Position numbers and translations under genes: made by a program. Shown piece after piece: positions 1 through 64,000 of a stretch of DNA of 64,000 bases (its first letter is position 1; each line of letters starts with the position of its first letter). This stretch comes from Acidimicrobiales bacterium (GTDB lineage: Bacteria > Actinomycetota > Acidimicrobiia > Acidimicrobiales > Poriferisodalaceae). The notes beneath the pieces are model-generated. The model was not told the origin of the DNA. It ran no database searches and saw nothing but the letters and a program-made list of their open reading frames with translations. Where the stretch lies: positions 91,461 to 155,460 of the forward strand of contig CAXXMY010000017.1 of assembly GCA_963663635.2 (NCBI GenBank). The letters run 5' to 3'.

Positions 1-475
1 TGATGAGCACTATCGCGAAGCGCTCGCCGTCGTTGAGCAGCTTGCCGTGACGCTTCGAGCGTCGCTGCCAGATCATGTGGCCCTCGCCGTGACAGCCGAT
101 CACGGCATGGTGGAGGTGCTCGAGCCGCCGATCATGATCGAGCCCGAGATCGTGGCATTGACGAACGGCTGGTCCGGTGAGGCCAGGATGCTGTGGCTTC
201 ACGCCAACGCCGGCAGCGCTGCAGACCTCGTGGCGGCGTGCGGGCAGTACTCGTCGATGGCCGAGATCGCACCCGTGGAGCGAGTCCTCGACGAGATGTG
301 GCTGGGGCCACACGTCTCGGCAACTGCCCGCGACCGCATCGGTGACGTTGTCTTGGTGCCGCTTGGGACGGAGGCGTTCACGATGCCGGACGAGGATCGG
401 CCCCACCATCCGCTGATCGGTCGTCACGGCGGTTTGACCGCCGAGGAAATGAACGTGCCGTTTGTGGTGCTCTGA
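1..475 (+). CDS. alkaline-phosphatase-superfamily (nucleotide pyrophosphatase/phosphodiesterase-like) protein, C-terminal part; 5' end lies outside the window
   Basis: The reading frame is open from the window edge. Motifs TADHGM and GRHGGLT are typical of AP-superfamily active-site regions. Confidence 0.55.
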   Translation, partial: DEHYREALAVVEQLAVTLRASLPDHVALAVTADHGMVEVLEPPIMIEPEIVALTNGWSGEARMLWLHANAGSAADLVAACGQYSSMAEIAPVERVLDEMWLGPHVSATARDRIGDVVLVPLGTEAFTMPDEDRPHHPLIGRHGGLTAEEMNVPFVVL

Positions 476-546
476 CGCCCGCAATCTCGCCACGAAAGCC
501 TTGCTGCCCAACCGAATCAGCACCCGTTCTCGATAGCCTCGTCGCG

Positions 547-1047
547 ATGGTCGGCGATATCGCCCAAGGTCCAGAACACGCGGTGTTGTTGAACCGCGGG
601 TCGGTTGAAGAGGGCGGCGTCGCGGTCGAGGAAGAGCCCTTCGTGCCCGAGCCCGCAAAGCTCATGCGCATCGGCGGCATGATTCGCAAGCTTCTCGAGG
701 AAGTTCGGCATGCAGATCTCGACGAGGCTGGGCGCGATCGGATGCGGGACGTGTACTACCTCTCGGTCAGCGAGCTGTCCGAAGCCCTGTCCGAGTCGCT
801 TGCCGACGAGCTCAACCGTCTCGCACTGCCGTTTGACGAAGAGACCCCCACTGGCCCAGAGCTGAGAATCGCCCAAGCTCAGCTGGTGGGATGGCTCGAG
901 GGTCTCTTTCACGGCATTCAGGCGGCCGTCTCAGCCCAGCAGATGATGGCCGAGCGGCAATTGCGCAGCATGCGCGGCAATGCGCTCGAGGCCGGCTCAG
1001 GATCGACGCAGGATCCGCGTCCCGAGCGCGGCGGTGTCTACCTGTGA
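547..1047 (+). CDS. bpa: bacterial proteasome activator Bpa (PafE) family protein
   Basis: Strong resemblance to mycobacterial Bpa: PAKLMRIGGMIRKLLEEVR, ELRIAQAQLVGWLEGLFHGIQ, and a C-terminal G-x-YL tail (GGVYL). The exact start is uncertain. Confidence 0.85.
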   Translation: MVGDIAQGPEHAVLLNRGSVEEGGVAVEEEPFVPEPAKLMRIGGMIRKLLEEVRHADLDEAGRDRMRDVYYLSVSELSEALSESLADELNRLALPFDEETPTGPELRIAQAQLVGWLEGLFHGIQAAVSAQQMMAERQLRSMRGNALEAGSGSTQDPRPERGGVYL

Positions 1048-1188
1048 TCGGGGTGGCGTCCCCTCCGCGGCCATGGTGCCGTTCGTCAAGCGCCGCTCTT
1101 GCAAGGGGCGCGTTCGCGCGCCGGACTCAGGGGTTGGCCGTGGGGTTGACGGGCCTGCTCACAAGCACCTGACGGGGGCAATGAACCG

Positions 1189-1854
1189 ATGGCGCTCGAG
1201 GTAGAAACCAAGGATTGCACGGCGCTCAGCGACAGCGAGATCTCTGAGATGGCTGAATTGGTCAGCGGCGAGAGTGTGTACTTCGACGTCGGGCACCTCT
1301 CCAAGCAGCGCGACGCGTGGGTGCTGGTGACCCACGTCCGCGACGGGTCGCGGCTGGTTGCCTACGGCTTTTGCACCCTCGAACGAGTGGGCGGAGACCC
1401 GACGGTGCTCATGGGTGCGGGCGCGACCAAGCGATCTGCCCGCCGCGACAGCGCCTTGCGGGCGATGGTCAACAACCAGCTGCGCCGCGCCGTACTGGCA
1501 TTTCCCGACGAGGACGTGCTGGTGGCCGCACAGATGGCCGATGCAGCGGCCTTCACTGCCTTCAAGCCCCTCGATCGGGTGGTGCCGCGTCCGGGCTACG
1601 AGCCCAATGGCGAGGACCGGGCCTGGGGACGGCGTCTCGCCAAGCGATTCGACGTGCAGGGCGAGTACAAGGCCCGAGAATTCCGCGTGTACGGAGACGG
1701 CGGCCCCTCCTTCGTCTTGAACCACACTCCGGCGCGACCCGAGGCGGTCCCCGCCGGCGTCGCTGCGCTGTTCGATGGATACGACACTCAGAACGGCGAT
1801 GCGATGATCGCGTTCGGCTGGGCCAGCCGCGAGGACCTCGCGAAGCTCCTGTAG
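1189..1854 (+). CDS. hypothetical protein
   Basis: Long ORF with coding-like composition that fills the gap between neighbouring genes. No motif recognised. Confidence 0.45.
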   Translation: MALEVETKDCTALSDSEISEMAELVSGESVYFDVGHLSKQRDAWVLVTHVRDGSRLVAYGFCTLERVGGDPTVLMGAGATKRSARRDSALRAMVNNQLRRAVLAFPDEDVLVAAQMADAAAFTAFKPLDRVVPRPGYEPNGEDRAWGRRLAKRFDVQGEYKAREFRVYGDGGPSFVLNHTPARPEAVPAGVAALFDGYDTQNGDAMIAFGWASREDLAKLL

Positions 1855-1902
1855 CCGACGCCCGTACCGCCGGGACGAAGCTGCTTCTCCGCAAGCCGAG
1901 AA

Positions 1903-2547
1903 ATGGAATTCGCCGACCTCGTCCGCCGTCGACGGATGACCCGGGAATTCCTGGCGGATCCGGTCGACGACGCCGTGCTCGAACGAGTCTTCTCCGCCGC
2001 CAGTCGGGTGCCGTCTGCAGGGAATGCGCAGGGCTGTGACCTTGTCGTGCTGGTTGGCCCAGCCGAGACAGCCCGCTACTGGGATACGGCATTGCCCCCA
2101 TCGCGGCGGGAGACCTTCCGATGGAAAGGGTTGCTGGTGTGTCCGGTGCTGGTGACCGTATGGGCAGATCCGGCGGCCTATGTGGCCCGCTACGCCGAAG
2201 CGGACAAGCAGCGGACCGGGCTGGGTGCGGGCCCCGATGCCTGGTCCACGCCCTACTGGATCGTGGACGCGTCATTCGCAGCCATGGCGCTGCAGTACGC
2301 CGCATTGGACGAGGGACTCGGCGTGCTGTTCTTCGGCATGTTCGAACATGCGCCGACGGTCGCGGCAGCGCTGGGCGTGCCCACAGGTCACGAACCGATC
2401 GGCACCCTCGCGATCGGCTGGCCCGACGCCGGCCGGAGCGAGGTCCCCGGCGCAAGCGCCGGCCGGCAGCGGCGTCCGATGTTCAACGACGGGGACACGT
2501 CCGGATCGATGCGCCCGCTGGTGCACCGGGGCTGGTATCGGGCTTGA
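1903..2547 (+). CDS. nitroreductase family protein
   Basis: N-terminal RRRRMTREF and SAGNAQG motifs, and a length typical of the NADH-oxidase/flavin-reductase nitroreductase fold. Confidence 0.8.
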   Translation: MEFADLVRRRRMTREFLADPVDDAVLERVFSAASRVPSAGNAQGCDLVVLVGPAETARYWDTALPPSRRETFRWKGLLVCPVLVTVWADPAAYVARYAEADKQRTGLGAGPDAWSTPYWIVDASFAAMALQYAALDEGLGVLFFGMFEHAPTVAAALGVPTGHEPIGTLAIGWPDAGRSEVPGASAGRQRRPMFNDGDTSGSMRPLVHRGWYRA

Positions 2548-2717
2548 TCGCCCGGCGGCCGGTGCCCGGTGCGGCACTCCGGGCAGCGGGAGGGCTCGCT
2601 GCTACATTCGTGCTGCGGAGTTGTTGTGCATTGCCGGTGCGGGCCGGTGCCGGAGCTGTGTCGTGCCTGCTGAGCTGTTGCCGCGTGCGAGGTAGTTGCG
2701 AGAGAGGAACGCCTGCA

Positions 2718-3122
2718 GTGGCAGATCAGATGTCCATGGTGGAATACCTGATGCTGGGTGATGGCGACCCGCATCTGGTGGCCAACGTCTGCGATTCCTG
2801 TGGAACCACATTCTTGGACCGGCGCAACGCTTGCGCCGCCTGCGGGGCTCGGGACTTCTCCCAGAAACGGCTTTCCAACACCGGCGCCGTGCGGACGTTC
2901 ACGATCGTGCATCGAGCGGCCCGTGGCGTGCCGGCACCCTACGTCTCGGCGGTGATCGATCTCGACGGTGGCGGCCGGGTCAAGAGCAACATCGTCAATA
3001 TCGAGCCCACGCCTGAGAGGGTGAATCTCGGCATGCGAGTGCAGCTCGCCACCTACGTCACCGCAACCGACGACGACGGCACCGAAGCCGTCGCCTTCGG
3101 CTACGAACCCGAATCTGCCTGA
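2718..3122 (+). CDS. Zn-ribbon / OB-fold (DUF35) protein, partner of thiolase-like enzymes
   Basis: CDSCG...CAACG zinc ribbon followed by an OB-fold-like region. An AGAGAGGAA RBS precedes GTG 2718 (alternative ATG at 2730). The 333-aa ORF in the track is an upstream over-extension. Confidence 0.75.
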   Translation: MADQMSMVEYLMLGDGDPHLVANVCDSCGTTFLDRRNACAACGARDFSQKRLSNTGAVRTFTIVHRAARGVPAPYVSAVIDLDGGGRVKSNIVNIEPTPERVNLGMRVQLATYVTATDDDGTEAVAFGYEPESA

Positions 3123-3148
3123 CACCTGCTTCACCTAGGAGAATTCTC

Positions 3149-4360
3149 ATGAGCAACCAAGACCCCGTCTGGATCCTCGGCGCATCGATGACCAAGTTCG
3201 GTCGCTACGCCGACAAGGACCTCATCGACCTTGCCGCCCAAGCGTCGCTGGGGGCTCTCGACGACGGCGGCGTGACGATGGCCGAGATGGACGTGCTGGC
3301 CGCAGGATGTCTGTACGAAGCCAACGGAGGGGTCGGACAGCGGCTGCAGAAGCAGCTCGGCCAGACTGGCATTCCCGTGTTCAACGTGGCCAACGCCTGC
3401 GCCACCGGAGCGACGGCCGTGCGCACTGTCATGATGGCCATCAAGGCCGACGAGGCACAGATGGGGCTCGCCGTCGGCGTGGAGCAGATGGGCAAGATGG
3501 GCATGCTCGGTGCCGACCGCGCTGCCCGCTCCGACAAGCAGGTGTTCGAGCGCAAGGGCCGCTTCGGCTCCGTGGTCGGCACCGAGGGCCGGCTGGGCAC
3601 CAACATGATGCCCGGCGTCTTCGCACAGGCCGGCATGGAGTACGCCTATGAGAACGACGGCGTAGGTTTCGAGCAATTCGCCAAAGTGGCTCAAAAGAAC
3701 CACGAGCACTCGACGCTCAACCCGCTGGCGCAGTATCGCAAAGCGTTCACGCTGGAAGAAGTGATGGCATCCGAGGTAATCGCCTACCCCAACACGCTGC
3801 TGATGTGCTGCCCGACGGGTGATGGCTCGGCTGCGGTGGTGCTGGTTTCCGACGAGAAGCTGAGGACGCTGTCACGCGAGCAGCAGCGGCGGGCGGTCAA
3901 GGTCTCGGCGTCGGTGCTGACGTCGGATCCGTGGACTGAGGGTTGCCAGGTTCAGCCGGATGTGAACACCCTGACCCGCAACGCCGCCGATGCGGCCTAC
4001 GAGGCCTCGGGCGTGGATCCGGCCGATCTCGACTTGGTAGAGCTGCACGACTGCTTCGCCACGGCCGAGCTTCGTCACTACGACAACTTGCGGCTGTGCG
4101 AGCCTGGCGGCGCCGGCGACTGGATCGACAAGGGCGGCCCGTGGCGTGACGGCGAGATCCCCGTCAACGTGTCCGGGGGCCTGCTGTCCAAGGGACATCC
4201 GATCGGCGCAACCGGCGTGGCCAACCTGTTCGAGGTTGCTACGCATATACGTGGCGAGGCGGGCGACCGCCAGGTTCCCGACGCCAAGGTCGGTCTGGCG
4301 CACGTAATCGGACTCGGCTCCAGCTGCGGCGTGCACATCCTGGAGCGCTCGGGCCTCTAG
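3149..4360 (+). CDS. thiolase-like / SCP-x-type lipid-transfer thiolase
   Basis: Thiolase fold motifs (NVANACATGATA active-site Cys region; C-terminal GHPIGATG and GLGSSCG). Classic pairing with the upstream DUF35 gene. Confidence 0.85.
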   Translation: MSNQDPVWILGASMTKFGRYADKDLIDLAAQASLGALDDGGVTMAEMDVLAAGCLYEANGGVGQRLQKQLGQTGIPVFNVANACATGATAVRTVMMAIKADEAQMGLAVGVEQMGKMGMLGADRAARSDKQVFERKGRFGSVVGTEGRLGTNMMPGVFAQAGMEYAYENDGVGFEQFAKVAQKNHEHSTLNPLAQYRKAFTLEEVMASEVIAYPNTLLMCCPTGDGSAAVVLVSDEKLRTLSREQQRRAVKVSASVLTSDPWTEGCQVQPDVNTLTRNAADAAYEASGVDPADLDLVELHDCFATAELRHYDNLRLCEPGGAGDWIDKGGPWRDGEIPVNVSGGLLSKGHPIGATGVANLFEVATHIRGEAGDRQVPDAKVGLAHVIGLGSSCGVHILERSGL

Positions 4361-4534
4361 GCCGAGCGCGACCATCAGATACTGACGATCAAGCCTGTGC
4401 AGAATCCATGGGTTTCCGGTAGGAGGGTGTCCCTACTCTTGCACGAGGTCCAGCCTCTCCGGGTGGGAAGCGCCTTACGGACTCGGCCCTCACCCGGCTG
4501 AGGCTGGCCTCCACCACGAGTGTAGTTATGAAGC

Positions 4535-5422
4535 TCAGTCGTTGAACGCCTCAATTGTGGGCGTCAGTTCGTCGAGATGCTGCAGCGTCTCATCCGCCGA
4601 CGGCAGATCGAAATTCACCGGTGTGAACACGAACTGGCTGACTCCCGCTTCGGCGTAGGACTCGAGCCGGTCCATCCGCGGGCGTCCCCACACGTACAGC
4701 GTGATGGGGATGTCGTCTGCGTTCTCTCGACCCGCTTCGGCCGCCAGCCGCCGGAAGCGTGCGATCCCGCCGACGACGTCGGGCTTGCCGGTGAAGTTCA
4801 TCACGCCGACATCGATGGGACACCATTCGTCGGCGTATTCCGCTGCATGCTGGATGCCCAGCGGACCGGCATTGCCCAATGCGATGGGAACCGAACCGTT
4901 CGCCGGTTTGGGGTAGATCCACGACTCGCTGTGGCTGTCCCATCGGCCATCGAAGGCTGGAACTGGGTCGTGCGCCCAGATGGAACGCATGGCGGCCACT
5001 CGCTCGCGCATAGCGCCGTAGCGCTGGCGGAACGGCATGTCGGGCCGATGATCGGCAAGTTCCTCCACGTTCCAGCCGACGCCGATGCCGAGCACGACGC
5101 GTCCGTCCGACAGCACATCGGTTGAGGCAACCGTCTGGGCGAGGTCGATCAGGTCGTGTTGCAGGATGAGGCAGATGCCGGTGCCCAGCTTGATGGATGA
5201 GGTCCGCGCGGCTGCAACGCCCATCGATACAAACGGATCCATCATGTGGAGGTAGGTGCCCGGCAGCTGTCCGCCATTCGGATACGGGCTCTGGCGAGAT
5301 GTTGGGATATGAGTGTGCTCGGGGTACCAAACCGAGTAGTAGCCACGCTCTTCGAGTTCCTGGGCGAGGTCGCCCGGATCGATGCCGCCGAAATGATTGC
5401 CTGTGAGATACCCAAATTTCAT
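4535..5422 (-). CDS. LLM-class F420-dependent oxidoreductase
   Basis: MKFGY start, WYPEHTH and GIGVGWNVEE motifs of luciferase-like monooxygenase family F420 enzymes. Confidence 0.85.
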   Translation of the reverse strand: MKFGYLTGNHFGGIDPGDLAQELEERGYYSVWYPEHTHIPTSRQSPYPNGGQLPGTYLHMMDPFVSMGVAAARTSSIKLGTGICLILQHDLIDLAQTVASTDVLSDGRVVLGIGVGWNVEELADHRPDMPFRQRYGAMRERVAAMRSIWAHDPVPAFDGRWDSHSESWIYPKPANGSVPIALGNAGPLGIQHAAEYADEWCPIDVGVMNFTGKPDVVGGIARFRRLAAEAGRENADDIPITLYVWGRPRMDRLESYAEAGVSQFVFTPVNFDLPSADETLQHLDELTPTIEAFND

Positions 5423-5489
5423 GGCGCGCAGCTTAGGCAGTGGGTGTGCGCCGAGCCCGGGGCGGGGCAGGATCAGCCCCGGCGGTATC

Positions 5490-5539
5490 GATTGCGCGGC
5501 GGCTAGCCGTGACGGTGTTGATTGCGCCGCGGCTAGCCG
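5490..5539. repeat. two tandem copies (period 30 nt) of a 20-nt unit containing the palindrome GCGGCTAGCCGC; the second copy holds the SDR stop codon
   Basis: gattgcgcggcggctagccg at 5490-5509 and gattgcgccgcggctagccg at 5520-5539. Confidence 0.8.
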
Positions 5540-6327
5540 CGGCCGACGAGCGGCATGCCGTTGGCCATCACCGTCATCGTCAGCACGTTGGTGTCAGCTG
5601 GCAGCCCGGCCATGTAGAGCACCGCCCGAGCTACGTCGTCGACATGCATCAATGGCTCCGACCGCACCGTTCCGTCAGGCTGTAGCACGCCCGACGCCAT
5701 GGCCTCGGTCAGCGGCGATTCCGCATTGCCGATGTCGATCTGGCCGACGGTGATGTTGTTCTCGCGACCTTCGAGCGACAGGGCCTTGGTGAGACCGGTG
5801 ATCGCATGCTTGGTGGCGGTGTACGGAGACGAATAGGGGCGCGGTGTCTGCGCCGACACCGACCCGTTGTTGATGATGCGGCCGCCAGAGGGACGCTGTC
5901 GCTTCATCTGGGCAAAAGCGGCACGGGCGCAGAGCCACGAGCCGGTGAGATTCACGGCGACGGTCGCCAACCAGTCGTCGACCGGCAATTCGTCCACCGG
6001 CATCGGTCGGGTTCCCATGCCGGCGTTGTTGAACAGCAGGTCGACACGGCCGAACTGGTCTGTGGCCGCAGCGAACAGTGCATCGACCTGTTCGGGCTGC
6101 GAGACGTCAGCGGTGACAGCGAGCGCTTCACCCGCACACAGCCCCACTACCTCGTCGAGCAGCTTTGTGCGGCGGCCACAGATGACCACCTTCCAGCCGG
6201 CGGCCGAGAGCGCCAGCGCGCATGCCTTGCCAACGCCGGTGCCGCCTCCGGTGATGACCGCCAACCGGCCGCGAGCACCATCTTCGTTCGAAGCAGCACC
6301 TGTATCGCCTGCTTGTTGTGCGTTCAC
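5533..6327 (-). CDS. SDR family oxidoreductase
   Basis: TGGGTGVGKA Rossmann motif, NNAG, and the catalytic Y-x3-K region (YTATKHA). Proposed start is GTG 6327, preceded by GGAGGGAGG and overlapping the glnS stop as GTGA. Confidence 0.8.
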   Translation of the reverse strand: MNAQQAGDTGAASNEDGARGRLAVITGGGTGVGKACALALSAAGWKVVICGRRTKLLDEVVGLCAGEALAVTADVSQPEQVDALFAAATDQFGRVDLLFNNAGMGTRPMPVDELPVDDWLATVAVNLTGSWLCARAAFAQMKRQRPSGGRIINNGSVSAQTPRPYSSPYTATKHAITGLTKALSLEGRENNITVGQIDIGNAESPLTEAMASGVLQPDGTVRSEPLMHVDDVARAVLYMAGLPADTNVLTMTVMANGMPLVGRG

Positions 6328-8123
6328 GTGGCCTCCCTCCGTGGCTGCCTGCCGCCCCTCTCGGACCCCTGCTTGGCGCTCTGCTTGGGAGCTTGGGCCC
6401 GGCGCTTTTGGATGTTGGCCCACTCGTCGCGCAGGCCGACCGCGCGATGGAACAGCAATGCCGATTCGCTGTCGGTGCAGAAGTAGCCGAGCCGTTCGAA
6501 CTGCACGACCGCCCCACCGGCAACCTCCGCGATTGCCGGCTCGGCGACGGCATCGGTGACGATCTCGCGCGAGGCGGGGTGCACGTCGTCGAGCGGGTCT
6601 CCGGTGCGGTCACCTGGCAACTCGGCGTCGAAGAGCCGTTCGTAGAGCGCCGCGGTGATCGGCACGGCGTGCGCGGCGCTGACCCAGTGAATCGTTGCCT
6701 TGACCTTGCGGCCATCAGGCGCCTGGCCACCCGATGTCTGCGGGTCGTAGGTGCAGTGCACTTCGGTCACGTTCCCGTCGTTGTCAGTGACCGCATCGGT
6801 GCACCGCACCAAGTAGCCAGCCCGCAGCCGAACCTCCCGTCCTGGGGTCAACCGGAAGTACTTCGGCGGCGGATCGAGCCGGAAGTCGTCCTGCTCGATC
6901 CACAGCGTCCCGCTGAAGGGCACCTGTCTCGTGCCCGCTGCAGGGTTCTCGGGATTGTTGACCGCCTCCCGAAGCTCGGTGACGGGCACACCGTCGTCAT
7001 CGGTGGGCCAGTTGGTGATGACGAGCTTCAGTGGTCGCAGAACGGCCATGCGGCGAGGCGCTGTGGCATTCAGTTCCGTTCGCACGAACGATTCGAGCAA
7101 TTCGGGTGCGTGGCGGCTGTTGGTGCGTGCAACACCGATGTAAACGCAGAAGTCTCGAATTGCCGCCGGGGGATATCCGCGCCGCCGCAGGGCCCGCAAT
7201 GTCGGCAGCCGGGGATCATCCCAGCCGTCCACGTGCCCGCCCTCCACCAGGCGGCGCAGGACCCGCTTGGAGGTGACCGTGTGAGTCAGCTCCAATCGGG
7301 CGAATTCGGTCTGGTAGGGACGACCGCCGGTGTGGCCGAGCTCGTCGAGCGGCAGGTGATCCAGATACCAGTCGTACAGGGTCCGGTTGTCGCGGAATTC
7401 CAGCGTGCACAGCGAATGTGTGACGCCCTCGATGGCATCGCTCTGGCCGTGTGCCCAGTCGTAGGTGGGGTAGATGCACCAGCGGTCGCCGCTGCGGTAA
7501 TGGTGCTCGTGGCGGATGCGATACATCACCGGGTCGCGCATCTGCATGTTCTCGTGCTGCATGTCGATGCGAGCCCGCAGCACCCGGCTGCCGTCGGGAT
7601 GCTGGCCCGCCGCCATCTCCCGGAACAGGCGCAAGTTCTCTTCGATCGGCCGGTCGCGGGAGGGGCTGTCAGTGCCGGGGCGACCGAAGCCTCCGCGCCC
7701 GACTGAGATAGCTTCCGCGTCCTGATCCTCGATGTAGGCCAGGCCTCGTTCGATCAGCAGCTCGGCCCACGCGTACAGCTGCTCGAAGTAGTCAGAGGCG
7801 TAACGGATGTCTTGTGGTTCGAAGCCGAGCCAGGCAAGGTCTTCGACCATGGCATCGACGTACTCAGGACTCTCGGTGGCGGGGTTCGTGTCGTCGAAGC
7901 GCAAGAAGCAGCGCCCGCCGTACTCGGTGGCGACGGTGAAGTCGAGACAGATTGCTTTGGCATGCCCGATGTGGAGATACCCGTTGGGCTCGGGAGGGAA
8001 GCGGGTCTGGACCCGACCGGCGAACCGGTCGGAGGCGAGATCCGCCTCGACAAGATCCCGAATGAAGTCACGCCCGCTGCCGTCGCCCGATGAAGGGTTC
8101 GAAGCGGAAGAGCGGGAAGGCAC
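6324..8123 (-). CDS. glnS: glutamine--tRNA ligase
   Basis: Class I HIGH (NGYLHIGHAK) and KMSKS-like (VTSKR) motifs, plus RFDDTNP and other GlnRS-specific blocks. Has a basic C-terminal tail. Confidence 0.9.
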   Translation of the reverse strand: MPSRSSASNPSSGDGSGRDFIRDLVEADLASDRFAGRVQTRFPPEPNGYLHIGHAKAICLDFTVATEYGGRCFLRFDDTNPATESPEYVDAMVEDLAWLGFEPQDIRYASDYFEQLYAWAELLIERGLAYIEDQDAEAISVGRGGFGRPGTDSPSRDRPIEENLRLFREMAAGQHPDGSRVLRARIDMQHENMQMRDPVMYRIRHEHHYRSGDRWCIYPTYDWAHGQSDAIEGVTHSLCTLEFRDNRTLYDWYLDHLPLDELGHTGGRPYQTEFARLELTHTVTSKRVLRRLVEGGHVDGWDDPRLPTLRALRRRGYPPAAIRDFCVYIGVARTNSRHAPELLESFVRTELNATAPRRMAVLRPLKLVITNWPTDDDGVPVTELREAVNNPENPAAGTRQVPFSGTLWIEQDDFRLDPPPKYFRLTPGREVRLRAGYLVRCTDAVTDNDGNVTEVHCTYDPQTSGGQAPDGRKVKATIHWVSAAHAVPITAALYERLFDAELPGDRTGDPLDDVHPASREIVTDAVAEPAIAEVAGGAVVQFERLGYFCTDSESALLFHRAVGLRDEWANIQKRRAQAPKQSAKQGSERGGRQPRREAT

Positions 8124-8129
8124 GGCTCC

Positions 8130-9026
8130 TCAAGCGTCAACGGTGACGTGCGGCGGCGGCCAGACGCCCGCGACGATTCCGGTCTCAACCAAGTATCCGG
8201 TGATGCGCTCGAGGCGCCCGAGCAAGGCTTCGAATTCGTCGGCGGTCAGGGCTTCGGCGGCTGCGGACGACAGGCGGTCCGTGTCGTGCTCAACGGCTCT
8301 GCGTGCGGCGTTGCCGTCGGGGGTCTGCTCGCCGTCGGGGGTGATCCAGCCGCGATCGATAAGGCGATGGCACGCTGCGTCCCATTCTTCGGCGCTCCAG
8401 CCGCGAATCTTCTGGATGGTGGCGCCGTTGCCATGCCCCCCCGTGGTCATCATGACGTGGCATTCGACGGGATCCAGGTCGCCAGCTGCGAGCGCGATGT
8501 TGTGGCCGTCGAAGCGGAACTCGCGCAGCAGCGTGCAGCCGTGCCAGAGGTCCATGACGTCGCCCCCGGCATCGGCTCCGGGCCATGGCTCGTCGGCCCA
8601 TGCCGCATACAGCGGCCGGGCACCGATCGGCACACGGTCGGCGAAGCTGCGCAATGCCGCCGCGGCGCCAGAGATATCGTCCGGGTGTGGATAGTCGCCC
8701 AGAGACCGCAGCATGGCCGCTGTGGTCAGTTCCAGCTGACGGGCACGCACCGCATCGGGCGCCATGATGTCCCAGCACGATGGCATCGCCCGTTCCACCA
8801 TGCGTGGAGCGAAGTTGTAGAAGACCGCCGTCACGGTGGCGGCGCTGACCCTGCCCATCGGAGCCGAGCGGTAGGCGAAGTAGGCGTGCCACCAGCCCTT
8901 GAAGCCGTCGTCGTTGAAGCCGTAGATCTCCGGGGAGTAGTAGGCCACGGTATGGATCGGCTCGACCGTGCGGCCCAGCCGCCGGATCGGGCTGCGTCGG
9001 TCTTCAGTGCGGGGGATCTCGCCCAT
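8130..9026 (-). CDS. conserved actinobacterial hypothetical protein (possibly SCO6745-like family)
   Basis: Coding-like ORF. ATG 9026 is preceded by AAGGGAG. The family assignment is from memory only. Confidence 0.55.
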   Translation of the reverse strand: MGEIPRTEDRRSPIRRLGRTVEPIHTVAYYSPEIYGFNDDGFKGWWHAYFAYRSAPMGRVSAATVTAVFYNFAPRMVERAMPSCWDIMAPDAVRARQLELTTAAMLRSLGDYPHPDDISGAAAALRSFADRVPIGARPLYAAWADEPWPGADAGGDVMDLWHGCTLLREFRFDGHNIALAAGDLDPVECHVMMTTGGHGNGATIQKIRGWSAEEWDAACHRLIDRGWITPDGEQTPDGNAARRAVEHDTDRLSSAAAEALTADEFEALLGRLERITGYLVETGIVAGVWPPPHVTVDA

Positions 9027-9130
9027 CTGCGCTCCCTTGATGGAGATCGCCGCAATGGTATGGCGCGGCGGCCCTGACCGCAGTGCTGCGCACAATCCGC
9101 AGACTGGTGCACGGAACTACGGTTTCGCCC

Positions 9131-9601
9131 ATGACCATTCATGGAATGCACCACGAAGCCACCGTCGAGATCGCTGCCGCGCCCGACGCCGTGTACGGAT
9201 TGGTCTCGGACGTGCCGCGAATGGGGGAGTGGAGCCCCGAGAACGCCGGAGCCGACTGGACCAGCGGCACGCCAGGCGCCGAGGGCTCCATATTCGAAGG
9301 GCACAACCGCATCGGCGAGCGGGAATGGAGCGTGCCGTGCACGGTCACCGCAGCTCAGCCGGGCGAGTGCTTCGAGTGGGTGACCCGCCCTGAGGATCCC
9401 GAAGGCCCGTATGTGCGCTGGACCTACCGCATGACGCCCAATGAAGGTGGCGGTACGTCACTGACCGAGATCTGGGATGTCGTGACCCTGCCGCCGACGT
9501 TGCGATCGCTGAGCTCAGAGCAGCTGGCGGAGCGTGCCGATGTAGTCCGTGCCGGCATGGCCACGACCCTCGCTGCCATCAAGGCAGCCGCAGAGGGGTA
9601 G
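9131..9601 (+). CDS. SRPBCC (polyketide cyclase/dehydrase-like) family protein
   Basis: Size and the HEATVEIAAAPDAVYGLVSD...W pattern are typical of SRPBCC ligand-binding proteins. Confidence 0.7.
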   Translation: MTIHGMHHEATVEIAAAPDAVYGLVSDVPRMGEWSPENAGADWTSGTPGAEGSIFEGHNRIGEREWSVPCTVTAAQPGECFEWVTRPEDPEGPYVRWTYRMTPNEGGGTSLTEIWDVVTLPPTLRSLSSEQLAERADVVRAGMATTLAAIKAAAEG

Positions 9602-9613
9602 TGCTCGGGCTGC

Positions 9614-10672
9614 CTATGACTGGCAGCCGACGCCGTTGCCGTCCCGGTCGAGGCGGTACGGGTCCTCGCCGATGACCTTGACCATCACCGGCTTCTGGGC
9701 GGCGGTCAAATCGCCGCAGTTGATCGCATCGCCGGGAAGGTTCGGCAGGCAAGGTTCGTAGGCGGGGTGGCAGTCATTGCGGGCCTCGTCGTGATCCGGC
9801 GTCAGTGACGTTGTAGCTGCCGCCTGTGGATCGCTGAAGTTGAATTCGCCTCCGATGCACGAGTCGAGTGCGTCGTCCAGAACTCGTTGCTCGACGGCGT
9901 CCACAGCGAGATCCCAACGAGACTTCACGGCCACCCAATCTGATGCGTATTGGCACAGGTAGGCGTCCTCGGGGGGCCACCACTCCGCAGGATCCCGAGC
10001 GCTCTTGCTGCGGTTGGACGACGCCGTGACGGCAATGAGAGAGCGGGGATCGCCGAGGTCGTTGGCGAACCGGGTCCAGGTGTCGGCGGTCCACTGGTGC
10101 CCGCCGGACTCCCACGCCTCGGCAAGGGGCACCATGTGGTCAATGTCGAGGTCGGCTGCGGCTGTCACGCTGACGTTGTCGTACAGCGATAGCCACGTGC
10201 CGTCGGGGCGCCGTTCCGCTGCGAGGACGCGGTCTCGGGTGGAACCTCCATTGTTGTAGAGCCAGCCGCCGAACACGGCATCGCGGTCATAGCCCCGACG
10301 TTGCTCAGCTTCGACCCGTAATCGTTCGAACAGGCCGATGACACTGCGGCGACGTGCTAGATCTGCTGCCTCGGCTTCAGGGTCCCGAATGCTCGCATCG
10401 GGAAACGTGACCGGAGGCAGCACTTGTGTGTTGTCACCGACGGATTCCTGGCTCGCTGCATTCTGTGCGTCGTCGGACGAACCTGCCGAAGCCGGCGCGC
10501 CTGGCTCGTTCGTCGAGATGCTGGAGGATTCGATAGGACGCGCTGCATCCGATGGAACTCGGGTTGGGGTGGTGGTGGCGCAGGCTGCGGCGAGAGCCAG
10601 CCCGGCAGGCACGAGTCCCCACCGACGGAGTCTGACGCTCGTTGCGGTGTGGATCGGGTGACAGCACCGCAT
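9614..10672 (-). CDS. secreted lipoprotein nuclease candidate: DUF1524/HNH-type domain plus C-terminal Excalibur Ca-binding domain
   Basis: Signal/lipobox LALAAAC, DIDHMVPLAEAW and SNRSK motifs (GmrSD C-terminal-like HNH), and a C-terminal DRDGNGVGC Excalibur motif. Confidence 0.65.
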   Translation of the reverse strand: MRCCHPIHTATSVRLRRWGLVPAGLALAAACATTTPTRVPSDAARPIESSSISTNEPGAPASAGSSDDAQNAASQESVGDNTQVLPPVTFPDASIRDPEAEAADLARRRSVIGLFERLRVEAEQRRGYDRDAVFGGWLYNNGGSTRDRVLAAERRPDGTWLSLYDNVSVTAAADLDIDHMVPLAEAWESGGHQWTADTWTRFANDLGDPRSLIAVTASSNRSKSARDPAEWWPPEDAYLCQYASDWVAVKSRWDLAVDAVEQRVLDDALDSCIGGEFNFSDPQAAATTSLTPDHDEARNDCHPAYEPCLPNLPGDAINCGDLTAAQKPVMVKVIGEDPYRLDRDGNGVGCQS

Positions 10673-10840
10673 CTGTCGGAAAATGTAGGGACCCGGAGTC
10701 TTCGTGACGGATGCCGGGTCGAGTTCGATCAGATGACACCTACGCTTCGGAGCCCGAGCACTCGATCGGGGACCGCTATCGGCGGCTGCGGCCGGGGACT
10801 GCGGTCGGCGAGAGCACTGCGATCAAGGGGACGATGACTC

Positions 10841-11266
10841 ATGGACGCCATGGACTTTGGCAGCTTGAACTACTGGGCGATCATCGTGGCGGTGATCTTC
10901 AACCAAGTGCTGGGTGCGGCGTGGTACAGCACCCTGGCCAAGCCGTGGATGGCCGACGTGGGCCTGACCGACGACGACATGGCCGCGATGAAGGGAACCC
11001 ACAGGCAGTGGTCCCCCTATGTCGTCGCCATCGTGCTCGCGGCGGTGTTCACGTTCGCCTTGGCGTTGCTGGCGCAGGGGCTCGACGCTGACACGTTCGG
11101 CGAAGGGCTCGCCCTCGGTCTGCTGGCCGCAATCGGGTTCGTGGTCACGTCCCATGGCGTCAACTACACCTTTGAAGGCCGCAGCGTGCGCCTGCTGGCG
11201 ATCAACACCGGCTACCCGCTGATCTCCTACTGCGTGATCGGCGTCCTGCTCGCCCTCTGGCGTTGA
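10841..11266 (+). CDS. DUF1761 family membrane protein
   Basis: N-terminal NYWAIIVAVIFNQVLGAAWY and four hydrophobic segments. Confidence 0.7.
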   Translation: MDAMDFGSLNYWAIIVAVIFNQVLGAAWYSTLAKPWMADVGLTDDDMAAMKGTHRQWSPYVVAIVLAAVFTFALALLAQGLDADTFGEGLALGLLAAIGFVVTSHGVNYTFEGRSVRLLAINTGYPLISYCVIGVLLALWR

Positions 11267-11337
11267 GGCAGCCCTGGCAACACGGCGAACGGAGAACTAG
11301 GCCTCGGCGTGCTGTAGGCCCTCTGGCGATAGGACAC

Positions 11338-12897
11338 CTACAGACTGGCGATGTGGCGAAAGGCGGAGTATTTCGGCTGGTCGATCGCCACTTGGTGGGC
11401 CACCGAGGTGCGCAGGTAGTCGGCGAGGCCCCGGGTGTCGAGCGCCATGGACCCGTCTCGCAGTTGATGCACGAGTTTCCAGCGCAGGGCCGTGACCTGC
11501 TCGGTGATGTCGGCGTCGGCGACATGGCCATCGTCGGGAAGACTTTCGCTGGACCGCAGGCTCCCACCGTCCAGCAGCGCTACGAGCTGGTCCAGTTCGT
11601 AGCGCCGCAGCTGAGGGCCGATCAGCCGTTCGCGCAGCGCAATGTCGATGGAGTTGCCTGCAACGAGCGCCAGAAAATTGGTGCGGCCCTCGGTGTTTTG
11701 ACGGACCTCGCCATGCAGGAAGTCACGCACGCTCTCGAGTAGCTCATCCACCCGAGGCATGTCGCCCGCAGCAGTGCTTGCATCTGTGCCTGTCCTGGGG
11801 CGGCCGTCACTGCCGGTTTCCAGCAGTCCGAGCGTCGCCACTGCGGGCAGGAATTCCACTGAGCCGGGAATGATCAGGTTCACGCAGTCCAGCTGGCACT
11901 CAGAGCTGCGGCGACCGATGGCAGGCCGCTCAACCGTGGCGTCTGAACCCATCCGGTAGCGATCGGCCATTCCGAGGCACCCGACGGCCCACCAGAACGA
12001 GCCGAACACCTCCCAGAAGTGGACCCGTGCCCGATCGACAGGTGTGTCCGAGATGTCTTCGTAGCCGGCGAATAGGTCGTCGTAGTGCCCGAATCCTCCA
12101 ACAGGCAGGTGCCGTTGGCCGAAGCGCCACGAATTGGTGCACATCCAGCCCAAATCTCGCATCGGGTCGCCGATGTGGGCGGTCTCCCAGTCGAGGACGG
12201 CAATCAGTCCATCCGCGGGGTCCACCATCACGTTGCCGTTGCGGAAGTCGTTGTGCACCAGCGTCAGATCGATCAGTTCACTGCCGGCTAGGTGCTCTGC
12301 GAGCCAGCGAGCGGCGAAGTCGATCATGGGCTGCGGCGTGGGCATCTCCTGGTACCGGACCCAGGTCTCTGCGAGGTAGTCGGCTGGCTCGACGCGACGC
12401 AGAACCGGCGCCAAGCCAGTTGCGTCAACGTCGATCCCATGAATGCGAGCCATCTCCTGGCCGCACTGGAACGCGAGCTGTGAGCGCACATCGTCGAGCT
12501 CGGGAGCCCGAGCGATGCGAGCACCCAGCGTGACCCCGTCGAGCCATTCCATGATGAAGCCCGCACCGACGCCGTCGGCAGGGGCCAGCACGTAGAGCAC
12601 CTCGGGCTCAGGCACGCCCGCCGCACGAGCCGTGCTCATGCACCGAGCCTCGGCTTCGACGCCGGTGACGTTGTCGCCTTCGCGGTCCACGCCGTCAGGC
12701 CCTCGCCGCAGGCAGATGTCGAACACGCCGTCGGGGTCCGAGGAACGGCGACACCGAAGCCGATACGTCTCCATGCTCGCCCCGCCGCTGAGCCGCTCGG
12801 CCGAGATCAGCCCGTCACAGTCACCGATCTCGCGCCGCAGTACAGCGTCAAGAGCGTCGGCGAACTCGGGCAGCACGTGCTGGCGATCGTCGCTCAT
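11338..12897 (-). CDS. phosphotransferase (APH/choline-kinase-like) family protein with a C-terminal extra domain
   Basis: Kinase motifs LVHNDFRNGN and DWE. ATG 12897 lies just after the stop of the upstream gene; the 616-aa ORF in the track is over-extended. Confidence 0.75.
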   Translation of the reverse strand: MSDDRQHVLPEFADALDAVLRREIGDCDGLISAERLSGGASMETYRLRCRRSSDPDGVFDICLRRGPDGVDREGDNVTGVEAEARCMSTARAAGVPEPEVLYVLAPADGVGAGFIMEWLDGVTLGARIARAPELDDVRSQLAFQCGQEMARIHGIDVDATGLAPVLRRVEPADYLAETWVRYQEMPTPQPMIDFAARWLAEHLAGSELIDLTLVHNDFRNGNVMVDPADGLIAVLDWETAHIGDPMRDLGWMCTNSWRFGQRHLPVGGFGHYDDLFAGYEDISDTPVDRARVHFWEVFGSFWWAVGCLGMADRYRMGSDATVERPAIGRRSSECQLDCVNLIIPGSVEFLPAVATLGLLETGSDGRPRTGTDASTAAGDMPRVDELLESVRDFLHGEVRQNTEGRTNFLALVAGNSIDIALRERLIGPQLRRYELDQLVALLDGGSLRSSESLPDDGHVADADITEQVTALRWKLVHQLRDGSMALDTRGLADYLRTSVAHQVAIDQPKYSAFRHIASL

Positions 12898-12943
12898 GTC
12901 TGGGCGAACCTCTCCGCGACGGCGCATCCGGCCCTGAAGCGAC

Positions 12944-13840
12944 TCAGTCGTCCTTCTGCTGAGAGCCGAAGATCGTCGGCGGTCCCTTGCGTGACCAGTC
13001 GGGCGCCCCGTGCATCTGACGGCCATTGATGGTGAGCATCTGGGAAGACTCGCCGCCGCAGATGCGGCCGCCGCTCGCGCCGAGCACGCCGTTCGCACCG
13101 ACGTGGGAGATGGGGTAAGAGTCGATTGCCGAGTATGTCTGCAGCAGCAGGGGCCTGGGCCGTGGCGAATTGTTCGGCATCGAGCCATGCACCATGGCGC
13201 AGTTATGAACCGTCACCGAGCCTGCCGGTCCGCCGAGATACTCCATGGCGTCGATGTCGAGCCTGGCAGCGTCGTCGTCGCTCATTGCCCCGGCCCAGCT
13301 TCCGTCGGGCGTATACAGGTCGTACAGCGGCCCCAGATGGCTGCCGGGAAGCACGCCCATCGGGGCCATGTCGTCGTCGACGTCGAAGAGGTACATACCG
13401 ATCGTCAGCGGCGTGAAGTCGGTGTGGGGCCAGAATTGGATGTCCTGGTGCCACTTGACCTCCTCGCCGCCGTCAGACCACTTGAAGTTGAGCTTGGAAT
13501 GGTGGTACCGGACCGGGCCGCCAAGCAGCGCAGAGGCCAGCTGCGCCGGCGGACCCTCAAAGGTGAACCGGGCGTACGTCGGGTGCTGGTCCACGGGGGA
13601 GTTCAGGCGTCGCAGCCTCGGTGCGTCAGCAGTGTGCGTGGGTTCGAGATCGAACACCTTGCCCGGGGCGGTCTCCGCCCTGCTGGCTTCGATGAACTCT
13701 GTTGTGACGGCCCGCAGCTCATCGAGCCAATCGGCCCCGACAAAGCCAGGCAGGCACAAGTACCCATTCGCCTCATAGTCGGCCCTTTGTCGGTCCGAGA
13801 TGGGGCTGTCGGCGACCGGGGGAGCGTCCGCAAGCGTCAT
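12944..13840 (-). CDS. phytanoyl-CoA dioxygenase (PhyH) family Fe(II)/2-oxoglutarate oxygenase
   Basis: N-terminal Y..NGYL, WHQD facial-triad region, and a distal His (VHGS). Confidence 0.8.
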   Translation of the reverse strand: MTLADAPPVADSPISDRQRADYEANGYLCLPGFVGADWLDELRAVTTEFIEASRAETAPGKVFDLEPTHTADAPRLRRLNSPVDQHPTYARFTFEGPPAQLASALLGGPVRYHHSKLNFKWSDGGEEVKWHQDIQFWPHTDFTPLTIGMYLFDVDDDMAPMGVLPGSHLGPLYDLYTPDGSWAGAMSDDDAARLDIDAMEYLGGPAGSVTVHNCAMVHGSMPNNSPRPRPLLLQTYSAIDSYPISHVGANGVLGASGGRICGGESSQMLTINGRQMHGAPDWSRKGPPTIFGSQQKDD

Positions 13841-13913
13841 GGCCGAAACCGTACCGGTTCGTGCCCTCCTGAGTCACCGTGCGATGGCCGCCCCACGTTC
13901 TTAGGGTGAAGCC

Positions 13914-15221
13914 ATGGCAGCGGATCTCGTGATCACGGGGGGCCGGCTCACGGATGCAGCGAGGCCGATCGCCGCTGACCCTGTCGACGTCGTCATCGAC
14001 AACGGGCAGATCGTCGCCGTCGTGCCAGCGGGTGAAGCTGGCCCCGCCCGGCGCACCCTCGATGCCACCGACGCATGGGTGATGCCCGGTTTCGTGGATA
14101 TCCAGGTGCACTTCCGTACGCCGGGCGGCACCGAGAGCGAGGACATCACGTCGGGTGCGGCCGGCGCGGCGATGGGCGGCGTCACGGCATGCGTGATGAT
14201 GCCGAACACGAATCCGACGATCGACAGCCCCGACATGGTCCGCGAAGTGCTCTTGCTGGCCGAAGGCGCACCATGCGACGTGCGAGCATCCGCAGCGATC
14301 ACCGTGGGCCGACTGGGCGAGCGGCTCACCGATATGGCAGCGCTGCATTCTGCGGGCGTCAGGGTGTTCACCGACGACGGCGACTGTGTGGCCGACGACG
14401 TGCTCATGCAACGGGCGCTCGCCGCCACCGTCGGCCTGCCCGGCTCGGTCGTCAGCCAGCACGCCGAAGACCCGTCCATGGTTGCCGGGGGAGTCATCAA
14501 CGACGGTGCGGTCGCGCGGCGCCTAGGCCTTGCCGGCCGGCCAGCGGCGGCCGAGGAGAGCATCGTGCGGCGTGATCTTGCATTGGCGGCACAGACCGGC
14601 GGCCGGTACCACGTCTTGCACCTGTCCACGTCGGCTGCGATGGCACGAGTCTCGATTGCGAAGCGAAGCGGCATCAGGGCGACTGCCGAAGTCACTCCCC
14701 AGCATCTCGTCCTCACAGAGGACGACGTCGAGCGACTCGGCACGACCGGCAAGATGAACCCCCCGCTGCGCCTGCGCAGTGATGTGGAGGCATTGCGCCT
14801 CGGCATCTGCGACGGCACGCTCGACGCGGTCGCGACCGATCACGCGCCGCACCACCCCTCGCTCAAGGGCACAACGCTGCGAGATGCCGCTCCGGGCATG
14901 ACCGGCGTGGAGACGATGGCGTCGGTGATCTGGACAGAGCTCGTGGAAACGGGGGCGATGTCGCCCGCCCGTTTTGCCGAGGTGGTCTCTGTTGCGCCGG
15001 CACGCATCGCCGGCATTGCTCAGCACGGCCACCGCGTCGAAGCCGGGACGCCCGCCAATCTCGCAGTGTTCGATCCCGCCGAGCGCTGGACCGTCCACGC
15101 CAACGAGCTTCAGTCGCGCAGCCGCAACACGCCATGGGGAGGTCGCGAACTCACCGGCAGAGTGCGTCACACTGTGCTGGCCGGCGCCCCCGTGGTCGCT
15201 GACGGCGAACTCTGCTGCTGA
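13914..15221 (+). CDS. pyrC: dihydroorotase (cyclic amidohydrolase family)
   Basis: DIQVHFRTPG, MPNTNP, HLST and ATDHAPH motifs of class I dihydroorotases. Confidence 0.75.
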   Translation: MAADLVITGGRLTDAARPIAADPVDVVIDNGQIVAVVPAGEAGPARRTLDATDAWVMPGFVDIQVHFRTPGGTESEDITSGAAGAAMGGVTACVMMPNTNPTIDSPDMVREVLLLAEGAPCDVRASAAITVGRLGERLTDMAALHSAGVRVFTDDGDCVADDVLMQRALAATVGLPGSVVSQHAEDPSMVAGGVINDGAVARRLGLAGRPAAAEESIVRRDLALAAQTGGRYHVLHLSTSAAMARVSIAKRSGIRATAEVTPQHLVLTEDDVERLGTTGKMNPPLRLRSDVEALRLGICDGTLDAVATDHAPHHPSLKGTTLRDAAPGMTGVETMASVIWTELVETGAMSPARFAEVVSVAPARIAGIAQHGHRVEAGTPANLAVFDPAERWTVHANELQSRSRNTPWGGRELTGRVRHTVLAGAPVVADGELCC

Positions 15222-15231
15222 GACCCGGGAT

Positions 15232-15251
15232 CGGCCCCGAAGATGGGGCCG
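15232..15251. terminator. 7-bp GC hairpin between convergent genes (candidate bidirectional terminator)
   Basis: cggcccc-gaagat-ggggccg forms a perfect stem. There is no obvious U-tract. Confidence 0.4.
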
Positions 15252-15276
15252 CTCGGCTCAGCGGTGCGTCACGCTG

Positions 15277-16467
15277 CTACCAGGCGCCCGCCTCGCGCCA
15301 CCGTTCCAGGTCGTCCCATTCGACACCGGCCTCGAGCAGCACTTCCTCGGTGTGCTGGCCGAGTTCGGCGACTTGGTTACTGAAGCGCGTCGGAGTGTCG
15401 CTCATGGTGATCGGGCAGCCCACCCAGGTCTGTTCGCCCCACTCGTCGTGGTCGGCTTTGGCCAGATAGCCGTTGGCATAGGGCTGCTCGCTGGCCACAA
15501 CTTCGGAATGCGAGCGCACCGCGCAGAACCGCTGTTCTTCGGCCTCGAGCCGCTTCGACCATTCCTCGGTAGTGCGCGTCTGGAACACCTCGATGAAGAA
15601 CGCCCGCATCTCTGCGGCCACTTCCCGGCTCACGAAGTAGGCGTTGAACGTCGGATGGTCCACCATGTCGGGACGCTCGATGGCCCTGCACATGCCTGGC
15701 CATAGGTGCTCTGGGCAACCTGCCATGGCCAGGTAGCCGTCGGCGGTGGGGAAGATGCCGTACAGCGCATGCACGAGGGGGTGCCCGCCGTTGGAGCGGC
15801 CTGCTTCGTTGCCCGTGAGCAGCAGATGGGTGTACTCGACTGCTTGGAGCCAGATCTGCCCGCCCAGCAGGCTGACGTCGATTCGCTGACCCCGGCCCGA
15901 GCGCTCTCGGGCATACAAGGCAGCGATAATTCCTGTCTGGAGGTTCTGCGAGCCGCAGTGATCGGCCACCAGCGAGCCGTACATCGACAGCGGGCCGCCG
16001 TCATACCCGCTGGATGCAATCACGCCGCCTGAGGCCTGCCCTGCGATGTCGGCGCCTTCGCGCAGGGCATCAGGCCCGATGGGGCCCAGGAAGCTCCCCG
16101 CCGCCCAGATGATCCTGGGGTTCACTGCGGCGAGCTCGTCGTAGCTCAGACCCCACTCGTCGAGCGTGCCCGGTTTGAAGTTCGACAGCACTACGTCGGC
16201 GGTTTCCGCCAGGCGCAGGAAGGCCTCTCGTCCGGCCTCGACACGCAGATCCAGCGTCACGGATCGCTTGCCCCGATTGCAGGCGATGAACACCGACGTG
16301 TGGCCGTAATCCTCCAGCATGTCCACATGGCGTCCTACGTCGCCGATGCCCGGAAGCTCGATCTTGATGACGTCCGCGCCGAGGTCGTGCAGCATCTCGG
16401 CGGCCTGCGGGCCCTGCACCAGCGTGGACAGGTCCAACACGCGAATTCCGTCAAGTGCACCGGCCAT
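15277..16467 (-). CDS. CaiB/BaiF family (class III) CoA-transferase
   Basis: N-terminal LDGIRVLDLS..QGP...L.DLGADVIKIE signature. Confidence 0.85.
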   Translation of the reverse strand: MAGALDGIRVLDLSTLVQGPQAAEMLHDLGADVIKIELPGIGDVGRHVDMLEDYGHTSVFIACNRGKRSVTLDLRVEAGREAFLRLAETADVVLSNFKPGTLDEWGLSYDELAAVNPRIIWAAGSFLGPIGPDALREGADIAGQASGGVIASSGYDGGPLSMYGSLVADHCGSQNLQTGIIAALYARERSGRGQRIDVSLLGGQIWLQAVEYTHLLLTGNEAGRSNGGHPLVHALYGIFPTADGYLAMAGCPEHLWPGMCRAIERPDMVDHPTFNAYFVSREVAAEMRAFFIEVFQTRTTEEWSKRLEAEEQRFCAVRSHSEVVASEQPYANGYLAKADHDEWGEQTWVGCPITMSDTPTRFSNQVAELGQHTEEVLLEAGVEWDDLERWREAGAW

Positions 16468-16676
16468 GATTCCCCCTTCGCCACAGTGACGTCACCGTGA
16501 TACCCGATGATGGTACTGAGTGCCCTGGAATGGCCTGTCACAGCTTCGGGCGAGAGCCGGATCAGTACGTCGCTGCGCCAGCCAAGGCAGCGGCCGCCGC
16601 CTGAGCCGAGCCACACCGCTCAATGAACAAATGTTCCCAGGCAACAAACATCGTGGCTCGATTATATTGATCTGGC

Positions 16677-19600
16677 ATGCCAAGAATGTGGCACGACGAG
16701 CGTGGAAGACGGGCCGAGCCTTCCCGAGTCCCGCCCCGTGTCCGATCGCCTCGACTGCTCCTCTGCTGCGTTGCGGTGGCGCTCGCGTCACTCTCGGCAC
16801 CTACCGGTCGGGCATCTGCACAAATAGCTGCTGATGAGGGTTTGACGCTGGTTGTTGTGCTCGCCTCGTCATTGCCCGATGTGGGTTCGGCGGCGTCGCT
16901 GGTTGCAGCGGGCGTCGGTGATGCGGTGTTGCTGGCTGACTCGTCGACATCGCTGGGCGATGCTGCGGCGAACCTGGTACACGGGCGCCGGCCAGCTCAT
17001 TTCGTCCTCGTCGGAGGCGCGGCTGCTTTGGCCACCTCGATAGAACATGAGCTAGCTGAACTAGCGCCAGGCGCGACGACGGAACGGCTTGCCGGCGCTG
17101 ATCGCCTGGAGACCGCAGTACTGGCCGCCCGGCGCGCAGTCACCGACGCCAGCACAGTCGTGCTCGCACACGGCTGGTCGCTGCCGGACGTGGGCGTGGC
17201 GGCATCGGTGGTGGCGTCAGGCGGTGCTGACGTCGTGCTGTACACGGCCGGGAACGAGCTCGGGGTGACAACATCGCACGCACTAGGTGAGCTGTCGACG
17301 CGATCGATCGTTGCGGTCGGCGGAACGGCGGCGTTGCCAACCGCAGTGCTCGACGCCGCCGTCGCGGCTGCAGGCGCGACATCCCAGCGACGACTCGGCG
17401 GCGCGACCCGCATCGAGACAGCAGTTGCAGGCGCCAGGTTCGCAGCGGGCGACTGCGTAGCTGTGGCCGTCGTGGTCAATGGCTGGTCCGATGCCGATGT
17501 GGCCATCGCAGCCGCGCTCGGTGCCGCGCTCGACGACAGCGTCGTGCTGTACGCCCAGGCACCCGACGCACTCGGCGTCGCAACCGAATCAGCCATCGAA
17601 CGACTCGAGCCTGCGCACTTCGTAACTATCGGCAGCGACCAGTCATTGGCGGTCGGCTTGCGCAGCTCCATGAAGAAGGTGGCTCCGCTGCGACACCTCA
17701 CCAGCCCGGCACAGGCCACCCGTCATGCCCTCGACTACGCCAGCCGTTACGAATGCGACGAGGAGGACTTCGGCGGAAGCGGTGGTGGCGGCGGAAGCGG
17801 CGGCGGCAGCGGCGGGGGCAGCGGCGGGGCCAATCTGGTAGCTGACGACGACCTGGGGCGCATCGTGTTTGTCTCAGACGGTGACGGTGCGGCTCTCGTG
17901 GTCATAAGTACCGACGACGGCGAGATGCAGCGATTGACGTTCGGCCCGTCCGACGTTCACAACCCGAGATGGTCACCCGATGGAACTTCTGTCGTCTACG
18001 ACAAGGACGATGACGGTGACGGTGACTCGCAGATCTACACGGCGGATGCCGATGGCACTAACGCGGTGAAGCTGACCAGCAGCACGCATGACGACATCCT
18101 GCCGGTGTGGTCGCCGGACGGGTCCAGCATCTTGTACTTCAGCGGTAGCGGAGCCGAACAGCTGCGCGTCGTGGGTGCCGACGGCACCGGCGACCGGCTC
18201 GTCGCCAGCAACGTGCTGCTGTACAGGCATCGCACGGCCGCGTGGTCGCCCGACGGCATCAAGATCGCTTACACCGGCAGTCGCGAGGGTGGGCGGGCCG
18301 TTTTCATCGTGAACGCCGACGGTACCGGCCTCCAAGAGATCAATACGGACCTGTATGACTCGAACGGCTACGTGAGTTGGTCGCCCGACAGCCAGCGTCT
18401 CGCATACGACGGCGGCACCGATCCCGCCGGATCGCAGATCATTGTCACGACTCTGGCCGACGGCACCAGCGCCGCCTTGACCGCAGGGGGCTGGGACTCC
18501 CAACCCGCCTGGTCTCCCGACGGCACGTCCATCGCGTACGTGCACTACGACAGTGACTACTGGGCGCACGTGTACGTTATGGACGCAGACGGTACCGACT
18601 CCCGGCAAGTCACCAACGAACGGGCAGTTGCCGGTGAGCCATCGCGCTTTGTCGAGGTGCTGGAGTGGTCACCCGACAGTTCCCAGCTGGCGTACCGAGC
18701 TGCAGCCGAGCGCCGATTCGGCGATCTGTTCGTGATCGACGCCGATGGGACGGACCGGATCCAGCTGACTCACGACGCCAGGTCAAAGACCGGGTTGAGC
18801 TGGTCCACCGATGGCAGCAGCCTCCTGTTTACCGCCGACCCGGGCTCTGACATTTTCGTCGTACGTGAAGACGGGACCGGTCACGTTCGGCTGACTGATG
18901 ACTTCGGCGACGATACCGACCCGAAATGGTCCCCTAACGGCACCAAAATCGTCTACGTCACCAACGACGGCGACACCGAAATCGCCCTCATAAACGCCGA
19001 CGGCACCAACCCCGTACAGCTCACCAACAACAACACCGACGACACCGACCCGAAATGGTCCCCTAACGGCACCAAAATCGTCTACGTCACCAACGACGGC
19101 GACACCGAAATCGCCCTCATAAACGCCGACGGCACCAACCCCGTACAGCTCACCAACAACAACACCGACGACACCGACCCGAAATGGTCCCCTATCGGCA
19201 CCAAAATCGTCTACGTCACCAACGACGGCGACACCGAAATCGCCCTCATAAACGCCGACGGCACCAACCCCGTACAGCTCACCAACAACAACTTCCGCGA
19301 CTGGGATCCTGACTGGTCGCCCGACGGCGCAAAGTTTGCCTACACAAGCGCATCTGTGCCCGGTGACGTCGAGATCTTCACTATGAACGCCGACGGCAGC
19401 GGGATTCTGCAACTGACCGACGGCGCCTCTCACAGTTTCGGGCCGCTGTGGTCGCCCGACGGCGACAGGATCCTCTATAGCGAACGGCTGCTGTCGTTCG
19501 AATCGGCCGTGGTGCGGTCCGCCGACGGTGCCGACAAGAAGGATCTGGGATTCTTCACCGGACCGATCTGGGCGCGCGACGGCACCCGCGTCGTCTGCTC

Positions 19601-19724
19601 CGGTTCGTCCGTCGTCTACACCAGAACGTTCCTCACCTTGCTGGACCTCGTCGATGCTGCCGCCAGCATCGAGCTTGCGGAGGTTGGCTCGCAGCCGGAT
19701 TGGTCACCGGCGACACTGCCGTAG
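16677..19724 (+). CDS. secreted surface protein: signal peptide, 3 cell-wall-binding-repeat-2 (CWB2)-like modules, Gly/Ser linker, many PD40/TolB-type beta-propeller blades
   Basis: Signal peptide LLLCCVAVALASLSAP..ASA. Three repeats of the pattern ...ADALSAG-like / VGG.AAL / RL.GADR..TA. GGSGGGGGSGGGSGGGSGG linker. Recurrent WSPDG..I.Y...DG blades. Confidence 0.8.
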   Translation: MPRMWHDERGRRAEPSRVPPRVRSPRLLLCCVAVALASLSAPTGRASAQIAADEGLTLVVVLASSLPDVGSAASLVAAGVGDAVLLADSSTSLGDAAANLVHGRRPAHFVLVGGAAALATSIEHELAELAPGATTERLAGADRLETAVLAARRAVTDASTVVLAHGWSLPDVGVAASVVASGGADVVLYTAGNELGVTTSHALGELSTRSIVAVGGTAALPTAVLDAAVAAAGATSQRRLGGATRIETAVAGARFAAGDCVAVAVVVNGWSDADVAIAAALGAALDDSVVLYAQAPDALGVATESAIERLEPAHFVTIGSDQSLAVGLRSSMKKVAPLRHLTSPAQATRHALDYASRYECDEEDFGGSGGGGGSGGGSGGGSGGANLVADDDLGRIVFVSDGDGAALVVISTDDGEMQRLTFGPSDVHNPRWSPDGTSVVYDKDDDGDGDSQIYTADADGTNAVKLTSSTHDDILPVWSPDGSSILYFSGSGAEQLRVVGADGTGDRLVASNVLLYRHRTAAWSPDGIKIAYTGSREGGRAVFIVNADGTGLQEINTDLYDSNGYVSWSPDSQRLAYDGGTDPAGSQIIVTTLADGTSAALTAGGWDSQPAWSPDGTSIAYVHYDSDYWAHVYVMDADGTDSRQVTNERAVAGEPSRFVEVLEWSPDSSQLAYRAAAERRFGDLFVIDADGTDRIQLTHDARSKTGLSWSTDGSSLLFTADPGSDIFVVREDGTGHVRLTDDFGDDTDPKWSPNGTKIVYVTNDGDTEIALINADGTNPVQLTNNNTDDTDPKWSPNGTKIVYVTNDGDTEIALINADGTNPVQLTNNNTDDTDPKWSPIGTKIVYVTNDGDTEIALINADGTNPVQLTNNNFRDWDPDWSPDGAKFAYTSASVPGDVEIFTMNADGSGILQLTDGASHSFGPLWSPDGDRILYSERLLSFESAVVRSADGADKKDLGFFTGPIWARDGTRVVCSGSSVVYTRTFLTLLDLVDAAASIELAEVGSQPDWSPATLP
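18915..19290 (+). repeat. near-perfect tandem repeat, 129 bp x ~2.9, each unit encoding one 43-aa PD40 blade
   Basis: Units start at 18915, 19044 and 19173. The only difference seen is A>T at 19195 (Asn to Ile). Confidence 0.95.
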
Positions 19725-19789
19725 AGCGACTCGACCGTCAGTGTCCCTCCGCATACACGGCTGGGGACGGCGGCTGCGAGAATGGCACA

Positions 19790-20116
19790 GTGACGGGGAC
19801 CGCTGCAGCCACAGAGTCTGATCTGGACGAGGCCAGCGCCCGGTCGCTGCGGTTCTCGATCCTGATCTCCGCGATCCGCTGCACGCTCGCGTACGTGGTG
19901 CTCCCGTTCATCGCACCGATTATCGGGCTGGCTCCGGGCGTCGGTCCTGCTGTGGGCATACCCATTGCGCTGATCGCGCTGTGGGCGAACATCGCCAGCA
20001 TCAAGCGGCACTGGTTCTCAGATCACCGCTGGAAGTGGCCAGTGAGCGTGCTCAACGCCGGGATCATCGTGCTGCTGGTGATCCTGCTCACGCTCGACGC
20101 CCGGCAGCTGCTGTAG
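19790..20116 (+). CDS. small integral membrane protein (about 3 TM segments), function unknown
   Basis: Hydrophobic segments ILISAIRCTLAYVVLPFIAPIIGL, VGIPIALIALWANI, VLNAGIIVLLVILL. The start is ambiguous (TTG 19700 or GTG 19790). Confidence 0.45.
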   Translation: MTGTAAATESDLDEASARSLRFSILISAIRCTLAYVVLPFIAPIIGLAPGVGPAVGIPIALIALWANIASIKRHWFSDHRWKWPVSVLNAGIIVLLVILLTLDARQLL

Positions 20117-20298
20117 AGGCCGAAACAGCGAGGCCGTGGCCCAAGCAGCCCATGAGCGCAGCGAACAAGAGCGGGAGCCGCGGGGTGTCACCGCGCAGGG
20201 CCGCGCGTTTGGCACACTGGCTCAACATGCGGGTACATGTCCGAGCGGCTGCCGCCGCAGGCTCTGTGACGGCATGCCCTATCCCTGCGGTGACGCCG

Positions 20299-21513
20299 AT
20301 GCGCATTCTCTTTGCCGACAAGATGGACGCCGGACGCCTGGGCTGGCTCGAAGCTGCGGGCCACGTGTGCATCGTCAAGCCCGAGCTGACCGCTGACGAT
20401 CTCGCCGAGCACATCGCCGGAATCGAAGTCCTGGTCGTGCGCAGCACCGAGGTGAGGCGCACAGTGTTCAAGGCCGCCGATCGGCTCGCCATGGTGCTGC
20501 GCGCCGGCGCCGGAACCGACTCCATCGACTGTGACGCTGCCAGCAAGCTCGGTGTGTATGTCTGCAACGTGCCGGGACGCAACGCCGTGGCGGTTGCCGA
20601 ACTGACGATGGGCTTGCTGCTGGCCATCGACCGCCAGATTCCCAAGGCCACCTCGGATCTGCATGAGGGGCGCTGGAACAAGGCTCAGTACATGGGCGCC
20701 ACGGGTCTGAAAGGCCGGCGAATGGCCGTCGTGGGCATGGGTGCCATCGGCATCGAGGTAGCCCGCCGAGCAGCCGCTTTCGGCATCGAGGTAGCGGCGC
20801 TGTACCGCTCGGACCGTTCGGGCGAATTGCTCGCCGAAATGAAGCGTCTCGAAATCGAGATCGTTCCCGACTGGGACGCCCTGTTGGCCGGGGCCGACAT
20901 CGTCTCGCTGCACCTGCCCGCCACGCCCGACACGTGCGGCCTCGTTGACGAGAAGTTCCTGGCGAAGATGCCCGACGGCGCAATCCTGCTCAACACGTCG
21001 CGCGGCGAGATCGTGAACGAGCGGGCGTTGGTCGCAGCACTCGACGAACGCGGCATGCGGGCGGGGCTCGATGTGTTCCAGGGGGAGCCTCCTGGGGCCG
21101 ATTCGGACTGGTCGTCGCCGCTGGCATCGCATCCGCGCGTCACCGGGACCCATCACATCGGGGCTTCCACTGCGCAAGCTTCCGAGGACATCGCCGACGG
21201 CGTCGTGGAGGTCTTGGAGGCATTCTCGATCGGCGAAGTGCTGAACTGTGTCAATCGCGCGGAGCGGCCCCTGGGTCGCAGCACCATCGTGGTGCGCCAC
21301 CGTGATCAAGTCGGTGTGCTCGCGGGCATTTTGATGGCGCTGCGAGCCAGCGGGATCAACGTGTTGCAGATGCGCAACGAGATCCTTGCAGGACCCACGC
21401 ACCACGCCGCGGTTGCCACCATCAGCGTGTCGCGCCCGCCACCGCGCAAGGTGCTCGACGAATTGACCGAAATGGAAGCCGTCCACGGGGTGCGTTTCAT
21501 CAAGCCCTGTTGA
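20299..21513 (+). CDS. serA: D-3-phosphoglycerate dehydrogenase-like 2-hydroxyacid dehydrogenase with C-terminal ACT domain
   Basis: GxGxIG NAD motif (VVGMGAIGIEVA), catalytic R/E/H region (SRGEIV ... GTHHIGAST), ACT-like tail. ATG 20299; the 510-aa ORF in the track is over-extended. Confidence 0.7.
   Translation: MRILFADKMDAGRLGWLEAAGHVCIVKPELTADDLAEHIAGIEVLVVRSTEVRRTVFKAADRLAMVLRAGAGTDSIDCDAASKLGVYVCNVPGRNAVAVAELTMGLLLAIDRQIPKATSDLHEGRWNKAQYMGATGLKGRRMAVVGMGAIGIEVARRAAAFGIEVAALYRSDRSGELLAEMKRLEIEIVPDWDALLAGADIVSLHLPATPDTCGLVDEKFLAKMPDGAILLNTSRGEIVNERALVAALDERGMRAGLDVFQGEPPGADSDWSSPLASHPRVTGTHHIGASTAQASEDIADGVVEVLEAFSIGEVLNCVNRAERPLGRSTIVVRHRDQVGVLAGILMALRASGINVLQMRNEILAGPTHHAAVATISVSRPPPRKVLDELTEMEAVHGVRFIKPC
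21400..21513 (+). repeat. copy A (in-gene) of the triplicated serA 3' end
   Basis: About 114 nt that aligns with 24090-24203 and, partly, with 23858-23925. The 26-nt core ttgaccgaaatggaagccgtccacgg is identical in copies A and C. Confidence 0.85.
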
Positions 21514-21645
21514 CCCAGCCTCTCGGTTCGGCCTCCTCAGGACCCGAGCGGGTAGGTGTGTTGGTTAGTCGGGTGTCCAGCGGTTTCGGTGGTCGAGCGC
21601 GGCGCGGCACGGCTGTTCAGAATCAGCGACACCGCCGGGTGCAGC

Positions 21646-23580
21646 TCAGAAGTTTGCGAGGATGCGGCGGGCGACGTTGGCGGCGGTGTGGGTTCGGGTG
21701 CTGCCGGTGCGGCGGCGTACCGTCACTTCGCCGGGCGCAGCGTCAGAGATCGCTTCGCGCACGGCGTCGCTCACCGCTGAGCGGCCGCCCACGATGATGA
21801 CCTCACTCACCCGGTAGTCGCGAATCAGGGCCGCGGTGGCCTCGGGCAGCGCTCCCGCGGCGGTGTAGGCAACTGCTGCGTTGTCAGTGACCGCCGCCAA
21901 CGCAGCAGCAACACCCACATCAGGCGGCGACCAGCCGTTCGCGATCACCAACGTCACCCCATCAGGCGCAGCCGCAGGATCGCCCAGCACACGACGCGCC
22001 GACACCCCAGCAGTGTCGACCCGGTCCGCGCCGGTCAGCCGCAAGATGTTGGCCTCGTCCGCTGCTGCTGTCACGGCGTCCTGCACACCAGCACTCAGCG
22101 CAGCGGTGCCGCCCACGAGGATCACCCGCGCCACGTCGTAATCGCGCAACAACTCCGCAGTGCCATCAGGCAGGCTGCGCGCCTCGCTGTACGCCACCGC
22201 AGAACGGCCGCTGCGCGCAGCCAACGCAGCAGCAACACCGATGTCAGGCGGAGACCAGCCGTTCGCAATGATCAGCGTCACACGGCCGGCACCAGCAGGA
22301 CCAGCAGCGTTGCCCAGCACCCGACGCGCTGTGCCCGCCGCCGTGTCCACACGGTCAACACCCGAGACACGAGACACATCCGAACCCGACGAAGCCGCCA
22401 CGATCTGCGTGCGAACGTCACGCGACACCGCCGCGATGCCTCCCACGATGATCACCTCAGCAGGCAACGCCTCCCTCAACAGCACACTCGTCTCACCAGA
22501 CAGCACATCACCCGCCGTGTACACCACCACCGCACCAGAACTACGCGCCGCCAACACCGCCGCCACACCCACATCAGCCGGACTCCACCCATTCGCCACC
22601 ACGAACGTCGCGACACCCACATCGAAATCGCTGCTACCGCCACCGCCGCCGGAGCCGCCACCACCGCCGGTGCCACCACTGCCGGTGCCACCACTGCCGG
22701 TGCCACCACTGCCGGTACCACCAGTGCCAGTGTCCGGCGGATCGACAGCGTCCGGCGGATCGACAGCGTCCGCGGTGCGATCGGATGCAGCAGATTTTGC
22801 GAATCCATGGGCGTCGCTGTAGACGGCGACCGCGCGAATCTGGTAACCGCGGTCGTGCTCGGCGACCGTGTACTCGGTGTCGGTGACGTCAGGAATCGGG
22901 GTCCAGTCGCTGCCGTCGGTCGAGCGCTGCCATTCCCATTCGATTCGGTCGCTTTGCACACCGCCGTCAGGGTCGAGGAGGGTCGCTGACACGGTGTCGT
23001 CGGGCTCTGGCTGGTTCTTCGACAGCGTCACAGTGCCCGGTTCGTCTTCGTTGGTGACGGTGACCGTGACCATTTGGGAGAGCGTGTGCGAGTCCCCGAC
23101 CACTGCCTCGACGATGAGGTCGTAGACGTTGTCGCCGCCGTCATCCAGCGGATTCTCATGGTCGTGTGTGTCACCGGTAAACTGCAGTACGCCGTCGCTG
23201 GTGATCTCGAATTGCGAGGCGTCGACACCTTTCAGGTCCCGCTGGATGTCGCGGCCCTGAGCGTTTCTCACTGAGTACCGTGCCACGGCGCGGCTGCTGG
23301 TCTCAGGGTAATGCACTGTACTCAGGCCCGTCAGCGTGGGCGCTTCATCCACATCAGTGACGGTGATCGTCACCTGCTGGGTTGCGCTCGCGCCCGTCGG
23401 ATCAATCGCAGTCACTGCCACGCTCAACGTCGGCGTGGTCTCGTGGTCGGGAGGAACGCGGACGCTCAACTGGCCCGAACTCTGCTCGATGCTGACGTAG
23501 CGGACACCGGAGCCCGAGATGCGGTAGGTCAGAAAGTCACTGTCAGCATCAGAGGCCTCGACCGGGGGCGAACTCCATCG
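21646..23580 (-). pseudogene. 5'-truncated surface-protein gene: cadherin-like repeats, Gly/Ser/Thr linker, 3 C-terminal CWB2-like modules
   Basis: Has TVTDVDEAPT / TVTNEDEPG cadherin-like blocks and three ANGWSP.DVGVAAALAA...VGG.AAVS...R..G.DR..TA modules. There is no signal peptide. The coding frame continues upstream of the listed TTG into another cadherin-like repeat (SDADSDFLTYRISGSG) and then abuts a transposase remnant. Confidence 0.7.
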
Positions 23581-23647
23581 GTGGTTGCAAGTGAGTTGAG
23601 CGTAGATGTCGGCGGCTGATTGCCTGTGGTGGAGTCGGCGGGGTTGA

Positions 23648-23857
23648 TTAAGTCACAAAGAGCCCTCGGGCTTCGAAATTGGCGTAGTCGGTGAAGCCGT
23701 GAGCTGTGCGGCGCAGGACTTGGAGCAGGTTGTTGGTTCGGTCGATGCGTCCGTTGCTGGGCCGACGGGTGTGGTGCCAGCCCAAGATCTCGTCGCTCTA
23801 TGCCAAGAAGTCGCTGAACTCGGGCAGCAGCTGCGGTGCCGACGCGCGTGTGCCGCT
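23648..23857 (-). mobile_element. ISL3-family-like transposase C-terminal remnant (contains an in-frame TAG)
   Basis: The minus-strand translation ...LLPEFSDFLA*SDEILGWHHTRRPSNGRIDRTNNLLQVLRRTAHGFTDYANFEARGLFVT* matches the SNG..E..N......R.A.GF....N...R tail of ISL3 transposases. A second LLPEFSD-containing fragment lies at about 23926-24095. Confidence 0.5.
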
Positions 23858-23925
23858 GAACGAGTTGACCGAAATGGAAGCGGTCCACGGAGTACGCAGC
23901 TGACGCCGGGCGACGCCGCTCCTTA
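23858..23925 (+). repeat. copy B (partial, with internal deletion) of the serA 3' end plus its downstream flank
   Basis: gaacgagttgaccgaaatggaagcggtccacggagtacgc...gccgggcgacgccgctccttag aligns with copy C. Confidence 0.8.
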
Positions 23926-24089
23926 GAGGTGCCGTGGGGTTGCCAGCGGTTGCGGTGGTCGAGATGGCGATGATGAGGGTCCACGCGAGGGCGCGCCGAG
24001 GCGTCTCGTCGCAGAAGGTGTCGACGGTGTCGCTGAACTCGGGCAGCAGCCCGGTGCCGTAGAGATCGGCGAACCGGTCTCGCGCAAGC

Positions 24090-24203
24090 ATCATGCCGCC
24101 GTTGCCACCATCAGCGTGTCGCGCCGGCCGCCACGCAAGGTGCTCGACGAGTTGACCGAAATGGAAGCCGTCCACGGAGTACGCCTCATCAAGCCCTGCT
24201 GAG
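24090..24203 (+). repeat. copy C of the serA 3' end (would encode ...ATISVSRRPPRKVLDELTEMEAVHGVRLIKPC*)
   Basis: Aligns base for base with 21400-21513 with scattered mismatches, and ends at an equivalent stop codon. Confidence 0.85.
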
Positions 24204-24237
24204 CCGGGCGACGCGGGGCGCTCCTTAGCCTGAGCCG

Positions 24238-25527
24238 GTGCAGGCTCGGTCACCGCAGAGTCCGATGGTGCCTGTGCTCGTTGCCGGGAGCATCGTCACG
24301 GCTGCAACGCTCGGCGTGCGGGCCACGATGGGACTGTTCCCCGACGAGATCGACGCCACGCTGGGCGTTGGCATCGACACCGTCGGGCTGACCGTGGCCT
24401 TGCAGAATCTGATCTGGGGTCTGGGCCAGCCCATCGCCGGGGCCATCGCGGATCGGTTCGGCGCTGTTCGGGTCCTGTTCGTCGGAGCGGTGACGTACGC
24501 CGCCGGCTTGCTGGTCATGGCGACAGCTTCTGGCCCCGCGGGCCTGTATCCCGGCGGCGGGCTCGTGACGGGTCTCGGCATGTCTGCGGCCTCGTTTGCC
24601 GTCGTGCTTGCCGCAATGGGAAAGCTGATGGACCCGCAGCGACGCACGCTCGCGCTCGGGATCGCGACAGCCTTCGGATCGTTCGGCCATTTCCTGCTGG
24701 TGCCCCTCACCGGTGTGCTGATCGGCTCGCTCGGCTGGCGCACCGCGCTGGCGGTGTTGGCGATGGTGGCCGTCTCGATCGTTGCGGTGATACGACCCCT
24801 GCGCACTCCGCCCTCCGGCCCTCACAGCGGGTCCGACGCGGACACCATCGAGGCTGCACGCCACGACGAGCCGCTGCGAGCGGTGCTTGCGCGTGCGGCG
24901 CGTCACCGTGACTACGTGATACTCAACGCGGCCTTCTTCGTCTGCGGCTTCCATGTCACCTTCATCGGCGTCCACCTGCCCAAGTCCCTCACCGACGCGG
25001 GCCACAGCGCCCGGATCGCCACGCTGTCCTGGGCGTTGATCGGCCTGTTCAACATCGTGGGCGCCTTCGCTGCGGGCGTCCTCGGATCCCGAATCGACAA
25101 GAGCCGCCTGCTCAGCATCATCTATGTCTGCCGGGCCGCGGCGTTCGTGGGCTTGCTCTTGCTGCCGGCGACGCCGCTGGTGGCTCTGGGCTTCGGCGCT
25201 GTGGTCGGTCTCGTCTGGTTGGCCAGTGTCCCGCTGACCTCCGGGATCGTTCTGGGCCAATTCGGCGTGCGCAACGCCGGGACGCTGTTCGGGTTCGTCT
25301 TTCTGTGCCACCAGTTTGGGGCCTTCGCCGGATCGTACGGGGCTGGATTGCTGCGCGAGGCGACAGGCTCATACGACCTGTGGTGGTGGCTCGCCGCGCT
25401 GTTGGGAGTGGTGGCCGCGGTACTGCATTTGAGCATCTCCGACCAACTCGCGCCCCGCCCGGACGATCCTGCTCCCAAGCACGCCGGTGCCCGAATGCGA
25501 CTCCCCGGAGCTACTGCAACCGGGTGA
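24238..25527 (+). CDS. MFS transporter
   Basis: Twelve hydrophobic segments and an MFS-like loop motif (GAIADRFGAVRV). Start is GTG 24238 or ATG 24265. Confidence 0.75.
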   Translation: MQARSPQSPMVPVLVAGSIVTAATLGVRATMGLFPDEIDATLGVGIDTVGLTVALQNLIWGLGQPIAGAIADRFGAVRVLFVGAVTYAAGLLVMATASGPAGLYPGGGLVTGLGMSAASFAVVLAAMGKLMDPQRRTLALGIATAFGSFGHFLLVPLTGVLIGSLGWRTALAVLAMVAVSIVAVIRPLRTPPSGPHSGSDADTIEAARHDEPLRAVLARAARHRDYVILNAAFFVCGFHVTFIGVHLPKSLTDAGHSARIATLSWALIGLFNIVGAFAAGVLGSRIDKSRLLSIIYVCRAAAFVGLLLLPATPLVALGFGAVVGLVWLASVPLTSGIVLGQFGVRNAGTLFGFVFLCHQFGAFAGSYGAGLLREATGSYDLWWWLAALLGVVAAVLHLSISDQLAPRPDDPAPKHAGARMRLPGATATG

Positions 25528-26362
25528 CTGCGGCGTCTCGCCAGGCGATCGTGGACTCGATGGCGTTGAACGTGAACACATGCAGGCCAATGATGTTGAG
25601 CCGGTCGGCATTTGCTGCGAGCTTGTTGAGCAATGTGCTGGGGTCATAGCCGCCGGGCCGCATCAGCCGCGCGACAGCTCCACGGTTCTTGCGCAGGTAC
25701 CTCAGGGAGGCACCGATACCGAGGCGGGTGCCGATCCGCACCAGACGCGCTGGTTCGACTGCGCCAGGGATTCCGAGATGGACCGGCAGCACGAAGCCGC
25801 TGCGGCGCTCAGCAGCCAGCCAGTCCACAATCGAGCGCCCGTGGAAGCACATCTGCGTGGATGCGTGCCCTTCGATGCCTGCACTTCGCAGGATCGACTG
25901 CTTCGTGCGGAGTGCGCCATGCAGCACATCGTCTGCGATGAGGGCATGGCCTTCGGGGTAGGCGGTAACACCGATATGGGTCAACGAGTGATCGACATCG
26001 ACGAGCGATTCAAGCAGCGCGACAGCGCCGTCGAAAGGACCGGCGGGCGAGGTCACGTCGCCTCCGACAAGAAAGATCTCATTCAGGCCCAACTCAGCGA
26101 CGCGCCCCAACAGCTCTTGCAGATGCCCCCGGCTGCGGACCATGCGGGCCGCGATGTGGGGGACCGGGCGATGCCCGAGTGTGCACAGCTGCGCTGTCAG
26201 GTCCAGCGTGTCCTCGAGCGTCTTGGACGCTGAAGCTGTCACGGACACCGGAGCGGCCGCAGGCAAGTGCTGAAGCTGATCAGCGAGGTTCTTGAGAGGG
26301 ATCAGCTCCCACTGGGCTTCACTGAGGAGCCGACGCAGCGCCTCCCTGGTGCTTGCGGACAT
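25511..26362 (-). CDS. metF: 5,10-methylenetetrahydrofolate reductase
   Basis: MTHFR blocks (WELIPLK, ..HIAAR, FLVGGD, TAYPEGH, QMCF, GIPG) are conserved. The start is uncertain (ATG 26362 or ATG 26461). Confidence 0.8.
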   Translation of the reverse strand: MSASTREALRRLLSEAQWELIPLKNLADQLQHLPAAAPVSVTASASKTLEDTLDLTAQLCTLGHRPVPHIAARMVRSRGHLQELLGRVAELGLNEIFLVGGDVTSPAGPFDGAVALLESLVDVDHSLTHIGVTAYPEGHALIADDVLHGALRTKQSILRSAGIEGHASTQMCFHGRSIVDWLAAERRSGFVLPVHLGIPGAVEPARLVRIGTRLGIGASLRYLRKNRGAVARLMRPGGYDPSTLLNKLAANADRLNIIGLHVFTFNAIESTIAWRDAAVTRLQ

Positions 26363-26476
26363 CGAGGATCCGCGCCGTGAGGGCCGCACGAGTACGGCCG
26401 CGGAAACGCTCTTGGCCGCGGCAGCGCGACAGGCGCGCAAGGGGGTGAACATCAAAGCCATCGGGGCGGTTCTCGC

Positions 26477-28186
26477 TCAGCTCAGGCCGACGATCTCACC
26501 GTCGGCGTCGAGGTCGATGTGGCGGGCGGCCGGGTCACGACCGAGGCCGGGCATGGTGCGCATGTCGCCGCAGATCGGGTAGACGAAGCCGGCACCTACC
26601 GACGCACGCACCTCGCGAACCGGCAGCGTCCAGCCCGTCGGCGCACCCTTCAGCGAGGCGTCGGACGAGATGGACAGGTGCGTCTTCGCGATGCACACGG
26701 GCAAGTTTCCGAAGCCGTTGCGTTCGTAGCTGTCGAGCTCACGGTTCGCCCGGGCGGTGTAGCTCACGTCGGCGGCGCCGTACACATTCGTCGCGACGGC
26801 GTGGATCTTGTCGCGCAGCGGAATGTCATCGGGATACAGCACAGCAAAGTCCGTCGGCTCCTCTGCGGCTTCGGCCACTGCGGTGGCGAGCTCGGCTGCG
26901 CCTGCTCCGCCGTCCGCAAAATGGGTGCATCGGGCCGAGCGGGCGCCGTACTCGGCTGCGATCTCGGCGATGGCGTCCAGATCGACCCCGTGATCGCCGG
27001 GAAATTCGTTGATGGCCACAACGGGTGACACGCCATGCATCCGCACGTTCTCGAGCTGCTTGCGCAGGTTGTCGCCGCCGGCGTGGACTTCGTCGGGATT
27101 GGCCTCGAGCAGGGCCGGGGGCAAGGGTCGTCCCGCGACGATTCGATGGTTGCCCGAATGCGCCTTGAGGCCCCGCACGGTTGCCACGATGACGGCCGCG
27201 TCTGGAGAGACGCCCGAATAGCGGCACTTGATGTTGAAGAAGCGCTCGGCGCCCATGTCGGCGCCGAATCCGGCCTCGGTCAGCAGGAAATCGGACGTGT
27301 GGATGCCGATGCGATCGGCCACGATCGAGGAGTTTCCCGTGGCGATGTTTCCGAAGGGCCCCGTGTGCACGAGCGCCGGCGTGCCTTCGAGGGTCTGCAT
27401 CAGGTTCGGCTTGATGGCCTCTCGCAGCAGCACTGCCATCGAGCCGGCAGCACCGATGTCCTCGGCGGTGACCGGTTCGCCCGAGGGGGTGTAGCCCAGC
27501 ACGATGCGGCCGAGGCGGGCGCGCAGATCCTCCATCGAGGTGCACAGCGCCAGGGTCGCCATCACTTCCGACGCAGCGGTGATATCGAAACCCGACTCGC
27601 GGGGGATGCCGTCGAGCCGGCCGCCCAGACCGATCGTGATATTGCGCAGCGCTCGGTCGTTGACGTCGAGCACTCGTCGCCAGGTGATGTTGTGGATGTC
27701 CAGGCTGGGTTCGCTGCCGTGATACAGGTGCGCATCCAGCATTGCTGCACAGAGGTTGTGCGCGGCGGTCACGGCGTGCATGTCGCCGGTGAGGTGCAGG
27801 TTGAACAGGTCCATCGGCACGACCTGGCTGTAACCGCCGCCGGCTGCGCCTCCCTTGATGCCGAACGTCGGACCCATCGACGGCTGGCGGATCGCGATGG
27901 TTGCGGTCCGGCCGATGTGGGCGAATGCCTGCCCCAGACCGACCGTGGTTGTCGTTTTTCCTTCGCCGAGCGGGGTCGGCGTGATGGCCGTCACAACCAC
28001 GTACCGGCCGCGCGGGCGATCAGCCATGGCCTCGATGGCTTCGAGACCGACCTTGGCCACACCGTGTCCGTACAGCTCCAAGAATTCCGACGGGATGCCC
28101 GCGTCATCGGCAATCTCGGTGAGCGGTCGAATTGTCGCCGCAGAGGCGATCTCCAGATCGCTCGGAAATCCACTTGCCGTGGTCAT
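26477..28186 (-). CDS. fhs: formate--tetrahydrofolate ligase
   Basis: SDLEIA N-terminus, P-loop TPLGEGKTTTTVGL, length about 570 aa. ATG 28186 is preceded by AAGGGG. Confidence 0.9.
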   Translation of the reverse strand: MTTASGFPSDLEIASAATIRPLTEIADDAGIPSEFLELYGHGVAKVGLEAIEAMADRPRGRYVVVTAITPTPLGEGKTTTTVGLGQAFAHIGRTATIAIRQPSMGPTFGIKGGAAGGGYSQVVPMDLFNLHLTGDMHAVTAAHNLCAAMLDAHLYHGSEPSLDIHNITWRRVLDVNDRALRNITIGLGGRLDGIPRESGFDITAASEVMATLALCTSMEDLRARLGRIVLGYTPSGEPVTAEDIGAAGSMAVLLREAIKPNLMQTLEGTPALVHTGPFGNIATGNSSIVADRIGIHTSDFLLTEAGFGADMGAERFFNIKCRYSGVSPDAAVIVATVRGLKAHSGNHRIVAGRPLPPALLEANPDEVHAGGDNLRKQLENVRMHGVSPVVAINEFPGDHGVDLDAIAEIAAEYGARSARCTHFADGGAGAAELATAVAEAAEEPTDFAVLYPDDIPLRDKIHAVATNVYGAADVSYTARANRELDSYERNGFGNLPVCIAKTHLSISSDASLKGAPTGWTLPVREVRASVGAGFVYPICGDMRTMPGLGRDPAARHIDLDADGEIVGLS

Positions 28187-28292
28187 ACTGCGCACCCCTT
28201 GTGCCACGCTTATCGATACGGCCGTGCAGCCGGATCGTGCCCCTTCAGCGTCGATTTGATCGTGTTCCAGCGTTACCGTAACGCGCTAGTCT

Positions 28293-28315
28293 GTTCCGCT
28301 GAGCGGAACTGTTCC
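28293..28315. promoter_or_regulatory. palindromic operator candidate in the fhs / dehydrogenase divergent promoter (site 1 of 3)
   Basis: gttccgctgagcggaac (a perfect 7-3-7 inverted repeat) overlaps ggaactgttcc (5-1-5). The reverse complement matches 33738-33760 at 21 of 23 positions. Confidence 0.6.
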
Positions 28316-28420
28316 ATCATACAGAACACGGGTGGCCTGATCGGTCACCTTTGCATGCCGTACTCTGGCGGCGCCCAGAGGCGAATTTCGGTTGCATGCT
28401 TGTCTTTGGAGGGGGTTGGC

Positions 28421-30943
28421 ATGAGCGAGTTTCCTGAAAGGGCCGACTGTGTCGTCATCGGTGCCGGAATCGTTGGCAACTGCTTGGTCGGGCATCTCAG
28501 CGACCTGGGCTGGACTGACATCGTTCTGCTCGACAAGGGACCGCTGCCCAACCCGGGCGGCTCCACTGGCCATGCCTCGAACTTCATCTTCCCGATCGAT
28601 CACTCCAAGGAGATCGTCGATCTCACCGTCGAGAGCCAGCGGCAGTACGAGGCGCTCGGCCTGCAGAACACCTGCGGGGGGCTCGAGGTGGCCCGTTCGC
28701 CTGAACGTCTCGAGGAGTTCCGCCGGCGCATGACCTCGGCCAAGTGCTGGGGGATCGAGTCAGAGCTGCTCACCGTCGACGAGGTCGTCGAGATGGTGCC
28801 CTTCATCGACGCCAGCGTCATTCTGGGCGGGTTCTATACGCCCAGCGTGTCCGCAGTGGACTCCCTGGAAACGGGCACGCAAATGCGCAAGCGGGCCCAG
28901 GACGCTGGGCACCTGTCGGTGCATGCGAATACCGAGGTGCTCGACATCGAGACCGCCCCGGGGCCCAACGGGCCGCGGGTTGCCGCCGTGGTGACCGACA
29001 AGGGGCGCATCGAGTGCTCCACGGTGGCCATCGCCTGCGGCGTGTGGAGCTCCAAGCTCGCGGAGATGGCGGGGGCGACGATCCCGTTGACGCCCGCCGT
29101 GCACCAGATGGTCGATGTCGGCCCCTTCGACGTCCTGGTGGAGACCAATCAAGAGCTGGCCTATCCGATCGTTCGGGACATGGACACGTTCTGCTATGAG
29201 CGTCAATCCGCCGGTTCCATGGAAGTGGGCAGCTACGCCCACCGGCCGATCCTGCACCGCGTCACCGACATACCGTCCAACGAGGAAGCGGCGCTGAGCC
29301 CCACGGAGCTGCCGTTCACGCCCGACGACTTCGACGAACAGCTCGAACAGGCCATCGAGCTGATGGAGTTCCTGGGCGACGGCGAGATCAAATACGCCAT
29401 TAACGGTCTGCTGTCGCTCACGCCCGACGCAGCCCCGGTGCTCGGACCCACTGTCGAGGTGGAGAACCTGTGGTCAGTAGCTGCGGTCTGGGTCAAGGAG
29501 GGCCCGGGCGTCGGCCGCCTGGTCGCCGAGTGGATGACCTACGGCTACCCGCGACTGACCGACCCGCACGGCTCAGATGTGACGAGGTTCTACCGCCAGG
29601 ACCGCAACGTTCACCACATCGAAGCCCGGGCCGACGAGCACTTCAACAAGACGTACGGCATCGTGCACCCCCGTGAGCAATGGGCGAGCCGACGCAATGT
29701 GACGTGCGGTCCCGCCAAGGCTCGCACCGACGACCTCGGCGCGTTCTATTTCGAGGCTGGCGGCTGGGAACGGCCGCACTGGTATGAGTCCAACGCAGAT
29801 CTCGTGGAGCGCTACGGGATCTCGGGACGCACGCACGAATGGGACGCCCGCTGGTGGAGCCCTATCACCGAGGCCGAACACCTGCACCTGCGTGAGCACT
29901 GCGGGCTGGTGGACGTCTCGCCGTTTCAGGTCTTCGAGGTGTCCGGCCCCGGGGTCGTGCCCTACATCGAGCACATGGTGGTCAACAAGTGCGACCTGCC
30001 CGTCGGCCGTTCGATCTACACGCCCGTGCTCACGCCCGATGGCGGATTTCGATCCGACCTCACCATCGTCCGGCTCGCGCAGGACCGGTTCCGCATCGCC
30101 ACCGGTGCGTTCGACGGCGGCCGTGACGAATACTGGTTCCGGCACAACCTGCCCGGCGACGGCGTGGCGTTCGAGAACCGCACCGAGGCGCTCGCTACCT
30201 ATGGCGTGTGGGGACCCAACGCAGTCGCGTTGCTGCAAACCCTGACCGAGACGGATCTCTCACAGGAAGCGTTCGGTTACGGGCAGGTCCGCAACGTCCT
30301 GCTGTCGGGCATCCCGACGCAGATGCTGCGCATCTCCTACGTCGGCGACGCCGGATTCGAGATCTATTGCGCCACCAGCGCCGGCCTGGCGCTGTGGGAC
30401 GCAATCTCGCAGGCCGGGCGAGACTTCGAGCTGCGCCCCGTCGGCGCCGGGGTGTATGGCACCACCGGCCGTCTCGAGAAGGGCTACCGGCTCATGGGCG
30501 CCGAGCTCGAGAGCGAGTACAACCCGGTAGAGGCCGGCCTCGCACGGCCCAAGGTGAAGGCGGCCGACTTCATCGGCAAGGATGCCTACCTTGCCGCACG
30601 CGAGGCAGATCAAGCCGCGGTGCTCGTCATGCTGGCGTTCGAGAGCCTGCAGTGCGCCGATGGCTACGACCGGTTCCCGATGGGAGCAGGCAACGAGCCG
30701 GTGCTGACGCCCGCCGGAGATCGGATCACCGATTCCCACGGGCGAGTCAGCAAGTTGACCACGGCGGGCAACGCTCCGTCCGTTGGCGCCTATCTCGCGA
30801 TGGCCTACCTGCCCACTGAGCTGGCCACGGTCGGCACCGAGCTCGCAGTGATGTACCAGAACGAGCTCTATCCGGTGACAGTTGGCGCCACGGGAGCGAA
30901 CCTGGCACTGTTCGATCCGGCTGACAGCCGGATAAAGGCCTGA
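28421..30943 (+). CDS. dimethylglycine/sarcosine dehydrogenase-like FAD oxidoreductase fused to a GcvT-type folate-binding aminomethyltransferase domain
   Basis: N-terminal VVIGAGIVGN FAD motif. C-terminal GcvT-like region (SPFQVFEVSGP, YTPVLTPDGG, GDAGFEIY). 840 aa. ATG 28421 is preceded by GGAGGGGG. The first 462 codons of the 1302-aa ORF in the track are antisense to fhs. Confidence 0.85.
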   Translation: MSEFPERADCVVIGAGIVGNCLVGHLSDLGWTDIVLLDKGPLPNPGGSTGHASNFIFPIDHSKEIVDLTVESQRQYEALGLQNTCGGLEVARSPERLEEFRRRMTSAKCWGIESELLTVDEVVEMVPFIDASVILGGFYTPSVSAVDSLETGTQMRKRAQDAGHLSVHANTEVLDIETAPGPNGPRVAAVVTDKGRIECSTVAIACGVWSSKLAEMAGATIPLTPAVHQMVDVGPFDVLVETNQELAYPIVRDMDTFCYERQSAGSMEVGSYAHRPILHRVTDIPSNEEAALSPTELPFTPDDFDEQLEQAIELMEFLGDGEIKYAINGLLSLTPDAAPVLGPTVEVENLWSVAAVWVKEGPGVGRLVAEWMTYGYPRLTDPHGSDVTRFYRQDRNVHHIEARADEHFNKTYGIVHPREQWASRRNVTCGPAKARTDDLGAFYFEAGGWERPHWYESNADLVERYGISGRTHEWDARWWSPITEAEHLHLREHCGLVDVSPFQVFEVSGPGVVPYIEHMVVNKCDLPVGRSIYTPVLTPDGGFRSDLTIVRLAQDRFRIATGAFDGGRDEYWFRHNLPGDGVAFENRTEALATYGVWGPNAVALLQTLTETDLSQEAFGYGQVRNVLLSGIPTQMLRISYVGDAGFEIYCATSAGLALWDAISQAGRDFELRPVGAGVYGTTGRLEKGYRLMGAELESEYNPVEAGLARPKVKAADFIGKDAYLAAREADQAAVLVMLAFESLQCADGYDRFPMGAGNEPVLTPAGDRITDSHGRVSKLTTAGNAPSVGAYLAMAYLPTELATVGTELAVMYQNELYPVTVGATGANLALFDPADSRIKA

Positions 30944-30957
30944 ACGGGTAGGCGAGC

Positions 30958-31761
30958 ATGCGCATCCTGGTCTGCGTGAAGCGAGTCCCGTCGCCGGGAT
31001 CGCGCATCAACGTGACCGACGACGGCCAGCAGGTGGACTCCGCGCATCTCGGCTTCACCACAAGCCCGCACGAGGAATGCGCTGTCGAGGAAGCGGTGCA
31101 GCTCATCGAGCGTGTCACCGCCAGCGACAGCGACAACAACGAAGACCACGCAGTTGTGGTGCTCACGCTCGGGCCCGAAGCCGCTGGCGAGCAGCTGCGC
31201 TACGCGGCGAGCGTCGGGGCCACGGGCTTCGCGCTCGTCGAAGCGGAAGGCGGCCTGGATTGGGACCCCCAACGGACCGCGACTGCGATCACTGGCGCGG
31301 TGCGGTCACTGGAAGCCGATGAAGGCCCGTTCGACCTCATCCTGTTCGGCAATGAATCGGCCGACGGCGGCAACTTCCAGGTCGGCATCAGGGTGGCGCA
31401 TGCGCTCGGTCGTCCCATCGTGAACGGCATCAAGGGCATCGACTCGCGGCCCGACGGCGGCTTTGTCGCACGGCGAGAGACCGACGCCGGCTACGAGGTC
31501 TACGAGCTCGATGCTCCGTGCGCCCTCGGCGTCAAGGAAGGCATCAACCTGCCCCGGTATCCGACGATGAAGGGGCGGCTGGCATCGCGCAAAGCCCACA
31601 TCGCGACGCTCGACAGCGCAAGCGCGGCTGCTGCGGGCGGACAGACGCGTGTGCGGCTCCACCGACCGCCCGAACGCGCGAGCACGACCGTTGTGCTGGG
31701 CGACAGCGCAGCAGCGGCCCCCGCCGTTGTGGACCTGCTTGATGAGCTCGGTGTGCTGTGA
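30958..31761 (+). CDS. etfB: electron transfer flavoprotein subunit beta
   Basis: MRILVCVKRVP start and overall EtfB pattern. Confidence 0.9.
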   Translation: MRILVCVKRVPSPGSRINVTDDGQQVDSAHLGFTTSPHEECAVEEAVQLIERVTASDSDNNEDHAVVVLTLGPEAAGEQLRYAASVGATGFALVEAEGGLDWDPQRTATAITGAVRSLEADEGPFDLILFGNESADGGNFQVGIRVAHALGRPIVNGIKGIDSRPDGGFVARRETDAGYEVYELDAPCALGVKEGINLPRYPTMKGRLASRKAHIATLDSASAAAAGGQTRVRLHRPPERASTTVVLGDSAAAAPAVVDLLDELGVL

Positions 31762-32759
31762 CCGGTGTTGCCGTCCTCGTGGACCACGACCGAGGGACCC
31801 TCTCGGGAGGCGCCCTCGAAGCACTCACCGCTGCACGCTCGCTCGCGCAAGCGCTCGAAACGACCGTCGAAGCGGTGGTGCTCGGCGATACGGCGCTGTT
31901 CGAATCGCATGGGGCCGATCTTGTGGCCGCATGCGGCGCATACGGCGCTTCCGTCGTGCACCGTGGCATCGGTGACCTGCTCGCTGACTACGGACCCGAT
32001 GCCTGGGGCGCAGCGCTCAGTTCGTTCGTGGAGGCCGAGCGGCCTGTCGCGGTGACCTCGGTGGGCACCGACCGCGGCGCAGAGGCCATGGCACAGCTGG
32101 CCGCCCGGGCCGACCTGCCGCTGGTCGCCAACTGCGTGACGGTCACGCCCGCTGCGCAGAACTGGCAGATCACGCGCGTCCAATGGGGCGGTTCGCTGCT
32201 CGAGGACGTGACCCTCGAGGCGTCATTGCCGCTGGTGACCTTTGCGCACCATTCGGTCGAGGCTGAACCTGCCGACAATGCTGACGAGCCCACAGTGCGC
32301 GACTTCGAACCCGAACTGGGCCCCGACGCGGAACGAACGCTGGTACGCGACCGGGTGACGCTGACCGAAGGCGTGACGCTGGCGACCGCCTCAGTGGTGG
32401 TCTCGGGGGGGCGCGGCGTGGGATCAGCCGACGGTTTCGCCGCACTTGAGGAACTGGCTGAGCTGCTCGGCGGTCGCGTCGGGTGTTCGCGCGCGGTCAC
32501 CAACAACGGGTGGCGCAATCACGCCGATCAGGTGGGACAGACCGGCACCCGCATCGCGCCCGAGATCTACATAGCGTGCGGCATCTCGGGTGCCATCCAG
32601 CACTGGGTCGGCGCCATGGGCTCGAAGAACATCCTGGCGATCAACATCGATCCCGAAGCCAACATGGTCACCAAGGCCGGGTACGCGGTGATCGCGGACC
32701 TGCACAAGGTTGTGCCAGCCGTCTGCGACGAAATCAGGCGCCGCCGCGACCGCCCGTGA
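31758..32759 (+). CDS. etfA: electron transfer flavoprotein subunit alpha
   Basis: C-terminal FAD-binding block YIACGISGAIQHWVGAMGSKNILAINIDPEA. Its GTG start overlaps the etfB stop (GTGA). Confidence 0.9.
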   Translation: MTGVAVLVDHDRGTLSGGALEALTAARSLAQALETTVEAVVLGDTALFESHGADLVAACGAYGASVVHRGIGDLLADYGPDAWGAALSSFVEAERPVAVTSVGTDRGAEAMAQLAARADLPLVANCVTVTPAAQNWQITRVQWGGSLLEDVTLEASLPLVTFAHHSVEAEPADNADEPTVRDFEPELGPDAERTLVRDRVTLTEGVTLATASVVVSGGRGVGSADGFAALEELAELLGGRVGCSRAVTNNGWRNHADQVGQTGTRIAPEIYIACGISGAIQHWVGAMGSKNILAINIDPEANMVTKAGYAVIADLHKVVPAVCDEIRRRRDRP

Positions 32760-32770
32760 TTGCCGGCGGC

Positions 32771-32794
32771 GCGCAGAGGTCACGACCTGCGCGG
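32771..32794 (+). terminator. 7-bp hairpin just after etfA (candidate terminator)
   Basis: cgcgcag-aggtcacgac-ctgcgcg. No U-tract. Confidence 0.3.
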
Positions 32795-32906
32795 TGACGG
32801 CACTTGCTTCCCGCTCTAGTTCGCTGCGCTCACGGGCCGCTCGGGCCACGGCCTCGCTGCCGATCGCTTTGTGCGCCCGCCTTTCGCTGCGGTTCCGCTC
32901 GGCCTC

Positions 32907-33662
32907 CTACGGGCGGGCCAGTGCCCGACCCGAGAGGTGGTTGGAGAGGTTTGCTGCGGCTTCGATGAGTGCGAGGCCGATGTCGTGGGTTCGGTTCGGG
33001 TCGGGAAACCGGTAGGCCGGGCCGTGGACGTGCAGTGCGGCGACGACCTCGCCGTCAGCGTCAAACACGGGTGCCGCCACCGAGTTGATACCAGGTGCGA
33101 ACTCCTCGTACACCCAGACGTAACCGGCGCTGCGAACCTGAGTCAGCCGTACTGCGAGCGCAGCGGCATCGGTCACGCTGTTCGCAGTGGTGGCCTCCAG
33201 CCCGCCGGCTACGTACTGCGCAATGACGTCTTCGGGCAAATGGGCCAGCCACACCAGTCCGGAGGGCACGAGGTGCATCGGGCAGTACTCGCCGATCCAC
33301 GAGCGCACCTGCACTTCGGATTCGTGCTCTACCTGGTCGAGGTAGTACACGGTCCGGTCCACACGAACGCTGACGCCTGCGGTCTCGGCCATCTGGTTGA
33401 CAAGGCCATGCAGGTGGGGTCGTGCCGCAACCACAAGGCCTCGCTCATCGCCAGAGGCACCCACGATGTCGATGAGTCCCGGGCCGATCCGGTAATCCCC
33501 GCCCGCGTCGTCCTGGGCCACCGCGCCGACGGCTTCCAATGACGTCAGCAGCCGCGCGACGGTGCTCTTCGGCAGGCCGACCTGATCGGCTACGTCGGTG
33601 ACGCCCTGCGGACCGACAGCCAATGCCCGCAGAACCGCAAATGCGCGACAAATCGACTGCAC
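32907..33662 (-). CDS. IclR family transcriptional regulator
   Basis: N-terminal wHTH (SICRAFAVLRAL....GVTDVADQVGLPKSTVARLLTSL) and a C-terminal IclR effector domain of about 250 aa in total length. Confidence 0.85.
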   Translation of the reverse strand: MQSICRAFAVLRALAVGPQGVTDVADQVGLPKSTVARLLTSLEAVGAVAQDDAGGDYRIGPGLIDIVGASGDERGLVVAARPHLHGLVNQMAETAGVSVRVDRTVYYLDQVEHESEVQVRSWIGEYCPMHLVPSGLVWLAHLPEDVIAQYVAGGLEATTANSVTDAAALAVRLTQVRSAGYVWVYEEFAPGINSVAAPVFDADGEVVAALHVHGPAYRFPDPNRTHDIGLALIEAAANLSNHLSGRALARP

Positions 33663-33737
33663 CGCCTCAAAGCTAGCCCTTGCGCGGTCGGCATTCGACA
33701 GAAGTGCTCTCGGTTGGTGTCTCGCGTGCCGTATTGT

Positions 33738-33760
33738 GGAACTGTTCTGCTCAGCGGAAC
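33738..33760. promoter_or_regulatory. operator candidate in the iclR / formate dehydrogenase divergent promoter (site 2 of 3)
   Basis: ggaactgttctgctcagcggaac. The preceding attgtggaactgt (33733-33745) is identical to 49286-49298. Confidence 0.6.
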
Positions 33761-33866
33761 GCTATGAGGGCGACTAGGCTTCAGGCTGGAGCCGGAGCCG
33801 TACGATCTGGTTTTGCAGAGCATTCATTGGGGGCAATCAGTGAGGGCTTTGCACTCGGGAGGGACG

Positions 33867-35855
33867 ATGCCACGCCGAACCACTCGGCGGCGAGACAGCC
33901 GCAACGAAGCGCTGCCTCGGCTGGAAACGCCACTCGTACGAGACGGCGGCGTGTTGCGTCAGGCGACTTGGGCTGATGCCCTCGATCAGGCTGCAACGGG
34001 CCTCGGGGCCGCCACCCAGCAGCACGGTGCAGGCGGCGTCGGCATGTTCTCGTGCTCGAAGAGCACCAACGAGATGAACTACGCAGCCCAGAAGTTCATG
34101 CGGACGGTGCTGCGCTCCAACAACATCGACTCGTGTAATCGCACCTGACACGCTCCGTCCGTCGTCGGTCTGGCGACAGTGTTCGGTCTCGGAGGCGGGA
34201 CGTGCTCCTACCAAGAGATCACCGAGACCGATCTGGTTCTGCTGTGGGGCTCAAATGCCCGCGAAGCACACCCGATCTTCTTTCACCACCTCATGCGGGG
34301 GCTCGACCGCGGCGCCGCGATGTTCGCGATCGACCCGCGCCGAACCTCGTCGGCGGAGTTCGCCGATGTCTGGCTCGGCATCGACGTCGGCAGCGACATC
34401 GCACTGGCGAACGCCGCGGGCCGAGAGATCATCAGCGCTGGTCTGCACAATCGCGAGTTCATCGATCGGGCCACCACCGGCTTTGACGCGTATGCCGCGT
34501 CGGTAGAGGAATACACGCTTGACGAAGGCGAGCGCCGCACGGGCGTCCCCGCCGACGTCATTGCCGAGATGGCACATGCCTATGCCACCGCGCCCACAGC
34601 GCAGATCCTGTGGACACTCGGCATCACCGAGCACCACACCGCCGTGGAGAACGTGCTGTCGCTGTGCAATCTGGCTCTGCTGACCGGCCACGTGGGCCGC
34701 CGCGGCTCGGGTTTGGTGCCGCTGCGAGGTCAGAACAACGTCCAAGGCGGTGGCGACATGGGCGCGCTGCCCGACCGACTGCCCGGATTCCAATCCCTGA
34801 CGGACGCCGATGTTCGGGCGAAGTTCGAGGCCAGCTGGGGCTGCGAGCTGAATCCGGTGCCCGGCAACCACCTCACCAAGATGTTCGAGGCCATGGAGGA
34901 CGGCGAGCTGCGGGCGCTCTACGTCATCGGAGAGAACCCCGCCGACTCCGAGGCCAACGTGGCCCACGCCCGCAAGCTGCTCGAAGGCCTCGACTTCCTC
35001 GTCGTGCAGGACATCTCCTTGACGCGCACCGCACGCATGGCCGACGTGGTACTGCCCGCCGCAGCCGGCTGGTCGTCATCTGAAGGCACCGTCACCTCGT
35101 CGGAGCGACGAGTGCAGCGGGTGCGTGCTGCGGTGCCGCCCCAAGGCGACGCCCGCGACGATGTGCAGATCATCGGCGATCTGGCTCGGCGGATGGGTGC
35201 TCCGTGGCCGGCCGCGTCGGCCGCAGAGCTGTGGGAAGAACTGCGCTCGCTGTCGCCGATGCACGGTGGCATGACCTGGGAGCGGTTGGAGTCCGAGGGC
35301 GGCCTGCAATGGCCGTGCCCTGATGAGGAGCACCCGGGCACCGAGTTCCTGCACGCGTGGCTCTGGGAGCCCGACCTTGCAGGGCACGAACCCGCGCCGT
35401 TCACGCTCAACGAAGATCGGCCTCCTGCTGAGTCTCTCAGCGAGGAGTTCCCGCTTCGCCTGACAACCGGCCGTGTGCTCGACTCCTACAACACCGGTGC
35501 ACAGTCCGCCGGCTATCCCTCACCGATCAGATCGGGCACTGCCATCGAGTTGAGCCGTGCTGATGCTGCGACCTACGGAATCGCGGACGGGGATTCGGTG
35601 CGAGTCACCTCTCCTCGGGGCTCGGTGGTCATGGAGGCATCCATCACTGCCAGCGTGCGCCCAGGACTCGTGTTCACGACGTTCCATTTCCCCGAGCTCG
35701 TGGACCTGAACGTGCTGACCAACGACGTGTGGGACCCACGCAGCGGCACGGCTGAATTCAAGGCGGCTGCGGTGCGCATCGAACCGCTGTCGAGCGCGGC
35801 CAGCCAACGAACTGGCGGCGGAACGAGTGCAGCAGCAGGTGGTGGCGGTGGCTGA
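33867..35855 (+). CDS. fdhA: formate dehydrogenase catalytic (molybdopterin) subunit, C-terminal portion of a canonical FdsA/FdhA, with in-frame TGA 34146-34148 read as selenocysteine
   Basis: ORFs 33813-34148 and 34179-35855 share one frame and are separated only by the TGA. The context NNIDSCNRT-U-HAPSVVGLATVFG aligns with E. coli FdhF NNVDCCARV-U-HGPSVAGL. The downstream molybdopterin-oxidoreductase blocks are intact. ATG 33867 is preceded by GGGAGGGA. Confidence 0.8.
34161..34177 (+). promoter_or_regulatory. SECIS-like hairpin 12 nt downstream of the UGA
   Basis: GUCG-U-C GGUCU(G) G-CGAC forms a stem with a bulged U and a GGUCU apical loop. This is the same architecture as the E. coli fdhF SECIS apex (GGU-U-GC AGGUCU GCACC). 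Confidence 0.6.
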
Positions 35856-37755
35856 CCTGCGTTTCTCCGACGCCGAGCCCACTGCGACAGAACGCCGAGC
35901 AGTGATGGAGGCGCTCGAGACTGCGACCGACAACGGGATGTCCGCACAGTATTCCCCGCAGCCCGCACCGGCGCCCGGTAAGCCCACAATGGCCCAGAGC
36001 GAGATTGCGAACGGGTCGGTGTCGCCTTCAGGTGAGATGCGATCTGGCGTCGCGGCCGTTGTGGTCGTGCACCCGCGTGTGGTGCGAGGCGGAACCCGGC
36101 GGCGCAAGCGGCTGCGGCACCTGCTGTTGCCGGCGCTGCACGCCTTGCAACGGGAGGCGGGGTGGATCTCCCCAGGCGGGCTGAACTTCGTGGGACGCCA
36201 GCTTGGAGTGCCCCCGGCCGAGGCCTATGGCGTCGCAACGTTCTACGACATGTTCGCCACAGAGCAGCCCACGCATGCTGAGAGTGTCTGTCACGTGTGC
36301 GTCGACCCGATCTGCGCGCTCGCCGGTGCGAGCGATCTAGCGGAGCAATTGCGCTCGCAAGGCCGCCAAGTCCATCTCGGGCCGTGCCTGGGCCAGTGTG
36401 AGCGTGCTCCCGCCACGTTCATCCAAGGCCGCGGCGAACCTGACCGGGTGCCTGCCGATGCCAATGAGTCGAATTCGCTCGTTGCAAGCGTGACAGCGGA
36501 CGCTCCCGGCGCCCCGTCTCTGCTGCGACGCATGCTCACCGACGATGTGGGCCGGCCGCCTTCTGCTGAGAGCTTCACCATGGACGCCTACCAGCTGCGC
36601 GGCGGGGGAGAGGCCCTCACGGCGGCGCTGCGAATGGGCCCCGACGACGTCATCTCTGCGGTCACCGCTGCTGGACTCTCGGGCCGCGGGGGTGCTGCGT
36701 TCCCCACCGGCATCAAATGGCGAGCGGTTGCAGACGGCAGCGGCCCGAAGCATGTCGTGGCCAACATCGACGAATCAGAGCCTGGCACGTTCAAGGATCG
36801 GCTGTTGTGCGAACGCGATCCGCTGGCCGTGATCGAGTCGATTGCGGTCGCAGGCTTGGTGGTGGGCGCAGAGCACGGATGGATCTACATCCGGGGCGAG
36901 TACCCGCTGGCCACCCAGCGCCTCCGAGAGGCCATCACCGCCGCACGTGTGCACGGCTGGCTTGGCGACGACGCCGCAGGCTCGGGCCAGCGCTTCGACA
37001 TCGAGCTGCGCAGAGGCGCCGGCGCCTATATCTGTGGCGAGGAAACGGCCCTGTTCAACTCACTCGAAGGATTCCGGGGCGAGCCTCGCAACAAGCCTCC
37101 GTTCCCGACCACGAACGGGCTGTTCGGTCGACCGACCGTGGTCAACAATCCCGAGACGCTGCTCAATGTGTCCGAGATTCTCAGAATCGGCCCCGATGGG
37201 TATCGCAGCGTGGGAACGCAAGGCTCGCCGGGCGCGAAGCTGTTCTGCCTGTCGGGGCATATCGGCCGCCCAGGGCTGTACGAGGCGCCGTTCGGCATGC
37301 GGCTCGGCGATCTGCTGGAACTGGCCCACGGAGTGCAGGGCACGCTGCGAGCGGTGCTGCTCGGCGGTGCGGCCGGGAGCTTCGTGGGGCCAGAGGCGCT
37401 GGAGCTGCCGCTGTCGCTCGAGGACACCCGCGCTGCGGGAACGACGCTGGGCTCGGGACCGGTGATGGTGTTCAATGACAGTGCCGACATGAGCGCTGTG
37501 GTGCAGCGGTTGGCGCAGTTCTTTCGGGACGAGTCGTGCGGACAGTGCGTGCCGTGCCGTGTCGGAACGGTGCGCCAGCACGAGATCGTCACCCGCATTC
37601 GCGACAGGGGCGCCGCATCGGGGCGTGAACTCGAATTGATCTCCGACATCGCAGCCGCGATGGGAGACGCCTCGATATGCGGCCTCGGCCACACCGCAGC
37701 GTCCGCCGTGGTCTCGGCGCTGCGGCTCGGCTTGCTGGAGGATGCAACGACATGA
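35827..37755 (+). CDS. fused NuoE-like (2Fe-2S) and NuoF-like (FMN/NAD/4Fe-4S) diaphorase subunit of NAD-dependent formate dehydrogenase (FdsG-FdsB fusion)
   Basis: NuoE block: YGVATFYDMF ... CVDPIC ... GPCLGQCERAP. NuoF blocks: GLSGRGGAAFPTGIKW, ESEPGTFKDR, CGQCVPCRVG. Candidate GTG starts lie at 35827-35848 and overlap the upstream stop. Confidence 0.85.
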   Translation: MQQQVVAVADLRFSDAEPTATERRAVMEALETATDNGMSAQYSPQPAPAPGKPTMAQSEIANGSVSPSGEMRSGVAAVVVVHPRVVRGGTRRRKRLRHLLLPALHALQREAGWISPGGLNFVGRQLGVPPAEAYGVATFYDMFATEQPTHAESVCHVCVDPICALAGASDLAEQLRSQGRQVHLGPCLGQCERAPATFIQGRGEPDRVPADANESNSLVASVTADAPGAPSLLRRMLTDDVGRPPSAESFTMDAYQLRGGGEALTAALRMGPDDVISAVTAAGLSGRGGAAFPTGIKWRAVADGSGPKHVVANIDESEPGTFKDRLLCERDPLAVIESIAVAGLVVGAEHGWIYIRGEYPLATQRLREAITAARVHGWLGDDAAGSGQRFDIELRRGAGAYICGEETALFNSLEGFRGEPRNKPPFPTTNGLFGRPTVVNNPETLLNVSEILRIGPDGYRSVGTQGSPGAKLFCLSGHIGRPGLYEAPFGMRLGDLLELAHGVQGTLRAVLLGGAAGSFVGPEALELPLSLEDTRAAGTTLGSGPVMVFNDSADMSAVVQRLAQFFRDESCGQCVPCRVGTVRQHEIVTRIRDRGAASGRELELISDIAAAMGDASICGLGHTAASAVVSALRLGLLEDATT

Positions 37756-37765
37756 GCACACCCCG

Positions 37766-38710
37766 ATGAGCGAAGCAATGGCCGCGACGCCAGCCACCCA
37801 GACACCGGCCTTGGGGATTCCAGCATCAGAGTCCCCGGCCTCGGAAACCCGGGCAGTCACCTTGACCGTGGACGGTGCAGAAGTCTCGGTGCCCGCTGGG
37901 CAGACCGTGCTCGCAGCGTGCAACGCGGCGGGTGTTTCGACTCCCACGATCTGCTGGGCGCCCAATCTCACACCGGTCAACGTCTGCCGAGTGTGCGTGG
38001 TGGAGCTCGAAGGCTCCCGGACCCTGGTGCCCGCCTGCTCTCGGCCCGCAGAAGACGGCATGGCGATCAGCACGGACTCCGAACGGGTGCGCCACAGCCG
38101 CCGGATGGTGCTGGAGTTCCTCGGTTCTGCCAACGATCTCAGCCAGGCCACCGAGATCAACGACTGGTCTGCGGAGTACGGCGCCGACCCGGATCGCTAC
38201 GACATGGCTGAGCGGGTCGACGAGCCCGTGCGCGTTCAGGACGAGCTGTACATCCGGGATTACGACCGCTGCGTCCTTTGCTACAAGTGCGTCGAGGCCT
38301 GCGGTGACGACGCCCAGCACACGTTCGCGATCGCAGTGGCGGGACGCGGCTTCGGCGCCCGCATCCGCACCGAGTACGACATCGAACTTCCAGAATCGGC
38401 GTGCGTGTATTGCGGGAATTGTGTCGCTGTTTGTCCGACCGGGGCCTTGCAGTTCCGAACCGAATTCGATCTTCGAGCCGTGGGGGAGTGGCGCCCCGAT
38501 TCCCAGACCGTCACCCGCACCGTCTGCTCGTACTGCGGCGTCGGCTGCAATCTCGACCTTCACGTCCAGGACGAACGCATCGTGACGGTCACCTCGCCCG
38601 CTGACCACTCGGTTACGAGCGGCCATCTGTGCATCAAGGGGCGATTCGGATGGCAGTACGTCCACGCCCCCGCCTTCGAGCCCCCAGCGCCTGACGCAGC
38701 GGGGCAATAG
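37766..38710 (+). CDS. formate dehydrogenase alpha subunit, N-terminal Fe-S portion (2Fe-2S, 4Fe-4S ferredoxin motifs, Mo-bisPGD 4Fe-4S cap) encoded as a separate gene
   Basis: CRVCVVE, CVLCYKCVEAC, CVYCGNCVAVCPTGAL, CSYCGVGCNL and GHLCIKGRFG motifs. It ends right after GRFGWQYVH, which is where the gene at 33867 picks up (RLETPLVR). Confidence 0.8.
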   Translation: MSEAMAATPATQTPALGIPASESPASETRAVTLTVDGAEVSVPAGQTVLAACNAAGVSTPTICWAPNLTPVNVCRVCVVELEGSRTLVPACSRPAEDGMAISTDSERVRHSRRMVLEFLGSANDLSQATEINDWSAEYGADPDRYDMAERVDEPVRVQDELYIRDYDRCVLCYKCVEACGDDAQHTFAIAVAGRGFGARIRTEYDIELPESACVYCGNCVAVCPTGALQFRTEFDLRAVGEWRPDSQTVTRTVCSYCGVGCNLDLHVQDERIVTVTSPADHSVTSGHLCIKGRFGWQYVHAPAFEPPAPDAAGQ

Positions 38711-38731
38711 CGGCCAGGGCATCGCCAGGCC

Positions 38732-40099
38732 ATGTCGGCGACGGAGCCGACTTCCGAACGGGTCTCCCGTCGGGAGCGAGCGTTGGGGCGCGCCCGCCAG
38801 ACGGCGTCGGAGGCCATGCCCCGCATCGAGCGCGTGTCAGCGTCGGCATCGCCCGAACCCCTCGTCGGCGGACCGGCGCTGGAATCGCGAGCTGCCCGCA
38901 GCACGGCGCTGTTCATCGGCATTGCACTGCTGATGGCCGGCAACGGCCTGCAGAACACCTTGCTGGGGGTCCGCGCCGAGTCCGAAGGCTTCGGTTCGAC
39001 GGTTTCGGGCCTGGTCATGGCGATGAACTTCGTGGGCTTCTTGGTCGGCGCGGCACTGGCGCCTCGGTTCCTGCGCCAAGTTGGCCACGTCCGGGTGTTC
39101 GCAGCATTGGCCTCCGCAGGCAGCAGCGTGGTGCTGGTGCAGGCGGTGTTCATCCACCCAATCGTGTGGGGTCTGGGTCGGTTCAGCTGGGGCGTGTGCT
39201 TCGCGGGACTGATCGTCGTCGCCGAGACCTGGCTCAACGAGCTGGCCACCAATGAGAACCGGGGACGCGTCCTAGCTCGCTACATGGTGATCACGATGGG
39301 CGCCATCGCGACTGGCCAGCTGTTGGTGGCGACTGCGGACACCAATGGCTTCGTGCTGTTCGCCGTCGCCTCGGTGCTCGTATCGGCGGCGCTCGTGCCG
39401 ATGTCGCTGTCGGCATCGAGCAGCCCCGCTATCGTCGCACCCGAGCCTCTGGGACTGCGGACGCTGTTCCGCACCGCGCCCACTGGCGTGGTGGTGGTGT
39501 TTCTCGTCGGCGGGGCGCTCGGATCCATTTCCGCTATCGGTCCCGTGTATGCGTCGGCACGGGGGCTGTCACCTGTGCAGGTGGCGATGTTCGTCGCTGC
39601 CCCGATGATCGGCAGCCTGTTCGGTCAGATGCCTCTGGGACGTCTGTCAGACCGGATTCCTCGACGAGCCGTGATCGTGGTTGCGTCCGCGGCTGCCGGC
39701 ACGATGTGCCTGCTGATGCTCGCACTCGACGAGCGTGGCCTCGCCGGCATCGTGGTGATGGCGGTGATGGGTGCGTTTGCCTACCCCGTGTACTCGCTCG
39801 CGGTTGCCCAGACGAACGACTGGCTGCGGCACACGCAGCGAGCCAGTGCGAGCGCTCTGTTGGTGCGCATGAACGGCATCGGAGCTACCACGGGACCGAT
39901 TTGTGCGGCAATCGGCATGTCGGTGACGCTGAACGCCTTCTATTTCGTGATGGCAGCAGCGCACGTGCTGATCGTGCTGTTCGTCTTGGCCAGGGTTCTC
40001 TTGGTGGCCGGGCCGACCGTCGCAGATCAGGGTTCGTTCCATCCGATCCCTGCGCGGGCTTCTGCGAGCGTCGCGGCCCTGTTGCGGCGGCGGCGATGA
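38732..40099 (+). CDS. MFS transporter
   Basis: Multiple TM segments and MFS-like spacing. The start is uncertain. Confidence 0.7.
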   Translation: MSATEPTSERVSRRERALGRARQTASEAMPRIERVSASASPEPLVGGPALESRAARSTALFIGIALLMAGNGLQNTLLGVRAESEGFGSTVSGLVMAMNFVGFLVGAALAPRFLRQVGHVRVFAALASAGSSVVLVQAVFIHPIVWGLGRFSWGVCFAGLIVVAETWLNELATNENRGRVLARYMVITMGAIATGQLLVATADTNGFVLFAVASVLVSAALVPMSLSASSSPAIVAPEPLGLRTLFRTAPTGVVVVFLVGGALGSISAIGPVYASARGLSPVQVAMFVAAPMIGSLFGQMPLGRLSDRIPRRAVIVVASAAAGTMCLLMLALDERGLAGIVVMAVMGAFAYPVYSLAVAQTNDWLRHTQRASASALLVRMNGIGATTGPICAAIGMSVTLNAFYFVMAAAHVLIVLFVLARVLLVAGPTVADQGSFHPIPARASASVAALLRRRR

Positions 40100-40125
40100 C
40101 GTCGCCCGGGTTGTAGGCAGCGACG

Positions 40126-40950
40126 GTGGGAGCGCTCTTTGGTCTGCTGACCTCAGGCGCCATCGGGGTCAGCGACCTGTTCGGGCGCCGAGTGGTGATG
40201 CGGTGCCACGTGCTGTCCGCAATGGTGATGTTCCAAGGCACCGCCGCTGTCGTCGCGCTCGCCCTCGTGCCCTTCGTGCCCGGCTCGTTCGCGAGCGACG
40301 ATTTTGTGCGCGGCCTGGTTTCAGGCCTTGGCCTGGGCACAGGTCTTGCCTGCTACTACACATCGCTGGATCGGGCTGGCTCGGCGGTGGCAGCACCGAT
40401 CGTCGCCACGCTGTCAGCCGTCATCCCGTTCGCCTACACGACGCTGCGGGGCCACGACCTGACCCTGGTTGCCATCATCGGCGCCGCAGTCGCCTTCGGT
40501 GGGCTCGCACTGGTCACCGCCGGGGGGACACGAGGCGCCAACGTGCTGGCAGGGACGGCATGGGCGCTGGTGTCCGGCATCTCGTACGGCGTTGGGCTCG
40601 GAGTTCTCGTGGATCTCTCCGAGACTTCCGGCGCCTGGCCGGGATTCGGGCAACGGCTCACCTCAGTGGCCGCCATGGCTGCGCTAGTCGTCGTCCGGCG
40701 CGTGCCGATGCTGCCGCCGTTCGATGTCATGGGATTCGCGATGCTGACCGGTGTCGCGAGTGCATCGGCGACGATCTTCTACATCGTCGGCATCTGGTTC
40801 GACGCCCCCGCAACGGTGGTCGGCGCTTCAATGTTCCCGGTGATGAGCGTCATCGTCGGTCGGGTCAGCTACCACGATTCCATCAACATGCGCCAAGCCA
40901 TCGGCATCGCCGCCGCTGTCATTGGCGTCACAGCCGTCGTGGCGACGTGA
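40126..40950 (+). CDS. DMT/EamA-like permease
   Basis: About 9-10 hydrophobic segments in a two-fold repeat organisation. Confidence 0.6.
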   Translation: MGALFGLLTSGAIGVSDLFGRRVVMRCHVLSAMVMFQGTAAVVALALVPFVPGSFASDDFVRGLVSGLGLGTGLACYYTSLDRAGSAVAAPIVATLSAVIPFAYTTLRGHDLTLVAIIGAAVAFGGLALVTAGGTRGANVLAGTAWALVSGISYGVGLGVLVDLSETSGAWPGFGQRLTSVAAMAALVVVRRVPMLPPFDVMGFAMLTGVASASATIFYIVGIWFDAPATVVGASMFPVMSVIVGRVSYHDSINMRQAIGIAAAVIGVTAVVAT

Positions 40951-40987
40951 ATGCCGTGGCGCTCAAACGCCCCTGTCGGGCGATGGG

Positions 40988-43040
40988 TCAGGGCTCTTCG
41001 TGTATGCGCACGGTGTAGCTGCCGTCTTGCTCGGCGAGCACGGCCACCCGGTAACCCAGCACGCTGAGCGAATCCCCCGTCTGAAGCAGCGGGTACCCCT
41101 CAATCGTGCGGTCCTCGTCGCCTGCAACCTTGAGCGGTAGCGAGTGCAGGCCTGAATCGACGGTGTACACGAGGACGCGAACGGCACCCACTGGTCCCGT
41201 TCGACGTTGCGTCGTGCCTCGACGACGATCACCCTGCGATTGTCGACCGACACCGCCGCCATGAGCGTGTCGTTGCCCTGCAGCGCCTCGGGGTCAATAT
41301 GGACCAAGGCATCGGGCTCTTCGATGCAGCTGTAGATCGACAGACCCATGATCCCGAAGTCGGACGCGACGAGCACCGTGCCGTCCTTGCGCTCGGGCCG
41401 TTCGCTGTGGCCATCGCCGTCCAGGTCGGCCAAGCCGAAGATGTGCAACAGCTCGAGTGCTGCGGCCCAGCCATTGGCGGTGATCTGGCGAGTCTCAGTG
41501 TGGTGCGTCACGTTCATGCGCATCGTGGGCACGGTCCGACCGCCGACGTCAATGTTGCCGGTCGCAGTGGCGATCGAGAATTGATCGCCCGGGAAGATCG
41601 TCATGACCGCGTCAATGTCGGAGAAATCGAGCTTGCCGGCGCTCGCGTCTTCGAGGTATTCCTCCATGTAGGGGACGCTCTCGGCGACTTCGGCATGGGT
41701 GCTGTGGCGAGCTTGCGTGTTGGGGAAATCGACGAAGAGCACCGCCAGCCGAACGGTGCCCACAGCAGAGGGCGACCACACGGGCGAGTAGCCCCAGGAG
41801 TTCGTCGCTGTGATCTGTGTGAGGCTCTTGCCCGAGGCATCCATCGTCATGAGGTACGTGCCGTGATCGCCGTGATCGCCCGGGCCGCTGTCGTCGAAGA
41901 ATCGCCTGAATGCGATCGTTGAGCCATCGGGTGACCAGGACACACCCCGGTCGTGAAAGGTGCCGTCGGTCAGTTGCTTCTTGCCGCTGCCATCGATGTT
42001 GATGACCCAAATGCTGGCACGCCAATCTCCATCGCCGTGCTGCTCGAATGCGTAGGCGATCTTGTTTCCGTCGGGTGACCACGCGAGGTAGAAAGCCGAT
42101 TGGTCTGGCAGCAGTTGAGTGGGCGGGTCGGTCGCCGCACCGCCGCATGAGCCGGCGGGAAGCGCTGCTGGCGCTGTGCCATCGTCGGTGTTGCCGCTGC
42201 TGTCGCCATCGCCTGTGTCGACCGTGGTGATCGGCCTGCCGAGATACTCGGACAGTGCCGCGTCGGAAACGGCTGCGTTGCCGCCGAACACCGTGAGCTC
42301 GATGCCGTCGCTGCCGACGGCAGTTCGTGCCGAATCCATGAACCCAGCCGTCTCGACGGGTATGGCCTGCGGATCGACCAGCACCAACGGTGCACACAGA
42401 CGTGCAAGCAACGGACCGGCACTGAACGAGTAGAACGGCACGCGCGCCCTGGCCAAGCCGATGTGCTTCCGGCCGAAGCAGTCGCCGGCCGAAGCGTCGC
42501 CGTAGCGACCTTGCACTAGCTCGGCAGCCTTGATGGCTGTGTCGTAACGGGTGGCTCCGGCCAGCCGGGTCACGGTCACGCCGAGCCCGGTGAGCGAGTC
42601 CTCGACCCCCGCGCTTAACGCAGCAGTGCCGCCCATCAGCACCACATGGTCCACAGATGCGCTGCTGAGATAGGAGACCACCTCGGGATGCAGTCGGTCT
42701 CGCGGGGTCAGCAGCACCGGATGGCTGCCGCGCGCTGAGAATGGTCCTGCTACGAGCGCGTCGGCGAAGACCTCTCCGCTGGCCACAACAGCAGTCCGGC
42801 CCAGCCCGCTCATGACGCCGACGTCGCCCGGGTCGCTGGACCTGCTGCGCAGGAATCGCCCGAGCTTGCGCGCAACAGCTGCACCGGTGGCGTACCGATC
42901 GGCCCCCGAAACCCGTTCGGACGAAATGCCGAGCGACGACAGTGCGTCGGTAACGCTGTCGCTGACGCGGGCATCTGGATCTGAATCAGGCGCCTGGGTG
43001 TCGATGACCAGCACGTTCGAGACCCCGGTGAGATTCCGCC
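40988..43040 (-). pseudogene. decayed surface-protein gene: starts mid-CWB2 repeat (no signal peptide), then PD40 blades, an M6 (InhA)-like metallopeptidase-like domain and a C-terminal beta-rich domain; frameshift near 41185-41200
   Basis: The coding-like sequence begins immediately after the mttB-like stop, within a repeat. The C-terminal part continues in ORF 40988-41191 in another frame. The HExxH position reads LELLH. Confidence 0.6.
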
Positions 43041-43051
43041 CAGTGTGAGAG

Positions 43052-44593
43052 CTACACGAGAGCGTCGGGTTCCTCGGCCTTGCGGCGGGCGATGTAGTCG
43101 CGGAGCTCCTCATCGATGGCGTCATCGATCGGCGGTGCTTCGTAGTCCGCCAGCATTCGCTTCCACACCACATTGGCGCGTTGGGCCGCGTCGAGCGAGC
43201 CGTCGTCGGACCAACGCTCGAAGCTGTTGTTGTCTGCGATGGAGGACTGATAGAAGGCCGACTCGAAGTTCTCCAACGTGTGCGCGTGTCCCAGGAAATG
43301 GTTGCCGTGAGGGTTCGTGAGGAACGCTTCGACGGCCTGCCCGTTGGGCGACATGTCGATGCCCTTGGCGTAGACCTCCATCATTCCGAGCTGGTCTGCG
43401 TCCATAATGAGCTTCTCGTAGCTCAGTGCCAGGCCACCCTCGAGCCATCCCGCTGCGTGCAGCACGAAGTTCACGCCCGCTGACATCGTGGGCAGCAGCG
43501 TGGATGCCGATTCGTACGCCGCCTGCGCATCGGGAGCTTTGGAGGACGTGAACTGCCCGCCGGAACGGAACGGCAGTCCGACGCGCCGCGCGAGCTCTGC
43601 CATGACGTAGATGGCCAAGCCCGCCTCGGGCGTGCCGAACGTCGGGGCTCCGGTCGCCATCGACATCGATGAGGCGAATGTTCCAAAGATCACCGGTGCG
43701 CCCGGGCGCACCAGCTGGCAGAACGCCATGCCCGACAGCGCCTCGGCCAGGCACTGTGCTGCCAGTGCAGCCACCGTGACCGGCGACATCGCCCCCGCCA
43801 AGATGAACGGCGAGATGACGCATGCCTGGTTGTGCCGTGCATAGACCTCAGCGGACTCCAGCATCGTCGCATCCCAGCGCAGCGGGGACGACGCATTGAT
43901 GAGGCTGGTGAGCACCGTGCGGTCGCCCAGATCACCACCGAACGCGATACGGCACAGCTCGACCGAATCCTCGGCTCGCTTCGCAGCGGTGACCGAGCCC
44001 ATGAGCGGCTTGTCGCTGTACCGCAGATGGGAATACACCATGTCGAGGTGGCGCTTGTTCACCGGCACATCCACCGGCTCGCACACGGTGCCGCCGCTGT
44101 GGTGCAGGTGGGGGAGCATCCACGTCAGCTTCACCACGTTCTCGAAGTCGGCCAGCGTGGCGTAGCGACGACCCTCGTCGAGGTCGGTCACGAACGGCGA
44201 TCCGTAGTTCGGCGCAAATACCGTCGCGTCGCCGCCGATCGGCACGGACCGCGCCGGGTTTCGGGCGTGCTGAATGTATGTGGAGGGCGCGTTTTCTTGG
44301 ACGATCTGCCGGCACATTCCGCGGGGAAATCGGACGAGCTCCCCATCGACATCGGCACCCGCGGCGCGCCACAGCTCCAACGCACGGGGGAATTCCTGAA
44401 AGGCGATGCCCACCTCGGACAGGATCGTCTCGGCATTCGCCTCGATCTGGGCCAGGCCGGCCTCGTCCAGCACACTGACCGGCGGCAGCCTGCGGGTCAG
44501 GTGCGTGTTGGTGACGGCGTCACTGGCCGCCCGCCTGGCCTGGCGGGCCGCCCTGCCGCCTTCTCGTCGTCGTGTCCGCTGGCTCATGTTCAC
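43052..44593 (-). CDS. MttB-superfamily methyltransferase, non-pyrrolysine type (quaternary amine:corrinoid methyltransferase candidate)
   Basis: Full-length uninterrupted ORF of 513 aa with MttB-family blocks (VLDEAGL..I...A..IL.E.G, GSPFV.D, GGTVCEP, SPLRWD, INFVLHAAGWLEGGL). No in-frame TAG. Start is GTG 44593 or ATG 44587. Confidence 0.8.
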   Translation of the reverse strand: MNMSQRTRRREGGRAARQARRAASDAVTNTHLTRRLPPVSVLDEAGLAQIEANAETILSEVGIAFQEFPRALELWRAAGADVDGELVRFPRGMCRQIVQENAPSTYIQHARNPARSVPIGGDATVFAPNYGSPFVTDLDEGRRYATLADFENVVKLTWMLPHLHHSGGTVCEPVDVPVNKRHLDMVYSHLRYSDKPLMGSVTAAKRAEDSVELCRIAFGGDLGDRTVLTSLINASSPLRWDATMLESAEVYARHNQACVISPFILAGAMSPVTVAALAAQCLAEALSGMAFCQLVRPGAPVIFGTFASSMSMATGAPTFGTPEAGLAIYVMAELARRVGLPFRSGGQFTSSKAPDAQAAYESASTLLPTMSAGVNFVLHAAGWLEGGLALSYEKLIMDADQLGMMEVYAKGIDMSPNGQAVEAFLTNPHGNHFLGHAHTLENFESAFYQSSIADNNSFERWSDDGSLDAAQRANVVWKRMLADYEAPPIDDAIDEELRDYIARRKAEEPDALV

Positions 44594-44686
44594 TCACTCA
44601 TTGGTTTGCATCGTCGTGTATTCGATCTTGTGTACCGGGTCTCGCCTGCCTTGAGACCACAACACTTGAGGCGACTTGCCTGCGCA

Positions 44687-46804
44687 TCACCGGCTCCGTC
44701 GGTGCCGGGAACGTCGTCGGGCGCTCGTGTCGGAGGGCGTGCGCGCATCAGCGCCCACCGGAACTGTGCGATCAGGCAGCTCGATTGCAGTGCCAAGCAG
44801 CGGATTCGACGCTGTCGCATGCGGGAGCGCCATCGCGGACACGAACAGCTCCTGAAATCGCGGCTCGGTTGCTGTCTCGATCTTGCGGATTTCTCTGACG
44901 ACGGACTCCATCTCAGCGCGCTGAGCGCCCGAGAGCAGCGCACGCACGGCACCTGTTCCGGCCGCATTGCCCACCGAGCGCACCGCTTCGGGCTTGCAGT
45001 CACCGATCAGCCCCAACACCATGGCGCGCACAGGGTCGATGTGGGCACCGAACGCTCCCGCGAGCTGGACCTGCTGGGGAGACCCGATGCTGGCGCGCTC
45101 GCACAACAGATCGATGCCCGCACGCAACGCCGCTTTGGCCAGCTGCACTGCCCTGACGTCGTTCTGGGTGACCGTGATGGTCGGACCGGCGCTGTGGGGG
45201 GGCGGCTCGTAGACCACGTAAGAAAACGTACGACCGTCGGCGATCACCCGCGCCGAGCGCTCGTCGGACGCCGGCGGCGCAGCGATGACTCCCTGCGCCG
45301 AGAGCACTCCGGCGAGGAACATCTCCGCGATCACTTCGATGATGCCCGAGCCGCAGAGGCCGGTGACGCCGGCGGCCGCGGAGCGCGAGCCGACAGCCAC
45401 CACGCGTTCCACCGCATCGTCGAAGCCGGGCTCGTCGGACCACAGCTCACAGCCAATCACCCGAAAGCGCGGCGCCCATGTCTGCGGGTCGATGCGCACG
45501 CGCTCGATTGCACCAGGGGTGGCTCGCAGCCCGCAGCTGATTTGCGCTCCCTCGAACGCGGGCCCTGTCGGACTCGACGCAGCCCACAAGCCCGCCGAGC
45601 TGCCCAGCACGATCTCGGCATTGGTGCCGACGTCGACCAGCAACGTGATTTCGTCGCTTCGATGAGGGCCGCCGGCGAGCACCGCGGCGGCGGTGTCGGC
45701 GCCCACGTGCCCCGCAATGGCGGGCCCGACATACACGCGTGCGGCCGGGCACGGAAGCCCGAGGTGGGGACCTTCGACTTCCACCGGGGCATCGGTGGCG
45801 AGCGTGAACGGCGCCTGCCCCAGCGGAGTGGGATCGATGCCCAAGGCGATGTGGATCATGATCGGGTTCCCGACCAGGACCACCTCGACCACCGTGCCGG
45901 GATCAGCCCCGGCATCGGTGCACAGTTCGACGACGAGCTCGGCGAGTGCATTACGCACGAGCGCGGTGAGCTCCGCATCGCCGCCGGGGTTCATCATCAC
46001 GTAGGACACCCGGCTCATCAGGTCCTCGCCGAGCCGGATCTGAGGATTCATGCGTCCCGCCGAGGTCAGCACCTCGCCGGTATGCAGATCGACGAGGTGG
46101 CCGGCCAGCGTGGTGGATCCGATGTCGACGGCGATGCCCAGCGCCGCGGTGACAACTCCCGGCCATACCGCCGCCAGTAAGCCGGTGCGGTTCAGGGGTC
46201 CTGCGCCGCTCCAGCGCACAGCGGCAGTGACGAGACCATCGCCCGCTGCGACGGCGCTATGGAGTCCTCCCAGCACCGACGGCAGCGTGCCGCTGACTCC
46301 GACGTTCCATTCGGCGCGCAGCTGCTCGATGACGATCTGGGCGAGGCCACGGCGCTCGTCCAGCGTCGGCGCCGCAATGTTGACCGCGTGCAGCGTGGTC
46401 ATCGGGTCCAGCACGATGTCGCCGACATCGATCGACTTGCGCACCACTGGACCGTGCAGCTGACTTTGCGGGGGAACGTCAAGCACGGCATCGGAGCGAA
46501 TGGCGGCTTGGCAGCCCAAACGTGCCGTCGACTCGAGCGGTCGGCGGCCCGCATAGGCAGCCTCGGTCTCATTCGAACCGCTGAGGGCGGCAGCGGTGGC
46601 TTCGATTGCCCACTTGGGGAACGATCCCAGCGACGGCACAACTTGGCACCGGCCGCAGATGCCGCGGCCGCCGCAGACGCTGTCGAGGTCAACGCCGAGC
46701 ATCCGAGCCGCGTCGAGCACAGTGGTGCCTTGCGTCACGGCACCCGAACGCCCCGACGGCGTGAACACGACGCGTGCTTCCCGAGCGTTCGATCCCGGCG
46801 TCAT
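44687..46804 (-). CDS. RACo-type reductive activator of corrinoid enzymes (N-terminal plant-type 2Fe-2S ferredoxin plus ASKHA ATPase/DUF4445)
   Basis: C-x4-C-x2-C ferredoxin motif (CGGRGICGRCQV ... LGCQA), then an ASKHA-like region (DIGSTT, VDVGTNAEI, GPAFEG). Start is ATG 46804 or ATG 46864. Confidence 0.8.
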   Translation of the reverse strand: MTPGSNAREARVVFTPSGRSGAVTQGTTVLDAARMLGVDLDSVCGGRGICGRCQVVPSLGSFPKWAIEATAAALSGSNETEAAYAGRRPLESTARLGCQAAIRSDAVLDVPPQSQLHGPVVRKSIDVGDIVLDPMTTLHAVNIAAPTLDERRGLAQIVIEQLRAEWNVGVSGTLPSVLGGLHSAVAAGDGLVTAAVRWSGAGPLNRTGLLAAVWPGVVTAALGIAVDIGSTTLAGHLVDLHTGEVLTSAGRMNPQIRLGEDLMSRVSYVMMNPGGDAELTALVRNALAELVVELCTDAGADPGTVVEVVLVGNPIMIHIALGIDPTPLGQAPFTLATDAPVEVEGPHLGLPCPAARVYVGPAIAGHVGADTAAAVLAGGPHRSDEITLLVDVGTNAEIVLGSSAGLWAASSPTGPAFEGAQISCGLRATPGAIERVRIDPQTWAPRFRVIGCELWSDEPGFDDAVERVVAVGSRSAAAGVTGLCGSGIIEVIAEMFLAGVLSAQGVIAAPPASDERSARVIADGRTFSYVVYEPPPHSAGPTITVTQNDVRAVQLAKAALRAGIDLLCERASIGSPQQVQLAGAFGAHIDPVRAMVLGLIGDCKPEAVRSVGNAAGTGAVRALLSGAQRAEMESVVREIRKIETATEPRFQELFVSAMALPHATASNPLLGTAIELPDRTVPVGADARTPSDTSARRRSRHRRSR

Positions 46805-46817
46805 CGCCAGGGCCTCG

Positions 46818-47753
46818 CTATCCAGTGCGCGCCTGGCGACCGCCGCGACGTCGCGGCCGCTCACCCGGTGCAGTGCCTCCCGACGCTGTGCCGCCGGCTC
46901 TTTGAGTGTTCCTGATCCTGTACTCCGCGATCCACGCGGCGCAGTTCTGATCGTTGCCCGCGAGAACGTCGCCGGCCATCACCGCGGCCTTTACTTCGGC
47001 GTGGAGCGGGTTCATAATGGCCGATGTCATTCCGGCTCCGATGGCCATAGCCAGGTACGTGCCGGTAATGATGTTGCGATTCGGCAAGCCGAAGCTGACG
47101 TTGGATGCACCGCACGTGGTGTTGACGCCCAGCTCATCGCGCAGGCGACGCACAAGGTGAAAGACCTGACGACCTGCTGTTGCCATTGCGCCGATTGGCA
47201 TCACCAACGGATCCACCACGACGTCGTGTGCGGGAATGCCGTAATCCGAAGCAGCATTGACGATGCGGCGTGCCACCTCGAAACGGACATCGGGATCCAT
47301 GCTGATGCCAGTCTCGTCATTGGAGATGGCCACGACTGCGGCACCGGCGCGCGCCACCAGCGGCAGCACGCGTTCCATCACCTCTGCCTCGCCGGTCACA
47401 GAGTTGATGAGCGGCTTGCCGACGTAGGCATCCACGCCGGACTCGAGGGCCTCGATCACGGACGAGTCGATGCAGAGGGGCACGTCGGTCACCGACTGCA
47501 CCAGCTTCACCGCCGACGCCAGCAGAGCGGGCTCGTCAGCGAGCGGCACACCCGCATTCACGTCAAGCATGTGAGCGCCGGCAGCAACTTGTGCGAGGGC
47601 ATCGGCCTCCACCCGGCTGAAGTCGCCCGCACGCATTTCTTCGGCAAGCAGCTTGCGACCCGTCGGGTTGATGCGTTCGCCGATCATCACGAACGGCCGG
47701 TCGAAGCCGATGACGACGTCACGGGTTGCAGAACTGATGACGGTGTCGGTCAT
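46818..47753 (-). CDS. methyltetrahydrofolate:corrinoid methyltransferase (pterin-binding, MtrH/AcsE/MetH-like)
   Basis: IGERINPTG, DVNAG, INSV and GASNVSFGLP pterin-binding-domain blocks. Its ATG overlaps the upstream stop (ATGA at 47750-47753). Confidence 0.85.
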   Translation of the reverse strand: MTDTVISSATRDVVIGFDRPFVMIGERINPTGRKLLAEEMRAGDFSRVEADALAQVAAGAHMLDVNAGVPLADEPALLASAVKLVQSVTDVPLCIDSSVIEALESGVDAYVGKPLINSVTGEAEVMERVLPLVARAGAAVVAISNDETGISMDPDVRFEVARRIVNAASDYGIPAHDVVVDPLVMPIGAMATAGRQVFHLVRRLRDELGVNTTCGASNVSFGLPNRNIITGTYLAMAIGAGMTSAIMNPLHAEVKAAVMAGDVLAGNDQNCAAWIAEYRIRNTQRAGGTASGGTAPGERPRRRGGRQARTG

Positions 47754-48472
47754 GCGAGCATCTCGGCGCGCTCGCGCCGCGACGGCGCCGCGACGCTCAC
47801 CATGGTGTCGCGAAGCTCGCCGTAGCCCGTCTCGACGATCACCAGCGGAAGGCCGAGGCGCTCGGCTCCCGCTCGTGCACATGCCTCGACGCGGACTCGT
47901 TCAGTCTCGTCGAGCGTCTGGGTCAGCAGGACGACTCGCTCGTAGTTGCCGAAGTACATCTCTGCGAGCTCGGGGTGCGCCTCGATGCCCAAGCCCTTCC
48001 ACACGAGCAGGTCAAAGTGACGCGCGAGGTAGTCGGTCAGGTAGAAGGTTGCGGGCTCGGCATCGTGCATTGCGGCGAAGCGGCCTGCGCCTGCGTAGAA
48101 CTCATAGCAGTGCGCTCCCGGCATCATCGACATCCGCGGTCCTTCGCCGGCTGCGTGCGCGGCCTCGAACTCTCGGCAGAGGTCCTCGAGCGATCCAGCG
48201 GTTCCGCAGTCGGCATACCCCAGCAGGATCTGTGCGTACGACTTGCCCTGCTTGCGGAGTCGGGCCAGCCGCTCGCGAACCGCGCCGGCAATCAACGCCG
48301 GGCGATTGTGCAGCTTGGCGGGCAGACATTCCACGTCGACGTTGACGAGACCGTGGTGGCGCACCACCGCTTGCATCTCGTTGACCAACGCGCCGCACCC
48401 AAGGACCAGAGTGCGCTCGACGTCCCCTTCGGCGTAGGGCATCGTCGCCAGCGGAGCGCTCATTGAAGTCAC
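47750..48472 (-). CDS. DUF1638 domain protein (recurrent neighbour of corrinoid methyltransferase genes; function unknown)
   Basis: LGCGAL...LHNRP...LGYADCGT pattern. Embedded in the operon with 1-4 nt gene junctions. Confidence 0.7.
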   Translation of the reverse strand: MTSMSAPLATMPYAEGDVERTLVLGCGALVNEMQAVVRHHGLVNVDVECLPAKLHNRPALIAGAVRERLARLRKQGKSYAQILLGYADCGTAGSLEDLCREFEAAHAAGEGPRMSMMPGAHCYEFYAGAGRFAAMHDAEPATFYLTDYLARHFDLLVWKGLGIEAHPELAEMYFGNYERVVLLTQTLDETERVRVEACARAGAERLGLPLVIVETGYGELRDTMVSVAAPSRRERAEMLA

Positions 48473-48473
48473 C

Positions 48474-49226
48474 TCAGGTTGCAGCGGCGCGGCGCGCCCG
48501 GATCAGATCGGTGGCGGTCTCCGAGGCGACTGCAGCGTCGCGGCAGTACGCATCCGCGCCGACTGCTTCGCCGAACTCCTGGTTCAACGGCGCCCCGCCC
48601 ACAATCACCAAATAGTCGTCACGCAAGCCCTTCTCGATGAGGGTGTCGACCACCACTTTCATGTAGGGCATCGTCGTAGTGAGCAGCGCCGACATGCCCA
48701 AGATGTCGGGTCGGTGCTCGTCGAGGGCTGCGAGGAACTGGTCGATGTCGGTATTGATGCCCAGGTCCACGACTTCGAAGCCGGCTCCTTCGAGCATCAT
48801 CCCGACGAGGTTCTTGCCGATGTCGTGGATATCGCCCTTGACGGTTCCGATGACGATCTTTCCGATGGGCTCCGCTCCGGTCTCGGCAAGCAGCGGACGC
48901 AGAATCGCCATGCCTGCCTTCATCGCGTTCGCCGCGAGAAGCACTTCGGGCACGAAGAGGATCCCGTCCCGGAAGTCGATCCCGACGATGCGCATGGCCT
49001 CAACGAGTGCCTCGTTGAGCACCTTGTCAGCCCCCCAGCCGCGGCCCAGCAGCAAATTGGTGCCCTCCACGATTTCGGGTCCGAGACCGTCGTAGAGATC
49101 ATCGTGCATCTGGGCAATGAGATCGTCGTCGTCGAGTTGAGAGAGATCGATCTCCTCGTCGACGTCGGCATCGGTTGTGCCGAGTGTTGACGTGTCGGCC
49201 ACGCCCCGTCCCCTCGTCATCGCCAT
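48474..49226 (-). CDS. corrinoid (cobalamin-binding) protein, MtgC/MtbC-like
   Basis: B12-binding cap helix region plus the DxHxxG motif (GDIHDIGKN) and the SALLTTT / GGAPL blocks. ATG 49226 is preferred; the longer ORF would run through the operator motif. Confidence 0.85.
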   Translation of the reverse strand: MAMTRGRGVADTSTLGTTDADVDEEIDLSQLDDDDLIAQMHDDLYDGLGPEIVEGTNLLLGRGWGADKVLNEALVEAMRIVGIDFRDGILFVPEVLLAANAMKAGMAILRPLLAETGAEPIGKIVIGTVKGDIHDIGKNLVGMMLEGAGFEVVDLGINTDIDQFLAALDEHRPDILGMSALLTTTMPYMKVVVDTLIEKGLRDDYLVIVGGAPLNQEFGEAVGADAYCRDAAVASETATDLIRARRAAAT

Positions 49227-49278
49227 AGCGAAGTCAAGCCGATCTCGACCCAACCCGCCGTGAGAAACCAATTTTATG

Positions 49279-49300
49279 GTTCCGCATTGTGGAACTGTGC
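49279..49300. promoter_or_regulatory. operator candidate upstream of the corrinoid-protein operon (site 3 of 3)
   Basis: gttccgcattgtggaactgtgc. It shares attgtggaactgt with site 2, and the downstream gcgttacggta resembles cgttaccgtaacg next to site 1. Confidence 0.5.
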
Positions 49301-49415
49301 CGCACAACGGCACAAAGCGTTACGGTATCACGAACCTCGCTCAAACGGCGACATCCCGAAGCAGCCCATTGCGCCCACGCCGGACGGGCTCAGCGCTTGC
49401 GCAACGAGGCGATCT

Positions 49416-51128
49416 TCAGGGCGAAATTGCGTTCACGGCGGCGACCACGTGCTCTGCGGTCTCACCGACTTCGATCAGTTGCGTCTCGCCGGTCAGGCGT
49501 TCGGTCAGCTCGAGCTTCCCCTGTGCGAGGCTCCGAGCCCCGACAGTGACCCGGAAGGGGATGCCGACCAACTCTGCGTCAGCCAACTTCACTCCGGGAC
49601 GGAGAGCGCGGTCGTCATAGATGCAGTCGATGTTCCGACGCTGCAATTCGGCGTACAACACCTCGCCGACGCTGGACTGCGCGGCGTCGGCGGGATCGAG
49701 CACCGTCACGACGACGTGAAATGGCGCAATGGCCACGGGCCAGCACAGTCCGCGGTCGTCGTAGTGCGTCTCGGCCACGGCTGCCATCGCCCGGCCGATG
49801 CCGATGCCGTAGCTGCCCATGATCGGCGTGCGTGCGATGCCGTCGGTGTCGAGCACCGACACGCCCATTGCCTCGGCGTACCGGCGCCCAAGCTTGAAGA
49901 TGTGACCGGCTTCGATGCAGCGGACGATCTCGAGCGCTGCTCCGCACTCAATACACGCTTCACCCGCCGACACCTCGCGGAGATCCGCCCAGCGCGGGCC
50001 GACAAGGTCACGTTCGACGTCAACACCTCGATAGTGCCAATCGTCGGAATTCGCGCCGGTCGTCATCGACCGCCGTCCTCGCAACGCTACGTCGGCATAG
50101 ACCGGCAGGTGATCGACGCCGAGGGCCCCCAAGCTGCCTGGATTGGCACCGAGCCCGGCGACGGTCTCGGCGGCCGACGCCGGCCGAATGTCGGCGGCAC
50201 CGGTGTGATCCGCAAGCTTCTGCAGATTCAGCTGGTGGTCTCCCCGCAGCGCAACGAGGGTGACTTCGCCGTCCAGCACCATCACCATCGTCTTGATCTG
50301 CCGGGAGGCCTCTGCGCCGCCGTCAAAGTCGCTGAGCTGGGCAATAGTCCGCACGCCAGGGGTGGGGAATCGCTCGGGGGCAGGACCCGACGGCGGATCG
50401 TCGACTGGCGGCACCGCAGCACGCGCCCGCTCGACATTGGCCCGGTAACTGCACGCTCCGCAGCGAGCGACGTCGTCCTCACCTGCAGGAGAAGCGACCA
50501 TGAATTCGACGCTGGCAGAGCCGCCCATGGCACCCGAAGAGGCCTCCACCGCCATGGCGTCCAGCCCGAGCCGCTCGAAAATCCGCAGATAGGCCTCGCG
50601 GTGTGCCTCGAACGAGACATCAAGGCCGGATTCGTCGATGTCGAAGCTGTAGGAGTCCTTCATTACGAATTCGCGAACCCGCAGCAGGCCGCTCTTGGGC
50701 CTGGGCTCGTCGCGAAATTTGGTCTGGATCTGGTACCACGTCTGAGGCAGCTCACGATACGAGCTCATCTCCGCAGCCAGCAGCGCGAAGACTTCCTCGT
50801 GGGTCATGCCCAACACGACGTCGACATCGTTTCGGTCTCGCAGCCGGAACATCTCCGCACCCATGACGTCCCACCGGCCGCTGCGCTGCCACAGCGTTGC
50901 CGGGTGCATCGCAGGGAGCAAGAACTCCTGTGCACCCATGGCGTCCATTTCGGCTCGGACGATGTCGGCCACTCTGCGATGAACGCGCAGCCCCAGCGGC
51001 AGCAAGCTGTAGTGGCCGGAGTGCAGCTGGCGGATGAAGCCGGCGCGAACGAGCAGCCGATGGCTGGCGGCTTCGGCGTCTGCGGGCGGCTCGCGCAGCG
51101 TGGGTATGAACGAATCAGACCATCGCAT
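49416..51128 (-). CDS. proS: proline--tRNA ligase
   Basis: Class II aaRS motifs and ProRS-specific blocks (FIPTLRE, RAGFIRQ, FRDE.RP..GL.R.REF, a bacterial-type insertion domain, and a C-terminal anticodon-binding domain). Confidence 0.9.
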   Translation of the reverse strand: MRWSDSFIPTLREPPADAEAASHRLLVRAGFIRQLHSGHYSLLPLGLRVHRRVADIVRAEMDAMGAQEFLLPAMHPATLWQRSGRWDVMGAEMFRLRDRNDVDVVLGMTHEEVFALLAAEMSSYRELPQTWYQIQTKFRDEPRPKSGLLRVREFVMKDSYSFDIDESGLDVSFEAHREAYLRIFERLGLDAMAVEASSGAMGGSASVEFMVASPAGEDDVARCGACSYRANVERARAAVPPVDDPPSGPAPERFPTPGVRTIAQLSDFDGGAEASRQIKTMVMVLDGEVTLVALRGDHQLNLQKLADHTGAADIRPASAAETVAGLGANPGSLGALGVDHLPVYADVALRGRRSMTTGANSDDWHYRGVDVERDLVGPRWADLREVSAGEACIECGAALEIVRCIEAGHIFKLGRRYAEAMGVSVLDTDGIARTPIMGSYGIGIGRAMAAVAETHYDDRGLCWPVAIAPFHVVVTVLDPADAAQSSVGEVLYAELQRRNIDCIYDDRALRPGVKLADAELVGIPFRVTVGARSLAQGKLELTERLTGETQLIEVGETAEHVVAAVNAISP

Positions 51129-51354
51129 CCGATGCAGGATAAGCGGGGGAGCGATGACGGCAAAGCGTTGTGATGGCCTCGGGGCCCGCTACCCTCAACC
51201 CCCGACACCGATGGCCGCGCGTCGACCGCGCGGTCTCGGCCACGGACCGGGGCAGCAAATGTCCCCTTCGGGTCCTGCATCGGCGGCTCGGGTGAAGCGC
51301 AATTGCGGCTCGAGCGGACGTTGCGGTTGCTCTCCCGGTCGACTCCTTGACGCG

Positions 51355-54300
51355 ATGAGCGACGAACACTCACTGACACGTACGGCGAAACAACCCGCGC
51401 GAGCGGCTCTGGCTGCCGCGACCGCGGACGCGAGCGCCCGCAACGGGCGCTCGGATGCCGCGCGCCCAGAGCGCACCGCCAACGGAGCGATGATCTCGGC
51501 GTTGGCCTCGATGCGGTGGCACGAAATCGCTCGACTGGTGTGGTCTGAGGCACACCGAACAGCGGGACTGCTGGAAGTCGCAACGCTCGAGACCGACCCG
51601 ACGCGCTGGGAACGGGTGCTGCTCGACTTGCTCGAACAGACCGAGGAGTCGCTCGCTTCAGCACGCCGGCTTCCCCGTGGCGTGCGCCGGCAGGTCGTCC
51701 GGGACTTCGAGAGCGATCTCGAAGAACTGGCCGATGCCTACCGTCGCCTGACCGGGCTCGACGCGACCGAATCGACCGACGAATCCGCCCAAGCGCACGA
51801 AGTTGACGCCCTTGCCGCTGACGTTTCGACGCCTCCAGCTGAGCCGGCGGCACTCCAGCTGTCGTGGCAGCCGGGTCGGATCGTGGCCTGGGCTGCTGGT
51901 GCCGGCAGCGAACCCGAGCGCACCGAACGCATCATTGACCGGCTCGCGGCCTCGGGCGCTCCTGACCGCGTGTGGCGACCACATCCCGCACTCAAGCTCC
52001 CTGGTGGTCACACGGCCGAGGCGCTCGTGGCTGACGTCGGCGATGTCCTGGGCTGGCTCGTGGCGCTCGAGGGTCCGCTCGCCGTTCCAGGGTCATCTGA
52101 AACCGGCAAGCTGCCCGTCGGCGAGACGACGGCGACGGGGATGGTCGCCGGACCGACCCTGACCGCCGACGAGTCGCTTCACGGCAACGAATCACTGAAT
52201 TCCACGGCCGATGACTCCGACGCCGACCAGCTCATGGGTGCAAGTGCCGCATGGCTGCGTTTTGCCGCGACCGTCGCCGTCGAGCTCGTCGCTGGGGGCC
52301 GGGCCGTTCCCCGACTCCACCGCACACGCAAGCGACGCAACCGCAAACGACCCGACACGGCTGAGTTTTCGGTGCAGTGGCAGCCTGCGGCATTGGACAC
52401 CGAAAAGTTCGAGCAGCTCGTAGGGACACTGCCCGGTGCCGTCGCCGCATCCGAGCCCAAAACCGAGCCTCGCGCAGTCGTCCAGTCGGCGCTCGTGGGC
52501 ATGGTTGACGCGATCATGACAAGCGCCGCACGTCGCCTGGACGTCCCCGCAGCCTCGCCCGAGCCGCGCAGCCGCGCAGAGATGGCAGAAGCGTTCCTCG
52601 CACATCTGGACGGCACGCGGTTCACCGGGTCCGCCACGCACGGTTCAGATCTGGCGCGACGAATCGAGCAATGGGCCCGTCCGGTCACCAGTGCATCGCG
52701 ACAATCGCTCGTCGTTCAGTTGGACGAACCTGACGATGCAGGCGCATGGCATCTGCGAGTCCTCGCACTCAACCCAGAGGGCGCGCGCGAGCCCGTCGAG
52801 GTTGCGATGGTGAGCGGTGTGAGCACACATCGCACCGATGTACGCGACCAGCTCACCCGGCTCGAACGACTGCTGCCGGTTCTGATGCGCCCCGGCGGCA
52901 AGCGCCGCGGCGAAGTGATCCTGAGCCAGGACGAGGCCTGGGAGCTGATGTCGGTCATCGGGCCGGCATTGCAATCAGCCGGCTTCGGAGTGCGCGTCCC
53001 GGATCTGTCGCGTGATCGTCCCGCGCCGTCCCTCCGGCTGACTGCGCAGGAGTCCGGCGGCAGCGCCCTCGGCGCCCAGCAGCTCACCGCAGTGAGCTGG
53101 ACGGCCGTGTTCGGCGATGTGGAGCTGAGCATGGACGAGATCCACGATCTCGCTTCCCAAGCCCGGCCACTCGTGCGCGATAAGGGCAAGTGGATCGCCC
53201 TCGACCATGCAGACCTTGCCGAGGCCGCCGCCGCGCTGGCCGAACGTGCCGATGTCAACGCGCTGACTGGCTCCCAGATGCTTCGCCAGGTACTGGGTCT
53301 CGAGGGTCCCGCAGTGCGCGGTGGCATCACCATTTCGGGCAGCGGATGGGCCGCTGACCTTCTGCGTGCAGCCACGGCGATCCCCGCTGCGCCTCGACGC
53401 TCTCCGGACGGCTTCGTGGGAGAGCTCCGCAACTATCAGGCCGACGCCGTCGCCTGGCTCGAGTTCCTCGACAGCGCTGGCCTCGGCGGCTGCCTCGCCC
53501 TCGATATGGGGCTCGGCAAGACGCCCACCGTGCTTGCACGACTGGCCGAAGATCACAGAGCTGGCCCCGCGATGGTCATCGCTCCGCCCGCTGTGGTGGG
53601 GAATTGGGCCGCGGAAGCGGCACGATTCACACCTGGCTTGAAGATCGCTGTTCACCACGGCCCGTCACGGCGTGCTCCCGAGGAACTGGCGCTGTCGTTG
53701 CGCGGCTCCGCCGGCCGCCTCAGCGTCAACGGTTCCGGCCCCGGCGCCGCAGACGAGATCGACCTCGTGATCACGACGTACGGGACAGCCGTACGAGACA
53801 TCGAAGCGCTGTCGGACGTCGTCTGGGACCGGATCATCGTCGACGAGGCACAAGTCATCAAGAACCACACCAGTGAGACGGCCAAGCAGCTGCGACGCCT
53901 CAATGCACGCAGCCGCCTCGCACTCACCGGCACTCCCATCGAGAACGGCTTGGGCGACCTGTGGTCCATCATGGACTTCTGCAATCCGGGACTGGTGGGA
54001 GCCCGAGCGCCCTTCATCGCACAGCTGCAGCGTCCCGGCGATGCCCGAGGCGCAGCAGAATCGGCGTTGCATGTGCTGAACGGCGTGCTCGTGTTCCGGC
54101 GCACGAAATCCGAGCCCCAAATCGCTGCAGAGCTTCCCGATCGCATCGACGAGCTCGCGCACTGTGCCATGACACCCGAACAGATCGGCCTCTATCAGGC
54201 CGTGCTCGACCAGCTGATCGTCGACACCGCCGAGAGCGAGCATGCGGGCGACAGGCGCAAGGGCGCTGTTCTGGCAGCGATCACAGCTCTCAAACAAATC

Positions 54301-54966
54301 TGCAACCACCCGCTCAACTTCCGCCCCGCCGGCGAAGACACCCGGATCGAGGGCCGCAGCGGCAAGCTCGACCGCTTGAACGAGATTCTCGAGGCCGTCT
54401 TCGCTTCGGGGGAGCGGGCTTTGGTCTTCACCCACTTCGCCACCTGGGGTGAACGACTGGCCGGTTATCTCTCGGCGCGAACCGGGTACGACATCGACTG
54501 CTACCACGGCGGCCTCGGCCGTACGGCCCGGGACCGCATGGTGAAGAGATTCCAGACCGAAGAGGGGCCGGGCGCCATGGTGTTGTCGCTCAAGGCTGGC
54601 GGCACTGGTTTGAATCTGACCGCTGCGAGCCATGTCGTGCTCTATGACCGATGGTGGAATCCCGCTGTGGAGGACCAGGCGCGTGATCGCGCCTGGCGAA
54701 TCGGTCAGACCCGCACTGTCATCTGCCACCGGCTGGTCTGCCCCGGAACCGTCGACGAACGAGTCGAGGAGGTGGTTGCCGGCAAGCGTCGCATCGCCGA
54801 CATGGTGCTGCCGAAATCGAGCTCCATCGGAGATCTTGACGCCGAGCAACTGCGCCACGCCCTCGGCATCGACACTGGCGCACTCCTGACTGATGACCTC
54901 GAGAATGCCGACGCCGTCCGAGCCGAGCTCAAAGCTGCAGGCGTCGGCGGCGCAGGAGCGCTATGA
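51355..54966 (+). CDS. SNF2-family helicase (HelZ-like) with a long N-terminal accessory region
   Basis: LRNYQ..AV.WL, DMGLGKT, DEAQ.IKN, and helicase-C blocks (LKAGGTGLNLT, DRWWNPAVE.QA.DRA.RIGQ). The start was chosen downstream of the divergent proS and is uncertain. Confidence 0.8.
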   Translation: MSDEHSLTRTAKQPARAALAAATADASARNGRSDAARPERTANGAMISALASMRWHEIARLVWSEAHRTAGLLEVATLETDPTRWERVLLDLLEQTEESLASARRLPRGVRRQVVRDFESDLEELADAYRRLTGLDATESTDESAQAHEVDALAADVSTPPAEPAALQLSWQPGRIVAWAAGAGSEPERTERIIDRLAASGAPDRVWRPHPALKLPGGHTAEALVADVGDVLGWLVALEGPLAVPGSSETGKLPVGETTATGMVAGPTLTADESLHGNESLNSTADDSDADQLMGASAAWLRFAATVAVELVAGGRAVPRLHRTRKRRNRKRPDTAEFSVQWQPAALDTEKFEQLVGTLPGAVAASEPKTEPRAVVQSALVGMVDAIMTSAARRLDVPAASPEPRSRAEMAEAFLAHLDGTRFTGSATHGSDLARRIEQWARPVTSASRQSLVVQLDEPDDAGAWHLRVLALNPEGAREPVEVAMVSGVSTHRTDVRDQLTRLERLLPVLMRPGGKRRGEVILSQDEAWELMSVIGPALQSAGFGVRVPDLSRDRPAPSLRLTAQESGGSALGAQQLTAVSWTAVFGDVELSMDEIHDLASQARPLVRDKGKWIALDHADLAEAAAALAERADVNALTGSQMLRQVLGLEGPAVRGGITISGSGWAADLLRAATAIPAAPRRSPDGFVGELRNYQADAVAWLEFLDSAGLGGCLALDMGLGKTPTVLARLAEDHRAGPAMVIAPPAVVGNWAAEAARFTPGLKIAVHHGPSRRAPEELALSLRGSAGRLSVNGSGPGAADEIDLVITTYGTAVRDIEALSDVVWDRIIVDEAQVIKNHTSETAKQLRRLNARSRLALTGTPIENGLGDLWSIMDFCNPGLVGARAPFIAQLQRPGDARGAAESALHVLNGVLVFRRTKSEPQIAAELPDRIDELAHCAMTPEQIGLYQAVLDQLIVDTAESEHAGDRRKGAVLAAITALKQICNHPLNFRPAGEDTRIEGRSGKLDRLNEILEAVFASGERALVFTHFATWGERLAGYLSARTGYDIDCYHGGLGRTARDRMVKRFQTEEGPGAMVLSLKAGGTGLNLTAASHVVLYDRWWNPAVEDQARDRAWRIGQTRTVICHRLVCPGTVDERVEEVVAGKRRIADMVLPKSSSIGDLDAEQLRHALGIDTGALLTDDLENADAVRAELKAAGVGGAGAL

Positions 54967-55391
54967 GTTCGCGCAGACGTCGCAAGACATCGCGCACGCG
55001 CCGCCTCGATGGCAACGATGCGCAGCAGCGCCAGGCTGCTCACGCCGCCATGTCGTTCTGGCACGGACGAGTGAATGCAGCCAACGCGCCGGGCAATGGC
55101 TCCGACGGCACGTCGCCGGCCGATACTTCCGGGAAAGCAGCATCCGAAGCATCCCAGTCGCAGGACCAGGTCCCCCCGGACACCGCGCCGCCCCTGGTTT
55201 TCGACAGGCCACGGCGGATCACCGTCACCGCCGATCCCACGTCGACGGTCCGCTCGCTCGGGAAGCCACCGCTGGCGGGGCGCGAGGTCGTCGCCGAGCA
55301 CTACTTCGAGGCCGTCTACAAGCGGGCAGTTGCGATGGCAGGAGCCCTCGCGGCAGCCGGCGATCTCCTCGCCGACGACGACTCAGCCTGA
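54963..55391 (+). CDS. hypothetical protein, translationally coupled to the helicase (ATGA overlap)
   Basis: Its ATG overlaps the helicase stop. It has an Arg-rich N-terminus, a low-complexity middle and a conserved-looking C-terminal region. No family recognised. Confidence 0.45.
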   Translation: MSSRRRRKTSRTRRLDGNDAQQRQAAHAAMSFWHGRVNAANAPGNGSDGTSPADTSGKAASEASQSQDQVPPDTAPPLVFDRPRRITVTADPTSTVRSLGKPPLAGREVVAEHYFEAVYKRAVAMAGALAAAGDLLADDDSA

Positions 55392-55423
55392 GCGCCGCCG
55401 GGCACGGGCGTTTGGCGAAGGCG

Positions 55424-56146
55424 CTAGCCGGCGGCCTCGGGGTCGAATCCGACTTCCTTGCCGCGGTTGATGCTGACCCAGTCGCGGGCCTCCAAGTACG
55501 GCTTGAACGTCTCGTAGATCGCCCGCTCGTCATCAGCCATCTTGGGCCGCTGAACTTCGTACAGGCGTGGGAACTCCAGCCAGCCCACCACAAGGTCCCA
55601 CATCCGCAGCGCTGCATCGCCCGTGGGGGGCTCGAGCAGCACCGGACCGAAGATGGCCTTGTCGTCGAAGAAGAGCGTCGGAACGCCGAAGCCGCCCGAG
55701 TCGATCACTCTTTGGTGCTCGGCCTTGATCTCATCGTGGGTGGTCTCATCGGAGATGGACACATCGACAACGTCGGGATCGGCACCGATCTCTCGCAGCA
55801 GATGCCGGGCAACGTCAGGGTTGTGGGGGCGATTGCCGTCGACATGCAAGGCACGTCCCGATGCGGCGTACCACTTGTCGAGCATGTCCATGGAGTCGCG
55901 GCGCAGGATTGCCCCGATCCGCATCATCGACCAGCCGTAGCTCCACTCGCGTTCCCACGGGTGCCTCTTGCCTTCGCGCAGGTTCACCTCTTCGAGGCTG
56001 AAGAACTTCCAGTTGACCTGCAGGCCGAGCCGGTCTCGTACATCTCTCATCCACAGCGACGTCTGATATGCCCACGGGCACATCACGTCGAAGTGGAAAT
56101 CGACCTCCATCGGGCCGGTGTAGCTATCTGCGTCAATGGTTCTCAT
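55424..56146 (-). CDS. DsbA-family thioredoxin-fold protein (mycoredoxin-2 / Rv2466c-like), CPWA active-site variant
   Basis: FDVMCPWAYQ motif near the N-terminus and GGFGVPTLF later in the sequence. Confidence 0.7.
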   Translation of the reverse strand: MRTIDADSYTGPMEVDFHFDVMCPWAYQTSLWMRDVRDRLGLQVNWKFFSLEEVNLREGKRHPWEREWSYGWSMMRIGAILRRDSMDMLDKWYAASGRALHVDGNRPHNPDVARHLLREIGADPDVVDVSISDETTHDEIKAEHQRVIDSGGFGVPTLFFDDKAIFGPVLLEPPTGDAALRMWDLVVGWLEFPRLYEVQRPKMADDERAIYETFKPYLEARDWVSINRGKEVGFDPEAAG

Positions 56147-56214
56147 CCCGACATCCTCTCAGGGGGATACGTCAATTGCTCAAGCGTCCTCACCCGACCG
56201 CTCAGCCTCGGCGC

Positions 56215-56264
56215 GCCAACGCGGCCGCTCAGCCGCGCCTTGCCAACGCGGCCGCTCAGCCGCG
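56215..56264. repeat. two tandem copies (period 27 nt) of gccaacgcggccgctcagccgcg; the second copy contains the stop codon of the deacylase gene
   Basis: Copies at 56215-56237 and 56242-56264, with a weaker third copy upstream at about 56197-56214. Confidence 0.8.
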
Positions 56265-57992
56265 GCCGTGCCGCAGCAGTCGGCCGGGAGTGGCGCCGGT
56301 GCAGTCGCCGGACTCGAACGTGACCTCGCCGTTCACGATGATCTGGTCGTAGCCCTTGGCCCGTTGCACACGGCGCCATTCGTTGCCGGGAAGGTCGAAC
56401 TCGACGTTCCCGATCCAGGGCGGATCGATCTCGAGCTCTTCCATGTCATAGACCACGACGTCGGCGGCGGAGCCCTCTCGCAGCGTTCCACGGTCCTTGA
56501 AGCCGGCCGCGTGGGCTGCCAGCGCCGAGAGGCGGTAGTGGGCTTCTTCCAGCGTCACGGTGCCCTCATCACGCACCAGCCAGGTCAAGAAGTCGGTGGT
56601 GTAGGAACCGCCGCTGAAGAACTTGGTGTGCGCTCCGCCGTCTGACACGCCGGGGATGGCGTACGGCGACTGCATCATCTCGCCCATGAATTCGGCATTC
56701 GAACCCTTGTCAGGACCGAGGAACTCAACGTTGAGATCACCCTGCAGCGACAGATCCAGCATCACCTCAATGGGGTGCTTGCCCTGCTCTTGCGCCAGAT
56801 CGCCGACGGATCGGCCCACGTACTGCTGCATGTCGGCTTGCCGGTTCACGCCCTGGACAACGAGGCCCTTGGGGTTGCCGCCGACACCGGCCTGAATGAC
56901 CTGCAGGCGCCGGTCGGCTTCGGCGGCTTCGTCCACAAGTGCGGCGCGCAACTCGGGATCGGACATCTTGGCGATCTTCTCTTCCTTGGTGCCCGTGGTC
57001 ACGGTGCGCCAAGCGGGGGAGGCGTCATAGAGGTTCCAGTGCTCGAGCGTGAAGGCAAATCCCGCCCGGCCGGTGCCGCACTGGGCGTAGATCGGCAGCT
57101 CCTGGTTCCAGCACTTGTCGATCCAGCGCAGCGGGCGCCGGTGCACCTCAGGGTCCTTGCGTGCGGGCGCTACCACGTTGTGCAGGATCGGGCGCTGGGC
57201 GGTTGCCGCAAGCACCTCGAGGAACTTGATGTCCGATCGGATATCACCGGTGCCCTGCGTAATCTGGATAAAGCCCTCGTCACGTTCTGCGAGCACCCGA
57301 GCGAGGTTCAAGATGTCCTCGTCGCTCATGATGTCGGTGACCATGGGGGAGCCGTCGTAATCTGCCTGCACGCTGTCGGGGCCGAGCCGTTGGATGGAGA
57401 ATCCGCACAGCCCGGCATCCATGCCTTCGTGCAGCAGACGAGCCATCTCCTTGCGCTCGGCCTCTGAGGCAGGCTCGCCCGCCTTGGCCTTCTCGAGCCC
57501 CATCACATAGGTCATCAGCGATGCGGTCGGCATGTACTGGATGACATTGACGCCCTTCGGGGCCCGGTCGAGCGAATCGAGATACTCCGGAATGGTCTCC
57601 CAGTCCCAGTCCATGCCCAGCCGCATGGACTCGTACGGAATCGCTTCGGTGCGAGTCATGGTCAGCATGGAGCGGTCACGGAAATCCGGCTTCACCGGTG
57701 CGAAGCCGAAACCGCAGTTGCCCAGCACCACCGAAGTCACACCGTGGTAGCCCGAGATCGTGCACCACGGATCCCAGCGAATCTGGGCGTCGTAATGGGT
57801 GTGAAGGTCGACGAATCCGGGGGCGACGATCTTGCCCGAGGCGTCGATCACCCGCTCCGCAGTGCCTCGGGGGCGACCGCCGAGCTGGGCCACCTTGCCG
57901 TCTTTGATCCAGACGTCGCCCTTGTAGCGCGGCACTCGCGTGCCGTCCACGATCGTGCCGCCCTTGATGTGAATGTCGTATTCGCTGCTCAT
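56256..57992 (-). CDS. N-acyl-D-amino-acid deacylase (D-aminoacylase) family amidohydrolase
   Basis: I.GG.IVDG, PGF.D.HTHYD, and a family-typical length of about 578 aa. ATG 57992 is preferred. Confidence 0.8.
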   Translation of the reverse strand: MSSEYDIHIKGGTIVDGTRVPRYKGDVWIKDGKVAQLGGRPRGTAERVIDASGKIVAPGFVDLHTHYDAQIRWDPWCTISGYHGVTSVVLGNCGFGFAPVKPDFRDRSMLTMTRTEAIPYESMRLGMDWDWETIPEYLDSLDRAPKGVNVIQYMPTASLMTYVMGLEKAKAGEPASEAERKEMARLLHEGMDAGLCGFSIQRLGPDSVQADYDGSPMVTDIMSDEDILNLARVLAERDEGFIQITQGTGDIRSDIKFLEVLAATAQRPILHNVVAPARKDPEVHRRPLRWIDKCWNQELPIYAQCGTGRAGFAFTLEHWNLYDASPAWRTVTTGTKEEKIAKMSDPELRAALVDEAAEADRRLQVIQAGVGGNPKGLVVQGVNRQADMQQYVGRSVGDLAQEQGKHPIEVMLDLSLQGDLNVEFLGPDKGSNAEFMGEMMQSPYAIPGVSDGGAHTKFFSGGSYTTDFLTWLVRDEGTVTLEEAHYRLSALAAHAAGFKDRGTLREGSAADVVVYDMEELEIDPPWIGNVEFDLPGNEWRRVQRAKGYDQIIVNGEVTFESGDCTGATPGRLLRHGRG

Positions 57993-58193
57993 TGCGTGCC
58001 CCCGCATCATCCGAATTGGCTATAGGCGCGCAGACACCGCGCTCAAGCCGCATTTTCAAGGTACTCGCGCACTGGGGTGTTCGCCGGGGCGATGCCTGCC
58101 AGTTGTCACCTGCGGCCCATGGCCTCCGGCCCGTTTGCTTGGCGGCAGCGCGTTGGGGCAAGAATGTGACCGCGAGGTTCGGCGAGGTTCATT

Positions 58194-58850
58194 GTGAAGA
58201 TCTTGAGGAGAACGGTCCTGATTATCGGCCTCATGGCCACGCTGATCTCAGCCTGTTCCTCTGAGCCCGACGCTGCCGACGACTTGGCGGCAGCGGTGGA
58301 AGCACTCGAGGAGATTGCGGCCCAGACCGAAGACCCAGACGAAGCCGCCCAGCTACGAGAGTTGGGGGCGGTGACTGCTGAGTTGGCCGACATGGTGGCG
58401 AATTCCGATGGCGAGACCGATCTGATCGAGCTGGCCGAACTGGGGGATTTGCTGAACCGGCAGATCGAAGCACTCGAAGCGTTCGATGAGCCTGAGGTGC
58501 TCGCCGATCTCAGGGCACTGGCGGCGATCATCTCGTTGATGACGACACTGCCGGAGGAAGTCGAAGCCCGGGACATCGTGGACATGCTGAGGATCACGGG
58601 CGACCAGATCGATGAGAAGCTCGGCTCGGGATTCCTGACGACTGCGCCCGATGGCGACAGTGTCGCAGTCTCGGTGGGCTCGCTTCATTCATGCCGGTTG
58701 AGCCGCAACGGCAAGGCGGCCTGTTGGGGCGTCAATCTGGACGGGCCGACAAAGATTCCCGACACCGAATTCGACTCACTGTCAGCTGGCGGGGAGCACT
58801 CATGCGGACTCACCGCCGCCGGTGCCGTGCAGTGCTGGGGCAATAGCTAG
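58194..58850 (+). CDS. lipoprotein with an acidic helical region and only about 1.5 RCC1-like blades at the C-terminus (probably truncated)
   Basis: Signal peptide plus lipobox LISAC. Ends with SVGSLHSCRL..NGKAACWG and SAGGEHSCGLTAAGAVQCWG, then a stop. Confidence 0.6.
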   Translation: MKILRRTVLIIGLMATLISACSSEPDAADDLAAAVEALEEIAAQTEDPDEAAQLRELGAVTAELADMVANSDGETDLIELAELGDLLNRQIEALEAFDEPEVLADLRALAAIISLMTTLPEEVEARDIVDMLRITGDQIDEKLGSGFLTTAPDGDSVAVSVGSLHSCRLSRNGKAACWGVNLDGPTKIPDTEFDSLSAGGEHSCGLTAAGAVQCWGNS

Positions 58851-58952
58851 GCGCCCGCGATGGCCGTCGCTGCGCTCCAGCGCGGCTGAAGGCAAGCCTG
58901 CGGATCCGCTGCCGCCGATCAGTCGGCACCGCACCATAGGCTCCGACCCCGT

Positions 58953-59822
58953 TTGGCGGAAGCGGAGCAACCGATGCGGGGTCCCGGCCCAAAATCGAAC
59001 ACGACGGCATTTGCACTGGCGCTGTCAGCCGTTGTCGCCATCGGCATGCTCGTCGTGTACGCAGTCGGCTGCGGCATCTTGGATGATGGCGACAATTCCT
59101 TGAACAGGGTCCAGGCTTCGGCCCGAACGCGGGCGTTCCCGCCCACAGAAGACGGCATCGGAGCCACACGGAGCTCAATTACCGAACCGCCGCTCTTGCT
59201 CGAATCAGCACAGCCACCGACCTCGTCTCGCCGGAACGGGGTCGCAAGCAACCTGGTGGGGGAGCACCCGGGGCTGCCTTCCTCGCCCATCGAGACCGCC
59301 GTCGTGCTGATCGAACCGAGCGAGGATTTTCGCCGCACTGTCGTACCCGGGACACCGTTGGAATGCGACCGATTTCGTCCACTGGTCAAGGACATCGGCG
59401 AATGGGACCCGGACATCGTCCTTGCGTTCGTTTGGAGGGAATCGCTCTGCAACGAATCGGCGGTGTCCGAGACGAACGACTGGGGTCTTTTGCAGCTCAA
59501 TGCCACTTGCTGGGCCGGGAAAGGCATCGACGGTCTCCCGAACGTCAGAACGCTGCCCGACGGCATAGACGTCAACGATCTGCGTTGCGACGGCACAACA
59601 CTCGCTTCACCGGCCGCCCAATGGTGCTTTCACGCGAAAGAGCAGGCTCTGCGCACCGGTCGCCGACCCGAATCGCCGTGCGACGCGTGGCTCGATCCCG
59701 CAACGAACATCGAGACCGCGTACGAGATCTGGCGGGCCGGAGGCTGGCGGCCGTGGTGTTTCGATGACACCAGTCGCTCCACACCCGCCTGCGAGGCCGC
59801 CGCACAAGCACGCCAGGGGTAG
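58953..59822 (+). CDS. membrane-anchored lytic transglycosylase (SLT domain) protein
   Basis: N-terminal TM segment (FALALSAVVAIGMLVVYAV) and an SLT catalytic block (WRESLCNESAVSETNDWGLLQLN). Confidence 0.6.
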   Translation: MAEAEQPMRGPGPKSNTTAFALALSAVVAIGMLVVYAVGCGILDDGDNSLNRVQASARTRAFPPTEDGIGATRSSITEPPLLLESAQPPTSSRRNGVASNLVGEHPGLPSSPIETAVVLIEPSEDFRRTVVPGTPLECDRFRPLVKDIGEWDPDIVLAFVWRESLCNESAVSETNDWGLLQLNATCWAGKGIDGLPNVRTLPDGIDVNDLRCDGTTLASPAAQWCFHAKEQALRTGRRPESPCDAWLDPATNIETAYEIWRAGGWRPWCFDDTSRSTPACEAAAQARQG

Positions 59823-59908
59823 GAGGCACAGCGCCCGCTCGCGTCGACTCGGGCGGGGACATCCTCGGCCCGAACGCTCAACTTTACATAATGTCTATTA
59901 TCGGCGTT

Positions 59909-60035
59909 TCATTCGACGCCCCGGCGAACTGAGCCCCAGCAGGCCACGGTGCCATCGGTTCGGATACCGCATGTCAAGTTGCCGCCGACGTCGATGGCGG
60001 TGAATCCGGCGGCCGGTACAGCGAACCCTGCTGCG
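59909..60035 (-). pseudogene. orphan 3' fragment of an RCC1-repeat gene
   Basis: The minus-strand translation ends ...GFTAIDVGGNLTCGIRTDGTVACWGSVRRGVE*. The upstream part of that ORF is antisense to vapB and does not look coding. Confidence 0.5.
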
Positions 60036-60050
60036 GGCAGTGTCGTGGGA

Positions 60051-60299
60051 TTGGTATATCTGTGTAATAGAGATGCATATATACGCGAATGCGTAACCAA
60101 ACGGCTGATCGACATCGACGACGCGCTGCTAGCGGAGATCCGGAGCGTGACCGGTGCTGCCACCATGAAAGAAGCCGTGAACACCGCACTGCGGCACCTT
60201 GTCGAGAGCGAACTGCGCATGCGTCATGTGCGCCGACTTGTAGATCTCGCGGGCACTGACATTGCCGACGGCGATGTCATGGCGGCTGCATGGCGCTGA
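60051..60299 (+). CDS. vapB: type II antitoxin, VapB (DUF2191-like) family
   Basis: RLIDIDDALLAEIRSVTGAATMKEAVNTALRHLV matches the ribbon-helix antitoxin pattern. It overlaps vapC by 10 nt. The start is uncertain (TTG 60051 or GTG 60045). Confidence 0.65.
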   Translation: MVYLCNRDAYIRECVTKRLIDIDDALLAEIRSVTGAATMKEAVNTALRHLVESELRMRHVRRLVDLAGTDIADGDVMAAAWR

Positions 60300-60706
60300 G
60301 GCCGCAGTTCATCGCCGACAAGAGCGCTCTGGCGGGGCTTAACCGTGCCGAGGTGGCCGAGCTTCTCGGGCCGTTGATCGTTGAGGGCCGGGTTGCCACG
60401 TGCCCGATCATCGACCTCGAGATGCTCTACAGCGCCCGCTCTCACGCTGACTACGAAGCGACTCTGGCCGAGCGCCGTGCGATGCCGTCGGTTCCCATTA
60501 ACGAGGCAGTCACGTACCGGGCAATTGACGTCCAGCACCGACTCGCACGCCGCGGCCACCATCGGCTCGCGCTTGCTGACCTGCTCATCGCAGCCGCAGC
60601 CGAGCTCAACGACCTCACCGTTATCCACTACGACGCCGACTATGACCGTATTGCCGAAATCACCGGCCAGCCGACCGACTGGGTCGCTCCCCGCGGCTCG
60701 CTCTGA
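60290..60706 (+). CDS. vapC: PIN-domain toxin VapC
   Basis: About 138 aa, with conserved acidic positions (FIADKS, DLEMLY, LADLLIAA, HYDADYD). Confidence 0.75.
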   Translation: MALRPQFIADKSALAGLNRAEVAELLGPLIVEGRVATCPIIDLEMLYSARSHADYEATLAERRAMPSVPINEAVTYRAIDVQHRLARRGHHRLALADLLIAAAAELNDLTVIHYDADYDRIAEITGQPTDWVAPRGSL

Positions 60707-60758
60707 GCCTCAACAGCACCCACGAATCCTGCCAGCGACCGGCAGATACGCTGGCTTC

Positions 60759-61733
60759 ATGGCCGCACGGGCCCCCAGCCTCGATACTGCACGACTCGCT
60801 GCCGACGAACTTGCCGCTGCGGGGGTGGGACGGGTGCTGCTGTTCGGCTCACTCGCCCGAGGCGATGAACACGCACGCGACGTCGACCTCGTGGCCATCT
60901 ACGACGATCTCGGCGACTACAGCGAGCGCTGGAATCGACGTTGCGAACTGGTGCGCCGTGCCGAGGCCGCTGCGGGGTGCTCCGTCGATCTGCTGGTCAC
61001 CGACGCCCCCGAGTGGGCGGTTCGCACCGAGCGAGTGCCGTGCTCGCTGGAAGCCCACATCGACACCTACGCCTTGCTGCTCGCGGACAGCGATGCACAC
61101 GTCGACATCCACTGGGACAAGGAGATCGGTTTGCCCGACAACGCCACCGCCGAGGTGCAGGCCCGTCACCGTGACACGACCGTCGCCGTTTCCAGGCTCA
61201 CCGACGCGCTCCGTGTCGGGGACAACGAACTCGACGCCATCGGCGACGGCGACACCGAGGCGTTCGTCTCAGCTGAGGAATGGCGCTTCGCCGGCGCCTG
61301 CGCCCAAGCGCACCTCGTTGTCGAATGCGGTGCCAAGACCATGATTGCCTTGGCCACCAACACCGCGCCACCCCGCAGCCACAACATCGACACGCTCGTC
61401 GACCTTTTACCGACCGATGAACGCAACCTCTGGGCAGTGCTTACCGCCCACATTGATACCGCAGAGTTCCACCAATGGCGCCAAGGTGGCACCTACACCG
61501 CAGATCTGCCGATCGACGGATTCGACGAGGACTACCTCGCCACTGTGGCCACCGTCGCACTCAATGTGGCCGCCCACGTGACCCGCCACTGCGCCGCCGC
61601 CGGTATCGACGCCACTCAAGTCCACCTCAGCACCCGCAGCGAACGCCGCCTGCGCACCGCACTCGAAGGCCCCCTGCGAGTCGAAACCGACCACCCGATC
61701 CGCCACCCCGCCACCACCGAAGACTCCGGGTAA
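60759..61733 (+). CDS. single-chain fusion of a minimal nucleotidyltransferase (MNT) domain and a HEPN domain
   Basis: NTase motif LFGSLARGDEHARDVDLV. HEPN-like helices AQAHLVVECGAKTMIAL and PRSHNIDTLVDLL. ATG 60759 lies after the vapC stop; the 450-aa ORF in the track is over-extended. Confidence 0.65.
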   Translation: MAARAPSLDTARLAADELAAAGVGRVLLFGSLARGDEHARDVDLVAIYDDLGDYSERWNRRCELVRRAEAAAGCSVDLLVTDAPEWAVRTERVPCSLEAHIDTYALLLADSDAHVDIHWDKEIGLPDNATAEVQARHRDTTVAVSRLTDALRVGDNELDAIGDGDTEAFVSAEEWRFAGACAQAHLVVECGAKTMIALATNTAPPRSHNIDTLVDLLPTDERNLWAVLTAHIDTAEFHQWRQGGTYTADLPIDGFDEDYLATVATVALNVAAHVTRHCAAAGIDATQVHLSTRSERRLRTALEGPLRVETDHPIRHPATTEDSG

Positions 61734-61813
61734 ATCGGCCGCGTCAACCATTGTCGCACAGCCGAAGCCTGCGCCCGCAGCTCCGCTCGGGAACGCTTCC
61801 GGGTGATCTTGGC

Positions 61814-63970
61814 TCAGATGTCGAGGGCATGGCCGTAGTCGCGGCTGTGCTTGATGATGAACGCTCGGCGCGGTGCGACTTCGGCGCCCATCATGACGGA
61901 GAACGCCTCTTGGGCTTGTGCCAGGGCCGCTTTGGCGTCGCCGAGGCTGATCTTGCGCAGGATCCTGGACTCCGGATTCAGCGTCGTTTCAAAGAGCTCG
62001 TCGTCGTCCATCTCACCGAGCCCCTTGAAGCGGGTGAGCCGGTACCTCCGGTTTGCTGCGTCGAGCTCGGTGACGAGCGCTGCCCGCTCTGCCTCGGAGT
62101 ACACGAACTTCTTTTGTGTGCCGATGCTGAACGCGTGTGTCGGCGGCTGCGCTGCGTACACACGCCCAGCGGCCAGCAGCGGCCGCATGTAGTGGTAGAT
62201 GAGCGTCAGGACGAGGCATCGGATGTGGCTGCCGTCCACATCTGCGTCGGCGAGCAGGATGAGGCGCTCATAGCGGCACGCGTCGAGGTCAAACGCAGCA
62301 CCCGAACCCGCACCAAGCGCGGTGAACAGCGCCGTGGCTTCCGCATTGTCGAGCACCGCCTTCAAGGTTCCCTTGCCGGCGTTGACAACCTTGCCGCGAA
62401 GCGGCAGCACCGCTTGCCACGCGCTGTCACGTGACCGCTTTGCCGGGCCGGCGGCGGAGTCACCTTCCACGATCAGCAATTCGCCCGCCGGATGCAGCCG
62501 GCAGTCGGCCAGCTTGGCCGGGAGTCCGGTAGTGCCCAGAGATGCCGCCTTGCGTTTCTGATCGAGCGCCCGACGCGCCTCAACACGGTTCACCACCGCG
62601 CTAGCGAGCTTGTCGATCAGCGCACGCACATGGACCTTTTTCGAGTCCGCCGCGCTGCCGTCAAACCACGCACGCAGCCCTTCGCGCACCACATTGGCCA
62701 CGATCCGCTGTACCTGCGGAGTCCCCAGATCGCGCTTGGTCTGGCCCCGGAACTGGGGCTCAGGCAACGTGGCCCGCACCACGGCGACAAGCCCCTCTTG
62801 CGCATCCTCTCGCTGTGCACGGGCATCGTCGCGCAGGCGCCGCAGCTTGCGCGGGTCGGCATCGGCCAGCGCTGAGTTCGCCGCTGTCGTGAGTGCTCGT
62901 TCGAATCCGGCGATGTGCGTGCCGCCCTCGGGTGTCGGGATGGTGTTCACGAACCCGACAATGCGGCTGCTGTAGGTCTGCGTCCAGCGAAGTGCCACCT
63001 CGACCTCGCACTGGCGCACGACGTCGGTGAGCTTGCCGTCCACGGGCACCCGCTCGGTGAACTCCTCCGAGCCGGTCAAACGGATGAGCCCGGTGACCGG
63101 TTCGTCATCGCCGCACAGCTTGTCGACGAAATCCGCCAAGCCGCCGGCAGAGACAATCTCTTCGACAACCGGCGGATCCGCCCGGCGATCGGCCAAGGTG
63201 ATCTTGACCTTGGGAACCAGGAAGCAAACCTGCTCGATGCGTTCGCGCACCTCGTCGAAATCCACCTCTGCGGCCGGGTCGAAAATCCCGGTGTCGGGCC
63301 AGAACTGCACGCGGGTACCCGTGCGTCCCGCCGGCACACGCCCGATCCGCTTGAGCTTGTGGCCAGCGCGGAAGCGGCCGGCGCTGTCGGTATGTCCGGC
63401 GATTCGATCCTTGAATTCCAGGCGGTGCGTGGCGCCATTGCGGTTCACGTCCACAACGAGCTTGCTCGATAGCGCGTTCACGACCGAGGCGCCGACGCCG
63501 TGCAGTCCCCCGGAAGCTCCGTATGCCCCATTGCCGAACTTCCCGCCGGCGTGCAACTCGGTGAACACCACTTCGAGGGCGGTGATGTTGTCGTGCTTGA
63601 CGTCGACGGGGATCCCGCGCCCCCGGTCGGTGACCTCATAGGAGCCGTCGTCATGCAGCGTGATGTCGATGACGCGACCGTGGCCGGCGGCGGCCTCGTC
63701 AACGGCGTTGTCGATGATCTCCCACAGCAGGTGCACGAGACCTGCCGAGCCCGTGCTGCCGATGTACATCCCCGGCCGCTTGCGCACGGCCTCGAGCCCT
63801 TCGAGCACCTCGATGGCGCTGGCGTCGTAGGCAGCTGCGGCACTGGGAGTCCCAGCGACCCCAGAGGGCTCGGACGTAGCATCGCGATCAGCTTCGTCTG
63901 CCATCGTGCGGGGCGTTCCTTCCGTCGCTGCGCGGGCGCCTGCGCCAACCGGCGTGAGGGCCGTTGTCAT
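61814..63970 (-). CDS. type IIA DNA topoisomerase subunit B (GyrB/ParE family)
   Basis: LEGLEAVRKRPGMYIG, the GHKL ATPase blocks, Toprim EGDSA, and a PLRGK..N / ...LDI tail. It is not followed by a gyrA-like gene, so a ParE-like role is possible. Confidence 0.85.
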   Translation of the reverse strand: MTTALTPVGAGARAATEGTPRTMADEADRDATSEPSGVAGTPSAAAAYDASAIEVLEGLEAVRKRPGMYIGSTGSAGLVHLLWEIIDNAVDEAAAGHGRVIDITLHDDGSYEVTDRGRGIPVDVKHDNITALEVVFTELHAGGKFGNGAYGASGGLHGVGASVVNALSSKLVVDVNRNGATHRLEFKDRIAGHTDSAGRFRAGHKLKRIGRVPAGRTGTRVQFWPDTGIFDPAAEVDFDEVRERIEQVCFLVPKVKITLADRRADPPVVEEIVSAGGLADFVDKLCGDDEPVTGLIRLTGSEEFTERVPVDGKLTDVVRQCEVEVALRWTQTYSSRIVGFVNTIPTPEGGTHIAGFERALTTAANSALADADPRKLRRLRDDARAQREDAQEGLVAVVRATLPEPQFRGQTKRDLGTPQVQRIVANVVREGLRAWFDGSAADSKKVHVRALIDKLASAVVNRVEARRALDQKRKAASLGTTGLPAKLADCRLHPAGELLIVEGDSAAGPAKRSRDSAWQAVLPLRGKVVNAGKGTLKAVLDNAEATALFTALGAGSGAAFDLDACRYERLILLADADVDGSHIRCLVLTLIYHYMRPLLAAGRVYAAQPPTHAFSIGTQKKFVYSEAERAALVTELDAANRRYRLTRFKGLGEMDDDELFETTLNPESRILRKISLGDAKAALAQAQEAFSVMMGAEVAPRRAFIIKHSRDYGHALDI

Positions 63971-64000
63971 CAGAATCGGTACTCCCCCAGCGCCACGATC

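Follow-up and report, generated by a model that had tools for sequence, protein, structure and literature searches.

A predicted selenocysteine-dependent formate dehydrogenase of Acidimicrobiia with its alpha subunit encoded in two parts

The 64,000-nucleotide stretch of Acidimicrobiales DNA analysed here (the window) contains three genes, on one strand and overlapping or nearly abutting, whose products together carry the modules of a formate dehydrogenase (FDH) with the alpha subunit in two pieces, and the question raised by this locus is whether it encodes one enzyme, two enzymes or the remains of one. The reading that we hold with high confidence is that the three genes encode a single cytoplasmic, NAD-linked FDH of the complex I-module type (FdsGBA-like), selenocysteine (Sec)-dependent and with a Mo/W-bisPGD centre, in unusual packaging. 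In the literature searched, in which not every journal is covered, we found no description of this alpha split, nor of a Sec-containing FDH in Acidimicrobiia.

The first gene (33867..35855, + strand) has a GGGAGG preceding its ATG at 33867 and is 662 codons long, including one UGA (Sec94). Pfam (PF00384, Molybdopterin, and PF01568, Molydop_binding), NCBIfam and PDB matches identify its product as a Mo/W-bisPGD catalytic subunit corresponding to the C-terminal portion of FDH alpha, with E-values of 1e-142 to 1e-119 to the PDB FDHs matched. The second gene (35827..37755, + strand) encodes a 642-residue NuoE-NuoF (gamma-beta) fusion containing a [2Fe-2S] thioredoxin-like domain, an FMN/NAD(H)-binding domain and a [4Fe-4S] site, with Pfam matches to PF01257 (2Fe-2S_thioredx), PF01512 (Complex1_51K), PF10531 (SLBB) and PF10589 (NADH_4Fe-4S), NCBIfam matches to nuoF_fam (405 bits) and nuoE_fam (62.6 bits), and the cysteine motifs CVDPIC...CLGQC and SCGQCVPC...ICGLG. 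Its exact start is uncertain (GTG at 35827, 35839, 35842 or 35848), and according to the GTG chosen its overlap with the stop of the Mo gene amounts to 8-29 nt. The third gene (37742..38710, + strand; ATG at 37742, 37766 or 37778) encodes an Fe-S subunit similar by Pfam and alignment to the N-terminal part of NuoG and FdsA, with PF13510 (Fer2_4), PF12838 (two 4Fe-4S motifs) and PF04879 (Molybdop_Fe4S4) domains. The N-terminus of the Mo subunit is arginine-rich (MPRRTTRRRD), and a Tat-exported periplasmic FDH was therefore considered. It was rejected, as the arginines are not followed by a hydrophobic stretch and the subunit is partnered by NuoEF.

Two flanking genes could be associated with this operon. 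A divergent IclR-family regulator (32907..33662, - strand; NCBIfam BhcR/PcaR/IclR matches) is a candidate regulator of either the FDH operon or the upstream ETF genes, and of the 80 loci compared (the best of at least 566 genome matches), 33 have an IclR homologue close to the FDH genes. Downstream, an MFS transporter gene (38732..40099, + strand; Pfam MFS_1) begins after a gap of 21 nt and is possibly co-transcribed with the FDH genes; it is present at this position in 15 of the 80 loci and is kept within the Poriferisodalis group only.

The two alpha halves are exactly complementary. Positions 1-50 of the TIGR01591 model correspond to Fe-S subunit residues 260-309 and positions 51-672 to Mo subunit residues 16-638, and alignment to Rhodobacter capsulatus FdsA (6tg9) gives the same answer, with Fe-S residues 31-307 matching FdsA 17-303 and Mo residues 18-645 matching FdsA 308-938. 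In alignments to 24 unsplit metagenomic relatives, the distance from the end of the Fe-S match to the start of the Mo match is 0-9 residues, typically 1-5. The Mo half scores 629.8 bits against TIGR01591, just under the cut-off of 666.25; the FS0 domain and its lysine are absent from this chain and are carried instead by the Fe-S protein, such that the family features are all present across the two chains. The Mo subunit retains the Molybdopterin and Molydop_binding domains, a Sec/Cys-His pair, and an LRGQNNVQG segment whose arginine we take to be the catalytic one; the segment PLRGQNNVQG is identical in HDCR FdhF. The preliminary description had assigned the domain content and coordinates of all three genes, which Pfam confirms, and had proposed that alpha is cut exactly at the boundary of the Fe4S4 and Mo domains, with its halves flanking the gamma-beta fusion; the TIGR01591 and FdsA alignments both agree, and the comparison with unsplit FdsA that it recommended shows a clean junction.

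The Fe-S subunit is predicted to carry four clusters: a [2Fe-2S] cluster (C71, C82, C85 and C99), two ferredoxin-type [4Fe-4S] clusters (C177/180/183/187 and C221/224/227/231), and the FS0 [4Fe-4S] cluster of the Molybdop_Fe4S4 domain (C262/265/269/297) with a conserved Lys299. These ligands and Lys299 are invariant in an alignment of 12 family members. No Pfam match to PF10588 is present in the subunit, and the His-ligated N5-type cluster is missing with the other four intact; the corresponding HxxxCxxCxxxxxC segment is deleted across the split family in comparison with unsplit relatives, and two unsplit relatives, P0232 and P0227, likewise lack it. In Escherichia coli FDH-H, Lys44 lies beside FS0 and the pterin and is required for cluster occupancy and activity, and FS0 is 6.1 Å from the cofactor (PMC12176258). 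By these data the split runs through the second shell of the active site, which implies an obligate heteromer.

The Mo gene contains an in-frame TGA (34146..34148, + strand) at the catalytic position (SCNRT-U-HAPSV), which we read as a Sec codon. A TGA is found here in all 69 of the loci that reach the site (68 loci and L045, out of the 80 best among at least 566 genome matches) in addition to the window, and also in L084, L085, L090 and L091; protein identity of 66-88% continues across it with the catalytic and cluster residues all kept. A cysteine codon (TGC) takes its place in P0380 (L083) and in the unsplit P0232 (L088). Following the codon is a SECIS-type hairpin, GUCGUC-GGUCU-GGCGAC (34161..34177, + strand; +16 to +32 from the U of UGA), in which GGUCUG occupies +22 to +27, matching its location in E. 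coli fdhF. RNAalifold recovers this hairpin unaided and 99.7% of the cells in its alignment pair. Its sole variable pair, formed by two third codon positions, has switched from C:G to G:C on three occasions and to U:A on one, and is never broken. Third codon positions within the hairpin have an entropy of 0-0.38 bits, compared with 1.0-1.8 bits for the four-fold sites that flank it. In L083, a Cys-type relative, the hairpin has degenerated. Rfam has no match in the window to any RNA family, SECIS included, and a single-sequence fold of the post-UGA region is no more stable than shuffles (z = +0.75, uninformative in GC-rich DNA), so that support for the SECIS comes from species comparison. Because the TGA is conserved at the catalytic site and is followed by an fdhF-like hairpin with frozen synonymous sites and compensatory changes, we consider the Mo subunit to be very probably a selenoprotein, as part of the FDH reading as a whole. 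No selA, selB, selD or tRNA-Sec gene is present in the window, and the 8-kb flanks of the operon in 60 loci likewise contain none.

The Mo gene is intact only if this TGA is read as selenocysteine; the preliminary description did not mention the codon. A stop at codon 94 would also be expected of a decaying locus, in which a rearranged FDH gene has become a pseudogene, and public gene calls might seem to agree with this, in that 118 of the 120 best listed lack the catalytic residue and the first ~93 codons, starting after the TGA. We regard decay as scarcely credible, given that the TGA occupies the same codon in 69 of 69 loci in genomes of different species, with the protein conserved on both sides of it, and that the hairpin is constrained at the RNA level. 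A pseudogene or assembly artefact was rejected on the grounds that order, frame and TGA are kept in at least 69 species.

The split arrangement is a widespread family trait of a class-level clade rather than an accident of one genome. All 80 Acidimicrobiia genome loci (again the best of at least 566 genome matches) have the order Mo, NuoE-NuoF, Fe-S wherever the flanking sequence suffices, as do L081, L083-L085, L090 and L091. The neighbours of the trio in a second actinobacterial branch are fdhD, a mobA-like gene (NTP_transf_3) and a formyltetrahydrofolate synthetase (FTHFS) gene, and those in L084 are FTHFS and FolD genes. The nearest unsplit relative found, P0232 of the Nitrospinota, has the order NuoE-NuoF-alpha, consistent with the order earlier assumed to be canonical. 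Two apparent distant split lineages, P0270 and P0168, were rejected as frameshift-ridden long-read assemblies of the same family. The three genes are never apart in any locus examined, and this conservation argues for joint production, in line with the earlier suggestion that the split enzyme is probably expressed as a complex.

It could be supposed that two enzymes are encoded here: a stand-alone NADH diaphorase of the HoxEFU kind, made up of NuoEF and the Fe-S protein, and an independent FdhF-like enzyme, in which the Mo protein has some other partner. The best scores of the Mo half are indeed to stand-alone FdhF-type enzymes (HDCR FdhF, Methanospirillum hungatei Fdh and FdhH), and HoxU and HndD are likewise similar to the Fe-S protein; they are small stand-alone Fe-S proteins that, as here, connect a separate catalytic subunit with NuoEF. 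However, the 238-position HoxU model (143.7 bits) ends its match at residue 255 of the Fe-S protein, and the Molybdop_Fe4S4 domain lies beyond it at residues 256-308, which marks the protein as a detached piece of a molybdoenzyme. No other role is known for its terminal FS0 domain, which bears the pterin-contacting lysine, the Mo protein lacks such a domain, and the three genes stay together at every locus examined, so that a pair of independent enzymes seems very unlikely. An electron-bifurcating enzyme of the Bfu or HydABC type was also considered and is unlikely, as NuoF has no extra ferredoxin domains; for the same reason the module is likely to be a simple, non-bifurcating NAD(H) module.

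Comparison with characterized systems shows what the proposed FDH shares with them and how its packaging differs. The FdsGBA(CD) enzymes of R. capsulatus and Cupriavidus necator (6tg9/6tga) share the NuoE-like, NuoF-like, NuoG-like Fe-S N-terminal, FS0 and Mo-bisPGD modules, whereas here the alpha sequence is divided over two chains, with the break between FS0 and the Mo domain, a single fused gene covers both gamma and beta, and the genes are ordered alphaC, gamma-beta, alphaN rather than in the FdsGBA-type order gamma-beta-alpha. The catalytic residue is predicted to be Sec here and is Cys in FdsGBA, the His-ligated N5-type cluster of FdsA is missing, and neither fdsD nor fdsC adjoins the operon in this window. 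Fusion of NuoE and NuoF has a precedent in the beta subunit of the tungsten-containing FDH1 of Methylorubrum extorquens, in which the beta gene precedes that for alpha. The Fe-S part of the alpha subunit of FDH1 (Fdh1AB; 7vw6/7e5z) is similar (E = 2e-42) but Fdh1A is one unsplit polypeptide with Cys. E. coli FdhF (FDH-H) has Sec at the homologous position with His next to it, as here, and a similar Mo domain (E = 1e-127), but has its own FS0 on the same chain, is without a NuoEFG-type module and feeds hydrogenase 3 rather than NAD+. An FDH-like bisPGD catalytic unit is also divided between two polypeptides in formylmethanofuran dehydrogenase FwdB/FwdD (5t5i), and residues 46-213 of the 432-residue FwdB chain match the Mo subunit. 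The FwdB/FwdD cut falls before the C-terminal Molydop_binding domain and leaves FS0 with the metal domain, whereas the cut described here separates the two.

If the three proteins assemble as a single FDH, formate would be oxidised at the Sec-ligated Mo/W centre of the 662-residue Mo subunit, with Sec94 inserted at the UGA at 34146-34148, presumably aided by the fdhF-like hairpin at 34161-34177. Electrons would cross the subunit interface to FS0, which with Lys299 sits on the Fe-S subunit, and pass by way of the two ferredoxin-type [4Fe-4S] clusters and the [2Fe-2S] cluster to the [4Fe-4S] and FMN of NuoE-NuoF, where NAD+ would be reduced; the formate/NAD+ reaction is possibly reversible. The surrounding window contains a dimethylglycine/sarcosine-dehydrogenase-like fusion, ETF genes, a corrinoid methyltransferase set and an MTHFR-like gene, and because the operon lies within this methyl-group and C1 oxidation island, the likely role of the FDH is to burn formate derived from demethylation to CO2 with production of NADH. 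No fdhD, fdsD or mobA gene lies beside the operon in this window, and neither fdhD nor fdsD is among the window ORFs scanned.

How the permuted order arose concerns the history of the locus and not its function, and the proposal made previously is compatible with the FDH explanation. It holds that a gamma-beta-alpha operon was tandemly duplicated and that the first gamma-beta-alphaN and the last alphaC were then lost, leaving a circular permutation at operon scale. This is plausible, in that the unsplit Nitrospinota relative has the canonical order, the breakpoint falls at the same residue on both sides as the model predicts, and a tandem alpha-alpha duplication does exist in an unrelated lineage (P0124/L082), but we think it rather doubtful. 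The survey of relatives proposed earlier bore out the permuted order in all 80 loci with enough flank but not the intermediates: no duplicated, half-deleted or unpermuted-split form is present in the best 80 of at least 566 genome loci or in eight further split-family loci (L081, L083-L087, L090 and L091), and the window shows no remnants of another operon copy above chance. Fission of alpha with relocation of one half, or insertion of the NuoEF gene, would give the same end state and explain the data equally well, and duplication leaves the gamma-beta fusion, a separate event, unexplained.

The stronger proposal, that the layout is a true operon-scale circular permutation by tandem duplication that was retained because it is useful, we consider unlikely. 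If it were true, the Sec-containing Mo domain would have been placed on a short first cistron with its UGA 93 codons from the start, so that failed recoding costs only a small peptide and not a ~390-residue Fe-S fragment able to poison NuoEF assembly, and the Mo/Sec domain could mature separately with FdhD and MobA before docking onto a pre-assembled Fe-S/flavin module. It would then be, to our knowledge, the first bisPGD enzyme with the proximal FS0 cluster and the metal site on different chains and an interface through the second shell of the active site.

Metal-dependent FDHs are intensively studied as catalysts of CO2 reduction, and the enzyme proposed here would be a natural modular FDH, in which a Sec-ligated catalytic module without its own FS0 plugs into a separable Fe-S/flavin module. 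It offers a natural experiment on how much of domain I needs covalent attachment, and a possible scaffold for engineering. Public entries name the Fe-S half variously as '2Fe-2S cluster-binding protein', 'HndD' or 'YjgC', and with this misnaming and the systematic loss of the Mo subunit N-terminus from public calls, surveys of FDHs and of selenium use probably under-count the clade. The modular FDH is apparently used by marine, presumably aerobic, Acidimicrobiia, and would make formate oxidation the final stage in the breakdown of methyl groups by abundant sponge symbionts.

Three forward-strand genes encode the formate dehydrogenase (FDH) of this window, which has a G+C content of 64–68% and whose closest relatives are Candidatus Poriferisodalis MAGs (Actinomycetota, Acidimicrobiia). 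Pfam matches show that the first (Mo, 33867–35855) contains Molybdopterin and Molydop_binding domains, the second (EF, 35827–37755) joins a NuoE-type [2Fe-2S] domain to a NuoF-type FMN/NAD/[4Fe-4S] domain in one protein, and the third (FeS, 37742–38710) combines a Fer2_4 [2Fe-2S] domain and a pair of ferredoxin-type [4Fe-4S] motifs with a terminal Molybdop_Fe4S4 domain for the proximal [4Fe-4S] cluster, FS0. The tight packing noted in the preliminary description holds: Mo and EF overlap by 8–29 nt; FeS, with candidate start codons at 37742, 37766 and 37778, begins either 14 nt before the end of EF or after a gap of 10 or 22 nt; and a search between the genes found no terminator-like site. An ATGA overlap at 37752–37755 includes the EF stop, and its ATG is 10 nt past a GGAGG; this ATG is in a different frame from the FeS ORF and opens a frame of just five codons.

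The same description had the alpha subunit split into complementary halves flanking a gamma–beta fusion, and alignment of both halves to unsplit alpha subunits bears this out. In a profile search, positions 1–50 of the NCBIfam Fdh-alpha model TIGR01591 correspond to FeS residues 260–309 and positions 51–672 to Mo residues 16–638. FeS likewise matches residues 17–303, and Mo residues 308–938, of the structurally-determined Rhodobacter capsulatus alpha subunit FdsA, and in alignments to 24 unsplit metagenomic relatives 0–9 residues (typically 1–5) separate the point where the FeS match stops from that where the Mo match starts. No segment is missing or duplicated at the junction, which confirms the split; each half carries a short extra tail of ~14–17 residues.

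The best 120 database relatives of FeS are 275–392 residues long, and all 120 contain PF04879 and none a Molybdopterin domain. A genome scan identified at least 566 matching stretches, of which the best 80 loci were retrieved; all are from Acidimicrobiia-type MAGs, and the order Mo, NuoE–NuoF fusion, Fe-S is present on one strand in every locus with enough flank. A second, deeper branch (~60% identity), labelled solely 'Actinomycetota', has the same trio, with fdhD upstream, a mobA-like NTP_transf_3 gene downstream and an adjoining formate–tetrahydrofolate ligase gene. Other flanking genes vary, with the IclR, ETF, MFS and EamA neighbours seen in the window being common to the Poriferisodalis group only, and the Mo, EF and FeS genes act as a single inherited unit. 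The split, permuted operon is real, conserved and almost certainly functional.

The canonical NuoE–NuoF–alpha order is a reasonable starting point for this layout, since it is found in the nearest unsplit relative with a readable context (P0232, Nitrospinota; 36–37% identity in the Fe-S part and 43% in the Mo part). Tandem duplication of such an operon followed by loss, the origin proposed in the preliminary description, is unproven. Neither a split-but-unpermuted nor a duplicated operon is present among the 80 genome loci (of at least 566 matches) and further split-family loci, and the window has no relic of a second operon copy. Fission of alpha with relocation of one half is as good an explanation, and under both models the gamma–beta fusion is a separate event. 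An unrelated lineage with a tandem alpha duplication (L082, 41–4258; 44% G+C) encodes a 1405-residue protein, P0124, with two FDH-alpha-like units (Fe-S and Mo, then Fe-S and partial Mo), followed by cNMP-binding, NuoE and NuoF genes.

The preliminary description was right about the gene arrangement but missed a recoded stop in Mo. The Mo ORF is open only with readthrough of an in-frame TGA at 34146–34148, and in a mechanical ORF list the frame resumes at 34179. The codon is flanked by SCNRT and HAPSVVG, at a site which, with the support of alignments, we take to be that of Sec140 (selenocysteine) in Escherichia coli FdhF and of a Cys in FdsA. TGA is present in the window, in 69 of the 69 genome loci that reach the site, and likewise in loci L084, L085, L090 and L091, with continuous identity (66–88%; tblastn) across it; one split-family member (P0380, locus L083) is of the Cys type, with TGC. 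Together with the hairpin described below, this comparative evidence argues strongly for an overlooked Sec in the Mo subunit. No sel genes or tRNA-Sec were found near the operon in the window or locus flanks. The public gene calls reflect the oversight: 118 of the best 120 for Mo (P0276–P0395) are 526–577 residues long and start past the TGA, so that they lack the catalytic residue and ~93 N-terminal residues, and the FeS half is named '2Fe-2S cluster-binding protein', 'HndD' or 'YjgC'. P0375 (ENA, 2.2-kb contig) is a full-length split-type Mo with Arg at the catalytic position (SCNRTRHAPS), one base from TGA; this may reflect an error in sequencing or gene calling, or an enzyme that is inactive. 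L081 (1566–5820; 72% G+C) keeps the Mo–EF–FeS order, and in its Mo subunit Gly replaces Sec/Cys (NNVDCGAGPGH) and the C-terminal Molydop_binding domain is absent, so that this subunit has probably lost catalysis and resembles the molybdo-domain of NuoG.

A SECIS-type hairpin, GUCGUC-GGUCU-GGCGAC (34161–34177, forward strand), begins 16 bases after the U of the UGA. It is predicted unaided by RNAalifold from 66 distinct sequences, with 99.7% of its cells paired. The sole variable pair involves two third-codon positions; it shows three changes from C:G to G:C and one to U:A, none of which breaks it, and the second branch likewise has G:C here. Third-position entropy is 0–0.38 bits at the six four-fold-degenerate hairpin codons, against 1.0–1.8 bits at four-fold codons on both sides. 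The GGUCUG loop lies at +22 to +27, the identical offset to that in the E. coli fdhF SECIS, whose sequence is shared with 100% identity by the fdhF genes of 5,419 E. coli genomes. The Cys-type P0380 provides a negative control, having lost the hairpin. An Rfam scan of the window reported no SECIS family, and the single-sequence folding energy of the post-UGA region is unremarkable.

In the family alignment the ligands of all four FeS clusters are invariant, as is Lys299 in a C-I-K-G motif, the counterpart of FdhH Lys44. Cluster occupancy and activity depend on this lysine, which is placed between FS0 and the proximal pterin, and FS0 is 6.1 Å from the cofactor in FdhH (PMC12176258). FS0 and Lys299 of the FeS chain would dock intimately onto the Mo/Sec site of the Mo chain, and with these elements on different chains the products are predicted to be an obligate heteromer and not two separate enzymes. 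The His-ligated N5-type [4Fe-4S] motif HxxxCxxCxxxxxC is absent from the whole split family (FeS residues ~125–145), although it is present in FdsA, NuoG and most unsplit relatives; the unsplit P0232 and P0227 also lack it. The N5-type cluster branches off the path from FS0 to FMN in the structures of FdsA and complex I, and its loss is therefore not expected to interrupt the chain. Because the NuoF part of EF has no extra ferredoxin domains (Pfam), the simplest reading is that the enzyme is NAD(H)-linked and does not bifurcate electrons.

The split enzyme belongs to the functional class of FdsGBA-type FDHs. A gamma–beta fusion is known in M. extorquens Fdh1B, E. coli FdhF has Sec and a SECIS as predicted for the split Mo gene, and the bisPGD catalytic unit is also split, at another boundary, in FwdB/FwdD. 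FeS resembles the stand-alone NuoG-like Fe-S subunits HoxU and HndD of hydrogenases, but the HoxU model match stops at FeS residue 255, ahead of the FS0 domain. Literature searches did not find a description of a complex-I-type FDH of Actinomycetota that combines Sec, the permuted gene order and an FS0 separated from its metal domain, and the split Sec-FDH is a novel architectural form of a well-known enzyme.

Elsewhere in the window are three large proteins with CWB2 cell-wall-binding repeats (16677–19724, and 21646–23469 and 40963–43173 on the reverse strand), two of them with PD40/beta-propeller repeats, which are probably symbiont surface proteins. A GmrSD_C-domain protein (9614–10672, reverse strand), a possible restriction or defence nuclease, and a 1310-residue SNF2/DUF3670 helicase (51034–54966, forward strand) are both unrelated to the FDH operon.

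The operon is flanked on both sides by a methyl-group/C1 catabolism island. The left part (25511–32759) encodes a 1302-residue DAO and GCV_T fusion resembling dimethylglycine/sarcosine dehydrogenases, the first ~470 residues of which match no Pfam family, together with etfB, etfA and an MTHFR-like gene; the right part (44687–49313) encodes RACo, a pterin-binding methyltransferase and a B12-binding protein. Related loci contain FTHFS, FolD, GCV_T and a FocA-type channel. Both sets of genes fit a role in formate oxidation, with the direction and acceptor being predicted, in which the split FDH would oxidise formate that tetrahydrofolate-bound C1 units give off as methylated amines are demethylated.

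Follow-up and report, generated by a model that had tools for sequence, protein, structure and literature searches.

The minus strand of a 64,000-nt stretch of DNA (the window) from an Acidimicrobiia bacterium carries five genes that raise two questions: which methyl donor does this corrinoid-dependent methyltransferase system serve, and what does the DUF1638 protein encoded in its midst contribute? The host has an aerobic-type genome, its closest relatives being Candidatus Poriferisodalis MAGs. We interpret the locus, with a probability of roughly 75%, as encoding an MtgBCD-type methyltransferase system that passes methyl groups from a quaternary amine to tetrahydrofolate by way of cobalamin, with DUF1638 and RACo helpers and a shared regulon.

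In the order of transcription, the genes code for a putative MtgC-like corrinoid protein of about 242–250 aa (48474–49226; longest ORF, 48474–49313), a DUF1638 protein of 237 aa (47750–48463; longest ORF, 47750–48472), a putative pterin-binding methyl-corrinoid:tetrahydrofolate (THF) methyltransferase related to MtgD, MtgA and MeTr (311 aa; 46818–47753), a putative RACo-type ATP-dependent reductive activase of corrinoid proteins (44687–46804), and a non-pyrrolysine MttB-superfamily methyltransferase resembling MtgB (511 aa; 43052–44587; longest ORF, 43052–44593). ORF translation and profile searches recovered the five co-directional ORFs with the domain content and order given in the first-pass annotation, and the domains of all five bear out its view that the operon serves corrinoid-dependent methyl transfer and includes a dedicated activase of the RACo type. 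Reading of the junction sequences also corroborated the claimed ATGA overlap of the DUF1638 and methyltransferase genes (47753–47750) and the 13-nt gap between the TAG of the latter (46818) and the ATG of the RACo gene (46804); the public call for the RACo gene uses the alternative start GTG 46864, resulting in a 47-nt overlap with the methyltransferase gene. The claimed 1-nt gap between the corrinoid and DUF1638 genes (corrinoid TGA, 1 nt, GTG 48472), in contrast, is more likely a 10-nt gap, since ATG 48463, with its GAGGTG Shine-Dalgarno sequence, is the better start; the public gene call also predicts 237 aa. Due to a RACo-MttB gap of 93–99 nt, the MttB gene is less tightly coupled to the operon. 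Such tight spacing of the other genes supports co-transcription and translational coupling, rather than the stoichiometric co-translation proposed in the annotation.

The corrinoid protein consists of a B12-binding_2 cap (PF02607) and a Rossmann B12-binding domain (PF02310), and its translation contains DIHDIG (DxHxxG), SALL and GGAP motifs; B12-binding_2 and B12-binding domains together with DxHxxG define membership of the methyltransferase-cognate corrinoid proteins. Its scores are below the NCBIfam cut-offs for MtgC (NF047996, 206 vs 370; NF047995, 165 vs 310). It shares 52–92% sequence identity (median, 77%) with the products of the corrinoid genes that precede DUF1638 in 79 related loci. 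The pterin-binding methyltransferase was identified by PF00809 (E 7e-26) and NF005719 (352.6 bits vs a cut-off of 259). The activase comprises, in this order, a [2Fe-2S] ferredoxin domain (Fer2, PF00111), RACo_linker (PF17650), Raco_middle (PF17651) and the ASKHA ATPase domain RACo_C_ter (PF14574), each scoring above its cut-off; in the NCBIfam profile search it stayed below the equivalog cut-offs of AcsV (298 vs 800) and RamA (114 vs 500). Judged from its sequence, it is a reductive activator of the RACo/RACE type, predicted to reduce Co(II) to Co(I).

The MttB protein matches PF06253 over profile positions 1–499 of 500 (E 3.4e-220). Its 513-codon ORF is uninterrupted, with neither an internal stop nor an amber codon, and its score of 262.5 bits does not reach the cut-off of 525 for TIGR02369, the equivalog model of the pyrrolysine trimethylamine (TMA) enzyme, in agreement with its assignment to the non-pyrrolysine branch in the first-pass annotation. 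Among PDB entries, the best match is 4yyc (656 bits, E 2e-196, full length, aligning end to end), annotated as “putative trimethylamine methyltransferase”; matches to 2qne (putative methyltransferase; E 1.5e-113) and 9yce (glycine betaine methyltransferase; E 3.7e-113) score about 383 bits. We take 2qne to be the earlier crystal structure of MtgB from Desulfitobacterium hafniense; for residue comparison, its index corresponds to native numbering + 16. The betaine-contact residues of the D. hafniense enzyme are Y97, R312, H348 and F356 (PMC13080624). Three of the four are kept in the MttB protein, as Y128, R341 and H377, while F356 aligns with G385, with W381 located nearby. Glycine betaine is the probable substrate. 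A betaine transporter gene of the BCCT or ABC type was not found in the window, the transporter genes present being of the MFS and EamA types.

A palindromic operator with the consensus GTTCC-N7-GGAAC connects the operon to other genes of the window. Upstream of the corrinoid gene it occurs in tandem (49279–49313), as GTTCCGCATTGTGGAAC at 49279–49295 and a copy with two mismatches at 49297–49313. Since the latter lies within the conserved operator, GTG 49313 is disfavored as the corrinoid start, which is probably ATG 49226 or GTG 49202. Pattern searches located two further tandem operators, one between the formate-THF ligase gene and the divergently oriented gene of dimethylglycine dehydrogenase (28293–28309 and 28311–28327), the other between the IclR regulator gene and formate dehydrogenase genes (33726–33760). 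Altogether, the window contains 7 matches, as compared to 1.8 expected, and none of 100 shuffles reached 7. The IclR-family protein (32907–33662, minus strand; HTH_IclR and IclR_C) is a candidate repressor or activator. A dimethylglycine or sarcosine dehydrogenase-like enzyme with DAO, FAO_M, GCV_T and GCV_T_C domains is encoded on the plus strand (28421–30943) and followed by the genes of ETF beta and alpha (30952–32759), whereas the minus strand codes for formate-THF ligase (26477–28285; PF01268, E 2e-242) and an MTHFR-like protein (25511–26476), the latter with a weak match to PF02219 (E 6e-6) and one to TIGR00676 (2e-10). The operator probably unites the operon, the dimethylglycine dehydrogenase/ETF genes and the genes of formate-THF ligase, IclR and formate dehydrogenase in one regulon; binding by the IclR protein is a prediction.

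Conservation of the locus was surveyed in the best 80 of at least 598 DUF1638 loci, a set outside which the distant members from archaea and Firmicutes fall. A corrinoid-protein gene directly precedes DUF1638 on the same strand in all 74 loci of this set with upstream sequence (from Actinomycetota, Chloroflexota and Pseudomonadota), at a spacing of about 200 nt or less in 72 of them. The outcome named as refuting in the first-pass annotation, a lack of conserved linkage between DUF1638 and corrinoid proteins, was thus not observed, and the suggestion that DUF1638 is a real component of the system is well supported by this linkage. Where these loci offered enough downstream sequence (55), the methyltransferase gene was present in 47, the RACo gene in 48, and the complete five-gene order in 26, a recurrence far beyond chance. 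DUF1638 always adjoins the corrinoid gene in the surveyed loci, whereas its distance to the activase gene varies. MttB is collinear in 30 relatives of the set, followed directly by an MTHFR-like gene in 10 of these 30. The dimethylglycine dehydrogenase, ETF, formate-THF ligase, MTHFR-like and formate dehydrogenase genes are syntenic in relatives. Still among the best 80 of at least 598 loci, 14 contain dehydrogenase homologs with an identity of 50% or more, in most cases oriented divergently to the corrinoid gene; an IclR homolog divergently adjoins the corrinoid gene in 10 and is found anywhere in the locus in 19; and the operator motif precedes the corrinoid gene in 26 of 74. A small PF13769 gene, sometimes fused to DUF1638, follows it in 67 of the 80 relatives, but is absent at this position from the present lineage.

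The DUF1638 protein matches PF07796 with 79.4 bits (gathering score, 27; E 3.6e-22). In the alignment of homologs C23, C86, C119 and H52 are invariant and C46 and H118 almost so; in an AF2 model (pLDDT 88, pTM 0.80), the invariant cysteines and histidine are positioned at the C-terminal ends of β-strands. Neither a fold search (E ≤ 1e-3) nor a sequence search of the PDB yielded a match, and a recognizable cofactor motif, including the classical Fe-S spacing motif, is absent from the protein. The statement that DUF1638 has no assigned function applies to its mechanism alone: DUF1638 mutants of Phaeobacter inhibens are methionine auxotrophs that lack B12-dependent methionine synthesis, and across Alphaproteobacteria the presence or absence of DUF1638 tracks that of a RamA-like activase with which it co-occurs (Price et al. 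2018, PMC5764234); DUF1638 and RamA were listed as predicted cobalamin-recharging factors of MtgBCD (Mausz et al. 2025, PMC12478193). Because cofactor motif and structural relative are lacking, the assignment of DUF1638 as a helper to the corrinoid protein is a guess, bounded by gene adjacency, genetics in another phylum, and residue conservation.

In the cycle that we propose, the MttB-family enzyme would remove a single methyl group from glycine betaine, with Co(I) of the corrinoid protein as acceptor, generating dimethylglycine and methyl-Co(III), and the pterin-binding methyltransferase would pass the methyl group on to THF. Oxidation of Co(I) would yield inactive Co(II), for whose re-reduction the RACo-type activase would employ its [2Fe-2S] cluster and ATP hydrolysis. 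DUF1638 may act directly on the corrinoid protein or together with it while the cofactor is loaded, processed or reactivated, its site probably being formed by the three invariant cysteines and the conserved histidines. Dimethylglycine could then be channeled to the dehydrogenase and ETF encoded in the same window, and methyl-THF to the MTHFR-like enzyme, formate-THF ligase and formate dehydrogenase for C1 oxidation. Points that speak against this reading are the glycine in place of F356, the absence of a BCCT- or ABC-type betaine transporter gene from the window, and the scores of the corrinoid protein and activase below the curated NCBIfam cut-offs.

Other substrates have to be weighed against glycine betaine. 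Automated names of MttB homologs, as in the Pfam family name and the annotation of 4yyc, would make the cluster a TMA methyltransferase system; this is highly improbable, considering the lack of an in-frame UAG/pyrrolysine codon, the score of 262 vs 525 with the TMA-enzyme model, a match to Methanosarcina barkeri MttB that is merely E 6e-32 and covers part of the protein, and a methyl acceptor enzyme of the THF rather than the CoM type. That MttB demethylates another quaternary amine, such as carnitine, proline betaine, gamma-butyrobetaine or choline, appears unlikely. Family membership does not reveal specificity in the MttB superfamily, one of the two aromatic betaine-contact residues is not kept (PMC13080624), bacteria with MtgC often possess several MttB paralogs (PMC12478193), and sponge tissue is known to contain carnitine (PMC9999580), which is relevant if, in keeping with its genus name, the lineage lives in association with sponges. 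However, the equivalents of Y97, R312 and H348 are kept, characterized non-betaine members being devoid of the aromatic pair (PMC13080624), and the co-regulation of a dimethylglycine-type dehydrogenase and ETF, which adjoin the locus in 14 relatives, makes sense only with dimethylglycine as product.

A second set of alternatives concerns the core of the operon. Corrinoid protein, DUF1638, pterin methyltransferase and activase might mainly represent a split cobalamin-dependent methionine synthase, with its homocysteine module encoded elsewhere and MttB as an add-on; in Phaeobacter and Ruegeria the core is of dual use, methionine synthesis in these roseobacters requiring MtgC, MtgD and DUF1638 (Price 2018, PMC5764234; Mausz 2025, PMC12478193). 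The 70–72% identity of the corrinoid protein to the products of the DUF1638-adjoining corrinoid genes of two Rhodobacterales loci (L058, L080) and the loose coupling of MttB fit this possibility, but the scanned ORFs of the window revealed neither a homocysteine S-methyltransferase domain nor an MtgE homocysteine-binding module, the operator is common to catabolic genes of dimethylglycine and C1 oxidation rather than biosynthetic ones, and MttB is collinear in the 30 relatives mentioned. We regard methionine synthesis as a rather doubtful main function, though it is compatible with betaine demethylation, the two not being exclusive. DUF1638 might also be an Fe-S electron-transfer partner feeding the [2Fe-2S] cluster of RACo instead of a factor acting on the corrinoid protein, in line with its three invariant cysteines and one almost invariant, and with its tracking of the activase; the invariable adjacency to the corrinoid gene, at variable distance from the activase gene, and the absence of the classical Fe-S spacing motif make such a role improbable. 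In addition, RACo of Carboxydothermus hydrogenoformans and RamA of M. barkeri, both homologs of the activase, reportedly function in vitro without a DUF1638-like partner.

Returning to a helper role of DUF1638 for the corrinoid protein, we tentatively raise the possibility, on balance a speculative one, that it is a bacterial cobalamin-handling protein of a new fold class, thiol- or metal-centered and paired one-to-one with MtgC-type corrinoid proteins. By loading, processing or holding the cofactor, it might enable a RACo-type activase to maintain Co(I) in oxygen-exposed cells. PF13769 proteins would be its partners in most lineages, and the present lineage would be a natural minimal version without PF13769.

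The novelty implied by the first-pass annotation was overrated, because the whole system type is already in the literature, for Desulfitobacterium (2014), Phaeobacter (2018) and Ruegeria (2025); new details are the operator-linked regulon, the absence of PF13769 from the lineage, and the three invariant cysteines of a DUF1638 protein without a solved structural relative. Ticak et al. (2014) are said to have described MtgABC of D. hafniense as a glycine betaine:THF methyltransferase. That system likewise combines a non-pyrrolysine MttB homolog, a corrinoid protein and a methyl-THF-forming methyltransferase, and three of its four betaine-contact residues recur here; to our knowledge, DUF1638 has not been reported with it. 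The present MttB protein, in contrast, is far nearer to 4yyc than to 2qne and 9yce and has F356 replaced, and the corrinoid protein remains below both NCBIfam MtgC models. With 4yyc, its closest solved structure, for which the depositor annotation names no tested substrate, the MttB protein shares a GWLEGG segment and a basic N-terminal extension. The activase has the same domain order as RACo of C. hydrogenoformans, which together with Methanosarcina RamA represents the RACE family, but falls below the AcsV and RamA equivalog cut-offs, and instead of CoFeSP it presumably serves a small corrinoid protein of the MtgC type, with DUF1638 alongside.

The roseobacter MtgBCD(E) systems of Ruegeria pomeroyi and P. 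inhibens (PMC12478193, PMC5764234) involve the same five protein types, i.e., MtgB, MtgC, MtgD, a ferredoxin-ASKHA activase and DUF1638, the latter likewise encoded next to the corrinoid gene (PGA1_c13350/c13340, SPO2160/SPO2162). Genetic work demonstrated that MtgC and MtgD are required for betaine demethylation, and MtgB homologs, RamA and DUF1638 were induced on betaine (Mausz 2025, PMC12478193). Measured against the criterion of that study, the present locus contains MtgB, MtgC and MtgD homologs, a RamA-like activase and DUF1638 in a single operon, and the genes of later betaine catabolism and C1 oxidation are co-located and have an operator in common with it. An aerobic host and nearby genes of betaine catabolism and THF-linked C1 oxidation are common to both. 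The present locus differs by lacking MtgE, as far as the scanned ORFs of the window show, and a PF13769 gene after DUF1638, by its apparent regulation via an IclR-type operator, and by the organization of the five genes, which are scattered in the two roseobacters but form one compact operon in this actinobacterium.

Five consecutive open reading frames (ORFs) occupy the minus strand between positions 43052 and 49313 of the window, which has an overall G+C content of 66%. Domains were assigned to each of them by Pfam and NCBIfam, in agreement with the five-gene operon proposed in the first-pass annotation. In order, they encode a corrinoid protein (48474–49226) with B12-binding_2 and B12-binding domains and the motif DIHDIG in its translation, a DUF1638 protein (47750–48463; PF07796, E 3.6e-22), a pterin-binding methyltransferase (46818–47753; PF00809, and NF005719 with 353 bits versus a cut-off of 259), a RACo-type activase (44687–46804; Fer2, RACo_linker, Raco_middle, and RACo_C_ter) whose C-terminus is arginine-rich (ARRRSRHRRSR, encoded at 44687–44770), and a full-length MttB homologue (43052–44587; PF06253, E 3e-220). 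In systems of this family, the methyl group of the substrate is transferred to Co(I) and from there to tetrahydrofolate (THF), and the RACo-type protein reduces Co(II) in an ATP-driven reaction.

Base-by-base inspection of the junctions verified the ATGA overlap joining the DUF1638 and methyltransferase genes, and the activase ATG at 46804, 13 nt past the methyltransferase TAG; one public call places the activase start at GTG 46864. The proposed 1-nt gap between the corrinoid and DUF1638 genes is probably wider. The corrinoid TGA is indeed followed by one base and a GTG, but the ATG at 48463, located 7 bases past a GAGGTG Shine-Dalgarno sequence and leaving a gap of 10 nt, is the likelier start of DUF1638, and public gene calls also place the start there. 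The MttB gene is separated from the preceding activase gene by 93–99 nt. The corrinoid gene most likely starts at 49226 or 49202, because the segment 49297–49313 belongs to a conserved operator. Since the five ORFs and their junctions are otherwise as read, the earlier observation is confirmed with small corrections; it is real and its interpretation is correct, except that “stoichiometric co-translation” exceeds what gene spacing can show.

The nearest sequences to all five proteins stem from Candidatus Poriferisodalis and other metagenome-assembled genomes (MAGs) of Acidimicrobiia, with identities of 69–95% in three of the related loci (L001, L002, and L005). Upstream of the operon lies proS, and downstream a gene coding for a CWB2/PD40 surface protein. 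The latter is one of three large predicted surface proteins (16671–19724, plus strand; 21646–23652 and 40963–43173, minus strand) in which PD40 beta-propeller or cadherin domains accompany CWB2 repeats for cell-wall binding. At 40963–43173, the longest ORF shares about 120 nt with the 3' end of the MttB gene; the start of this protein therefore probably lies further downstream.

A whole-library search yielded 1192 clusters of DUF1638 relatives at 50% identity. Gene neighborhoods were surveyed in species-representative genomes, using a profile of 32 diverse DUF1638 members and retaining the best 80 of at least 598 matches; neighboring genes were counted by tblastn with the window proteins. The 80 loci derive from Acidimicrobiia and other Actinomycetota, Chloroflexota, and Alpha-, Beta-, and Gammaproteobacteria, besides single MAGs labelled Myxococcales and Acidobacteriota. 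A corrinoid gene is located directly upstream of DUF1638, on the same strand, in all 74 loci with at least 800 bp of upstream sequence, and within about 200 nt in 72 of them. The linkage which the first-pass annotation had expected to be conserved in other genomes is, among these best 80 of at least 598 matches, close to the strongest that a gene pair can show. Where at least 6.5 kb of downstream sequence were available (55 loci), the pterin methyltransferase gene followed in 47 and the activase gene in 48 cases, and the full five-gene order was present in 26. Across the surveyed loci, conservation is highest for the corrinoid protein (median identity 77%) and lowest for DUF1638 (median 47%). 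A homologue search seeded with the distant DUF1638 protein P0263 and aimed at archaeal or Firmicute members retrieved alphaproteobacterial-type proteins only.

A gene of about 100 codons, whose product carries the motif YWRDIPAQV...RFQxAIDRAA and matches PF13769 (“Virulence_fact”) with E of about 1e-20, occurs in 67 of the 80 loci, in most of them directly past DUF1638 (e.g., positions 10636–10956 of locus L024). In the database protein P0151, DUF1638 and PF13769 are naturally fused. The PF13769 gene was not found in the window by tblastn (E above 0.08). Locus L009 and the loci of Poriferisodalis type (L001, L002, L003, and L005) lack it as well; there and in the window, DUF1638 directly abuts the methyltransferase gene. 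A literature search found no paper mentioning PF13769. Seventeen proteobacterial loci (including L018, L020, L023, L029, L039, L054, and L079) contain two genes inserted between the PF13769 and pterin methyltransferase genes, namely a Cys-rich MetV-like gene (FDCxMCGQC...CPMNCPKNLRNGPCGG) and a MetF-like gene of the methylene-THF reductase type, both named by motif only; tblastn detected neither in the window. The database protein P0260 (298 aa) shows B12-binding_2 and B12-binding domains and a partial DUF1638 match overlapping the B12 domain; it could be explained either as a natural fusion of a corrinoid protein with DUF1638 or as a gene call with a frameshift.

The segment from 25.5 to 38.7 kb of the window contains genes coding for an MTHFR-like protein, a formate-tetrahydrofolate ligase (FTHFS), a dimethylglycine or sarcosine dehydrogenase-like enzyme (start ATG 28421; DAO, FAO_M, and GCV_T domains), the beta and alpha subunits of an electron transfer flavoprotein (ETF), an IclR regulator, and pieces of an NAD-type formate dehydrogenase (FDH), i.e., genes for the predicted consumption of dimethylglycine and methyl-THF. 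Two intergenic regions, the one preceding the corrinoid gene and the one separating the ligase from the dehydrogenase gene, contain the palindrome GTTCC-N7-GGAAC. Allowing at most one mismatch, seven copies occur in the window, as compared to 1.8 ± 1.3 in shuffled sequences, none of 100 of which reached seven. Five of the seven fall in three promoter regions: a tandem pair at 28293 and 28311 (18 nt apart, span 28293–28327) between the ligase and dehydrogenase genes, a second pair at 33726 and 33744 (likewise 18 nt apart, span 33726–33760) between the IclR and FDH genes, and a single copy at 49279 upstream of the corrinoid gene. A copy with two mismatches at 49297, spotted by eye and outside the seven, is again 18 nt from its neighbor, so that this pair is situated 53–87 nt upstream of the corrinoid start. 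Tandem pairs at three promoters point to a common regulator for the operon and the dimethylglycine dehydrogenase/ETF, FTHFS/MTHFR-like, IclR, and FDH genes. Among the related loci, 26 of 74, all of actinobacterial or Chloroflexota type, have the operator no more than 350 nt ahead of the corrinoid gene, against a background density of 0.05 copies per kb, and in 10 loci an IclR homologue is divergent from and adjacent to the corrinoid gene. Judging from these sequence patterns, a single IclR-controlled regulon probably unites the operon with the downstream catabolic genes. Two related loci, L010 and L063, have an operator pair also between the activase and MttB genes. An Rfam scan of the window matched no family, and hence no cobalamin riboswitch; scans for sigma-70 promoters and terminators gave match numbers no higher than in shuffled sequences.

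The FDH genes (33768–38710, plus strand) are unusually arranged, in that the molybdopterin catalytic part is placed first, followed by a NuoE/NuoF-like fusion (35827–37755), while the N-terminal Fer2_4/Fer4/Molybdop_Fe4S4 module forms a separate last ORF (37742–38710). The alpha-like gene (33867–35855, plus strand) contains an in-frame TGA at 34146–34148, in the context SCNRT-TGA-HAPSVVGL, which is presumably the selenocysteine site of FdhH-type enzymes. The part past the TGA scores 536 bits on TIGR01591, starting from profile position 130, and a SECIS-like hairpin downstream of the TGA was no better than those in shuffles; the gene may code for a selenoprotein or be a pseudogene.

The MttB homologue lacks an internal stop and reaches 262 bits, versus the 525-bit cut-off of the model for the pyrrolysine-containing trimethylamine enzyme, as expected from its previous assignment to the non-pyrrolysine branch. 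Its best relatives of solved structure are 4yyc (E 2e-196), followed by 2qne and 9yce (about 1e-113), the Methanosarcina enzyme being a far weaker match (6e-32). Its N-terminus is a basic extension, QRTRRREGGRAARQARRAA (encoded at 44500–44587, minus strand), and 4yyc has one too. Glycine betaine serves as an important osmolyte and nutrient. Four betaine-contact residues, Y97, R312, H348, and F356, have been identified by mutagenesis and from a ligand-bound structure, and family members acting on other quaternary amines lack the aromatic pair (PMC13080624). Three of the contacts are kept in the window protein (Y128, R341, and H377), whereas F356 corresponds to G385, which a tryptophan precedes by four residues. 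Because of these three residues and the apparently co-regulated dimethylglycine dehydrogenase/ETF genes, which are syntenic in 14 relatives, glycine betaine appears to be the most likely substrate, with a probability of roughly two in three.

DUF1638 members down to 32% identity share invariant C23, C86, C119, H52, P55, and several glycines, besides nearly invariant C46 and H118, in the motifs ACGAL, CLPAxLHNxP, YADCGTGG, PGAHCYEF, FYLTD, and HPEL. In a confident AlphaFold2 model (pLDDT 88, pTM 0.80), beta-strands alternate with helices, and the conserved Cys and His residues come right after strands 1–4. The strand ends are the usual ligand-binding edge of such folds, so that these residues would be predicted to cluster. 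Foldseek comparison of the model with the PDB gave no match at E ≤1e-3; the best one, DR2241 (2jh3; E 8e-3, TM 0.25), is too weak. A profile search against PDB sequences returned zero matches, and a search of 32 members against Pfam at E ≤10 did not reveal a second recurrent family. B12-dependent methyl transfer in roseobacters requires DUF1638 (PMC5764234). The data fit a protein acting on its corrinoid partner or on the cofactor of the latter, and cofactor loading or processing, electron transfer, and scaffolding are all compatible with them; we infer that DUF1638 is a corrinoid-protein maintenance factor. The modestly interesting part is its mechanism, together with that of its usual partner PF13769, and clarifying what DUF1638 does would add a missing piece to our understanding of bacterial upkeep of protein-bound cobalamin under oxic conditions.

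Systems of this type have been described before. MtgB of Desulfitobacterium, a non-pyrrolysine MttB homologue, is a glycine betaine:corrinoid methyltransferase (Ticak 2014; Picking 2026, PMC13080624). The split B12-dependent methionine synthase of Phaeobacter inhibens requires a ferredoxin-ASKHA “RamA-like” protein and a DUF1638 protein, encoded beside the B12-binding protein gene, for which the authors offered no mechanism (Price 2018, PMC5764234). In Ruegeria pomeroyi, both betaine demethylation and methionine synthesis require the corrinoid protein MtgC and the pterin-binding MtgD, and MttB-family proteins, RamA, and DUF1638 increase on betaine; the corresponding genes are grouped in operons in other taxa, and actinobacteria contribute about 5% of marine mtgC reads (Mausz 2025, PMC12478193). 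MtgBCD was recently proposed as a main oceanic route of glycine betaine demethylation, and one that would raise the demand for vitamin B12. The locus widens the known host range and, as a complete system in one operon of an Acidimicrobiia lineage with a readable regulon signature, provides a compact template for reconstitution. With the gene content, order, coupling, conservation, and operator observed here, it is a compact actinobacterial example of the published MtgBCD-type system rather than a new system.
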